Positions 1 through 64,000 of a stretch of 64,000 nt of DNA are shown in pieces. This stretch comes from Lepidodermella squamata (Eukaryota; Animalia; Gastrotricha), in assembly GCA_047495785.1 (NCBI GenBank), contig JBLDXI010000021.1, positions 1-64,000 on the forward strand. Direction: 5' to 3'. Below the pieces are notes generated by a model. The model was not told the origin of the DNA. It ran no database searches and worked only from the letters and a program-made list of their open reading frames with translations. The position numbers and the translations under genes were made by a program. Position 1 is the first letter of the stretch; every line of letters begins with the position of its first letter.

Positions 1-249
1 AAAATCGTACAAAAATGCGAGGATATTGATTATTATCAAGTAAAAATTGCTGATAGCCAGGCTGAGTAGGAATCGCCGATAGCCGGGCAGAAAGTTGACC
101 TTAACCAAGGCTTCAAGGACTACGATGACGTAAATCGCCCCGACTGCGGTTATGCCATATTCGAACATGATGAAAGTGCCCTTCGGACCTGCCAGAAGTT
201 CTTCGATCATCTTCTGGCGAAGGCCGAACAGGCGATGGATATGATCCAT
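1..249 (-). CDS. Orphan class A GPCR family paralog (GPCR-0), 5' part only; runs off the window start
   Basis: Not in the ORF track. Manual translation from ATG 249: MDHIHRLFGLRQKMIEELLAGPKGTFIMFEYGITAVGAIYVIVVLEALVKVNFLPGYRRFLLSLAISNFYLIIINILAFLYDF. Shares GP(K/R)G.F and GYRRFLLSL with the paralogs at 13.6, 53.5 and 60.1 kb. Confidence 0.85.
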   Translation of the reverse strand, partial: MDHIHRLFGLRQKMIEELLAGPKGTFIMFEYGITAVGAIYVIVVLEALVKVNFLPGYRRFLLSLAISNFYLIIINILAFLYDF

Positions 250-1604
250 GTTTGTTTTAAGACCTCGGAAAATGTAGTGACAGCGCCGAGGAAGAAAGCC
301 ACGCCGCAACGTGTAATTACGCAATTTTATTATCATCCGCCGTAGCATGCTGAAAATAAGGCCAAATTTGATTAAATTTTACGCGTTGATTCTGTTCACC
401 TAATTTTTCATATAGGAAGCTAAAAGCCGCCTTTTCTTTCCGTTCTAATAAAATGAAATTTTTTAGCATGTTCTCTCGAGCATGGTAATACCCGACTTTG
501 AGATGATGCTCTTTGATCTTTTTTCTATCGATTAATGGTATCAGCCGGCAATCGATGGGGGTGATTAAATTATTTATAATTCAATTGTGGGCGCGTGAAC
601 GTATGTTTTACTTGCCCAAATAAATATTATGCATGTACTGCGAGCGCGAAGTAATTTTTCACGTGTGAGCGGTAAATTACGCGCCCGACTTGGCTTTTTA
701 ATGATCTTATACGCATTTTCATTGCGTGCATGCGCACGTGCTTTTCTTATAAAAACCGATTTTTTTCTGAGTGCGAATAACCTTTCGTCATCAGGTAAGT
801 TTACCTTTGCTTTTTTCGATATTTTCCCACCTTTAGAAAATTTATTTTCATTTTTCATAAATTTATACCTATTCTACCTTTTGCTATGGGTCAATGGAGT
901 TTTTTCTTTCAAACAAGTAATTGCGCGATTTGTATTGAAATGCAATTCAAGCTTATATAATAACAGTCGTGTAATATAATGCCTCGCCGTGTTTGAATAA
1001 TATTATAAGTGCTAAGACATACGTGATACTTATATTAAGTAAACCTCAACACTTTTTTTGGTTAGTCATACAAGGTATCTCATCAACTGCTTCTATATAT
1101 GTAGTTTCTCCTCATCTCTTCAGTTTCTCGATTGTTTGTAGTAATAACACACAGGATCATAAAAAATGCAGAGCGCTATATAGTACTGCGGTTATTATAA
1201 TTATTTCTGCGATAAATAATATAATATATCTGTGCTGTTATACACATCAGTGACGGCATATGATAGGGAATTTACAACCAGCTGTGCTTGCCGGCGTGAA
1301 GGGCAAGCAAATCTATAGCATAGGTCTGCTGGTGCTGTGCGAGGCCAATTTTCATCGGCTAGCTACATTTTTTCGCCGGCTAAAAAATATATAAAGCGAT
1401 GATTTAGCTTCGTCTCCCCGTCTTTTGCTTTTTATCCCATTTTTCGACAACTTATTATAAATAGAAAAAGGCCTATTTAATTCATATCTGCGCCATTCAT
1501 TCCCTTGTCGCTTGCTCAAAAGCGCAGCGCATTTGTATGGGAAAAAAATTCTCCGATGTTATAGGAAATTTTTTATTAGTTGAGCCTTAAATTTTCATCT
1601 GCTG

Positions 1605-1617
1605 TGACCTTTGACCT
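1605..1617. promoter_or_regulatory. Perfect DR1 nuclear-receptor-type element TGACCTtTGACCT
   Basis: Exact AGGTCA-a-AGGTCA on the minus strand, 30 nt before the ankyrin ATG. Function not shown. Confidence 0.3.
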
Positions 1618-1646
1618 TTAGATTATTTTAGAAGATTTTATTAGAC

Positions 1647-4600
1647 ATGGAAATCGAAAAAGCAGATTTGTACAAATTTTACCACGCCGCCAAGACGAAC
1701 AATGTCGACGAGGCGCGGGAGCTGCTCGACAAATTCGGCGACGAAATTCTCGAAAAAACATCGCCGAAAACGTACCAAATGGCGGCGATTCACCTAGCCG
1801 CCGCTAAGAATGCCCTTCAAATCGCCGAGTTGTGCTTGAAACAGGCGAAAAACAAGCAGCAAGGTAACTTGAAGGACGGCCAGCGAAATTTAACGGCATT
1901 ACACTTCGCGGCTATGAACGGCCATGTGGCGATGGTTCGGCTTTTAGTTGAAAATGGAGCTGATCCTGAGATTCGAACTGGAGATGAAGATTTCGGAGCT
2001 ATGTCGACTCATCTAGCAGCATTTTACGGTCATGCTTCCGTCATCGATTTCCTACTAGAAAACCGACCTAATTTGCTTGAAAGCATTGATGGACATGGCA
2101 ATCACATGATTCATTGGGCCGCAGCTGGGGGCAGTACTGCCGTGTTGGAGCTGTTATTAAAACGAGGCGTTTCAATCGAATTTCCAGCCGGTAAATCGAA
2201 TTGTACCCCTTTGCATATCGCCTCAGCCGCTGGGCAAGTCGACGCTGTTAAATTCCTGCTATCAAAAGGCGCGGATATCAAGGCGAAATTCGAGGGCCAA
2301 TTAGCGATTCATATCGCAGCCTCGCTAGGTCACCGTGATGTTGTCAAGGTGTTCACAAATGCGGACGAGTCGCTGTTCGACGAGTGGGACGGCGCTGGGT
2401 GCCGGCCTTTACATCGAGCCGCCTTAGCTGGGCATGCTAGCGTCGTTGCTTTGCTGCTATTCCAGCGGCATTACCAGGACGATTTAGGGAAAAGGTTCGG
2501 GCGAACCCCGCTGCATATGGCTGCCGATAGAGGTCATATTGAAGTGGCTAAATTACTCCTGGAAAGTGGGGCAAATCCTTACGCAAGGTAAAACGCAACT
2601 TTTTGAATATTATTTTAAAATATTAAATTTATTATTAAACCTGATTTCCAAGCCATAGGCTAAAATGTGTCAAGGAATTTTGAAAATTTTGAAATTTTAA
2701 TTGAATTTAAATTCGAATGCAAAATCATCAAAAAATCAATTTTATATAAATTACGGAATTATTTCCTGATTTTTACTGATAACAAATTACTCTTCAATTT
2801 TCTTAATTTTTCCTTATTTTTCAGATCGAACCATGATGATCATCGACAGATGCCTATTCACCTTGCAGCCTACAACGGCCACAGCGGGATTGTTGAGCTT
2901 TTTCTCGACCATAAATCCGACCTGATGGAAAGCAAAAATTCACATGGCGACAGGCCGATTCACGTCGCGTCACTGCGCGGTCAATCTAAGGTTGTTGAAC
3001 TTTTGCTGAAGCGTGACAAAAATCAGATTGATGTTCGAAATAATTACGGCCGTAATTGCCTGCACTGCGCCGCACAAGAGGGTCATGTTGACACGGTGAA
3101 GTTGCTCGTTCAAAGTGGCGCAAAATTAGAGGCGGAAAGTGAACGGTCCGATGACAGACAGCTGGCGATTCACCTGGCTGCGTTCAACGGTCACACTCGT
3201 GTGATTGACTACCTACTAGCGAAACAAGTCGAATTACTCGAACTAGCCGACCGTCGCGGCCTTACTGCGATACATCGAGCTGCTTTAAATGGGAAGCTTG
3301 AAGTCATGGAGTTGTTGTTGAAGCGAAGATTAAGGCTGCTGAACCAGCGTGACGAGGTGATAGGCCGTACGCCGTTGCACTACGCCGCTCAGGAGGGCCA
3401 TCTTGAAATGGCGAAATTTCTAGTGGAGCGAGGCGCTTTAGTTGACTCCCGTAGTGATCGAGATGACGACGAGTTACTGCCTATTCATTTAGCTGCCCTC
3501 GGCGGGCATGTTGAAGTAGTCGATTACCTACTTCAAATCTCGCCTGAATTGGTGAACACGTTCGACTGGCTGGGAAATATGCCGATTCACTCGGCAGCTC
3601 TCGGCGGTCAATTCAGTGTGATAGAGTATTTAGTTGTGAAGAAAGGTGTCAGTTTGGAGACGAAGAATCGCCGATTCGGCCGGACTTCGCTCCACTTTGC
3701 GGCCGAGAAGGGACACGCAGAAACTGTGAAATCTTTACTCAATATCGGTGCCGATGCTTCGGCTCAGAGCAACGAACGAGATTTCGCGCAAACTGCTGTT
3801 CACATGGCGGCTTATTACGGTCATGTCAACGTCTTGGAGGTAAAATATTTTTTTTAATTTCCACCAAAAACGCAAAATGAGGAGTAACTTTGGACGAACC
3901 CATGCTTTCAAGGTTGAAAATTAGTTGGAAATAATTCAGGAATTTGAACCAAAGGTGGGCGAAGTGGATCCTATTTTTTTCAAAATTTGTTATAAATTTT
4001 AAAAATTTCCCGGATTTTTGTAAATTAATGTTTCGCCAATCCTAATGCCAATCCTATTGGGTAAATTTGGCTGCTAATTTTGAATTGAAAAACTTCATTA
4101 TCAGAAGATTCACCAGTGAATTTTCGGTCGAATATACAAGAAATCCATTACAGGGTGGCCAAAAAATTCCGCAGAAGGCGAATTCGATGCGCATCATTTT
4201 AATGAGGAGTTTCAAGAAATTGAGGAGCTCCATCGGCAGAAGAATGCTTGAAATTATCTTCAACTTCTTAAAACTACTCATTAAATTGATGGATGGAATT
4301 CGCTTTCTGCGGAATTTTTTGGCCACCCTTTAGAGACCCTTATTTCTAAAAAAGTTCGGGAAGGTCACACTGTTCTGATTTTATTTTGAAAACTGACAAT
4401 TGATCTCCAACATACGCAGGAATACTAAATTTCAAAAATTCAAAAAACCTTTTTTCCCAAGTTCAACGATTTTCAGATGATTTTTTACATTTTTGAATTT
4501 TGAATTTGAATTTAATTTGTTTAATGACTTTATTTCTTGAAAGTTTCCTCAAAAATTTAACCCGTCATAAAATTATCCATTTAAGCTTTTAAGTAATTAG

Positions 4601-5142
4601 GCTGGAATTAATTTTTTTCTTTTTTTTAGGCCTTTAAAGAATTTCGCCCGCAGTTATTGTCTGAATCGCAAGACATCCAAGGAAATCGGCCAATCCATTC
4701 AGCCAGCCTAAGCGGCCTTGTTCACGTCGTCGATTATTTACTGCAACAACCCGGCGTTGATTTGGTATCACGTGACTCGAAATACGGCCGAACCCCGCTT
4801 CACTGCGCCGCCGAAAAGGGCCATCTCGCCCTCGTGAAGGCCCTAGTAACCAAGCACAACGCCGATGTGCAGATGCCAAGCGATGAAAACGGCATGACAC
4901 CGTTGCATTTAGCCGTCTACAACGGCCATATAGCTGTCGCGCAATTTCTAGGCAGGAGAAATTCGAAAATATTGCATGTCAAGGATGCGAATGGAAATAC
5001 TGCCCTCGACTGGGTCAGGCGGGACAACAAGCGCCGGCCTAGTGAGGACGCTATTGTCTTGGAACAGTGGCTGCTGACATCGGCATCGCAGCGGCCGAAC
5101 GCCGGCGGCAATCGGCTGCTTTCCCACTGCAAAGTTTCGTGA
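1647..5142 (+). CDS. Ankyrin-repeat protein, about 822 aa, about 22 repeats; exons 1647-2587, 2825-3839, 4630-5142
   Basis: Repeated (G.)TPLH.AA..GH..VV..LL motifs. GT-AG introns 2588-2824 (phase 2) and 3840-4629 (phase 0) join the three ORFs in frame. AATAAA at 5259. Confidence 0.92.
4151..4330. mobile_element. Tc1/mariner-type MITE (180 bp) in ankyrin intron 2
   Basis: TIRs of about 34 bp, CAGGGTGGCCAAAAAATTCCGCAGAAGGCGAATTC / GAATTCGCTTTCTGCGGAATTTTTTGGCCACCCT(T), flanked by TA on both sides (4149-4150, 4331-4332). Confidence 0.8.
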
Positions 5143-5550
5143 TTTTTCTGCGAAAATCACTCAAAATCACACACATTTTCAAAAAGTTTTGTTCGGCGAG
5201 TCTGTTTTACCCATCAAGGTCATCAGATCTGTGAATTTCACACAGCTCTTTCATGAAGAATAAATGCCTTCTCACATAATATTAGAAAACTGCATGAGAT
5301 AATAAATATAACGATAATTTTATTTGTGTCATTTTTTCGAGTTTTTTTCAGTCAAGCAAAACAAAATATCTATTATTCAAGGCTAAAAAAATGAAAAACG
5401 TCTGGTCGATTGAGTTCAAATATTAATTAACAACGCCGGGTATTAAATTGGGTCACCATTTTTTTCGCTAGCACGCTAAAAGAAATTGGTAAATAAATCA
5501 ATACAAAAATCATTTTTTCATCCGAGTCCTTAAAACCGGGTCAAATTTTG

Positions 5551-7482
5551 TTATAAACCGGAGCTGTCATCGTTGTCTATCGGCCGTAGCTTTTCTTCCT
5601 TTTCCCCATTCTCCTCAGCCACGGCAGTTTTACGAGTTCTGGTCCGGCTGAGAAAATTCAGCAAAATCGGCGTAGTAATGCCTTGAACGTCAGATACGCT
5701 TATCGCTAGCCAATAGACGGATGACTGAAGCGTTTTCGGCATCTCCCCGATGCGTTGTAGCATTAGAACTGCGAGGCAAATGTGAATTGGCAATGTGCAG
5801 ATCAAAAATAGAGCTATGCTTGTGAATAGCACGGCTGCGAGCTTTATTTCATGGCTTCGGCGATGATGCGCCTCATTCGCGAATGCGAAATTTGTTCGTC
5901 TCACAGAACGCCACAGCAATCTATGAATGAAAATTATAACAACAATTAAAATTAAAATAATAAACACGTAGCAATTTGAGAATTTCAAAATTTTCAAGTT
6001 GTAGCTTTTATGATTAAAATGAGAAATTCCTAACGGTCTGAATATTTCCACAACTAAAATTGAGGTTCCAGTTGTCGTTTTTTCATCGGCCCTCCCTGAA
6101 CCTGTGAAGTCTTTTGTTGCAACCTGGTTCCATCAGCTAATTAGATACTTATTCAAAATTGGCTTCCAGCGTTCCGATATCGCAAAAATCACCGATTAGT
6201 AAAAATCGATAATTTAAATCGATATCGGCTCTGCAGGCTGAATTACAACTCGTAAACTATTCGATCATAGCGCAAAATATGGATAACCTATATTTTGTTT
6301 GGAACCCCTAATTTAGTGATAGTGTTGGAACCCTATTAACCCTCAACTAACACATACCACATGTGCCTCACTTTTTATCTCGGAGACAATTTTGAGCGCA
6401 GTGAGCTTTGGTGACCTTTAATAAATTTTCGTTCTCTATTAAACAAAAAACTGCATCTCTTTAGCCCTCACCATTTTCGAACTGCAAGGATTTTGTCTAG
6501 AGACACTCGAATAGATAGTTCAAGTATTTGAACCCGAAAAAAATTACGGATATGTACGTTTGTCTAGCCGTTGGTATATTTGGCATATATGTGTATAATT
6601 TTAGCTTACACGTAATTGACAGTGATGACAATTGAAGGCACGATGAAGGCTGCCACACTATAGGACACTTGAATTGAAAAATTAGCATTGAGCCGGTATT
6701 CTTCGACAGCGCAGTATATGTGCGAGACCCCGTCCGGGGTTGTGAAATCTCGGATGAAAATGACCTGGGTCAATGGTGACGTAGCTGCGACATCAAGAAC
6801 GACGAGAATAGCTAACGGAATGATAGCTCGCATGTAATGACGCCTATTTTTGTGGTCACCGGCTAATACAGCCCGGCAATGAACAGACTGACGGCGTTCC
6901 CAACTTATCAATACCATAATCCAACTCTGAAAATAAAAAAATATTGATCAAATCATGGATCGAATGATTTTTAAATTTTTAAATTTTTAAATAAAAATAT
7001 TATGAAAAAATTAAAATTTTATGAAAATGGAATTTATTGATTTTACTTGAATTCATTTTAAATTTAATTTTTTTTAAATTTACTTGAAGTGGTATCATTG
7101 AGCCGAGCATGCAAGCGAAAGCAGTACATCCAAATTTGCCCAATAGGACCCATTCCTCTGTCATGACGTTCTGAACATTCTTCGCCAGGGTAAGTAAGGA
7201 CGACAGTATGTTGAGACTAGCTAAAGCTGTTGTGAACACGAAAAGCTCAGCCCTAATTTTCCGTGAAGAAATCGTTGTCGCGATATTGATAGGAATTGTC
7301 AGGGCTGTATTTATCGCCGCGATGTACATTTCGTGGTAAGAACACGACATAGGCCTATCGAATTGTTGGTAGTATAGGAAAGTGCACTTTTCCGTGGAGT
7401 TGTCATCGCAGACCCACGATTGGTTGATTGCAGATCCTTCAGCAGATGGGCCAAAGCACTGATCGAAGATCGAGCGGTCCAT
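5551..7482 (-). CDS. Divergent class A (rhodopsin-like) GPCR, about 361 aa; exons 7482-7084, 6926-6610, 5920-5551
   Basis: Seven hydrophobic segments; W.LLGKFGC before TM3; ISWERR at the DRY position; AFIVP in TM5; FLICTLP in TM6; TPILL in TM7. Splice phases are consistent (PLQ|SWIM, NYV|LLW). Confidence 0.85.
6053..6317. mobile_element. Possible decayed inverted-repeat element in GPCR intron
   Basis: Imperfect inverted termini ACTAAAATTGAGGTTCCA / TGGAACCCCTAATTTAGT. Confidence 0.3.
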
Positions 7483-9851
7483 ACAATGTTATTATTATAG
7501 GTGATATAAAAGCCACTAAAGGACGAAGAGGAACATATCCGGCGAAAAGCGAAAGATTGATTTTTTTTATATAGACAGAGCCACGTCGCTGCTTCAGAGG
7601 CAATTAAATTAACATCAAAAATTTAATGAAGCATAAAATTTTACAAATTTATAGACTGTTCATAAATAATAACATGAAAATTACTCATCATCATAATTAT
7701 CAGGTGCGAATAATGGAGTGATGTGAACATTCGAGATCATAGCAATAACGAAGATAAGTCTTTGACCTTGAGAAATGAACTCTATCACATCGACTGCGAA
7801 TGAAGACTGAATTGATGCGAGGAAATGCCTAATTAGGGGTAAAATGTTCCGTATTAGGTAATTTTAATGATGCCTTACATAGATAGAACCTTGTTTGACA
7901 AGACTGTAGACACTACGTCTGACCGCGCATTTATCGCAACTTATTTGGCATGATGGAATTTATGGACATGTATGCTTGAAACGGGCGCGTTTTTCCTCAG
8001 AAATGTCTTCATTTATCACAAAAATAAAACAAGAAAAAAATTATAGTTTTCGGTTCAGCCTTTCAATAAGGCAATCGAAAAAAATTTCAAGTCCAGCACG
8101 GATTTCGAAGTAACGCGCGATTTTTTTTCAATACCGGCTCTCAAAGAATTTCTTAAATTTTTAGTCGATGGGAGAAATATGGGTATAACTATAACTCAAC
8201 CTTTCATTCGATCAGGATCGAGGCTAAAATTGATTTTTTCTTTATTGGCTTAGGTTGGGTCTTACGTGTCTTATCCAATTTTACGCATATGGATCGACTT
8301 TCTTTTTGCATTTTTGACGGATTGATCGGACAATGCTTTGGAGGAATAATTTGAAGCGAAGGAAAAATCATTTTCAGATTTTCAGCTGGTTAATTGGAAG
8401 GGTCTAATTTCTGACTTTCCGAATTACACGAAAATTTCCAAAGTGATCAAATTTGAGAAAAACTGTTTAGCTAGATGAAAATAGATTTTGAGAAGATGAA
8501 AAAGACACAGCCTATAAATTATAAGACACTGAGCCTATACATTATAAGCAAAATGCGAATATTCAAAGCCGTATGTGTCTCGTTCTAACTCTTGCCGATC
8601 TTGGCATAGGGTTCAGTTGTACAAGGTATATAAAAGGTATCAGAGCTTGTTAATGTTGTAATTTATCCAATTTCAAAGGACATATATTTATCAATTTTGC
8701 CCAAGTTTTGTGCTATTACGAAACCTAATCTTCCGCCCATTTTTTCGCTCTTTACTAAATGAGAACGTAGCAGGAGAGTGACCAGATTCTGGGAATAAGG
8801 TTGCATTAGCATCGAGTTCAATTTTTTAGATCTCCGGAAAAGCTGAAAACAGGAAATTAACTGTTTGGAAATAAAGCAAGTTTATATCGCTAATTTCTTT
8901 CGCAATTCTACGGAAAGCGCTTTGAGATCAAGGGACAATGGGACTGACATTGCTTTAAAGGTAAATATTAATAGGTATATGAAAAGGGACGTGATTATGC
9001 AACGTTTAACGGCCATCTTCATCGAAAATTTCAAGGACGACCTAGTTGCTTTTAAATTTGCGAAAATGAAGAATGCACTCAAATTTAAACACTGCGCAAA
9101 ATCCGTCACAGAGAGAAATGTGATCATTTTGCAGGAAATCAAAGGTATCCTATCTTCCCTATCCCTTCAGCGATCAACAAAGCTAGCGCCAGATTTAGAC
9201 TTGGGCCCGACAAAAACTCAGACCTGTTAAGTCAAATTGAGAATCTAATATGACTTTCTGTTAATCTCATGTAGTTGGCGGGGAAAAGTTGGAAAATAAT
9301 TACGAACTTCCGACTTTCAATGAGGCTTGATCAGAGCGAACAATAATTTATTGCCGCCTGATAAACATATAAAGAAGACAACCTCACAGGGTTCGTCTTA
9401 GCGATCGGACGCAACCTCCGCACTGCTGCTAGAAACCAAGACAGTGACAAAACCTATGACATATCGAGCAGACATGATAATATAATTCACAAAATATGTA
9501 ACTGAATATTTACTGACTTTTTCGAATTTTGCGCTAATTGAAAAATAATAGCCATATTAAAAGATCCGACCTTCGTTTCACTGTTGCGACCTATCGGGTG
9601 ACGTTGAAGCTGATCAGAGTTGACTTAACATAACGTCCATCCTCGAAAAGGAAATTTTCTAGGCCTTTTTAAATCAACCAAGTGTAGCTAACAAGTCTTG
9701 AAACCACTCACATTCTGTGAATTTTATTCAGTACAAACGGAGAGGGATGAATATTAATTAGTTCGTTCAAACATATCATTGAGAAATTTGAAATAAACTA
9801 GAAACTGAGAGATGCTCTTGTAGAGAGAAATCGATCGTCGTTATTACATTG

Positions 9852-10013
9852 TCACCATAATTTAGGTGCTCGGTTTCTCATGCCTGACACTTGCGCAGGC
9901 GATGTCGGATATCGTTGACGTACTGCGCTAGTTTGCCTCTGATGCTGTCCATTCGCATTCTGACGAACCCCGAAGTTGAACACGCCGTTGTTATTGTTGT
10001 TGTTATTATTTGG

Positions 10014-10079
<66 letters not shown>

Positions 10080-10855
10080 GCTGTTGCGGGGTGTGTAGAC
10101 GAAAACTGTCGGAGTCGTATTCCCATTGTTGTTGTTGTTGTTATTGTTATTGCCGTTCGTAGAAGGGGGCGTAAAAGGGTAAGGCACGTCCGGGAAGGTA
10201 GTTTCGAACATCGGAAACGGAGTGGTGTCGAAGAACGGAGGTTGCGTCGTTTCGAACCAAGGATCAGTCGCTGGTTGGGTGGGCATCGTAGCCCTGGTTG
10301 TCAGTCGATTGTTGTTGTTATTGTTGTTATTGTTGTTATTGTTGTTGTTGTTAACCATACCCGGTCCACCAGGAGCGTAGTAACCTGGTGGGACTACAGT
10401 TTGAACACCGCCATACGGAGGGTACCTCCCACCTTGAGGTCCGTAAGGGCCTTGGCCACCGTAGCCGGGATAGCGGGACCCGCCGCCCGGGTAGCGACCA
10501 GGGTAACCCATGCCCCCCGGGTAACTCCCGCGACCGTACTGCTGCGGGAAATAGAACTGCTTCGTATCAGTCGAATTCGTATTGTTCGCTCCCGTTACTT
10601 CACCGATGACCTTTCCATTGGGAGTATCGATATTCTTAGCGTAAGTCCGACCACCATTCTGATTCCGATTGATGACAATTGATAGCGGCGCGTTTGGGCG
10701 ACTGGGATTTCTTGGGATATCGCCAGAACCAGAAGCGGCAAATGCGAGAAGGGCTATAAAAAGATTGATCAAAGAGGTGTGACATAAGGAAACCTGAGCA
10801 ACAAACCTTGCCCGAAACCCAAGGCCAGAATAAGGATTGTCGATGAAGAAATCAT
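9852..10855 (-). CDS. Secreted low-complexity protein with Gly/Tyr/Pro-rich block, Thr/Pro/Phe repeats and poly-Asn tracts, about 316 aa; exons 10855-10807, 10753-9852
   Basis: The track ORF starts at TTG. ATG 10855 plus a 53-nt GT-AG intron gives the signal-peptide-like start MISSSTILILALGFGQ|ALLAFAASGSG. Four Asn runs, GRYPGG/PGYGG repeats and three F(E/D)TT motifs. Confidence 0.75.
10014..10079. repeat. (ATT)22 microsatellite encoding poly-Asn on the minus strand
   Basis: Pure trinucleotide run inside the CDS. Confidence 0.95.
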
Positions 10856-11323
10856 GTTTTTGCAAATATCAGTCGTGTGAACTGAATGTTCCAGAACGTA
10901 GTTTATGTACTGACACCAGACGTGCTGACTGGGTTGCGTGGCGGCTCATCGTCGCAGGCGCGAAATAAGACGTAACATCACTCGAGAGTTTTTTGCGCGA
11001 TCAATTACACGCTCGTCAGGGTGTAATTAGTCACCGTATTTACCCGCCCAGTGCGCGCAATTCATCAAAATGGCAACACCTACACAGCTAGTTTTTGCGT
11101 GCCAAATAGAACAATAGGGGGCCGATAACTCATCCTCAGGCGTCTATTTCTTTGTTCTGAACAATGTTTTTCGCGCCTTATTGCTGCACGCGATAGAAAA
11201 AAACATGATTTTGATTTTATTCATCATCATCAACGCTGGTTTCAGGTCAAGGTGTATCAGGGGTTGAGATAGAAAAGCAGCAGGTTTTCTCGTTGATAAT
11301 AATATCGATTTTTTTCACTCCTA

Positions 11324-14030
11324 TCACCGGGTCGAATCTACTTGTTCGTCTTTGCTATCGTCCTGTTGTTCAGTGTAGATCTGCGAAAGGGTTGTATCGT
11401 TCTTCTCGCCCGACTCTTGCTCCTCCAAAACTGTATGATTGCCATTATTCATCAAACGCTCATGTTCCGGGGAGAATTGATTACCGCCATTGCTGAGTGG
11501 GGTCGTTGTTCCGCCGCAAGTTTCAAGCGAAGGTCGTAGACTGTAGCTTCGATTTGCGAACGATGACTTGCTTGACGAATACATGCCGCCGCCATTTTGA
11601 TAACGACTTGAATTTGATGATTCTGTAGAAGCCATCGAGACTTTTTTGTATATGTTGGAATGTACCGGGAAGCGGCCTATTGCCGACTGAGTTCGCATCG
11701 CCTTGTTAGCCTCGCCGTTTCCGTTGTTGAGATTGTTTTGCCACGCGGGCCCGCTGATGGAAGGCCGGGAGCTAATTGAAGTCATTGCAGATTCATCCGC
11801 TGAATAAGCATTGGCTTTGCTAAAAGAGATGTCAAACGTTTCAAAAAGGATCAAATGATGGATGGAGGTGACTTACTTGCAGGTAACTATGGCGACTAGT
11901 TGCATACGTACTCGACTGAGACGAGCAGCATAAATTATAGGGTTGATTAAAGGCGACAGCATAAGAAGGCTGAAAACCCGAAAAACAACAAATTAGAACC
12001 GTCTTTCCTGAAACTTTTTCTAGTAGCATACTCTCCCGCGTTAGCTGTTATGTCCCAACACTTTTAAAACTTCTCACCTATTAAAGAAGCAGTTGATAAT
12101 TAGCATCTGAGTGTTTTCAACACTGCCTGCCCCGGGAGAATTAGATGAGTCATTATTAGGATTCGCATTCTCCGCCGTATGCCCACTGACGGGTGCTGAC
12201 GTTCTCGCCCGAACCAGCATCAACAGCTCAAAGGTGACGAAGGGCATCTAAAATCGATGAATAAAGCGGATTAGACCTTTCATAATAAGAGTCACTGAAT
12301 GGCACTCACCCAGCAAAACGTGAAAGAGCCGATGAGAAGCAGTGTCGTTAATACAAGGCGTTTGGTATTACGCTCTGCTGAGTCTCGCCGGTTCATCACT
12401 TCGTAAAAAATGCGGCCGTAGATCACGAGAAGGAGGGCATACAACGGAATTGTTAGCCCTATCACGAAAAATTCGACACCAAATTTGTTCGACGAGTAAA
12501 ACGAGCACCAATCTTCCGGTTCTTGCTGTAATAATGGAAATATAACCTATTTTTCGATTGATGGACTCACGTGATTACTTACATCTACTTCGACGAATTG
12601 GAGAATATCGTGGATGATTTGATGTAACTGAAGATCACCACTTCCGTCCCCCACCCTATAGATTGAATTATGAGCAATGAATCCGGGGCAAAAAAGTCAG
12701 ACTTACGTGGATGTTGTAGGCGGGGCTAGGGTTGTTGCAGAAGCGGATCGTCTTGAACGAGTTACGAACATCAAACTCGGCTTTTTGGAAGACTTGCCGC
12801 GGGCAGCTTTCACCGAATGCTTCGGCGTAGAAGTCACTAGCAGAGATGGCCGTTTCGTTGTCGCTCTTGTCGGCTTAACCGTAGTGACAGGAGGTAATGT
12901 TGTCGTTAAATCATAATCCTCTTCAGATTGTTGCGCTGAGTCACTATAACTTGCGTAGTTGGATCTTGAACCTGCGCCAATCGAAGAAGCGCTCGCAACA
13001 GGCGGAGGACGGGAGCGAGTGAAAAATGATACAGCTGTTATCGGTGTGTCAATGAGACTGAGCACAACAGATAGAATCCACAGGCATACGATGACGATTT
13101 GCGTTCTTCTTCCGCTCATAATCTGTAGAGATGAATCAATAAAAAACGATTAACACAACCGCTTCCGCGTTTTTTTCGATCCGGATGAACTTAATGCAAT
13201 CTTAGAGGTCAAAAATCAAAAACAGGAAATGCCTCGATTTTGGCTCAAGGTGCCAAAAAATAAACATCTAGTAAGAAGAAATGCATAAATTCACAAGACA
13301 GATTTCTCAGAATGATGTATCAGCTCAAAAATCGATAATCGTGTCTCGTTGAATTGAATATGAGATTAACTCGAGGAAAACGTCTCACCGTATTGTAACG
13401 AAGAGGTTTGAAAATTCCTAGGAAGTTGTCAGCCGTAAGACCACCAATACTGAGCAAACTGGAGAAATAGCCGAGGAGGGTTAAGCTTCTTAGAAAGTTG
13501 TTGCCACACTTCTCCAACATGGGCAATTTGAACCGCTCAGCGACGTTTTGATGCGTGAAGGTGATGATGGTTGTCGAAGCCATTAGGATATCGGCCGCCG
13601 CTAGACTGAGTAAGAAACGCCGGTAACCATGTAAGGCAAGCTTGGTTCTAACGACCGCGGCCATAATGAGGCAATTCGAAATCAGAGCTAGTATAGACGT
13701 GCAGATATCGACGATGACAAAGCCGCCACGTGGGCCTTGGAAAACTGAGGAAAATGCGTAGCTGGAGACGGAGTCTGAGCTGGAGACAGCGCCGCCAGAC
13801 GACGGCGCCGCAGAGACCATCGCACTTGGCAGGTAGAGGCGGAATAGCGCGTCAGCCGAGGCGAGAACGTCCGGCCTGTGACCAGATCGGGATGAATCAG
13901 TTAAATTAACAGCTAATAATTTCGCATTACTTGCGAAACCTAATTTCAGCGTATTGTCTTGATGCATTTTGAAGAACGAAAATGGATGAAAGACTACATA
14001 ATCGCAAGCGGGGGATAGAACTGCATTCAT
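11324..14030 (-). CDS. Orphan class A GPCR paralog GPCR-A; exons ?-13389, 13122-12707, 12655-12583, 12525-12310, 12247-12078, 11969-11877, 11819-11324 (start ATG uncertain)
   Basis: LSLAAADILM (TM2), LTADNFLGIFKPLRY (TM3), FCW|MPF (TM6), SPLINPIIYAARL (TM7). All six introns are GT-AG with matching phases. Ser/Asn-rich tail with no zinc finger. Confidence 0.88.
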
Positions 14031-17000
14031 AGGTACAAATTTGATAAGGGTTGTTTATTTTTCTTCGCGCGCTCTTTTTGAACAATGGAAGAATCTACAC
14101 TACAACCAAAATAACTTGGCGGAAGCAATAAATTAGAGTTTTTCAGCCCAACTTGTAGCGCAGCATTTCTAGTTATATTGAATTTATTAGAAGCCACGAT
14201 GTCTAAAGGGGTGAAGTAGCGCGAGTGAGTGAACTGATAGCGCATCTGACTATTATACACGCCTACTTTTCTCGATAGAGATGGGGCACTAATAAAGTAA
14301 GAACTCGATGCGCCAAGCATTCGCGCACCGAAGCTTAAATCCTAATATGTCTAGCGAAAAACGACTCAGGATCGCTGTAGTTCGTGTTATTTCATCTGTT
14401 ATCTTTTACTATCATCATAGTATTAGTATTATAGTTTACCCGGTCGATGAAAAATGCTTACGTTTCATGCTGCTGATAATCAGGGGTGAATGTAGTCATC
14501 GGCTGCTGCTGCTCATCATCGGGTGAAGTCGCAAATGCCGATGCTGTGCCATTAGCATGTTGATCAATCAACATGATAGTCTGTTTTATGTGACAGGTCG
14601 ACCCGATAAGTCGATGCTGGCGTAATATTCAACAATTAAATTTCCTCTCGCAATTGCCATAATATAGGTTGTTTTCGGCTTCCTCGTTTTTAAGCTTCGA
14701 TTTAAGCTTCATATTTATATGCTGATAATATAAATCTAATAAAATATAGATGAGACAAAGCATTATATAGTATTTTTCTATGTAACTCAGAGGCCTTCAC
14801 TTGATTTTCGTTTAAATACACTGCATGATCTTTACCCCAGTTTTTCCCTCTGGCATCATTTTGTAAGGAAATAGATTTTGATTGAAGACAAAAAATTTCT
14901 TCCTGGCTGCGCCATGAAGATTGATTTTTTTAGCCTCACATAGCTAAAAACTACTGTAGGGGCAGCAAACACCATGTTATCGGATATATGAAAAAACGAG
15001 TCAGCCTTGTTTATTTCAGGCTCGGCTAATATAATATAATAGCCCAGTAACCGAATAGTTAAGCATTTGGTCCAGCGTATTTGCCTAATAGCCAGGTAGC
15101 AGGTAGGGCTTAGTGTTAGATCTTGAAACTACTACTATTAAAATAATCAACGAGTTCAAGGTCATTAGCCATTCATTTTTTTTAATTTTTACTTCCCAAC
15201 TCTTCGGGTAGAATTTTACTGTTAGAAAGTTGCTAAGTGTGCGCCTGACTGTGCGCACTGGAAATTTTCCGCCATAATTGTCCGGTGCCTAATTTGTTTG
15301 AGAGGAAACAACAAAAAAGCCCATAATTGGAGGTATGAAAAGTTTTGTGGGAAATTCCGGCCTAATTTAGGGCCTGGAATTGGACGGTCTACGTTTTACG
15401 TAGAGCGGCGGCACGTGGCAATAAAATGATGAAAAATGATGAGATTTACTGGCTTCAACATTAACACGTCGCTTTATGGCTGCTATTTACAACTGATGAA
15501 TGGATGATAACGTGAAGAGATGAAGCAAAGATTACGTGAAGCATCAGGGAATGAGATCTATTCAGGTCTTAGTAAAGGTTATTTTTAACAATTAGTTAGA
15601 GATGCGATATGATTATTCCGATCCCAATCTGGAAGAATAAGGACAGAACTGAACTGAAGAGAAGTATAGCCAGCATTAGCCAGTCGCTTGATGGCGTTCG
15701 AACGCGGTACCTGATACCTGGTGAATGCACCATTAACCATCAGAAGGATTCAATACCTGAGCAGCGATAGTTATATAAATAAAACTTATCTAGATATCAA
15801 ATACCATTACTAAAACAAAAATTGGTGTGTTTTACATTGTGCAGTCAAAGCGTATATGGTAATGAATAGTGCATTTTTTGTGGAATCAAATAGCTAGTGT
15901 ATGCGCCCATTATTTAACAGCAATTTTACCTCTATACTATTCTATTCTATTTGACTAAAAAAATGGAAGTATCGGTTGTCATTCTCTTGCCGTGCTGCCA
16001 AGAAAAGCAACCCAGTTGACCTATTTGCTGAAGTTAACCCCATTTTTGAATTTTTTTGTAGTGAGATTGTCTCTCATATGGTTTTCAAGTATACGATGAA
16101 ACGGGCCAACATGTTGTAACTTTTTTGACTATGTTCGAGAGAAGTGAAATTCTACCATGGAAAACATCAGAGCACTTCAAAACTGGCAGTACACAGGAAT
16201 TGGTTGCCACTTGATTGTGATACAGCATACCACCTCTAACATAAGGTTGTCTATTGCGCTGCGAGTTGGAATCGATTGAACACTCCAACTAGAAAGGGGG
16301 ATTTGCTGTAATAAAAGCTTTCAATAGCATGTCCGGGCTGATTGAGCTGCGGAAGTGATTATAATTCAAGTCGCGATGGTATAAACCGAAATAAGTAACG
16401 ACGCTATACAAATCGCGAATATAAAAGCTTATTGACATAAGCTAAGGAAATAGTAAAATAATAAAGCAATAAATATTTGATATCTCCTCTTCGCACTTGC
16501 AAAGGATTTTGCCCACTTGATACTACACAGCAATATCAAACGGTGCGTATTGAAAATTACGATTATAAATACTTGATGATGTCATGTGAAACGATCGTGT
16601 TGTATATATGTAGGAAGAAATCAAATTTCCGCTCGTTGAGAGGAGTCCTGGTTCACATCCATTTCACTTGAACAGATGATCGATGGTTGGTTACAGCTAA
16701 GCTTTTTCTTACATTCGGCTTTCTTCATATTTCTCTGTATTACTATCTGACTGCTTGAAAAGGATATGTCTGATGCTAGTCATGCTTTATAGGACGGTAC
16801 GGCTTTGCGGGGGAAGTGTGATATACATGCCATAAGGCTTCCTCTTTATATCAACAGGTGGTACTAAAGGTTGTAGTGTCAGAGTGCTTGGCAATGCAAG
16901 GGGATACTATAGGATTAAAATCTCGAGGATGGCAAGCGTAAAAAACATGTAATTATTCTCAATAAATCTTTATTAAAAAATAACGGGTCTGAGGGCATTT

Positions 17001-17101
17001 CATGCACGGATCATCCTGTGATATTCTTGAACAAACGCAGATTTATAAAAATCGAGATGCATATCGGATTATGATAAAATATGAGATGTGGAAGACAACT
17101 G

Positions 17102-18667
17102 CTATCTTCGTTCAATCCTCACTCGCACAGGCCCTTTCGGGATCATTACTAATTTAACAGTCACAGGCAAGGTTCTCGGCGCGTCCTCACTGTGGGGCTT
17201 GAACCGGTATTTTCTTAGTAGGTGGATCAGCGCCATTTCCAGCTCGAGCATTGCAAACAGCTGGCCACTGCATCTTCTCGGGCCTAGGCCGAAGGCTAGG
17301 AATGCACTTTCTGGTCGATTGCTGGTTGGGTAGTCGTCGAGGAATCGATCAGGGTGGAATTCACGTGGGTTAACCGGGCCCCAGAGCTCCTCATCCATAT
17401 GAATGCTCCACATGTCGACAAGAACGGAGTTCAACGAAGGGTTTACTTCATAACCTCCAAGCGACGTTTCCTCAAGAATTTGCCTGTTGATGATGTTGAG
17501 GCCCTCTGGGTTGAGCCTTACCGTTTCCTTGCAAACAGCGTTCAAAAACGTCATTTTGTTCATAACCGTGTCGTAATCCAGCGGCGTTGAAGGGTCCGGG
17601 AAAAACTGCAGAATTTCTTCGAGTAGTCGATCCTGAACTTCTGGATACATTGCAAGGTTGTACAGCGCAAAGGCTACCGTCGTACTTGTCGTTTCATAGC
17701 CCGCCATCAAAAACATATTGATATTAGTCTTCAATTGTTCCATTGTCAGGCTTGCCCGGTTGTTAACGCTGTCCTCCGCGAAATTCGTGACATTGATCAA
17801 GTTTTGCAGCAAATCCTTAGGTTTGTGAGTTTGATTCAGTAATCGCCTTCCCTGGACCATTTGCTCGGTCCAAATTCGAAGCCATTCATAGGGTGCAAGT
17901 GGGCCGACGGCAACTTTCATTATGCCATGAACGAAGGCTTTGGCGGCTTGTCGAAGGGACGGGAAGATGTTGACCAGTTTAAACATCCATGATGAAGAAA
18001 TAACGCCAGTCTGCACCATTTCTCGCGCCTCCTGATAGACCATCATTCCATGTTTATGATTCGGATGATCGGGGTCCATAAGGTGAAGTTCAGAGCCGAA
18101 AGCTGCTCTGCATAGGGCACTCATCGCAAAGCGCTGGGAAGGTTCGCGAACATCAAAGGCGTGCTGGCCGTCGCCAGAAATTTCAGCCATAAGATCGGAT
18201 AGGCGATTCAGCTTGACTTCAATGTCTGACATAGCTCGCTTCAGTGTGTCCCGGTTGAAGAACTGGCCAGCAGCAGTTCTCAGAATTCGCCAAAATTTCG
18301 TTGTCGCGATCATCATATTGTTCATTGGATGCTGAGGTTCGGAGTCGCTGTTAGGTTGAATTCCAAAAGCGAAAACCCGGCTGTTGAAGGCTGAAGTTTG
18401 TTTCAAACAAATCTGCTCAGCTAGGTCGATGTGCGAGACAACAAGAGTAGGAATAATTCCTTCGTAGAAACCAAAAACATGGCCGTATTTTTCTCCCCAA
18501 GCTTTGATGACCTCGTGTCGATTATCCCCTCTCAGTTCCAGTGAGTTGCCGAGTAACCAGTGGGGCTCTGGTCCAGGAATGCCGAGCCTCTTGAATTCCT
18601 TGAAACAGAAATATTTCCTCCAGATGTAGAAGGCAGATGCAGCGATGAGTAGGGCGATGACTATCAT
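17102..18667 (-). CDS. Cytochrome P450, CYP3-clan-like, intronless, 521 aa
   Basis: N-terminal anchor plus IPGPEP; I-helix AGYETTS; K-helix ETVR; FHPDRF; heme motif FGLGPRRCSG. Confidence 0.95.
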   Translation of the reverse strand: MIVIALLIAASAFYIWRKYFCFKEFKRLGIPGPEPHWLLGNSLELRGDNRHEVIKAWGEKYGHVFGFYEGIIPTLVVSHIDLAEQICLKQTSAFNSRVFAFGIQPNSDSEPQHPMNNMMIATTKFWRILRTAAGQFFNRDTLKRAMSDIEVKLNRLSDLMAEISGDGQHAFDVREPSQRFAMSALCRAAFGSELHLMDPDHPNHKHGMMVYQEAREMVQTGVISSSWMFKLVNIFPSLRQAAKAFVHGIMKVAVGPLAPYEWLRIWTEQMVQGRRLLNQTHKPKDLLQNLINVTNFAEDSVNNRASLTMEQLKTNINMFLMAGYETTSTTVAFALYNLAMYPEVQDRLLEEILQFFPDPSTPLDYDTVMNKMTFLNAVCKETVRLNPEGLNIINRQILEETSLGGYEVNPSLNSVLVDMWSIHMDEELWGPVNPREFHPDRFLDDYPTSNRPESAFLAFGLGPRRCSGQLFAMLELEMALIHLLRKYRFKPHSEDAPRTLPVTVKLVMIPKGPVRVRIERR

Positions 18668-19392
18668 TTTTCAAAGTTTCTAAGAATTATATTTTAGATG
18701 CAGGTAAATTGTTTATTTAAATCACAAGAAGAAGGTTGGTATTTATACCATCTATTAACTATCATAGGATGCGTTGGGTAGGATGTCCGCCCGCATTCTA
18801 CAGGTAACCTTTTCATCGTCATAATCGCTTCAGAATCTAATATGAATAAGCGCGCTCTTCCCGTGTCGCGAGCGCTCACCTTTGTTCACACTTTTTCATG
18901 ATTCACATTCAAATTTTATGCCGTGTTTTTTATATCAGTACTGCGGTGGCATTTTTTGTTAGCTGTCCAAGCCAATGTTTCAGAATAACGTGTGGTTTCA
19001 AACAATAAGGTTCATTTTCTCGGTCATTCTGACGCTTTTGCCGTAATCTGATCTTCCTGCTTCCGCTGTATGCGTCAAATATTATTAGTTATAACATTTC
19101 CTCCCACAGAATGTATAACGTGTGCTTCCGTTTATTCATCTTTCGTCTCAATACCCACTGTAATGCGAACGAATCATTTTTGAGTCAGTCATAGTCATGT
19201 AAAGCATCTTTCATTATTGCTCATATAAACGACTACGATGCGCGTTTTCTGCCAATGAATTCCATTCACGATATTACAAAGTTGGAGATGATGCAATCAT
19301 GAGGCGGTGTGTGCAAAAATGATTCACGTTGATCTGTTTTCAATGAATCACATGACGAGCTTGAAAAGATAAATGGCACCGTTAAGGGTCGT

Positions 19393-20040
19393 GGATTAAA
19401 AACAAATTTGTGAATAAAAAAATATAATTCGTTGAAACTTTAAAAAATTATAGTCATCGCCCTACTTCTAGCTGCATCCGCCTTCTAAAATTATCTGGAG
19501 GAAATATTTTTGTTTCAAGAAATTCAAAAGGCTCGGCATTCCTGGACCAGAGCCCCACTTGCTACTTGGCAACTCACTGGAGTTGAGAGGAGATAATCAT
19601 CTTAGTCTCGATATGCAGTGTCAAAGTCCAACTACTTGTTGCTGGGTCGATCGCGATAGTGGGGCTGGTCGGGTTGGTGGGTGTGATTTCATACTATATT
19701 AATCAATTGATAGCATTGCGTGCTGCCAAGCGCCATTGATCCCATCGATGCTATCATATCGACCATCAGAGCAACACGTAGTTGGACTTTGACTCCGCAA
19801 AATCTGGCCTAAGATGATCGACACGAGGTCATCAAAGCTTTTGGGGAGAAAAGTACGGCCATGTGTTTGGTTTCTATGAAGGAATGATTCCCGCTCTTGT
19901 CGTCTCGCACATCGACCTAGCTGAGCAGATTTGTTTGAAACAAACTTCAGCCTTCAACGGCCGGGATTTCGCCCCAATTCAACCTAACAGCGACTCCGAA
20001 CCTCAGAATCCAATGAACAATGTGCTGATCGCAATGACGT
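19393..20040 (+). pseudogene. Inverted 5'-partial copy of the neighbouring P450 (5' flank plus first ~120 codons)
   Basis: Collinear with the start of 18667(-). ATG changed to ATT, TAC to TAA plus a small insertion at about 19486, a 219-bp insertion, and truncation after ...PMNNVLIAMT. Confidence 0.9.
19598..19816. mobile_element. 219-bp MITE inserted in the P450 pseudogene; CA...TG ends, 2-bp AT target duplication
   Basis: Imperfect TIRs of about 46 bp, CATCTTAG..GTCAAAGTCCAACTAC.TGTTGCT / AGCAACACGTAGTTGGACTTTGAC..CTAAGATG. The empty site GATAATCGACAC is visible in the intact gene. Confidence 0.85.
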
Positions 20041-22373
20041 CTCGCAGTAGATCGTAATCGGACTATAATTCATTCTGCCGTAGTTTAACGTGTGGTCGGC
20101 TCGCAATGATGATAAATAAAACCAAAACGTGTGATACTAGGAATATTTGATGTCAAAGAGCACAGTAAGTTCTTTCATGTGCGATATGGGCCGTAATTCA
20201 TAAGACCCGCTGGCGCCCGGGTCTAATAATTTTTCGAAATCGATCCGCCCCGGTCCGAAGTTGAAACCAGACGCAATTGCAGGATGCTACTCGCGAATCT
20301 TGCCGTCTTTTTGGTGACGCCACTGAAGTCGCTGGAATCGCTTTTCAATTTTCTCACAGTCAATAGTTGTCATTCAATAGACAGGTATGGCAAGGTAAGT
20401 TTCTTTGAAAGCGCCGACCCGTTGACAGCCCTGCTTCATCGTGCTCACTAAGTCTCATATCAGCGTCGAGTTCAAAGCTTTGATGTCCGCTAGCCCTAGA
20501 TATCTATCAATTCAATCTCTTTTCCGATTGCCGAGGAGAACGTAATATTTGGACACATAGATTTTTCATTCCCTTTATTCGCGTATTTTCCATCTGATGG
20601 CGTTTGAAATGACAACATGAGATACAGAAAGCTCGAGGAAGTGCAAAACACGTCCATATTTGTAATAACATTAAAATACTGCAAAACCAGTAATAATAAT
20701 ATAAGGCTTGATTATCACCAACGAAAATCGATAAGAGGCCATGTCAGTTTCCGTCGCGCATTCTTTCTATACTGCAGCATATAGATATGTATCAAGGTGC
20801 AATCTGCTGTCTAGTCTTAAAGGTTTCACGTTTAATATCCATCATTTCGCTTGCTGATAAATAATAAATGCCATCTCCTTTCAAAAAAAATAATAGCCGA
20901 CGCGGATCGGACACTGTCAAGCCTAATAGATAGGCCGGGGAGAGAATTAAAGTTGACTGTACAATCCCCCTCATTCCCAACCTTATACATTGCTGATTAT
21001 TGATTCATAACACGTTCTTTATCTCATGAAAATTGGCTTCTTATCGCTAGACAAAGAGCATGGTCCACTATGAGTACTGATATCACGTGATAAGCTCGCA
21101 ACTAATTTCCCAGTCTCTCAGTCTTCAGCCCGCGTGGATTTATCCTTATATAGATATAAAATACACTGGTTTTTGCATGGTTTCATGGTTTCATTAATAT
21201 TTCAGTGTCCTGGATTCGGGACTTCTGGCTGCAGCTTCTCTTCCTACAATATTTAATTAGGCTTTGGGTTTTTTACCATGCAAATCTTCTGAAGCGTTGA
21301 AAAATAAACTTGAATTTACAGCCATTTTTTGTAGTAGCTGTAAGTGCGCGTCTGCACGTGCTGCATAAACGCATTGCCAGCGTGCTATCATTCAAGAAAA
21401 GCAGCGTGAATACTACGCTCATATGCTAGTAATGTTTGGCTAGAATTGAAATTAACGCAGCTGCTTGTTAAATAGTAGTAATAAGAACAATAGAGAGAGC
21501 TACAGTCCTGTATTCTTAAAAAAGTCTGTAATGAGTATTACCTCTTCTGCTAATGGACTTTAAGCAATTGATGTTGTTTGCAAAGAACATTTTCCTAAAT
21601 TTTTGATTTACAAATCGTTTCACGAAGGTAAGAGGAAAGCTCTACCGCTGTGAAGTCGCGAAGTTGTCCGTGAGGCGTTTTAAGTAAGTCACATTTTTTC
21701 GATATTTTTTTAGAAATTTTTTGTCGATAATGCGCCAAAAGAGGCGAGTTGGTCTAGCCTATTACGTGTTTAAAATTTGACCACATCATCGGCTCCAGTC
21801 ACATTTAACCTGGTTCGCGAGTCTTTAAATGTCTCTGCAGCCTAATCTTCCCTATTTTGAGCATGTGAGTTTAATCTGGCATTCATTCGAAAATTGTGCA
21901 TCAAAAAATGGCAATGACCACCTGTCTTGGTTTTTCAATAGGTTTAATGGTTCCCCATTTGCATCGTATTTCGGGATAGAGGAGAGATCTTGCGGATTAG
22001 CTGGCAAATCTCGCTTCTTATATTGACGTAACAATCGATACTTATTTTGTCAGCAAACAGCTGTTGAAATTAATTTGTAAGAATCTGGTATAGTGAAAGC
22101 AGCCTTTGGAAAAATTCTTTGCCGCGACGGCTAGATTGAGTACAGAGATGACGCATTCCAAGACAAAATTGATCCTTTACAGCTGACTTAATTACTCGAA
22201 TTTTGCTGAATCTCGTCATCTTGATCTTGGTCGTTCATTCTGTCTTTGATCGTCGCGATTTTTTGTCAATTTTTGAAAGCATCATTTTCAAAATGTGTAC
22301 TGATTTCCTGCCAAATTTTTAATAGACTGATATTTGAGAAGTGAGTTGAACTACAATCCACGCAGTGATTCAC

Positions 22374-23765
22374 ATGAACAAGGACAAAATTGTTCATTGC
22401 AAGGTATGTTTATTCGATTATCAACGTTGTGTTTTTACATGTCTTGATTCACGCAGATATGCGCTGCAATTGTACCCAGGAGAAAAGAATATCACCCCAC
22501 GGTTTGCGAGGCGTGTCAGGTATTCGTCCTTATTCAGCCCAAACATCAAGACCTCTTAAATGACGGCTGTTTCAGAAATTTTTCCGGCGTACCTGTTCCA
22601 GGCGTGAGCAGTTAGTTTGTTCGGGTGGATCTGATAATTGCGTAATCAGTTCTGTGAATCGCCGTTTTTGCTCACGATGCCGCATGGAGAAATGTCTGGC
22701 AATGGGGATGCAGAGCAAATTCATGAAAAATAAACCCTCTCCCAACAAAACGCCATCGCCAACTTCCAGCGAAAACGTCACACCTAAGAAGGACGACGAT
22801 GTGTCATCGAACGGTTCTTCGAGCAGCGGTGGGACTCCGACTAAGATCGAAATCAAGGTGGAAGAAGGAAAAGCTATTGTAGTTGCTCAGCTAAGTCCTC
22901 CTCTAGTCCGCGATCCTGTCATGTTCGAAGGCAGTGTTATCGAAAACGTACTGCAGGCCTGTGTTTTGTCGGTGAAACAACTACGTGATTTTGAAGTTGT
23001 GAGTTTTCCTTACAATTTAGCCATTAAATTTCCTAAATTGGGTTTTCCAGGAACAAAGCTCTAACCCACTGCCAATAGTAAGCGATGTGAGGAGTTTATT
23101 CAAGGAAACTGCAGTATTAAGGGAGAAGACTTTCGTGAATTGTCTCTCCTATGCGAACATTTTCTTGTCAAATTTGGCTGACGATCGGCTTTCTGAAATC
23201 GAAGTGAAACAAAGCATGGCACGGTCTTTCTCACCTTTCGCCTTGGTTTCAAAAGTTGTATTTGGAACAGGTAAGCCAAGAGTCTTAATCCTTCATTCAA
23301 TCAGCTTCTGACTTCATAGATGAATATGCGTTTTTCGGTATTCACGACTCCGTCTGTGATGCGTTAACCTGGCTGCCAGATCTGAAGATCTCTGTGGACA
23401 ACTTCAGGAAATTAAGGTCGATTATATCCCATTGGAAGCCAACCCTAGCAGAAGCGGCTCTACTTCTCGCAACTTTATTCTTTGCCGGTAATGACGCTAA
23501 GACTCAGAAACTTCAGTGTAAATTACAACTTACAACTCGGCTATTCGCCACTGCTCTTTCAATCGGAGATCAAAATGCAGTCGATGTGGACCAACGTCTT
23601 GATAACCTCGCTAAATCGATGGAGATGGTCCAACTTTGCGTGGCTAACCTCACAACTGGAATGGCGAAAATGAGCCTTATGGCCCCGGAATTTTCACGCG
23701 GACACGCTGTTCTAAAGGGAGATCTTCATGAATTGGAGGAAAGCGTTGCTGCAAAGACGTGTTGA
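22374..23765 (+). CDS. Divergent nuclear receptor NR-A (C4 DBD plus degenerate LBD), about 393 aa; exons 22374-22403, 22457-22519, 22576-22998, 23051-23270, 23320-23765
   Basis: CK|ICAAIVPRRKEYHPTVCEACQ|KFFRR...CSGGSDNC...RRFCSRCRMEKCLAMGM. LBD helix-8-like PTLAEAALLLATLFF. Four 49-56 nt introns, all in phase. Confidence 0.88.
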
Positions 23766-23900
23766 TATTGACAATAATTCATTAATGATGTTTTCTCATG
23801 AGATAGTTCGTGTACCTGTGGCCTTGCTAACAAATGTATTTAACAACACAATATTCTTCTTTTAATATAGACAATTTTACACAAAATTGTACCCGGTGAT

Positions 23901-25241
23901 ATGCTTTGCAGGGTAATGATCTTCCAATTTCCAGCGTTTTGACCCTGTTTTTTTGCCCATTTAAGGTTTGCAACACTGTCGTGCCAAAGCGAAAAGAATA
24001 TCAACCAAGTACTTGCGAGGCTTGCCAGGTTTGCGTTTTCCTCTTCTACCTTAAGTATATTAAAGTTCAAGTTTATGGATTCTAGAAATTTTTCCGCAGA
24101 AATTGCCACCGGCGAGCATCACTTGTCTGCATCGGCAGAAAAGAAGCACCCTGCCGTTACGACTCCGATACCCGTCGCTCTTGCCATAAATGTCGTTTTG
24201 AACGATGTCTGTCGATCGGCATGCATAGCAAACATCTCGACTCAGATACGAACGTTGTAAGAAAGTCAAAGAAGCAACGCCGAGCATTAGCAGTTCAAAA
24301 CATCTCCTCAAGGGATGCCAGTTTGGATAGCGGTAGTCTTTCATCTGCATCAAGGCAGGATCTAGTTGTGACTTGTTCCAGCCCCAACTCATCGAGTCAA
24401 ATTACAGATCGAATCATTCAGAATCCAACAATTTTGAATGCAGAGTCTTTGGAAGCTGTTCTAAGAGCGGCCGTTCAGTCCTACACTCAGCTCTGCTTTT
24501 TCGAAGTCCTCTCATCGAAAGAAGCAAGCCCAGATAACGCTGAAAGTTACTTCAGGGATACCGCTGTCTCAAACGCATCGGAGGGTCAACTTATTGGCAT
24601 GTCTTACGGGAAGCTTTTTGATGACCAACTAAGGGCAGATCGAGGCTTGCCCGGCTCGGCGTTGTCAGACAATTGGCTCCAGACGCTGATGAATGCCTCG
24701 TTAACTCATCTATGTGGGGTTTACTGGAATCTGCCAGGAAACTCAGGAGGGACATTGTTTTTTGGAATGCCATCGATTGCCAGGGATTTTCTGATCAAAT
24801 GTCATCCCAGCTTTGAAGTAAGCGTTAACAGCATATAACATGAGCTGTTCATTGATTGCCTGTTTGTTTTTAAAGCGTAGTAAGGAAACTCTCGACTTCA
24901 TGTCCTCAATGCTTGCCCTTTGGAGCCCGAGTCTACCTGAAGCTAGTCTACTCCTCGCCTACCTCTATTTCCAGTCATACAACGGACCAGACGAGAGAAT
25001 AAACGCGCTGAAACGAAAGTTTTCAATCGCCCTAAAAATGTACAACGCATCGCTCAAGCTGCCGGTGGAGGCTGTTGAATCGAGGCAATACTACTTCTTT
25101 CGAACTGCTCAACTCATCGATGAAGCTGTAAAAAGGTTCTTCGACGGCATGCTGCACATGGCGGCACGCAGTGACACATTCTCGCAGATTACAAGTGTCA
25201 TTGGCGAACAACCTCGTGGTTTTAAAGTAGAATCTGATTAG
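23901..25241 (+). CDS. Divergent nuclear receptor NR-B, about 390 aa or more; exons 23901(or 23871)-23912, 23966-24028, 24086-24817, 24876-25241
   Basis: MLCR|VCNTVVPKRKEYQPSTCEACQ|KFFRRNC...CIGRKEAPC...RRSCHKCRFERCLSIGM. WSPSLPEASLLLAYLYF is homologous to NR-A. AATAAA at 25274. Confidence 0.85.
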
Positions 25242-25529
25242 CTGTTTACACTATCGAATTCGAATTATTTTTTAATAAAAAATTGTTTTCTCTGGAGTAA
25301 CGCAAATCATTAAACGTTGATATGGGCATCAAACTATAATTATAATGACGTCGTGCTCGCGGAAATACTTTGAATAACCGATGTCAAAATTCCTAAGTGT
25401 TCAAAAGATGTCAACTCGGGTCGTCGTTTTGCAAGGCCATTTTTCGGCGGGCTCAAAGTCAAGAGCATGAATCCACAAATGAATGCATCGTAAAAATTAT
25501 TGGTGACCAATTTTCGCGATATAACTCAA

Positions 25530-25845
25530 ATCAATATTCACAAGTGAATGATTCATAGCTAATACACGCAGATAAAAAGCGTAAATTTGTCCGATATGGG
25601 AACGGCCTTAATAGGCTGAAAATTTGCAAATTGATTCATCAGACTTGGTGATGAAATAAAAGAAAATATAAAATCCGAGCATTGAAAATGTGGTGGCCTC
25701 AATAATCCGCCATGTTTATACGCAAAAAACCAAAAACCAAAAAAGCTATGTCTATTTGTATCTGTGGCGCAAAAAGTATGAATCCAATAATGAAACGGAT
25801 TGCGTCATTCGAAAGCGAGCGGGATCGATTACCCCTCCTGAAGCA
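25530..25845 (+). repeat. Dispersed repeat, copy 1 (same family as 59203-59545)
   Basis: Shares TCAATATTCACAAGTGAATGATTCATAGCTAATAC, AACGGCCTT, GCAAAAAGTA and GAAACGGATTGCG.CATTCGAAAG with copy 2, in the same order. Confidence 0.8.
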
Positions 25846-26020
25846 TCGGTGACATTTTAAACTGGTGTAAGTCCGATTCCGCCTGATTGCTTCCTCATAC
25901 AATTTCTCGTTGTGGAATCGATTGGAGCCCCGGATCGAATAAAGAGAACTGAGTTCCTGCTGGGCTTGGCGTTTGGGCAGAGTGAATATGGACAAATTTC
26001 ATCTCGGATATTTTAAGTTA

Positions 26021-26170
26021 TACCTGGCCTGACAGTTTTAATGACTCGACAATTTATAAGTCTTCGCAGGTGAAAATGAAAATGTACAACGCACCACGCT
26101 TCAATGATGTGAAAAACCTTTTAAAACTTGAAAAATCGTCGAGTCATGAGAACTGTCAGGTCAACGGGTA
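26021..26170. mobile_element. Palindromic MITE-like element, about 150 bp
   Basis: Inverted repeats of about 28 bp, CCTGACAGTTTTAATGACTCGACAATTT / AAATCGTCGAGTCATGAGAACTGTCAGG. Confidence 0.7.
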
Positions 26171-28324
26171 ACAAAACCTAATAGGGAATTTTCGCAATTC
26201 CCAACGGATTAACTACAGACATCGATAAATAAATATTTAAACAGGCCCTTTCGATATCTAATTATAATAAACTGAAATTAGTTCCACTCATTGACAATTT
26301 CCGCAACCTTAGTGAAAATTATACTAAATAAATTATAGTTATACGTTAAAAAGTACAGCTCGGGCGATCAATTGCCCCAATTTTTTTGTCATCATTCATT
26401 CGAATTATGCTTAAAACTAAAAATACTTCGATATCACCCGAAATAATTCGCTTGGTGTATTAATAGAGAAGTCGTTTATTTGATGTCAAGTAAAGCGGTT
26501 AACACCTGTCCGCCAATGTCAAGGTCAAAGTAGCAAGGGCGATATGTTAGAAAAATATAATGAAAAGCTTGGTGTCTCGGGTTAGCTTTCGTTATCAATC
26601 CTAATCGATCGTTTCCTTTTATTAGGAAAATTGGCAATTTGAACTTCTCTACCATAAAAGATCGCGCGGTGGCGAAGGTCCTAACAAAACGTTGCATTCA
26701 TACAAGGGCGCAGTTACGCACGTCGGGGCCCGGACCTAAGCACCCCTTGATGGATTCGTAGCTTCAATGAGGCTTTCAATGAGCTGCCACGTCGATGAAA
26801 CTCATTGTTCGTTTTTTAGCGAAAGAGCCGACGTTTTATTATTTGCTCATACCCTTGCTAATGTCGATGCTTAATGCTTTTTGATCTTACACAGCAACGC
26901 GGTAGTCGGTGTTTTACCAATTAATTATTTATTCAAGCTATTTTCAGCTTCGTCCATGTGAATATATGAGCCGCATATAGAGGCCAAAACAGACATTTCG
27001 CTTATGTTTGTTCTTCCTTTAACCAACAGTATTTCTTTACTTTATAAAGAAGAGGAGCGACCATTTTCCACTCAACTTTTCTCGAAAAATGTTGTTAATT
27101 CAATAGGTTGTTTTAAATGAGCAGTATTCTTTAGGATAGCGAAATGTTTTGTCTTCAGTTTTAGCACAGACTAGTTCAATTTTTCAGGAATTTGCTTAAC
27201 CGTTTTTATTTTTTTTAACGTCGTTATTTCCACCTATTCTTCTGTACTGTGGTCTCGACAGGTTTGAGATAGGTCACAATGTCTAATAATTACGCATCAA
27301 ATTGTGACCCAAGGCCGCTTGTTTTCATGACCAATTACAACGCAGCGTACAATATAACACTGGACAATGCAAAAATTTGACCTGGCGCACTGAAATTCCT
27401 GTAAGAAAACAAGGATTTGTTATCGACCCGTCTCGCGATGTACGCTGCGCATGTTTTCAACTGCCCATCGATCTGACACTCTGTCAGTTTCAAATTACGA
27501 GAAGAACACGTCGACAATTCGGACATTTTATGACGAATAACAACGTACACCTGTGAGTGAAGTGTCGGAGTTTCGCTACGTCCACATTTCGACTTTTTTT
27601 TAAAACAGCGGACTTTTTTAGACACCCACTGCGGACCTATTTCCCAGAAAGCCCAGCGACACAGTGTCGCTGCCACGCGACGCGAAACATCGCAGATTTT
27701 CAGTCACCCCGCGGCTTTATAGTGATGATAGTTTTATAGTGGAAGTGAATATTACATGAATTTTTTCCTAAACTTGGCTGCACCTGGCGGAAGGCGCGCG
27801 CGCGCATAGGGCGGGGTCGTATTATTTATTGACTATAACTCTCGGACACACAGCGCTCCGTAAAAAAAGCGAGAACAAATCGATATCGCAGAAGGTGCAC
27901 ACGCGCGCGTTCGAATCATTATAATTTTTTTTTTTGCAATATAATAATTTCGCGCCTCTCATCTCGCGTGTGTGTGCTGCTTGTTTGCACGCACACAGAC
28001 AAAAACGGCGGCGGCGACGGCGTCAGTCAGGTCGATTTTTCTAGCAGTAGGCCTGGCGGAATATCTAATAACATAAAACGTTGGCAATAATATTATAGTG
28101 TGTATCGTCGAGATCTAGTACAAATTTTGCACACTTCCTACACGCACGCATTCTTGTGTAATAAAAGCGGACACAGGTAGGTCAGAAAACACTTCGTTTA
28201 TACACTTGTCATCGCTACGACACATTTCGCGTATAGATAAAAGCGTGGAAAAAACATGACGTTTGCAACCATTTGAGTTTGTTTCATTTCTTTATTCAAG
28301 ACATTTAACTTTTGGAAATTAAAC

Positions 28325-29719
28325 ATGATGACTCTACCGTGTGAGAACGAAGCTTCTTTCGTCAACGTTGTCATCAAAGCCAACTCGCCGTCGGAGGCGA
28401 CAACAGCCAGCGACTCGAGCACGTCAGCTGGTAAAAAGCGAATCATCCTTTGCAAAGTCTGCGGCGTTGTTGTTCCAAGGCGCAAGGAATACCACCCGAA
28501 AATTTGCGAGGCTTGTCAGGTAAAGAAAATTGCGAAAAATCGAATTTATTTTATCTGATTTTATTCAGAAATTTTTCCGACGTAACTGCACCCGCCGCAA
28601 CAATTTGTTCTGTTCCGGGGGTAATCGAGCTTGCCCGGTTGAAGCTGCTTCACGGCGCTGCTGCCCCCGCTGCCGTTTCGACCGATGTCTGGCTGTTGGA
28701 ATGCAAAGTAAATATTTGAAAAAGCCACCTTAATAATTCTTAATCTCTCATTTTTTTATCAGGCAAATTGTTGAATGGCGACAGAAATGGGGATACGAAG
28801 TCTGGATCTCTGTCTGATGAAAATCCGATCTCATCTTCTTCGCCGCCGATGGCAGCCGTGAAACAAGAACAAATCGATGATGAAAAGGCTGCTCCAGCCG
28901 TTTTCGGCCAGCTTTACAGCGGCTCTCAGCAGCAGCTCTACCACAATGCCAACTCGCCATTTGAAAAATGCTTCAACCAAACGGCTCATCAACCAGGTTT
29001 GTCTTAAATTTTTGAGCTTACATCGGTCGCGGACGTAATGTCGCTTTTATCTTATATATTACCATAGCGAGTTATCGATTTGCGGGTAAACATGACGCGT
29101 TCGATACCAGACAGATAAAAAATTAATCATCAAACCTAAAAATAGCTTTAATAATTCGAAACCCGCAGACTTATACTTGGGACAAAGCTCAGACGTCTCG
29201 GGAAATTATCAAAATATATCGATCTTTTGAAGACCTTGAAGTTCATTTTTTTATTTCTCTCCAGAATGTCCCACTCCGGTCGATTTTACTGCGTTCGTAA
29301 AAAACTATGTTGCCAAGTCGATGCTGCTATCTGATAGCGTTGAGGAGAAGCCGTCTTTCCGACCGATTTCTTCGCGAAACTACATGGCTGAGCAGTCTCA
29401 AGCTGAAGCTTTGGCGATGTTTCGACACCAAGTTATGATCTCACTGCTTCGGCAGAACCCTAACACTACCTATCCGAGCGTCATTAGTAACCAGCAACAA
29501 CAACCGAGTGAATACGGCTCAATGCCTAGCAACTGCTATCCTACTGCTGCTTCTATGATGATGATGGCCGCCAATAATGTCGAATCTTGGGAAGCGAAAA
29601 AACCGGTTTTCAACAGTTTCGAGAATCAAATCGGTGATGAACGGCAACCATCGGTACCACTCTGGCTCCAAAGCTATCTATCTGCTGTGATCGGCACCGC
29701 AACTGCCAAACAACAATAA
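28325..29719 (+). CDS. Nuclear receptor NR-C: C4 DBD with no recognisable LBD, about 340 aa; exons 28325-28519, 28569-28707, 28763-28996, 29265-29719
   Basis: CKVCGVVVPRRKEYHPKICEACQ|KFFRRNC...CSGGNRAC...RRCCPRCRFDRCLAVGM, followed by Q/S/P/N-rich sequence. Introns in phase. Confidence 0.85.
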
Positions 29720-30728
29720 TTCGATTCAGACCGAACAAAAAAAGAACTGCTTTATTTTTATGCGTAAATTATCATCATCTCAGAACCGTGTCTCTCGGAA
29801 CATTTTTTTTCTCGTTTATTTTTTCATCTTTCAAACTTTTGAGGGAATTTAGTGGCCATGTCATTTTACTAGTCATTTTTTCCGCGCAGAGCTATTGTTG
29901 AAGTTTTGAAGTAATAAATTTCTGAAGGAAAAATCTTTTCGCGTTTTCAAATCGCCCGACAAACAGGACGCATGTCTTAGCAGCTGCCGATCAAGGAAAA
30001 TGGTTAACAATTTTGTCACTTTAATGTTGACAGGTCGCTGTCATAACTGCTCGAGGGTGTCTGCGTAACAAACGTTGGAGCTATTTGATCACATTTTGAA
30101 TGTTTCTAATTAATTCATCAAGTCCCAGTCACGACATCTCGATCGATATTAGTTACTTTGTCCGTTTAATAATGTTCAACTCGCAGAAATCAATTCCTAC
30201 CTCCGTGTTATAGGTCTCAAATTTTCTGTCGAACTTGTGGTTCAAATAGGTCATATGAAAAATTTGACCTCGTTGTCTAAACCACAATAGGTTTTATATT
30301 ATTACGTAGGTTGTGTGCGCTATAGCGAAATATTACTCATTCGCGTTCAAATTGTCCGGCAATTTATCGATGAAAAATCTCACATGTCTGCATGTCTAGC
30401 TATATGTCCGCTTCAACCCGCACCAAAACGTCACAGAGTACACTTTTCTACCTTCGCTGTACTCAAAAGACAGGTATAATTTGTATTATTAATAGGCCTG
30501 ATTTTATTTCCCTAATCTGCGTAGGGTCGCCGTACATTTCATGACAGGAGTGGCCCTGTATGCACGTCTGAAACTGTCATTATTTCGATTAATTAGTTGC
30601 ACGAATAAAAAAAAACGACATGGCGTGATCGATATTGGCGGGACAGGGATAAGTGATTTTAATGATCAATTTAGGATAAAAAAAGATCGCAAAATTAAAG
30701 CTGTCCGTTTTGTCGTCGTCGCAGCAGA

Positions 30729-33642
30729 TCAGCGGTACAGGGCTTCGTCTGGAATAACGAAATGATCGAAAACTTTGCGATCGGCCAGAAAACGCCCACG
30801 GATAACGCTGTCTTTAGGCAGCATTGCGGCGTAAATAACAGAATCGGCCCCTGGGAAAAATAACGACAAAGAAATTATATAAAAAAAATAATAATTTCAA
30901 GCGATGTTTTCGAAATTTCACGCGAGTAACTTTTTTTGCGTACATATAATTATAAATTGTCTGAGTTTTGAAGGCTGCTCAATTTTCTTAGACATTTTTG
31001 GTAACACACATTAGACATCCTTATTAATGTCTGTTTTTGCTCAGACGTCATAGAGGTAGGGTGGGTGGACAGCGGACATGAAAACATTACGTTATTGTGA
31101 CCGCGCTTTTCGCATAGCCATAGCTTTCGTCATTGTGAAATTTGAGAATTTTTCGTATTAAGGATTGAAAACTTACATGTACGTCATCGAACTAATGAAA
31201 CTAGCCATTTTGTTGACTTTTTGCCAAATTGCAAGTAATTTAACCTCAAAATTTAATCATTTGAAGTCGTGCCATCCTTTCCTAGTTTTCAAGGTCAAAG
31301 TTGTGATTTTGACCATGTGAGCGATTTCATCTCAAGTTCTCTTTGCCCACTTTTCGCGAAGAGACATCTGTCAGACAAAAACTCGGTTTCAAATTTGTTA
31401 TCAAAAGAAAACGATCAAAATTAATGATCTAGAGGGAAAATTCAGTTATAGAAACCAAGTAAACTGGTCATTCCTAATTATAGCGAGAAACACGAAATTA
31501 TTCTCATTTCTACCTTCATCAGGTGAAGTTAGTCCAGTTTCAGTTGAATCCGAGACAGTCACGCCCGGGCAAACAGCGTTGATGACAACGTTTCTCGAAT
31601 TCTTCTCAGCATCAAACTGGCGCTGATAGATTTGAGTCAGCAAATTGATGGCCAGTTTCGAAATGCCAAACGGGTAGATAGAACCCAGGATGAAACGCGG
31701 CGTGATTTGCGTCTCCGGCGGCTTAGCCATCCAACCAGCGGTCGTGTACAGCGTGTCTGGGTTTATCATCAGAAAAGCTTCCATAATCGCAAACACGTCG
31801 CTGATCTTGGTGCAGTTGGCGAATCGTTGTTGTGCATCAGTCGTCGAGTTGACAAAGGACATTTGCGCAAGCCGAGATGACAAAAATACTATAAAGGAAA
31901 GTAAAATTGTCGAAATAATTAATGGTAAGCAGTTTCCGAAGAGATTGGTAATTATGGATACTTCAACCTTTTGAGGCCCTTAATAAACTTTTCAACTATT
32001 TCACAAGACAATATGCGATCAATTCAGAAAACTTTCCGTAAAGGCCATCATTTCTGCAAATGAGTGTTCTAATCACCCACTAACTTGTGAATCAACTTGA
32101 AAAATTATGAAATCGATAGAAAATTACTGAAAAATAAAAAAATCACCAGAAATGCAACCAACTCGCACCGTGATCCTGGTTTTTAATATTTTTTTTCTCA
32201 TTTTGTGTGTGCAAAAACAAGTACTTGAAGGAGGGCTAACTTTGGACAAAGCAATTATTTTCGAAGGCAAAAAATTTCGAATGAAAAAAGGTGAAGGTGA
32301 ATTCTTTATTTCCTGAAAATTATTTAGAAATTTCTCAGTTTTACCTTATTTTTGGCAATTAAAAAAATTGGCGGGTAACCTTGGACAAGAGGCAAATTTT
32401 CACCGCTCATTTGCATACGCAACGGGCTAATGAGATTCGCCCTTAATAATTTGGTTATATTTTTTATAAAAATCGAGAACTGATGGTTACTTGATTACGT
32501 CGCAGTATTTCAGAATTGTGGTTGTGTAGTTAAACCAAATTTTAATTTTTGAGAAGCTCGATAACCGAATGGGACCAAAATTTGGACACCTTCAGCTTTG
32601 AACCTGAATATCTACGAGTGCACAACTGATAAAAATTGACGAATTTGACTGAAAATAGCCCGCCTTTTGGGCTTTCCAACGGGACCAAACTTGCCGCTGA
32701 CATCAATTTTTGAAAAATTGCTTGATCACTCAGATAGATGTTTTGTGACCCTCTTTCCCAAAAAATCTCGGCGGACGGACGAGCCAATTTTGATACGGGT
32801 GACATTAAATTTTTCAATGTAAAACAAAAAAATTTCAAAATTTCGAAACATGTTTTTTCAAAAAATGTGGAATTTGGGATGGGATTTGGGATGAAATGTG
32901 GAATTTAGTGGAATTTGGACCCATTGCGGTGGTCAACTTAAGCGTGAAATTTCAAGGATGCAAAGAATGAATTTTTCGGTGAGTAAATATATTTAATTGT
33001 TGGTTGCGCTTCCGTAAAATTTGATTCTGAAACGGGGAAATTTGGTTATTACATGAGCCCTTCGTTATGGATAATAATAAGAAAAATGACTTACCAACTC
33101 GGCTGTCGTCGCCGAGAAGTGGAAATAGTTCCTCGCAGACATTGAGCGTGTTGAAAAAATTCGAGCGAACTACCGCCTCGACTGCGACTCGATCGTACAT
33201 GAACCTGCCGCCATTTTCCGGCGAAGCCGTTTCAGCCGACGCGTCGGTCACAGCTCGAACGTTGCGAAACGTCCCGGCGTTGTTGACCAGCAAATGAATG
33301 CCCTTGGAGTGATTCTTCTTGATGTGGTCGCGAAATTCGCGGATTGATTCGATAGATTCAGTGTCGAGTTGGTAGAAGTAGAACAAGGCCGGGTTGTCGA
33401 ATTCGTCGCGAACTCGACGATAGGCTTCCTCGCCGGCTGTAGCATCGGCTGATGTCAGGTAAATAGTCCAATGTGGCTCGGTTCTCAGGATTTGGCGAAT
33501 TGAGGCGAGTCCGATGCCTTTTTCAGCTCCAGTTACGACAGCAACTTTAGCCGAAGCTGATGGGTGTAGAATTTTAGTCAGGGTCTGAAATTCAATAACA
33601 AATTCATCAACTTTATTCTTAAAATAAACCCTATACCTCCAT
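30729..33642 (-). CDS. Carbonyl-reductase-like classical SDR, about 330 aa; exons 33642-33637, 33584-33095, 31888-31514, 30850-30729
   Basis: KVAVVTGAEKGIG, YQLD, LVNNAG, NFFNTLNVCEELFPLL, RVVFLSS, INAVCPG, PDEGADSVIYAAMLP: CBR1-type layout. The catalytic motif reads FGISK. Confidence 0.88.
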
Positions 33643-33894
33643 GTTTTAGGGAAATGTTATTAACCGTGGATAACAGGAAAATGATGGGGAGAGAGTTCAA
33701 GTTTTGAGCATCATTCAATTCGATGATTAATTTCGATGACGCGTGGTGCTTATTTTGATTGTTGCGCTGAGGGTTACGTAACACTTTGTGGAAATCAAAT
33801 GTTTAGAATGCGAAATGCTCGTTTTCAAACATGGGCAGAATTTATAAAACTTCCGCGGTTCGGATTTCTCAAGCCAGGATAGCCATAATTCCTA

Positions 33895-33991
33895 CCTTGG
33901 AACCTATAGACCTTGGAACCTATAGACCTTGGAACCTATAGACCTTGGAACCTATAGACCTTGGAACCTATAGACCTTGGAACCTTGGAAC
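33895..33991. repeat. 16-bp minisatellite (CCTTGGAACCTATAGA), 5 copies plus partials
   Basis: Exact head-to-tail units at 33895, 33911, 33927, 33943 and 33959. Confidence 0.95.
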
Positions 33992-34934
33992 AACTTTAGT
34001 GTGGTCAAAAATTGGATTGGGCACTTGGGAAAAGGTCCAGGTGGCACATCTGGGATTGAAGCTCCAACGTCCTGGAAATAATTTTTTATTCTTTGCGATT
34101 CCGGCCTCTTCTGTTCGTGGTTGAGACTGACCCCCTCCATGGCCCCGGGATTGATAGTCTGGCTACCTGGGTAGGAATATTTACAATTTTGGCTTCCAAA
34201 AGTTCTGATTTCGGAAAAATCAGTGATTTGTGAAATCGATACTTGGAATCGACATCGGCTCTCTGGTTGAAGTACAAATTGCGAGTTGAACGCTCATAGC
34301 GCAATATACTCATTATAGAGAGATCAATGGTTTAGAGCTGGAAACCCAAATTGAAGTTGGACTTCCGAAGTCATTTGCTAGTAACCCAATATCGATGGAT
34401 AGGCGAATCGAAAATGGAGTTCGATGGCAGATTATTTCCGTCATTCCAAGCTTCCGAAATGGGTTATAGATTCCATTAGGAAAATTTCTCTGCTCCGTAT
34501 TAAAAGCTCAACCTAATGATGATGTTATAGAACAAATCGATAATTTAATTATTTCCAAATTTTATTGTATCGAAAGACAATTGAAAAATTATACAAAATA
34601 TAGGCAATAACGGTAACAATATATATGGCGGTTATAGATTGTTAAAAGCTCTGAGAGCTTTCACTCGGCAATGGCCTCTAGATTCTAAGACATGACAGGT
34701 GCCAAAAGAATCTAATATGCACATAATCATTTTGTTGATGAAGAAAAAGCAGGCTGTCGATTTGTTGTAGAAAAAGCAAGTGTAACAACAATTCTTAGCG
34801 CTGAATCCTCCTCATTACAATTATAGCTATAGACTTTATCACGTAATAAATTATTATAGAAAATAATACTTTCTGAGAAAATTAAATTCACACCGGATAG
34901 AATGAGATTCAGTAAACAGAAAAAAAATCAATTT

Positions 34935-36592
34935 TTAAATATCAGCGATATTATTGTCTCTTCGAACGAGTTTTAGGTGCACATCACCGGTTGGCACCAT
35001 CACAAGCATAACTTTCACCGGGATCCTCTTCGGCGCGTCTTCACTCGCCGGCATAATTCGATACCTCCGCATCAGCCGAATAATCGTCAATTTCATCTCA
35101 AGCAGCGCATATCGCATGCCAATGCAGTGATGAGGGCCCATACCGAAGCCGAGATAGGCCGATCGGGGGCGGTTCGAAGTCGGGTAATCGGGCGAGAAGC
35201 GTTCAGGGTGGAACTCGGTCGGCTCAACCGGACCCCACAGCTCCGGATCGTGATGAATCGACCAAACATCGACCAAAATCGAACCGAGCGATTTCGGAAT
35301 TTCGTAGCCTCGAAGCGATGTTTCTTCGGAAATGAACCGATTGATGATATTGATCCCCTCCGGGTAGATTCGGATCGTCTCTAGGCAACACCAGTCAAGG
35401 TACTCCATCTTATTCATAACCGTTTCATAGTCCATCTGCTCGTTAGGATCGGGGTAGAACTGGCAGATTTCTTCGTACAACTTCTCCTGAACATCCTGAT
35501 GCATCGCCAGGGTATGGGCGAGATAGGCAAGGGTTGTTGAAGTCGTCTCATACCCAGCCATTAGAAACATGACGACATTAGTCTTCAACTGGCCCTCGTT
35601 CAAATACCGTTTATCATCGACCTTCTCGCTGGAGAATTCATCAAATTTCGTGGCATCGCACAACATTTGAAGCAAGTCGTTCTTCCGCCCGGTTTTGACA
35701 ACCTCAGACCGCCGTTTTTCAATCGTTGTATTCAGTAGTTCGATCAGGCCAAACAGCGGCGATAGCGGTCCGCTTGAGAATTTCATGATGAAATGAACGA
35801 GGAGTTTAGCGATCGGCTGTAGCTCCGGCAGGGTTGAAATAGCTCGGAATAGCCCAGGCGAGGCGATAACGCCGTTGTGAACCATTTCGCGGGCTTGTTC
35901 GTAGATTTTCTTCCCAGCCTCGTGATCCGGGTGTTCGGTATCGAAAAGGTGAAGCTCGATGCCGAGAGCTACCTCGCTCAACACGTCCAAGGCGTAGCGT
36001 TGAAAGGGCTCGCGAACGTCGAATGACTGGCCTTTCGCCTCTTCCTGGTCCAGAATTTCGATGACTCGAGTGATTTTCTTCTCGATAGCCGGCACGAGGT
36101 GTTGTAGCTTCGCCGGCGAGAAGAACGGACTGGCGGCTAGGCGAGGTCGATGCCAGTGATTCTTCTTGCTGATCATCATGTTCAGCAACGGATTCTGCGG
36201 CTCTTTCTCACTGTCAGGCTGAACAGGCGCAAACTGTAGGAAAATTACATTAAGGCGACTTAATAAAATCGCTGATTTTATTTTACCTGTCTTCCTTCGA
36301 AGCAGCTAGTTTGCTTGGTGCAGACTTGTTCGACCATTTGAAGGTCGGAGATGACAAGGATTGCTCGTGGTCCGTCGTAGTAGCCGAAAATTTTGCCGTA
36401 TTGCTGCGTCCATTTCTGTAGAACAAGATGCCGATCGTTGACCCATAAATCGAGCGAGTTGCCGAACAAGAAATTAGGCTCCGGGCCGGGGATTCCCAAC
36501 TTGGCGAAGGCTCGCATGCAGAAGTATTTTCGGTAGATGTAAAACGCTGTAGCAAGGCAAACAGCGACGGTAACTGCAAGAATCAGCGCCAT
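34935..36592 (-). CDS. Cytochrome P450, paralog of 17102-18667, about 534 aa; exons 36592-36287, 36233-34935
   Basis: IPGPEP, AGYETTS, ETIR, FHPERF, FGMGPHHCIG. One 53-nt phase-0 intron (GRQ|FAP). Confidence 0.95.
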
Positions 36593-38997
36593 TTTTCGTG
36601 AAAAAAACTTAATTTCTACCAGAAGTGATTAATAAAATGTTTTAATAGCTTGAACAGGGCTATTTTCGAGGTCGATGCGTTTTTAAATGCAAGCAGGCTT
36701 AATCCGCTAAAAAACGTGCGCGCGAAGGTGTTGCCAGAGGAATCTTGATGTAATCTTTTTTACATGCAGTCTGCGGAATGTGCGGTAAAATTCTTACAAT
36801 TTTTCGTGCTTTCAATGATATTATAAAAGAGTGCGTCGGTCAAAAACTTGAATCCAAAAATATGAAGCTATTCGAACTTTATAAAAAGGATTAAGGCTAT
36901 GAGGATATGACGCAAAATTTCTCAAGAATTTGGGCGAATTTTTTAAAAATTGGGCTAAAACACCGCTTTTTATACCTAACTAACGCACCTTTGCTACGTC
37001 TCATCGATGAACGTCATTAACGTTCCTATTTCGCGGCCCTCGAGTTATACTAATGTTCGGAGAGTGGAGCCAAATTTAGCGCCACTTCAACAAGGATTAC
37101 TCTTCATTTCATTTTTTCATCGCAAAAAAATTGTCTGTTGAACACCACTCAATCAGACGGCGGAGAGGTACTTGGTGACGTCAATCGGCGTATAAGCGGT
37201 TCGATCGAAATCTAAAAATTTCATTCACGGATTTTTCGGGCCGGCGTAATTGGGCCGATTGTATCGCCAGCTGCGACGTCACAGGCTGTCGGGCGAGACA
37301 CTTGGTGACGCGCTCAACCTCGATCCGTGCTGCCGTGGGTTTTTCTAATGCTCCCGCCGCTTTCTAGTACGAGGGTCCGGGAGCTTAGGAATAGTCAATT
37401 TTACGCATCAACGAATATCGCGGTTTTTTGTACAAGGTGGTTTGAAAAAATTGGATCACGTGAATCATCATATATATTCAGCCCACTTGAGGTTAATTTT
37501 AGTTTGAAAATTCATCTTCAGCCCTAAAAATAAACGTCCTACCACTAATTTTAACGGCACTTGTCAATTTTCAGTGATATCCCCCGCGGCACTCTTGATG
37601 TCGGTTTTATTGTACCAGCCTTCCTATCCGAACAGCGACAAATGCTTCAACTGAAATGGCGGAAAATTACTTGAATATCAGAGGTTTGACACCAAGAAAT
37701 AACGAAATTTCCCGCAGCAAAAATGCGAGCAGTTTCCTATAAAGCCGAAAACAGTTGTTGTTCAGATCAATTAAACAGGACTTTTAATCCATATTTTACA
37801 GTAACGATATGGGAAAAACCTTGCCAAGCCTCAAATTAAAGGCTACAAAATGACTACCTGAATGTTAAGATTTACTGATAATGCTCCGAAATGAATGTGG
37901 GGTTCCGATTGCTGAGCCCATAAACCTAAAAATGTCACGCACGAGCAGCAGTAGCCGATTGACTGATTTCAGTCTCGACATCAGTGCGGACAATTAATCT
38001 CGGCTTCCGGAGACTCCTTTTCCTATTCCTTAGATATCGTTTACTTGTATAATACCCCGCTATTAGTTGCGAACTTATATTGGACTTACCCCGCGTTTCT
38101 CTGCCTACGTCCTAGGTACCCAGGAATAGCCTAATTCAGGCTTTTTTCAAGGATTCCGGGCCGCGGAATTCTAACTGATCTGCTCCTGGTTGAGCGTAAA
38201 TAAGATGCCCGTTAAGTTTAACACCTATTATCAGTAAGCCCACCAAAAGTGAAATAAATATAATGAATTTCTCTTGAAAGTTTTCAATTTTCAATTTGAT
38301 TATTAAATCATTAATTGATTTAATAATAATTTATTATTATGCAAACCTGAAATAAATCGGATTTATAACTAATAAGCAACATAACTATAAATATTAAATA
38401 AGGATTCTAGTGATATTAATTAAGTGAAACGCAAGGACTGCTCTTTCCGTTTTGCATGCATATAGCCCGCGGTCAGAAATGACTCACAATCAGAGCATCT
38501 CTTATTGTTTCCGGTTTCCTGTTTCCTGTTTCCTTTTCCTGTGCCCTGATTTTTGGTAGCTGGAACCATTTTTTCTCTCGTGATTTCTCATAATTAATAA
38601 GTAAAGATATGCCATTTCAATTTTATATGATTAGTAACCTGTCTCAGGCATTATCAACGAACCAGTTTTATTCAATATACAAAAACGAGAATTTTACCCA
38701 GTATAACAGCCTCTTGTTTTTTCGAACAAGAAACAAAAAACATCTCATCGTCTAGGATCTACAGATGATGAGATAACGAGTCATGTCTTAGTACTGAACA
38801 CTGGCATCTGCCAAGGCCACGAATTCATTCATTTTATGAAAAAATGCACAGGCTCCAAAGCACTTATGAAAATTACTGAAAATTAATTTTACAGGAACAC
38901 GTAAAATCAGCAATTTTTATTTCCTTCGAGAACTTGAATACAATCAACAAAAATAATTATATAGCCGGTCAAAAATCCGTTTTTTCCCAAATTTATA

Positions 38998-40909
38998 TCA
39001 TCGGAATTCCAAAACTGCTTGCCGCAGCATTGATTTGATATTTTCATCGTCAACAAGGTCGTAGGCCCGGCTGTTGTTATCCGTGATTAAAAACGGATCC
39101 GCGCCATTTGCTAGTAACAGCCGGACAATATCAGCGCGTCGTTCAAAGGCGGCGACCATTAGGGCGGTCCAGCCGCGGCCCAGCTCGACAGTCGCGTTGT
39201 GAATCGCACTCCACATGCGGACACTCGCCACGCTTTGCAGGTTCAACTCGGCGCCGCTTTCGATCAGGAATTTAACCACATCGGTTTTGCCGCAAAATGA
39301 CGCTGCCATCAACGGCGAAACTCCGTTCATGTTTCGATGGTCGATTTTCGAACCGCGGGATAGCAATAGGCGGGCGACTTCCAAACAGCCGTAGTAGGCG
39401 GCCTTGTGGAGCGAAGCCTCGCCAATGGCATCGCAGTGATTCGGGTCGGCGCCGTGGTCGAGAAGGTATTTAGTTATAGCGACTTGATTATTTTCAGCCG
39501 CGTACATCACCGGTGTGACATTTTCGTTATTTACGCGGTGAATATTCGCGCCATGTTCGACTAGATACCTGAAAAATATTTGAGCTCCAGTTGAATTGTT
39601 ATAAAATAAATGTTGCAGAATTCCCAATTGAGATGAGAACGGACAATAGGCCTCTACAACCTGGAATGTTCGAAAAATCCGGAATATTCTCGATTTTTAA
39701 GCCGGACAGATTTTCGGTTTTAATAGGAATATATTTCAATCCTATAATCAAGCCCTGTAAGATCCTATAGGATCCTTGGCAACCTGATACTCTCAGGTGA
39801 AGAAGGGAGAATTTCCAAAGCTGACCGTTAATTTAAAAAAAATCATCGATTTGCAAAATCGATACTTAACATCTCTATTGTCTCGATGACGTTCAACGCC
39901 TCGTTAACTGAGCGTGAAATCGAATGGTGCGCGCAATAATTAGATCTATCGTTTAGGCATAATACAATTAAAAAAAATGAGACCCAAAGGAAGACGTGAA
40001 GCAATATATTGGAGAATTTAGTGCTAGAACCTTGGATTTAAATTGCTAAAAATTGGCAATATTTTTTTAAATTATTCTAAATTATTTGAAGATTATTTAC
40101 TGGACAATGCCTTGATGGCCATAAAAGGCAGCTTCAAATAGAGCTGTTTCGCCGTCTTCATTGGCCATATTGACGTTGGCGCCTCGAAGCACCAGCTCTT
40201 TAGTGATATCGAAGTGTCCGAATTGCGAGGCGAACAGAAGCGGCGAAGATAGACACGCGTCCTGAAAATTAGGATCGGCGCCCTCTGTAATCAGGGTCTT
40301 CACAGCTTCGAGATCGCCTCGCCTCACAGCATCGATTAGCTGCATGCCGTTAGCTTCGACATGGGGGTAAATGCCGCTAGATGCCTGGTGGAAAAATCGG
40401 TCAAAAAAGTATTAATCCAGGATTTAAAGTTTACCCTAGCTAGAATTGGTCGGCTATTTTCAGGTTTTGGTTTCGATGTTAGCAAATCGATTTTCTGTGT
40501 GGATAAAGATTACTGGAGCTTATAGTAGGGCGGCAAAAAATTTACCGCTTGCAACGCCGAATTTTCCGCCTTAAGCTCAAAAATTTTTGTCTCGTATTCT
40601 CGCTAAAACCGATGAAATTAAAAAATTTCGAAGTTAAGCGATCAACTCTTTATACCTTTATACCGGTCAATTTTCGATCGACTTCTGCGGAAAGTGTCTA
40701 TAAAATAGCATTAAAATTATGTATGGAAATTAATCATCTAGAACCTGTGCAAAATTGTCTATTTGATTGGCTAATTCTAAGCGCGTCAGCTCCAACTTCT
40801 CACCGAGCTGTAAAAATATCATTAAAAATGAATTGGCAAAATTATTTTAAAATAAAATCAAACTTCTGACTGGGCCGCTATCGGGGATCGCGTTAACGCC
40901 ATTGTTCAT
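38998..40909 (-). CDS. Small ankyrin-repeat protein, about 297 aa, about 7 repeats; exons 40909-40871 (tentative), 40384-40101, 39568-38998
   Basis: SPLLFASQFGH, TALFEAAFYGH, TPVMYAA, SLHKAAYYG, SPLMAASFCG, TALMVAA. Splice phases match; the first exon is less certain. Confidence 0.85.
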
Positions 40910-41863
40910 CTGAAGAATGGGAGGTGATAAATATTCTGAAACGACTATGAAGCGAAAGGGGAATGACGAATGGTATAGGTTGCGGAAAATTGATTACAAA
41001 TAAAAGATTGCCGAAATCAATGGGTTTGCCTGTTCCGGCTGCTTCTGGCTCCTTATCACTCTGTGGCAGAATTAATTGGCAGATAAATCCGAGGGCCTGT
41101 AATATTAAAATTGCTGGCGTCGATGATAAAAAAAGGGTGCCAAATAGTGTTATTCGAACTAAAAGGCTGTAATACTACCATGCACTCGTCGCGTAAGATA
41201 ATTTTTTGTCTGACTTCAGGTCGTACGCCTGCCTATTCATGTTTTTCCGTAATAAAATAAAATATTACGAGTAATTGAGAATAAATGAATTATTTGCTAA
41301 TTTTTTTTACTGAACAAACTGAATTTCGCCAACCGCTACCACATATACCGGCAATGTTCTAATGAATAAGCTAAGCTAAGCTTTATATCGGATTTTTCAA
41401 TCTCGAAATGGATAATATTCTTAGAATTTCGGTAGAAATTTCGATTCAAAATATGATGCGAATCTAAAAAGAATCTGCAGTGATTTTATGAAAAAAAACT
41501 TGAATGGTTGTATTTTTGGAAAAATAATGATTAACCGAAATTGATTTTTTGATGCCAGATTCAAGATTTAACGCTGAACTTGCGAATTAGAAAAGTCAGA
41601 TAAAGATGAACCCTTTCATTGGAACATTCCCGCGTCAATACTTGGCTTAAACAAAGCTCTCAGGCTGAAATCAGCTGAGCAAAGAAGAAAGAAAGAATCT
41701 TCCCCCCTGTGATTTGGAAATTTCGCAATGTTACCGAGAAAAACGCACACTGATTCGGCGATAAAAACAAGTTTTACTTCGAGACATTAGTTATTAAAAT
41801 CAAGCCACATCGGCATTATTTCTTGCACATCAGAAATGTATTGTTCATGGTATCGTTTGATTT

Positions 41864-44800
41864 TCACATTTCGACAAAAGTTGGCGCCGATAAAATTCCG
41901 CACGTGTTCGACGAAGCGTCGATCAGCATGTAGCCATTCAAGCCCCATTCGTCCGAGAACGAATTTTCGACCAACAAGTAATCATGGCCATTCAGATCAC
42001 CATAACCTACGACAACGGCGGCATGGTTCACATCGCTTGGGTTCGATCGGCAATTAGGCTCAGTGTAAACACCACTATAATAAAATGTATAGTAACATTT
42101 CGCGATTTTTTGGCAAATATTTTAATACCTTGAGTAGAAGAAGAAAGACTTGTGAGCAGCGTCGAACATAACAGCAACCGGGCCGTTGTAAGCAACCGCA
42201 TGTTTCAACTCATTGACATCATTTCCAACCAACACCCATCCTTAAAAATTTCAATAAAAAAATTGGAAAATTAAATCATTTTTTTTTACGTTTAATTTTG
42301 GCTGAAACCGGAGCATCGCGCTTGCACTCCTTTTTCCGGTTGGTTAGCGGGCCGTAAGCGATTTCTGACGCAATACCGTTTTTCAGGACGTACTCGTAAG
42401 CCTGCCACGGGGTGCCTGTACGACACTCGTGATTGCCGGTTTCGTCACCGCAGTCGAGCAATTCCTGGGACGCGAGTTCGATGAGGCGATTCGAGCGCAG
42501 GTAGTAGGCGGATTCGATGACGCGCGTCGCCGCGATCGCCCAGTCACTGCCGCACTCGGCCTGATCGACGACGGGCGACACGCCGCCGAATAGCCGGAAG
42601 TCGATGGTTTTCGGCAGCTGGTAAACGCCGCGAGAGTTATGCTGAGCAGGGTCGAATGCAACGGCGTGATCGGATGAAGTCACCTTGAAAAAAATAGAAC
42701 GATCAAGCTAATAGAAAGCTAATTAAAAAGGCTAATAATACGTGTCCTGTAATAGTAACAAAAATACAGAAAAACAAAACAAAAAACCACAGGAAAAGGA
42801 TAAGGAAGTAAAAAATGAAGGATGAAAAGTCACATGACAAGAAATATTTTAGAAAAACTTCAGCAACCATGAGTATATCACTTGTCAATGCAATTTAAAA
42901 AACCGAAGAAATTAGGTCAAAGCGGGTAAATGTGGAAAATTACCGAATTACACACGTGAACAACAGTCCAGTAAAAAAGGTCGGTCACTATATACAAGGC
43001 CACGTATATATAAAATCCCTCAAAAATGTAATCCGTTTTCATGGATTTTTAACACCTATTGATTCCTCTGTGTAAAAAACGTTCCTTTCAAATTAATAAT
43101 TTAATTCGGTGACCCAAGACCTCAAATGCTTTAGGGGCAATTATGAAGAGAGAGTTCCTAAGTTCACCAAATACTGGTCCCTTTATGCAGCCCGAAATCA
43201 AGCGATATTCGATATTCGAGATGAACAATGAAACGAAAGAAGGTCTTATCAAAATTAAAAAAAGTGAGATGTTACTAGTGCTCGCCCCTAAGAGCTCGGA
43301 TTCAAGCTCGTGTCGCTTTCAAGGTGATAATGACAGGTGTCTATTTCTGCCTTCACAACAGAACAGCGCTAACCCCACATATTTCTTGCTATTTAGAGTC
43401 ACGCCAACGCTCACATACCAACAAAACCGAGATTATAGGCAGCGAAATATATGAAAAAAACACGTGTCGTAGACTGACACCAACTAAAGCTCAGACTGTT
43501 CTCGGTAATCCCACCGCAAAAAAATTCATCTAGAACAAAATAGAACATAAACATCGTGGTTTGAAATTAAAACACTACCCTATATCAACCTTTGTTTCCA
43601 TCTCTCAATAAAAGCCTTATAGGGCAGCTAATTTTAGATTCGTGACCTAAGCATCTGCCCTGTAAGTAGGACATCAAATCAGCAAAGGCGACAAATCAGA
43701 AAGCGACAAAACAGCAATAAAAGTGTCAAGATATTATTAAACTAATACCTAACATAAAACGCCTAAATCCTAATAATTTTTTCGCTTTTGCTGGTGAAAG
43801 CCAAGAGTTAAATGGCTTTCCTTTTGGCAAGCAAATTCTAAGCCACTCAAATACATTGGAAAAAATGCGGAAAATTAGCAATCTTGTCAAGAAAATTTTT
43901 GAATGCTGCGGTAACAGGCAATGAAGAATTTTCCTGGCTAATTTTGAGGAGATTTGAAATCCACAGTATTCCGAGGGAATTGGGACTGGCTGATTGGACT
44001 ACTAATCTTGAAGCCAAATCTTAACCTTCATCTAACAAATTTCATAAATAGCAGAAGAATATTAGTCGATTTTTTAATCAATTTGAACAAAGTGCTCTTT
44101 AAACCTGGGTTTCCTACCTTTCCGACGCCTCGAACACCAAGCAACTTCCTCAGCTCGTCGTTATTGCGATCAGCCAGCTTATTCAACCTGAGTCGATACG
44201 TCAAACCAGCACGGTTCAGGAAGTTGATGAAGCGATAGTTGTGGCAAAACGCAGCTCGCCGCATCGGAAGTTCTTCCTCGTCGTACTTGCGATTGTAGCG
44301 CTTCTGAAACCACTCGAACAGCTTATCAACCTCAGCCTCATAGGCCAAATGCTGATCAGGGTCGACGAGAGCTGCCAACGGGTTCATATCCAAGCGTTCA
44401 CGTTCGACCTCCAACCGAGCTGGATGACGCTTCTCGGCCTGGTTCTTGTCGTCCTCCGTCTTGTTCTTACTCACGTCCTCTTCGAATTGATTGAGACCAG
44501 TCAGCGAACGGCATTCGACCTCGACAGGCTTAGCAAACACGTCTTCGCCGAGTTCAGTCGCGAAAAAGTACTTGAAATCAATGAGGTAGTGATCGACGAC
44601 CTTGTCCAGCTTTTTCGATTTGACGAAAGATTCAAATCGGACTGGCTTCTTCGTCTCAGGCTCGGTGAATAGCCAGAACGTGGTTTCAGTGTCGCGATTT
44701 TCGGCCTTCAACTCGAGTTTCCAGTGGTCGAAAGTCTTGTCCTTCAGCTTTTTCTCGCCAACCTTCTCGAATTTCTCCAGGTCTGGAATGGCTTTCAGGG

Positions 44801-45323
44801 CTTTGACAGGCTTCTCGTGACTGCCTCGCATTTCAACGCAAACCGCCTTCTCAGACGGCAATTCAGCCGATGGAAATTCGATTCGGTACAGCCGGTTGAG
44901 TTTTCCGAGTTGAAGCGACCGAACGAGACCCTTCCCGCCCAGATCTACCCGGCTCCTCTCCGCATGTCCGTCGTAGAACAGCGTGAAGGGTTCGGTGACG
45001 TTGTCGAAAATCAGCTTCACGGAACCGACAGCGACGTAGGACTTGAAAAGGTTGTACGATTTTGTTTTCTTCTCAGCCTCTTCCTCGTGCTGCTTCCAGT
45101 CTTCCGGGTTTTCTTTGTGGAAAGACGGGAATTGTTCGAGCCGTTCTTCCGTAGCTTCGGTCAGTGTTTCGAAGCCGAGTTTCTTCTCGATAAGCCATTT
45201 CGGGACGATGCGCATCTCTTCGGGCCGGATGAGGATGACTGAATCTTGCGACATTGCTTGGCCGCTTGATAACTTGCCATTGCTGGCTAAAATAGCAACA
45301 ATAAATAGTAATAAAACTGACAT
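41864..45323 (-). CDS. Secreted 26/29-kDa-proteinase-like papain-family (C1A) protein with catalytic Cys replaced by Asp, about 640 aa; exons 45323-44118, 42683-42290, 42240-42129, 42074-41864
   Basis: Signal peptide; long N-terminal domain; I29-type propeptide (LFEWFQKRYNRKY...RRAAFCHNYRFI...LNKLAD); LPKTIDFR; DQAECGSDW; SQELLDC; GPVAV; FFFYSSGVY; VNHAAVVVGYG; ENSF...WGLNGYM; NTCGI. Confidence 0.9.
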
Positions 45324-46468
45324 GTTTTTAAGCTAATTGAGTGTGAAATAGTAAATTTTCAATCGCTGAAAATGCTTAAATACTCAATATGTTGGCTATA
45401 TGACGTAGTGATTTGTTATATGATTACGCTTTCAAGCAACGCCATTTCCTAATTGGAGATTTCTGGAAATTCAAATGCCAGGGCAGAATTGTTAATGATT
45501 TAAAATTTGAGAAATTCATTCAATGCAATCACGAGAAAAATTTCTCTCTCAAATTCACAGCGTTAAAAAATCAGAAGCGGAACCAAATTTGCCTGTAGAC
45601 CAAATCTGCGTGCCGTGGAACTTAATTTTAGATGGGCAAAAGGTCGCTTTTCGAATATTTCTACGAAATTAAAGCAATGTAGGAATTTTGTAGTGAAGAG
45701 TGCGTCTTGGACAGAATTTTACGCTGAATTTATAAAGACGATTTATTTAAATTATGCTGTTCAATCACAACATCCTTCAAAGTTTCGAAAAGTGGTTTTT
45801 GGCCATCATTGAAAATTCCGAAATTTAGTTCGGGAACAGCCAAATTTGGTTCCACTTTTTGGTAAGACTGGTTCCAAATTTTGGTTCCAATTTGATATGA
45901 CCCTTAAAAAATTATCGCAGCAAAAATTTTCAAAGCAGATGGAGGGCTTCGCCTATGCGAAGAAAATGACACAGAATTTCTAGTAAAATCGTAAAATATA
46001 TTGGAAAAATTTGAAAATTCTTTTTTTGCGTTGCACGTGATAGTGGACAGAATTTCCGCAAGTTCGTCTTTCGAAAAATTCTCGAATTAAATTTAAAAAA
46101 ACTCACCTTTTCAACGAATTTTTGTCGCGTGAAATTGAATTAAAAGTTGGTGGACGAAACAGCGAAAATCAATTTCTATTGAGGGAGGTCAATCGAGTAT
46201 GAATAAATTTCATTCCGAACTGATAATCCACCTATAAACATAAGTTAAAGGTGAGAAAGGCCACGATGCGATCGAAAAATCGAGATATTTTTATTTCAGT
46301 GTGAGATACAATAAATTTGGCGTTTTAACCTGGAAACCGACGACATTATAAGTCTGCCACTCACGAAAATAGATGATGCCCGTATCTGGGTCAGGTCAAT
46401 TGATAACAACGCACCGCCTGTCGGTCTGCCGTGTGTACACAGCTATAGACATTTTTCTAGGTTAAAAG

Positions 46469-47308
46469 TTAGCTCTTGTCACCCTCATCAATGATTTTAT
46501 TTTCACTACTATTATGACTGCTTCGTTTTATGAGATGCCGCTTCAATTCTCTCAGGCCTTCAAACTGCTCGTCGCACTCCGGGCATTTGTACGGCTTTTC
46601 CGACCCGGCAATAATGATGTTATTCCCATTCAATTGATGGGAAGCTCGGTGGTATAGACATGTTGATCTGTTAGAAAAACGAGCCGGGCAAATCGTGCAA
46701 GCAAATGATTGAATGCCAATGTGGGCAAGTTCGTGGTGGCGAAAATTGCGGCGATCACGAAATACTCGGCCGCATTTACCGCAGGTAAACGTGGCCCCAA
46801 CACCATGTTGAAGTCTGCCGTGGGCCTTCAACTCACGCTGGTTTTTGAAAACCAGACGGCAAACTGCACATTGAAAATTTGCAATAATCATATTGTGAAT
46901 AGGGTTAGTAGAGGGTGAATCAATAGTTTCATTTGAAACATTTTCGGATGAAGAACTCGGCTGAGAAGATGACGCGGTCATGTTAGCAAACCACGGATGT
47001 TGGAATAACGAGAATTGCGGTGGTAAAGCACCGACCTCAGGTACCAATCTGTAATTATAGGAAGAGAAATAATTTTAATATGACTGACGAGGAAAATTGA
47101 TTTACTGTGAATCGCGGGTATTTTTCGTTGATAAATCAAGAACAGTTTCGTGTCCGTTAGCAACGAGAGATGTACTTTTACTGCCCATGGTAAGATCCAG
47201 CGTTGATGATTGTTGCTGATCTAGTTCCCAAAACTTCTTCAGCAATAACGGATAGGCCATTTTCAGAATATCGAGGTTCGGTTCGAGAGAATTCAACGCA
47301 GGAATCAT
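46469..47308 (-). CDS. C2H2 zinc-finger protein ZF-A, about 260 aa (3 canonical fingers plus 1 degenerate); exons 47308-47106, 47048-46469
   Basis: CAVC..H..H, CGKC..H..H, CTIC..H..H, EKPYKCPEC. N-terminal TLDLT and VLDLS motifs. 57-nt phase-2 intron. Confidence 0.85.
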
Positions 47309-48075
47309 TTTAAAAAATCAGCAAAATTATTTAAACTCTAAAATCATATAATTTAAGGTGGACTTTTTATTAAGAAAAGGAAGGTTTATTTTAAGCATTC
47401 CTGCTATCATTACACATCCGTTTTTATGTATTGATGACCTCGTAAAAGTCAACACGTGGCCACGTCCTGATTGCCTGCCGCGTTGTTATTGTTATTGAAT
47501 TTTTGGTAGCGCGGTTAACCTGAAAATCTGCCATGTATGCACGGGCGCGTGCCTGGTGGAATAAACACCCGACAAATTGCGCAACACTTCGTTCGTGTTG
47601 TTATTTTGGTACCGGCCAGCGCAATTAGACCGCCGCAATATCGAAAACACGAATCGCAAAAACTCAAGAGAAAATTAGAAAAGCCACGCGCGAGGCGAAC
47701 TTTCGACAATGCAAGTTTATTGGCAATATATGAACAACAGCAATCAATTCACGAGAACGGCGAAGTTTAACAAAACTTGATTAATTAAAGTATATACAGA
47801 AGGCCTTGACAAATATAATGAGAGCTAGTGGTGAATATGCAAATTTTACACAGATAATGAGCAGTAAATAGCGAGTATTTGGGTGATATCATTTTCTTGA
47901 GAACGACGCGATAATATACACAATTTGAGCATTGAAGCAAACCAACTTGAAAAAATATGAAAATTTTCCTGGGAAAACCCAGGTTTACAATCAAAAACCG
48001 GGGATTTCATGCATCCAAATTTTGAAGGTTGAAATTTCATAAGCAGATATATACAAATCGAGAAACATCGAGTTT

Positions 48076-49504
48076 TTAAAAGTCGTCGTCGATTTCAATA
48101 GGCACGGCGTTGTCGGTAGAGGTCTGAAAATAAATTAACAAATTAATTAAAGTCTGGCAGAAAATAACGCAACTAACCAAAAACTGCACGTGGCCGATGT
48201 TGTGCCGCGGGTTTGACAGGTTTAAAACGTCGTTTTCATCGCAGTTCGGTTGCGGCTCTTCAGAGATGCAGCTCGACGACGACGACGAATTGGTCGCTGA
48301 ATCAGTGTCGTGGCAGATGACGTAGTGCTCCTCCAACTCGTCGATAGTCGCGAATTTTTCAAAGCAGAAATAGCAAGCGACTGGCGGCTGCGGGTGGAAA
48401 GCGATCATGTGCGAGTCGTAGGCGGCTGAAGTCGTGAAACGGAAGCCGCACTGATCGCAGGTCGGCACCGTAGCCATCAGCGATTGCGAGGCAGCTGGGC
48501 CGGCGCTGGTTGACGGTCGCTCGGTCGGTTCATCGTGTTTACGCAGCTCAGAAGCGGCGGATTTCGAACGAGGGCGGCCGCGTTGCGATCGGCGAGCCGT
48601 GCCGCGGCGTTTATTAGTACCGGCGACCAGGTGAAAGCGAACGTGGCGGTTGAGTGCTGATTGGTGGACGAATCGCTGCTTGCAGAACGAACAGCCCAGT
48701 GGACGGTTTGCAACGCGATTACGCGGCTCGCTTTCAGCCTGAATTTCGCAAAAAAATGTAATAATTCAGTAAAAATTCATTTGAAATGCAAGATTCACTG
48801 AGATGAACAATGATCAACATATGATAATTATTCAAAATTAGCTTGAAATTGTTAGAAAAGTCATTTTTAATTAAAAATTAATTTTAAAATTTTAAAAGAA
48901 TTCAAAATTTAATTTAATTTAAATTCAAATTTTAAAATTGAAAATTAAACAAAAATTGTAAAAATGATGATGTTCGCTTTTCCAGGACAACTTTTTCCAG
49001 AACAAGTAAACAAGTACGAAGAATAAATATTAAAAAAAAACCCAGGATTTTTTTGTCTCAACTTCCTCAGATCAATGTACATTATTTGGTGAATTTGCGC
49101 GAGAATGAATAAATAATTACCTGTACTGGCTTAGGATGAGCGGCTTCGATGTGTTGATCCAGCAGCACTTTTCGGGCAAATCGCGCGAAACACGTCGAGC
49201 ATTCGTAGGTTCTGTTATCGCCATGCATCTGGCGATCGTGTTCGTACCATTCGCCGAAATCGGGAAACGCCGGCCGCGGGGACGGGCAACGCTCGCAGCG
49301 GAACAACAGATCGTCGTCGAGCCGGCGACCGCGGTGTCGCGGCGGCGAGTGGTCGCCCTGGTCAAGGCCCGTCAGGTCGATTGGTTCGCTCTGCTCGACG
49401 AAATTAGCCGCCTCGACTAGGATGTCCATCAACGAGCTCGGCGTGGAGAGTGGCGAGACCAGAGGCGGTGGTTCGACTGGCGTAGATGGCGAAACGACGT
49501 TCAT
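48076..49504 (-). CDS. C2H2 zinc-finger protein ZF-B (5 fingers plus AT-hook); exons ?-49121, 48738-48178, 48123-48076; true start uncertain (possible extra exon 50222-50194)
   Basis: CERC, CSTC, CSFC, CDQC and CYFC fingers; QRGRPRSK AT-hook; EPIDLT motif. The start of the middle exon is in frame with track ORF 48076..48477. Confidence 0.8.
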
Positions 49505-50379
49505 GTCCGAAATCGACGCCGAGACCGTGACAGCCGGCGGTTGCCAGTTGAGGCTGAAAGTTCCCAAATCGCCATTGACAGACGAACTCTGATACAACCA
49601 AATAAAAAAATAATAGGTAAATAAATTTAAAAATTTAAAATAAAATGAGATGAAAAATGGCGGGCCATTCTAAATTTAAAATTCAAGCACTAGATTTTCC
49701 TAAAATATGGTTTTCGACCTCACATCTTCCCTAAAATCTGATTTTTTTGTGGTTGATTTTCAAATCAAATTGGAAAAATGTAGAGCCTAGACGTCCAGCT
49801 TCAGAGCTAGAACGTCCAAAAGTGGTGCTTGAAATCTTTCGACCCAAAATAGCATATGAATTCACGTACTTAAACGAAAAGCAGAACAAATTTCGGGTCA
49901 AAAAAACGCAGATTTATCGCGTGAAGCAACAAAAAAACTATTCGGCCTTAAATTAAAAAATGTGACAGACAAATAACAAATTTCGAAGCGGCGGCTGCGC
50001 AGTGAAGTAGAAAAAAACGTTAAAACAAACCACGTGATTAGACTGGCGGCTGAGATCATTCCAGGGCATTACAATAGGCTGGCCAGTGGCCGCAAGTGCG
50101 AAAACGTTCGAGTTGGAAGACACCGACGCAACCTAGAAAAAAGAGACAAATAAACCACAATTCTGGGGGTCATCGTACTAAAAAAAAAATCACCTCGTGA
50201 GCAGTGTGTGGAAGACGTCCATGGGTCATCACGAATTGATAACGCACCATATCGAGAAACGAAAGCATTGATATTCAGCGGGCGAGAAAAAAACAACAAT
50301 AAAAACACTAAAAATTAACAAAAAATATTTATTAATACATTTTATTTACATTATATAATACAATAATTTGAGGAGATTT

Positions 50380-50901
50380 TCAGTAGTTGCGGAAGGTGGG
50401 CGAGGAGGCGCTGAGGACTGAAGCCATCGCGAAAACAGTAGCCATCAACTCGGCGGCGGTGAGGACGAAAATCGCTGGCTGGCCAGCAGGCGGCGGGACG
50501 GTTTCAGAATCGCTGAAATTCGGCTGAGATGGCGAAACTTGCTGCGGCGGGGGTGAAATGGTCGGAGCCGGGCTCGACTCGCTCATTCGGCTGATTTTAC
50601 CGGCGTGAAAACGCGACTCGTGGCGCTTCAGGCCGTTGATCGACAACAGCGAAACCGGGCAGAACTGGCATTGAAACCGCTGGCGTTCGACTTTGTGCGT
50701 GGCGCGGTGGGTTCGAAGCGACGATGGGTTCTGAAAGTTTTTCTTGCACAAGTCGCACTTGAACGCGGCGGAGTGAGCGAGGCGGTGATAGCGGAGAAAC
50801 TGGCGCGAGACGAACGTTTTATCGCACAGGTCACATGGAAATCGATTCGAGTTCGAAATCGATGAATTGATCGAAGAGTTGCTCGTAGAAGACCGCTGCA
50901 T
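50380..50901 (-). CDS. C2H2 zinc-finger protein ZF-C, 173 aa, 3 fingers, single coding exon
   Basis: FPCDLCDKTF..L.YH..AH, FKCDLCKKNF..L.TH..TH, FQCQFC..L.RH...FH. Confidence 0.85.
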   Translation of the reverse strand: MQRSSTSNSSINSSISNSNRFPCDLCDKTFVSRQFLRYHRLAHSAAFKCDLCKKNFQNPSSLRTHRATHKVERQRFQCQFCPVSLLSINGLKRHESRFHAGKISRMSESSPAPTISPPPQQVSPSQPNFSDSETVPPPAGQPAIFVLTAAELMATVFAMASVLSASSPTFRNY

Positions 50902-51321
50902 ATTGAAAAATCAAGCGCGAGAAATATACTTAATCACAAGTCGTAAATTGGTGTTAATGAAGTGATAAGAGCGATGATCTCTGTGTTATTATCGTGTGCG
51001 GCACCTCTTCTTCTGATGATGATGATACCTTGTGTGCGGCGTGTGTGGGTAATAAAAGTGCCGGTGTCTGTTGTGCGCGCTTGCGCAAGTGCGCGGAGTG
51101 CGCGGGTAATAAACGCGCCATCACCGGGGTTAGAGCCGAGGTTACGCGAGGCGGAGCTGTGACATGCCGCCGCGGCGTCCGCATCGCCTTTCATCTTCGG
51201 CTTGATTAATTGACTCAGCTATATCTCATATTAATTACGATATCCACCGCGATCTTAAATTACGCAAATCAACGATAATTTTATTCAACTTCGAAAATAA
51301 ATGAAAATAAAATAAAATAAA

Positions 51322-53886
51322 TTAAACGTTGGTCGATGCTATTGAAAGCGAATATTGGTCGCCGAGTGCGACTTTCGTTCTGGATACCAATTGAGATTGT
51401 GCGACTGATGGGCGGGTCAAAGCGATAGCGCTAACGTTATACGAGTTATTTTTGTGCATTGAGCCCCTGCGATTAAAATTGAAAATTTGAAAAATTTCAC
51501 ATTTAAAAATTATCAATTTTTTTACCTGAATTTACAGGTCAAAATGGCGTAAAGTTGATGCCTCACTCTCGGCAGGCGAGCGGCATATATGATAGGATTG
51601 AGCAGTGGTGAAAGCATCAAAAGACTAAAGAAAAATCGGACAATTTTCTGGAAAATTTGACCCGGGCTGAGCTCTCACCTGTTGAACACCGAATTGACCG
51701 TGAGAAGTCCCTCTGTCTTTTCGATTAAGCGAAAATTCGCAGTAGACATCAGGACATCGGTGAGACGTTCGTCAAGATTTTGCTGCTCCCAATGTGTCCG
51801 TAAAAACATGAACAGTTCAAACAGTACAAAGGGCATCTGCGAAATCAAAACAAAACATAATTATCAGCCTAGAAAAACATGATGTTGCGCTTTTACCCAA
51901 CAAATTGTGAACGATCCAATTAGCATCAAAGTCGTGAGAACAAGGCGCAGTGATACGTTCCGGTGCTTGATGCTATGCGTCGTTGAAGAGCAGTTTGATA
52001 TAGTGTCATCGGCCATGTTGTTAGTGCTACTACACGGCGGTATTAGCGAGGAGAGAAAAACGCACTGATGGGGCGCGGTATTGTCATGGTCGGCCTGGGA
52101 GGTGAAACGCCGCCGTCGTGATCTGATTGATCGAATTATCTGACTAGCGTGAGGTCGGCGCATAACTTTAACGAAAATACACCCGTATATCGCGAGGACG
52201 AGAATGAAAATCGGAATTGTAAGCCCGATGACGAAAAACTCGACGCCGAACTTCTCGGCACCGAAAAATCGACAAATGTGGTCCTTGCGCTGAAATTCGA
52301 ATGCTTCGATAACTGCTGATATCAAATCGTGCATTTGCGTGCTCCTATTTTCAGAATGCTCCGACGAGCCCGGACCAATGATGCTTCTGAAAAAATTGAA
52401 AAATTGATTATAATTAATTTTCGATGTTCCATCCTTTCTTGTTTGATGATTTGTAAGGCCTATGTTTAGTAATTTAGCTAAACGATACCCCATGAACGAA
52501 TTGAAATTTTCTTCGTTGGTTTCCTAAGCTGCTAATATCGGAAAAATCAGGGATTTTTAAAATCGATTACAGAAATCGATATCGATTTTACAGGGTTGAA
52601 TATAACCAATATAAGCGCAAAATACGCATAATATTATCATCCTAACTGCTAAGCATGTTAATAAAGAAATTTTAATTAGGACGAAAAATTCGAAAACCCA
52701 TAGATTGAATAATTTTCGAGCTGGAACTCATAATTTAGGGTGCGTACTGGGTACGGCCATTAAATTTGAAAATTTATCATGGAATTTCACCAATTTGGAA
52801 ATTATTTTATATCCTAAGCATTTCACTTTATCCGAGTATTTTCGATTTAAAATACATTTTTCAATATGGGAAAATCTATAGCCTTTGATATATTCCTGGA
52901 TAGAGCTGGCTAACGGAAAAATAATGGAAAAATCTCGAGGTAATATATAAGGCGAATTTTCAGATTTTTTTTTGCCAATAATTAGAAATTGAGCTAAAGA
53001 TTTTTAAAATGGAAAAAATATTGCCATACCTGTTTGATGAAGTAGGCTCATCGATTATTGGAAGAGCCTCGGTGAAAGTCAAATTTTGGTCAATTTCTTC
53101 GGAAATCTTACGCGAATTTCCATCCGTTGAAAACACTTGAGCAGGCTGATCTGGATAACCTTGCGGCATTGATCCCTTAATTTTGCTTCCATGAAAGGCA
53201 TAAGTTATTATTGAGCAAATAGTATCGGCGAATCCGAGGCCAAACGCAGCGACCCAAACTAGGGAAATCGTCCACCTCAACCTTCGACACGACATCAGAG
53301 ATTGATAGCGAAGTTGCTGAAAGACGCCGATGAGGTTATCGACAGTGAGCCCGGCGATGCTGAGCAGGCTCGCGACATAGCTGACCAGGGTCAAACACCG
53401 CAGAACGACATTTCCGCAGTGTTCAAACCCGCCTGATTTGAATGAGCGGATGAAATTCTGGTGGAAAATTGTCAGCATAACCGTGCCTGCCATGAACATA
53501 TCAGCGGCGGCGAGGCTCAGCAGAAAGCGGCGATAGCCGTTCAGGGTTAACTGAGTCCGATTCAGGGCGAGTAGTACGAGGAGATTTCCGATAAAAGCTA
53601 GGCAACTCGTTAAAATGTCAGTCACCACAAAATTCCCACGGGGTCCATTTAGCAAAAACGTGGAAGTCTCATCAACTTGAAATGTAGGCGATTGCATAGC
53701 GGAATTCATATTGGCAAAATCGTCGAAAAATAAGGAAGAATTGGCATCATCCATGTATTTTTCGAGTATAGGATAGGTTTCGTTCGAGGTGTTATCGAAA
53801 TCGTCCATCAAGTTGTGGTCGCTCAGGCTTTCGAAGAAGGTATCGGCGCCATCCATACTCGGCTGATCATTAAAATAATCATTCAT
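51322..53886 (-). CDS. Orphan class A GPCR paralog GPCR-C, about 582 aa; exons 53886-53030, 52386-51897, 51836-51679, 51624-51526, 51466-51322
   Basis: LSLAAADMFM, LTVDNLIGVF, ICW|MPF, SPLLNPIIYAARL. Short tail ending ...IASTNV*. Minus-strand AATAAA at about 51283. Confidence 0.9.
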
Positions 53887-56212
53887 TATTTTCGCGTTTT
53901 TCTATGACAAAAAGCAAGCTCAAATTTCAAATGCTGTATATTTAAGATTAATAATGACATTCCTAATCTAAATTTGGGCGTAGGATAGGCAATTAAATTT
54001 TATGACAAATTGACGCAACAGTAACCGTCAATGTAGGGACGCCTGCGTGGTAATAAAGGTGACACATGAGCTGAGCGAAAGGCGTAAGCCACTATTTTTA
54101 CACAGCCTGATGGATTCGTTTATGGCTCAGACAATTACCATCAGCTGGAAAATTGAATAGCAAGAAGACAGTGTGAGATGATTTAAATTATGAATGTCCT
54201 CTCAAAATCTAGAATGAATATGACAAGTTGGAACAAGTTGGAACATTCTAAGGCAGGTATATCAGTGAGTTTGGCATATAGTTCGCAATAAATAAACTCC
54301 GAGTTACCTTAAAATTCATCTATAGATAGCATCGATAGTTAATGAGTGCGTGGCATTACTTCCATTATGTGCACGGTGAAAGGCGTTAATTGGAATAAAA
54401 AGTCGGGCAAATTCATTTAAATGGTCGCAAATTTTGCTATGAGGCGAGATTTCTCAACTTGTTTAATTTCCTATAATATTGTGAGCCTATTTGGACGGTG
54501 AACGCCTGATTGAATCTCCTGGGGATAACGTGATTATTTTCGGAGATAACCTATAGAAAAATCTATTGCTATATTTTCAAGCGAGAATTATTGGGAATAT
54601 ATAGCTTTTCCTCTGTCGCCCAAATGGAGACAGAGTTAAAAATCGCTCAAATTTGATGCTGAACAAAAAATCGAGTTTGGAATGTGATTTCATGGACAAA
54701 GTGGCCAGGAAGCTTCAATGAAGGGTATAAGCTGAAACATGTGCTAATTAACTAATTAACGATTAAACTTTCCCCTGAAAAAAGATTGAGAAAATGTCTT
54801 AAATGAGCAAGATTTAAGCAATCATGGATGGCACAGAGTACACAAACTATATTTCCCTGCGTGATCGTATATGAACCAATGTTTCCTATTAAGTCATATA
54901 AGAATACAGGATTGTTAAGCCCATCGTCTTTGCAAGTGATATTGCAAGCTAGTTTTATTAATGGAAATACGATAATAGAAACGCCGCCTTAAATTAATCG
55001 CTTTTCTGCTTTTCTTATTTAAACTTTTCCGTATCCTGGTCGGTTTCAAAGTCGCGGAAAAATCTGGGGCCCTGTGTATTTATTATCGTGATTATAAGGC
55101 TTAGAAATCGGAAATCGGATCCTCTTACAGTATAAACGTGGATTAGCGATTTGGATTTTATATAATGAATCTGACCAAGTATATCGATTGAATGAGCTGA
55201 ATTAGCCTCGAGATTACATTGAGATTAGCGGTGTAGCGAGGTCTCCCTTGATTTTTCAAAACTGTGAATGAATACCTTGTGACGGCAAGCCGAATAAGTA
55301 GCCAGCACAAGTTACAAGCGCCCGATAGGCGAGCGCAATTATAACTTGGAATTCGAGAAAGGTGGCGCAAGATCATCGCTGCAATGTTCCGGGGATATAG
55401 ATAAAACAAGCCTGCTCTTGATGAACTCAGTTAATGAGCTTCAGCAGTGGAAATGCTAGTATAAAAAGCCAAAGCACGGTTACTCATCGCAGAAATCTAT
55501 AGCTGTGACAGGTGTGCGGGGACTGGCGAAGCTCAGTGTACCATGCATCACCTTTACACTTAGTAATAGATAGGTATCAATACTTATTAATGTCGCCACA
55601 ATAGACGACATTATTTCAACTGTCGCATAGACATCTATTGGGCAGGGTAAGCAAAGCAAGTGAATAGTTAACCTAAATTGTCTCATACATCTAGGCTCTC
55701 TAAGAATGTAAGTGTTCTCACCCGATTGATCTGTCTTAATCGCGGAAAACGGATACATTACAATCACGGAAACCTAGAAGTTGGGGACGAGAATTCTGCA
55801 AAATTGATAACTAATAAAAGGTGATACAGCTGTCGATCTTTTGACTTATGATCACTGATGAGCATACGTGGGTAAATTGTTTGTCTGCTAGTGAGCGCAA
55901 TTTTTCGAGTATAGCTGCCAAAGTTGTGGATAAGCCATTTCCACTTTTAGAAAAAATGTAACGAAGTCATGTTTTCTAGGCTACTGGCGCGTTTTCTGCC
56001 AGTTTTACCTGGTCCGGGATGCGTCATCTGAAAAAATTGACTGACACGATGGAAAGTGATATTAATTCTTTGTCGCAATATTTTATTCTCGAGAAAAAAT
56101 GCCCTCATAACGGATGTAGAACACTTGAGATCAATTCAGCTTTTTTGATTTAATTAAACTCGAATTTCAGTTCGAATCATTATCGTCTGAATTGCAGCTT
56201 CGCCGGATGATT

Positions 56213-59200
56213 TTATTCCTCGGCAAGTGACGTCAAAACTATCCCGGTGATAGTTTGCCTTCGTTTAGCTTTTTTACGGTCCTTTCGTTCGTCGCGACCA
56301 CGGCGTCGTTCCACCGAACTACCGTACGATAAGCGACGAACTACGCCTGCTTTACATTGCTGCAACTCGCCATCGCTGACCTATAAAAATTGATAAACGC
56401 ACATTTGACCCAATTTAAATGATAATGCGCGTGCCTGACCTTGTGTTCAGAAAAATCGGCCAGGAAACTTCGAGATCTTAATGGCTTCTGTTGAATTTGC
56501 AGCTTTTGATCGTCCGAAACAGAAGCGCATCGCATTTTATTCGGATCAACAATCAACGGCCGGCTTTCGACCGACAGAAAATTGCCGGACGAATTTTTAA
56601 CCACCGGTAATTTCCCATTTTGCTTCACCGGGGTGTCATTTTCGGGTTTAATCGGTTTAACAGGCAGACTAATTTGCCGATCGACGCTATCACGGCTCTC
56701 GTCATCAGCAGCTTTTTGATGAAGCACTTTCGCCGATGAGCTCATGTCTAGCTTGTTCGGCGAATCTGGCCGGTTGCAACACTCGTGGCCGTTTTCGCGG
56801 TAGTAAACTTCAAAGCACTCGTCGCAGACCGCAACTATGTCGCCGTGTTTACCGGTCACGTGGCGGTAGAACGCGGCCTGGCTCAAAAACAGATTATCAC
56901 AGCCGCGGACGTGGCAGCGGTATTCAGGCTTCTGCGAGGCAAGTGCCGCGTTTCCGGCAAAAATCGCCGATCCATTCGAGAAGGAACCACTCGGCGAAAT
57001 GCGAATGCTATTCGTCGCTGTTAAGGTGGATTTGTTATTCGAGCCTGAGAAGGAGAAAATGCTGTTGTTGTGGTGAGGTCCCATTAGATAGGCCGATGGC
57101 GACGGTGACAGCAAGTTGCCACGGGGTGTCCCTGGGGGTGACAATATCGAGGATGAATTTCCGTAGGCTGTTGAGGAATTGGTCGAGCGAGTTGCGCGAA
57201 GTGAACTGTGACCGTTGCCGAATGTTCGAGACATGGTCGAACTGATTTCGAAGTTACTAGCATTGGCATTGCGATTAGGCATCGAACCGAGTGGGAAGTG
57301 ATTTCGAATTCCGCATAATATACCCTGGCCATCCTGTTTCTCAGCAGAGCTATGCCGCTTCCATTTTCTGGAAATTTTAAAATTTAAAATTTAAAATAAC
57401 AAAATTTGAAATTTCATACTTATTTCCGCAGGTAAGGATGATGATGAGTTGCAAGCGAACTCGAGGCAGTCGGCTAGCGAAAATGATGGGGTTGAGGAGG
57501 GGGCTCAGCATGAGCAGGCTGTTGAATATGGTATTAACCAGCAGTGCTTGGTTGGAAGAGGTGTACTGCGATTTTTGTGACGAATCGCCATTTTTCGACG
57601 GATCGCCGGTTAAATGCGACGTTTTCAGGTACATGTACAGCTCAAAGCAGATGAAAGGCATCTGAAAAAGAGTTTATTATAAAGCCAAGCATGGAAGTAA
57701 AAAAAATATTTACAGAAGGATTTCCAATTTGAACTTCCAAGCCGGTATTTCCTAATTTATAGTAATTAAATTAAATCTAATTACCCCACGAAAAGGTCTA
57801 ACAGCCGAAAATGCGAAAATTCGATTTATGAGTGGTCGCATTTTGGGACATCAATTCTTATTTTCCCAGCATGGTCCATGGCCAAATAACTACTAGTCGT
57901 GGCTTTTATGGACAGTCCGTTATATTTTAATTTTCGATAAATGGCCTCTGATGTCAGGTGTTTATTATCCCGAGTCCTCAAGAGTTGACGTAGGTAAATT
58001 TATAACGCGAAAGTGGAAAATTTAATTAGGAAAATTGGAAGCGAATCCGCAGAAAATGTTCCAAATAATTAATATCAATCAAAATACAAAGCAATAATAT
58101 TTTATCGGGCCAAGGGTTTGAAGCACGGAAGGATAATAGGGACCAATATACCTAGTAAACATTTCAAGTAAAACTCCACCCACGTGTCCTGGACAAGTTT
58201 TCGTTTACAGAAATTTAGAAAAATTGTGATTGATTGGAACATAATTATTATGACTATGATTTCCTGATATTTCGGAGAATAAATGGATTTTACCCAGCAA
58301 AATGTGAAAGATCCGATGAGCAGCATGGTAGTCAGAACGAGTCGAACCGTTTTCCTCTGACGATTTGATCGCCTGCGAATGACTTCGAGCACGATACGGC
58401 CGTGAATTGCCAATAGCAGCAAGAAACACGGCACAGTTAAGCCGATGACGAAAAGCTCAACTCCGAATTTATTAAGCTGGTAATACGTGCACCAGTCTGA
58501 ATATTCCTTCTCCTCGTCGATAAGTTCTAACACGTCATGAATGAGGTCGTGCAAGTTGAAATCTTCGCCGGACAATTCAGCAGATGATGAGGCAAATAGT
58601 CCAAATGTTGATGAATTAGAAGGCTTGGATGTTGACGACGTCGAACGGAAAGGTTTTGAATAATTGGAGTCGGGATCATCGAAAGACCTTAAAAATATTA
58701 ATAAATCGTTTTAAAAATAATTTTGAAATTTTTTCTAATTTTCATTTTATAAAATATTAAGGAGACCCACCTGGCTTTTCTAGAAATTTTTTCTAGAGCT
58801 AACTCTTCATCGAAACTTGCGGAAAAAACCGTGTAAGCTTGAGCATTGTGGACCGGCGTTGTAGTCTCATTCATGATCAAACCGGCTGTTGTGATATTCA
58901 CATTATTGGCAACTGGGTGTTTTGTAAAGAACAAGGCGAATATTCGAGAGGCAGATGATTCAACTGTTGTCTGTGCCGTTGTTGTCGTAGATGTCGTAAA
59001 AGATGTCGCGAATCTTGCTGAGGAGGTTGTCATATCGGCTTTATTACTTGATTGGTACAAGTAAATTCCGAATGTTATCGGTAGATCTATGAAGCCTAGC
59101 GTTAGGGATAGCGCCCAAAGCCCGGCGATTGCTCGAATCAAACGGCCACCGGACATAAGCTGTCGAAATAAAATTAAAATTAATCAATCAGCTATCAGTT

Positions 59201-60336
59201 TCATCAATATTCACAAGTGAATGATTCATAGCTAATACCCGCCGATAACCGCGAATTTGTCCAAATGGTAAACGGCCTTGGCGCTTTACGAATGAGCTCA
59301 AAATGTGCTAATGGGCTAACCAGGCTTGATAATGATAAAATAAAAAATAAAAAATGAAAATTCGAGTATTGAAAATATGGGGGTCGCGTGGAATCGAACC
59401 CGAGGCGCCCACAAACCATGTCATTTTCACGCGAAAAACCAAAAAAACTGTCCATTTTTACCCGTAGTGCAAAAAGTACAAAACCTACGAGGAAACGGAT
59501 TGCGCCATTCGAAAGAGCGGGGCCGATTACCCACAGTGGAGAAACTGGTTTTATTCCGATTTTGCGAGATTCTCAGAGTTGGATAAATCTCGAAAAGTCG
59601 GAATCTCGAAAAAAATTTTCCGCGCGCAGGACGATTTAAATGAGTCTAGATTTCCGTTTCTTTATCATTTTTAAAACTTTTAAAAATTATTGACTGGAAA
59701 TTTTTCGATTTTATATTCCGAATGAAACCTGCTAGTTTTCGAACACCCGATTGACGAAATCCAGGTCGTTTTTCGTACACTCCCTCCGCGGTGTTTACAT
59801 ACCCGGATTTCCCATCAGACGGGAAATAAGGTGACGGGGATGAAGGTTCCACTCCTTTTTTCTAACCGACTTACCGCGTTGTATGACAGAGGTCTGAAAA
59901 TGCCGAGAAAGTTATCAGCCGTTAACCCGGCTATGCTGAGCAGTGACGCAAAGTAGCTGATAAGTGTTAGCGATCGCAGGACGTTATTCCCACACGTTTC
60001 AATCAACTGAAACGTGTACTTGCCCGACATGCGTTCGTGGCTGAAAGTTAGCACGGTTGTTGAGGCCATGAAGATGTTGGCAGCAGTCAAGCTGAGCAGG
60101 AACCGCCGGTAGCCAGCCAGGGCGAATTTAGTCTGCGTCACTGCGATGACTATCAAGGTGTTGCTGAGCAAGGCTAGGACTGATGACACGATGTCGGCGT
60201 AGATAAACGGAGTGCGCCACATGAAAACTTCGCCGTCTTTCGTCGATGGGGGTGTCAGCGAGAGTACAGGCGGTGTTGTCACGAGGGGCATCATCGTCGA
60301 TTGCCTGCCGTGGCTGCTAATGAAATCAACCGCCAT
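56213..60336 (-). CDS. GPCR-D: 7TM receptor fused to a C-terminal zinc-finger tail, about 860 aa; exons 60336-59875, 59159-58771, 58687-58294, 57661-57420, 57367-56440, 56380-56213
   Basis: Same family motifs. The 52-nt phase-2 intron 57419-57368 joins ...NPIIFASRLPRVRLQLIIILTCGNK to KWKRHSSAEKQDGQGILCGIRNHFPLGS-MPNRN..., in frame with track ORF 56341..57282. Zinc module at 56922-56776. The last exon encodes ...RRRGRDERKDRKKAKRRQT...EE*. Confidence 0.85.
59203..59545 (+). repeat. Dispersed repeat, copy 2, in GPCR-D intron 1
   Basis: Collinear similarity to 25530-25845; starts with the ATTCAC-AA-GTGAAT palindrome. Confidence 0.8.
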
Positions 60337-62432
60337 CTCTCTGCTTGTGCGTGATTTTTAAATTTTTCGCAAAATTATTATCTCCAGCATGCAAAAAACG
60401 AACGCCGTTCGACCGATAATAATCGCGTCATTTTTTTTAATTAACCTTATCCGTCTAAAATCATCGGAAAATTTGTGTACAATAAAACTTAGGAGTATAT
60501 TGTCGGAGTGTAACTTTTGGAAGCTATTTAAAATTTTAGTTGAGGAAAAAATGGACATTAAAAAGTAATGGGAAAAAATTGTAATTCTCAGGGGTCTTTC
60601 TCAAATAATTTTCAGGTGTAGAAATTATGGTCCTAAGAGATCAAAGCATGGCCGAATTTCACACCGGACGAGAATGCTTTATGGTTTAATTGGTTAAAGC
60701 TTTTCCAACACTTGAATAGAGGATAAAATTGCCCGATTTTTCGAGCCTTTGACTATGGCTTAGGAAATTAAATCCGGAAAATCCGATGCGTAAATTTTTG
60801 CCAGGGCGTCGTATCGTACATCTAAAGGAAATAATATGATGAAGAACCAGGTGCTCAAGGCACAAAAATAACTACAAGTGAGCTTATTAAGCAGAGTTGT
60901 CAATTGTCACGTGACCTCGTAACCTATATCGGTTATTTTGTCGCTAAAAATGTTACTTGCATAGTATATGACGTAGTATGACCACAGCATTTTTTTTAGG
61001 AATATTATATGCTTTTATAAGGCTCTGTAATTTATCGTAATAATTAAGCACTGGTTTCTATGTCGGAATCGCGCTTGGGTGAACGCACATGACCTGAAAA
61101 GCTCAACTTGAAACCGACCAAGCGTACAGTCGTGCCTGATATGAGGGAAAAATCGAAATTTTTTATTACAATAGCGAGCAGTTATATCATATTCCGCCTC
61201 TTCAGGGGACACTATTAGAAAAATCTTCCGATAATGATATTCAGAGCTATCATTGCAGCGACCACTTGCGCCCAAAAGGCGAGAGCAAGTCGATATATAT
61301 TAGAGAACGAAGGCTATTAATAGACCGGGGGGAGTGCTCGAGATGAGACATTCATGCAATTTTTTCGCCTAAATTGCCTGATTGCAGGCGAATGATATCG
61401 TTGCCTTCGCGCGAATATAATGCATTACATCGAATGTAGAAGAATGTTTATAATAAGGCAGCACTACTTATAAACGATGATGAAGACTTAGTCTTATTAA
61501 TCGCGCGCGTAAGCAGCTTGTGTTAGGGACTGCTAAAAAATTCGATACGTAATATTCAAGCGAAACTTCATTAGGGTAGGCACAGGTGCGAAACTTCAAG
61601 CCCATAAACATAGGTAAAAAAAAGTCGTGCGCGCACGAGTTTTTTCGATAATAAATAAAAGACACATACATTCAAGATTATAGGGTGATACAAAACTGCT
61701 GTTAGGATTACCTGGCAATATCAGCTCGTTAATCAAATGAGTATTTTTAGTCACATGAACTCGACTGTTATTCAATAATTCTGCGCATCTAACTGAGCGT
61801 CAGAATTTTATCAGAAAATGTGTTATGAATAACGCAGGGCCAAAAGTTGGTCAGGCGATTGTTTGAATAAGACCATCATGATATGAGCACATGTATATCG
61901 ATTGTGAGCGGAAAATCGAATACAACAACAGTTTGGAAGCGCAAAATTATTATCATTGCATTTCAGCACCTGTTTTTATTAAAAAAATACGCGGGTTTTT
62001 TTTCGCTCGAAGCCTGGTAGATAAATAAACACGGATAACAAAAAAATAACAAATCCCATCTTTCTACCTTAGGTAATATCATTTCGGCTAAAAATAAGTG
62101 TAAAACGTCGGTTAAACATGAAAAATTTGAAGGATGAGTTCGAACATAGACTCGCCTTAATAAGCTAATTAGAACGAAGCGCTATTTTTACTGCATAACT
62201 TGAACTAGCCACCTGATAGCAGCATAATTTAATAAAAAAAAATCGATTTGCGACACAGATATTCGGCGGAAAATATTTTCGCTAATTTCTAAAGGAATTT
62301 AATGTCAAAGACAACGCCTACATTAAAACCATCCTAGATATTGCCAAATCATTTTTTTATTTTCAAAAATAATATTATTTTGGCAAGATTTGCTCGCGTC
62401 AACTGTTTTTTAGTCTTTATTCCCTATAATTA

Positions 62433-64000
62433 TCAGATGATGACGTAGACAGTTCCAGATTTAGCGGCATCGTTCTCGTCGAACGAGCCGAGCCGCCGCG
62501 GGAAATCGTCTTCATCACCAGCGAGATCGATAGGCACATTCGGATCTGTCTTCCTAAGATTACAGCTGTAAGACCGGAAAGCCGGACTTCTCAGCCCGAT
62601 CGACGATTCCACTAATGATTCATCAGTTTTCGAGCCAGAATTCCTTATTTGACTCGTATTTGTTGCAGTCGTGGTTGTATTCACGTTAATTGAACTCGCA
62701 ACAAGGCTTTCCTCCTCGATTTTAGCTTCGCTGCTTTTATTGACGATGACCTCCTTTTGAGGGCAATCGTGTTCGCCCTTGTCTAGGTAATAAAATTGCG
62801 AACATTGCTCGCAAATTGCGACAATATCGCTGTGTCGCATTCGAAGGTGGCGATGAAATGCGTGCAGGCTAAGAAATAGGTCATCACAGCCGCGCACTGA
62901 ACATCGATAGTCCGGTTTTAAATTCGCAACATTGCCAGCGAAAATTAGCGACTGCTCAAGCAATGAGACGGTCGCACTCGACGACGCGCGGAAAGAGACC
63001 GTAGTCGGCGCTAGGGATAGCGACTGCATGAGTGATCTCGGCGATGTCGGAGAATTGCTAGAAGCCGAGCAATTCCACATTGATCTAGAACTGTAGGTTT
63101 GTAGAACTTTGGACCGTAAGTACGATTTTTTTGCTGCTTTGAATGGCAACAGTTGATCACCCGCGGTAGGTGTTGTATTAGAAGTACTTGATTTTCTCTG
63201 CTTCTGTGATGCAGAGTGATAGTTGCTTCTTGAAGGCACGTAACTCAGATCAGCAAACCTCCTGTAAATCGGAAAGTGGATTAAAAAATTCATCAAAGCG
63301 AATTATAATCGAATCGATTTTTGGATTACATTTAAGTGTCTTTTGCCAAGTCCTTTTGATTAGAAATATTTTTTTAAATTTTCATGTTAAAATAAAAAAA
63401 AATTTAAAAATTAATGAAAATTCCTCAATTATGATAATTTTTTAATTTTTTTTATTTAAAAAGTAGAAAATAAAATTTTTAGATGATTTTAGAAAATTTT
63501 CTAAAGTTAATAAAATCAATTTAATAAAAACTAAAATCCAAAAAAATACTATTAAAAATAAAAAAAAATCCCCAACTCACTTTTGGCATGTAAGGATGGC
63601 GAGAACCTGAAGACGGACTCGGCGTAATCGTGTTGCATAAATGATAGGATTTATCAGCGGGCTCAGCATGAGAAGACTATTGAAAATTGTGTTAATTAAC
63701 AGGGCCTGATTTGAACTCGTCGCGAACGAATGCCGAGGTTCGCCTTTAAAAGTACTGCTGCTACGCGCCGATGTTCGAAGGTACATGTATAGCTCGAAGA
63801 TAATGAAAGGCATCTAAAATTTTGCAAACATTATTTAAATTTGTTTTATTTATTTTTCAAAATTTTTACCCAGCAAAACGAGAATGTGCCGATAAGGAGC
63901 ATTGTGGTTAGAACAAGGCGAAAAGTTTTCCGTTGCCTCGCCGTTTTCCGACGAGTTACCTTGACGAAAATTCGGCCATTTATGAATAACAGCAGCAAAA
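62433..64000 (-). CDS. GPCR-E: 3' part (TM5-TM7 plus zinc-finger tail); exons >64000-63870, 63813-63581, 63261-62433
   Basis: RLVLTTMLLIGTFSFCW|MPF...SPLINPIIYATRLRRVRLQVLAILTCQK|RFADLSY.... The phase-2 intron 63580-63262 is in frame with ORF 62433..63296. Zinc module at 62909-62763. Confidence 0.85.

Follow-up and report, generated by a model that had tools for sequence, protein, structure and literature searches.

The cytoplasmic tails of class A GPCRs are usually regarded as disordered strings for phosphorylation and arrestin docking. Receptors fused to additional intracellular domains, the GPCR-bigrams and GPCR-kinase fusions, have been described in oomycetes, amoebozoans and choanoflagellates (PMC6033456, PMC5784254, PMC12716839). 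In GPCR-bigrams, the seven-transmembrane (7TM) part is followed by a C-terminal catalytic domain, namely PIPK, INPP, AC, PDE or kinase (PMC6033456). A different precedent comes from Frizzled-2, a 7TM receptor whose C-terminus is cleaved and imported into the nucleus (PMC7944400). Here we consider two genes, GPCR-D and GPCR-E, in the tails of which a putative zinc module is found. Both lie in the window, that is, the whole 64,000-nucleotide stretch of Lepidodermella squamata DNA that was analysed.

GPCR-D is a class-A-like receptor gene of six exons on the minus strand (60336-56213), and its exon coordinates give an in-frame CDS of 2583 nt coding for 860 residues. Exon 1 (59875..60336) of this in-frame model holds the start codon, the N-terminus and TM1-TM3, with DNF replacing DRY (Pfam 7tm_1 E 2.9e-5). 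TM4 and the start of a long Ser/Thr-rich extracellular loop 2 are encoded by exon 2 (58771..59159), which has RNA joints at both ends, and the end of this loop, TM5, a short loop 3 and TM6 (FCW) by exon 3 (58294..58687; 7tm_1 E 1.1e-3). Exon 4 (57420..57661) carries TM7 (NPIIF) and helix 8 up to its Cys and ends in phase 2. Across a GT..AG intron of 52 nt (57368..57419) it is joined in frame to exon 5 (56440..57367), which encodes the cytoplasmic tail: a Ser-rich linker, the zinc module (56779..56970) and a second linker. After another intron of 59 nt, exon 6 (56213..56380) encodes the C-terminus, in which RRx(S/T) sites and a basic cluster occur, and closes the reading frame with the stop codon. 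Hydrophobicity of the whole protein reveals seven segments (residues about 49-71, 79-97, 119-140, 161-188, 360-378, 398-423 and 459-477), none of which falls in the tail, and no Pfam enzyme family matched the tail either.

This model is borne out by contigs from a public run, X1. From its record X1 could only be guessed to be RNA, but coverage over GPCR-D that is confined to exons, with no depth in introns, and exact GT..AG joints show that the contigs derive from transcripts. All five predicted splice joints are present (59159/59875, 58687/58771, 57661/58294, 57367/57420 and 56380/56440). The joint 57367/57420, for which the earlier note on this DNA had sought RNA support, is carried by a contig of 249 nt, 76 nt of which are on the tail side, and the 52-nt intron is spliced out exactly. 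The model and the contigs thus agree on what that note had read from the genome, a phase-2 exon end just after the helix-8 Cys and an in-frame splice to the tail, and they support receptor and finger of GPCR-D being a single spliced gene product. GPCR-E, also on the minus strand, is interrupted by the window end upstream of TM5. Its visible part consists of a TM5-TM6 exon (63870..64000; identified by its frame-2 translation), a TM7/helix-8 exon (63581..63813; Pfam 7tm_4 E 6.5e-3), an intron (63262-63580) and a tail exon with the stop codon (62433..63261) that includes a zinc module (62763..62951). In translation the arrangement is the same as in GPCR-D, with a phase-2 end after the Cys and a tail exon in frame with the TM7 exon; the RNA evidence for joints covers GPCR-D, and the junction 63581/63261 is read from the genomic sequence.

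By their sequences, GPCR-D and GPCR-E are melanocortin-like class A receptors. Single exons of GPCR-D score 24.1 and 19.0 bits with Pfam 7tm_1, for which the cut-off of 30.5 applies to a whole protein, and PF00001 is on record both for pieces of an ortholog described below and for an intronless paralog. Among solved structures the best match of GPCR-D exon 1 is MC4R (E 3.6e-3), and the intronless paralog matches MC4R with E 5e-9, NPxxY and helix 8 being aligned and DNF standing opposite DRY. The family resembles melanocortin-type (MECA/alpha-group) receptors such as MC4R in TM1-TM4, in TM6 (CW.PF; FCWMPF in GPCR-D), in NPxxY (NPIIF in GPCR-D, NPIIY in GPCR-E, paralog C and the ortholog) and in a helix 8 ending in a Cys that aligns with that of MC4R. 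Unlike MC4R, these receptors have Arg3.50 of the E/DRY motif replaced (DNF in GPCR-D and paralog B, DNL in C, DNY in the ortholog, and, aligned to the DRY of MC4R, DNF again in a C-like paralog at the ortholog's locus). Unlike MC4R, too, they carry a Ser/Thr-rich insert of 130-170 residues between TM4 and TM5 and a tail of 370 residues with the zinc module inside, and they have low identity to every solved receptor. All paralogs have the helix-8 intron, which D, E, C and the ortholog carry in the same phase. The tails behind it in paralogs B and C are unrelated and have no finger, and the family thus shows how a conserved phase-2 intron after helix 8 allows tail exons to be swapped.

The module itself consists of two units. 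In both receptors finger 1 has the spacing C-x4-C-x12-H-x4-H (56845-56916 in GPCR-D, 62832-62903 in GPCR-E), which fits the classical C2H2 rule C-x2-4-C-x12-H-x3-5-H, and its core C-x3-F-x5-F-x2-H does not vary between D, E and the ortholog. Six residues after it begins a second unit, a shortened C2HC knuckle, spaced C-x2-C-x9-H-x-C in GPCR-D (56779-56826) and C-x2-C-x10-H-x-C in GPCR-E (62763-62813). A conserved (S)x(I/M)FAG(N/D) motif, SAIFAGN in GPCR-D and SLIFAGN in GPCR-E, precedes the module. GPCR-D, GPCR-E and the ortholog, the last in four variants, all keep the eight putative zinc ligands (Cys/His) unchanged. When the window was scanned with a degenerate DNA pattern for finger 1, exactly 2 matches came up, as opposed to 0 expected (100 shuffles). 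On re-checking, the tail peptides quoted by the earlier note, the common IFAGN motif, the identity of 23/36 between D and E and the barely alignable linkers all proved to be as described. In searches against PDB sequences the module matches tandem C2H2 fingers of ZNF410 (E 3.4e-4), YY1 (2.3e-3) and TFIIIA (5.4e-3). Pfam gives no zinc-finger match for the GPCR-D tail at E <= 10, and for the GPCR-E tail the scores stay below gathering thresholds (zf-C2H2_4, 10.9 bits vs 27; FOXP-CC, 14.4 vs 28.9). In AlphaFold2 models the finger adopts a beta-beta-alpha fold, made up of two short strands and a helix of 11 residues (pLDDT 70-83), and the second unit is a beta-hairpin without a predicted helix (pLDDT 66-83 over the whole module). 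The rest of the tail stays below 50, so that the module, of about 55 residues, is predicted to be the sole folded part of the GPCR-D tail. Fold searches with the module yielded no significant match (Foldseek E >= 1.4; best VIA-align Z 2.9), tandem C2H2 fingers ranking at the top.

An ortholog of GPCR-D is located on a metagenome scaffold (locus L001), where the gene order is the same. Its in-frame model has 681 residues, and a 53-nt phase-2 intron at L001 2237-2289 matches the helix-8 intron of GPCR-D in both site and phase. The ortholog also has in common with exon 6 of GPCR-D a C-terminal RRQTI...SL.EE motif. Sequence comparison therefore supports the view that the arrangement of receptor and finger, intron phase included, has been kept in a second organism. 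Although they rest on few sequences from two lineages, the identities between GPCR-D and the ortholog differ sharply by region: the module (64-66%) is as conserved as the 7TM core (59-68%), whereas the tail linkers have retained 13-22%. In addition, the GPCR-D tail exon differs from X2, a related haplotype or strain, at 12 bases, and 12/12 of these differences are synonymous, where ~23% of sites are. The tail reading frame of GPCR-D is thus under purifying selection, and both comparisons support the selection that had been suspected from the paralogs, which they place mainly on the module. As for novelty, the earlier note knew of no class A family with a C2H2 finger in the tail; a profile search of 1.84 billion proteins returned a single related cluster only, and neither this search nor a literature search for the receptor plus zinc-finger architecture found such a family described. 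The family is so far known only from two poorly sampled organisms.

It is tempting to speculate on what such a module might do. In the reading that we put forward, in which confidence and doubt are about equally balanced, the zinc module is a fixed docking site for a cytosolic partner, tuned by phosphorylation and possibly carrying output. In this picture the tail is a long chain, rich in Ser/Thr and for the most part disordered, in which the tandem module is the one small folded island; from its ligand spacing, the module should bind two zinc ions. At this island the receptor might keep hold of a cytosolic protein involved in trafficking, scaffolding or signalling, and phosphorylation of the Ser/Thr-rich linkers and of the conserved RRx(S/T) site probably regulates how accessible the island is. 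Because the local receptor family lacks Arg3.50 (DNF/DNY/DNL), one may speculate that some of the output which ordinary class A receptors owe to G-protein coupling is carried by the tail-borne module. Alternatively, the module could have a structural role with no separate partner: it might dimerise receptors, or it might fold back on the cytoplasmic face and there either autoinhibit the receptor or take the place of the G-protein interface. Several observations are consistent with this: Arg3.50 is missing, the module matches the 7TM core in conservation, and the conserved FAG motif and the module lie at differing distances from helix 8 on flexible linkers that could reach the core. However, the same DN(F/L) core occurs in paralogs B and C without any finger, so the receptor core does not need the module, and we regard a purely structural role as unlikely. 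It seems to us rather improbable that, after activation or endocytosis, the tail is cut and its finger fragment moves into the nucleus to act on chromatin or RNA, in the manner of Notch or Frizzled-2. Finger 1 does have the C-x4-C 'YxCxxxGC' form of the DNA-binding proteins YY1, ZNF410 and TFIIIA, an NLS-like basic cluster lies in the last exon of GPCR-D, the splicing of which is seen in RNA, and a cleaved and imported 7TM tail has its precedent in Frizzled (PMC7944400). Yet the basic cluster is absent from both GPCR-E and the ortholog, which weakens this reading, and no conserved cleavage motif was recognised. Moreover, just one of the two fingers is intact, the other being truncated, and the module carries a net charge of -2 to 0 as compared with +10/+11 for the classical three-finger arrays next door; we therefore lean toward a Zn-dependent protein-interaction module rather than a nuclear-signalling tail.

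Exon shuffling at the helix-8 intron might also have brought a piece of a zinc-finger gene into the tail as a new exon, where it would have stayed as a neutral passenger. This would agree with an intron common to all paralogs in front of unrelated tail exons, with syntenically conserved C2H2 genes on the same strand 5-10 kb off, and with a weak likeness of the module to the H-x4-H finger pairs of these neighbours (hhalign probability 40% and 20%). The module is, however, no closer to the neighbouring C2H2 genes than to unrelated C2H2 proteins, and retention of all eight ligands in D, E and the ortholog, core-level identity amid decaying linkers and the exclusively synonymous differences from X2 make a functionless passenger very improbable. 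Least credible of all is that the finger exon is part of another gene located downstream, the spliced form being a rare read-through product or an assembly artefact. As the earlier note had pointed out, intron retention leads to an early stop in D and E, which is true of C and the ortholog as well, and the 319-nt intron of GPCR-E is AT-rich and does contain AATAAA; isoform proportions, too, cannot be read from contigs. Nonetheless, introns of 52 nt (GPCR-D) and 53 nt (ortholog) leave too little space for a promoter as well as a terminator, splicing in the X1 contig across the GPCR-D site is exactly at GT..AG, the phase is kept in D, E, C and the ortholog, and the tail exon has no conserved upstream in-frame start of its own. 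Of the earlier proposal of a receptor with a built-in effector, then, the single spliced product, the conserved arrangement and the selection on the module are supported, and the effector function is putative. In its strongest form, a class A lineage without Arg3.50 that signals via its tail finger, be it as a permanently attached adaptor around which a G-protein-independent complex assembles or as a releasable fragment that takes the signal to the nucleus, this proposal is improbable to our mind; if true, it would be a type of receptor-effector fusion new to animal GPCRs. Even short of that, a selected zinc-stabilised fold in a class A tail would be a new way to wire a receptor to downstream machinery.

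Set against the known systems, the module is closest to classical tandem C2H2 fingers (YY1 fingers 1-2, ZNF410, TFIIIA), having in common with them C-x4-C-x12-H-x4-H, the core C-x3-F-x5-hydrophobic-x2-H and a short linker from finger 1 to a second C-x2-C hairpin. In contrast to them, it falls below Pfam thresholds, its second unit is shortened, its net charge is near zero, and it sits in the tail of a membrane receptor rather than in a soluble nuclear protein. The likeness to Notch and Frizzled-2 is functional only, in that the intracellular part of a membrane receptor could itself be the signal; in the receptors here, neither a cleavage site nor a conserved NLS nor a nuclear partner is seen. 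With GPCR-bigrams, GPCR-D shares a general plan, an N-terminal 7TM part and a folded C-terminal intracellular domain in one polypeptide, as the spliced contigs and the in-frame model indicate. A zinc finger goes unmentioned in the GPCR-bigram paper (PMC6033456), and the phrase 'zinc finger' is absent from the choanoflagellate paper. The 7TM parts of bigrams and kinase fusions are not of the animal rhodopsin-type class A to which GPCR-D appears to belong, and in place of their catalytic domains GPCR-D, an animal receptor, carries a small non-catalytic zinc module.

GPCR-D, a minus-strand 7TM receptor gene, yields a single polypeptide made of the receptor and a finger-bearing tail. The window as a whole is eukaryotic in character, with 41% G+C, several multi-exon genes and short, AT-rich introns that have TTTCAG-type acceptors. 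The six GPCR-D exons (60336-59875, 59159-58771, 58687-58294, 57661-57420, 57367-56440 and 56380-56213, minus strand) join into a continuous reading frame of 2583 nt that encodes 860 residues. In X1, a public transcript-derived run whose record only guesses at RNA, there is depth on these exons and the long introns are essentially without it. X1 contigs skip the five predicted GT..AG introns exactly, giving the minus-strand joints 59159/59875, 58687/58771 (after a shift of the cut), 57661/58294, 57367/57420 and 56380/56440. The critical intron is the 52-nt one; the contig spanning it measures 249 nt, 76 of them on the side of the tail, and bears out the junction 57420/57367 proposed in the earlier note. 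Since the predicted introns are skipped, splicing in D does connect the helix-8 exon with the finger exon, and the short final exon is genuine. Isoform proportions are not derivable from contigs, so that a minor tail-less form retaining the intron may exist. The neighbouring gene on the same strand, GPCR-E, runs past the edge of the window. Three of its exons are predicted within it, all in frame: one for TM5-TM6 (64000-63870), one for TM7 and helix 8 (63813-63581) and one for the tail (63261-62433).

Apart from the coding exons, a stretch of GPCR-D intron 1 (59322-59623) stands out in the DNA run X2: its depth reaches 609, where the flanks have about 90 (a 4- to 7-fold excess along the stretch), and loose ends are numerous, as a dispersed repeat would probably produce. 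Neither this stretch nor the rest of 56000-64000 contains a tRNA, and Rfam gave no match in the window.

The tails of D and E are 35% identical overall, and pairwise comparison upholds the claim that their likeness is concentrated in one block. The block starts with (S)x I F A G N followed by 6-8 residues, continues with the finger K P (D/E) Y R C x V R G C D x L F L S x x A F x R H x x x x H, and ends with the knuckle x D I V A x C x x C x x x Y Y ... H x C. The first finger is a textbook C2H2 (C-x4-C-x12-H-x4-H, core C-x3-F-x5-F-x2-H); six residues later comes the knuckle, C-x2-C-x9-H-x-C in D and C-x2-C-x10-H-x-C in E, the spacing given in the earlier note. Pfam searches with single exons and with the 77-residue modules found no zinc-finger family with significance. 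A sequence search of the PDB aligned the module to finger pairs of ZNF410 (3.4e-4), YY1 (2.3e-3) and TFIIIA (5.4e-3), with its second C-x2-C coinciding with the start of the next finger. In the AlphaFold2 prediction a beta-beta-alpha finger precedes a beta-hairpin (pLDDT 70-83). For the whole 309-residue D tail exon pLDDT exceeds 65 only at residues about 147-200 and stays below 50 elsewhere, making the module the sole predicted folded island in the D tail. Fold searches ranked tandem C2H2 fingers at the top, with no match being significant, and a feature search of the ESM Atlas returned only generic C2H2 clusters at scores reachable by chance. We read the module as a putative two-zinc tandem unit, in which the second finger would be shortened to a C2HC knuckle.

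With a profile of the D and E tails as query, a search of 1.84 billion representative proteins produced four matches. The only true relative is P0001 (246 aa, E 8.7e-26); the other three are ordinary C2H2 proteins and were ruled out. P0001 and three near-identical members of its cluster all come from ENA metagenome scaffolds. One of these scaffolds, L001, is syntenic with the window: it carries a D-like receptor, then an intronless receptor resembling paralog C of the window, with a short, finger-less tail, and then C2H2 genes that match ORFs of the window between 46.4 and 50.9 kb. Four exons of the D ortholog can be joined into an in-frame protein of 681 residues. Its helix-8 exon has a phase-2 end behind Cys-Cys, and a 53-nt GT..AG intron separates this exon from the finger exon. 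Two of the five GPCR-D introns, the loop-2 one and the last one, are absent from the ortholog (L001 1334-1951 and 2290-3019), which indicates intron gain or loss between the lineages, while the helix-8 intron stayed. The eight putative zinc ligands and the FAG motif are invariant among D, E and the ortholog variants. Two scans of JGI metagenome contigs, one with back-translated peptides and one with a 48-nt degenerate finger pattern that does match the window and the scaffolds L001-L003, both found nothing. A homolog search by words with the intronless paralog returned its own cluster only, and the 1 kb available upstream of the D ortholog on L002 holds no E ortholog. The family is known from two lineages only. 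Elsewhere in the window, a single-exon cytochrome P450 (17105-18667) is 28-30% identical to its best annotated relatives (rotifer, nematode, ticks) and 43-49% identical to unannotated metagenome proteins. The animal lineage from which the genome comes appears to be poorly sampled, and none of the tests supports a nematode.

Selection can be followed at two time scales. The DNA in X2 is from a haplotype or strain close to that of the window, and two of its contigs cover the D tail exon. They differ from it at 12 bases, 12/12 of them synonymous (two jointly change CTC to TTG, Leu either way); ~23% of tail sites are synonymous. Over the whole GPCR-D gene the changed codons among all listed differences comprise 23 synonymous and 1 nonsynonymous. 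Such a predominance of synonymous differences means that the D tail reading frame is under purifying selection now. Over longer times, as a region-by-region comparison of D with its ortholog shows, constraint centres on the module: it is 64-66% identical, comparable to TM1-TM4 (62%), TM5-TM6 (59%) and TM7-helix 8 (68%), whereas the tail linkers are at 22% and 14% and the variable loop 2 at 13%. The earlier suggestion of selection on the module is therefore upheld. L001, L002 and L003 are about 99% identical, so dN/dS among these three is uninformative.

Hydropathy analysis of GPCR-D gives seven hydrophobic segments and none beyond residue 477. This fits the usual topology, with the TM4-TM5 loop extracellular and the C-terminal 367 residues cytoplasmic. 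The loop (58520-59090, residues about 191-326) has about 170 residues, is 35% Ser/Thr, contains N-glycosylation sequons and is only 13% identical to that of the ortholog; it looks like a mucin-like extracellular stalk, unusual in a class A receptor. Among receptors of solved structure, the melanocortin receptors come closest (E 5e-9 for the intronless paralog). When this paralog is aligned with MC4R, the TM6 CW.PF, NPxxY and helix-8 Cys are all matched, and its DNF lies opposite the DRY of MC4R. The same position is DNF in D and in paralog B, DNL in C and DNY in the D ortholog (59875-59905 in D, 13320-14030 in B, 52960-53886 in C; 552-1028 and 3243-4502 for the receptors on L001). Consequently, the whole local receptor family is without Arg3.50, a residue that contributes to the G-protein interface and is conserved more strongly than any other in class A. 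Asp2.50 of the relatives is replaced by Asn in GPCR-D alone.

How did the finger come to be in the tail? Paralog C (3' end, 51320-51870) has the same phase-2 intron just past the helix-8 Cys, but the tail exon behind it codes for only 47 residues, unrelated to those of D and E, before a stop; the tail of paralog B is different again. Given these differences, the helix-8 intron appears to be a junction common to the family, with varying tail exons attached to it, D and E carrying the finger-bearing version. The stop-containing tail exon of C also rules out its fusion to the downstream C2H2 gene, which lies beyond a spacer of approximately 420 nt and has a start of its own. One conceivable source of the module is the C2H2 ORF group downstream of GPCR-C (46469-50901, minus strand; syntenic group at L001 5166-6864). 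The two best-scoring finger pairs of these neighbours, one of them acidic (48.3-48.46 kb), share the H-x4-H spacing of the module, and one aligns without gaps over the six-residue linker. The similarity amounts to 19.6 bits in BLASTP and hhalign probabilities of 40%, 20% and 8% for three neighbour pairs, no better than against unrelated fingers, human and yeast among them.

As to function, the module would bind two zinc ions and offer a fixed surface. Its net charge is -2 to 0, compared with +10 and +11 for adjoining classical three-finger arrays, and Ser(-1), Ala3, Phe4, Arg6 and the RGCD turn of its finger are invariant. The last exon of D (56213-56380) encodes two RRx(S/T) sites and a basic, NLS-like cluster. 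D and its ortholog have in common one RRx(S/T) site and, at the C-terminus, an acidic SL.EE motif, but the basic cluster is absent from the ortholog. Because of the near-neutral charge, the only one complete finger and this non-conserved cluster, we favour protein docking over sequence-specific nucleic-acid binding. This preference agrees with the earlier note, in which a lone finger was taken to favour protein binding, while the role itself is one that we infer. By analogy with the Frizzled nuclear import pathway (PMC7944400), it is possible that a tail fragment is released into the nucleus, and for this the lack of conservation of the NLS-like cluster is unfavourable. The Ser/Thr-rich linkers and the conserved RRx(S/T) near the C-terminus suggest regulation through phosphorylation. 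Given the missing Arg3.50, it is tempting to speculate that some of the receptor output passes through the tail module.

In line with the earlier statement that no described class A family with a C2H2 finger in the tail is known, full-text literature searches turned up no 7TM receptor whose tail is described as containing a zinc finger. We rate D and E as class A receptors with a new, selected intracellular module. Receptors fused to other domains, GPCR-bigrams and GPCR-kinases, occur in oomycetes, amoebozoans, choanoflagellates and sponges, but their accessory domains are catalytic, unlike the module of D and E (PMC6033456, PMC12716839).
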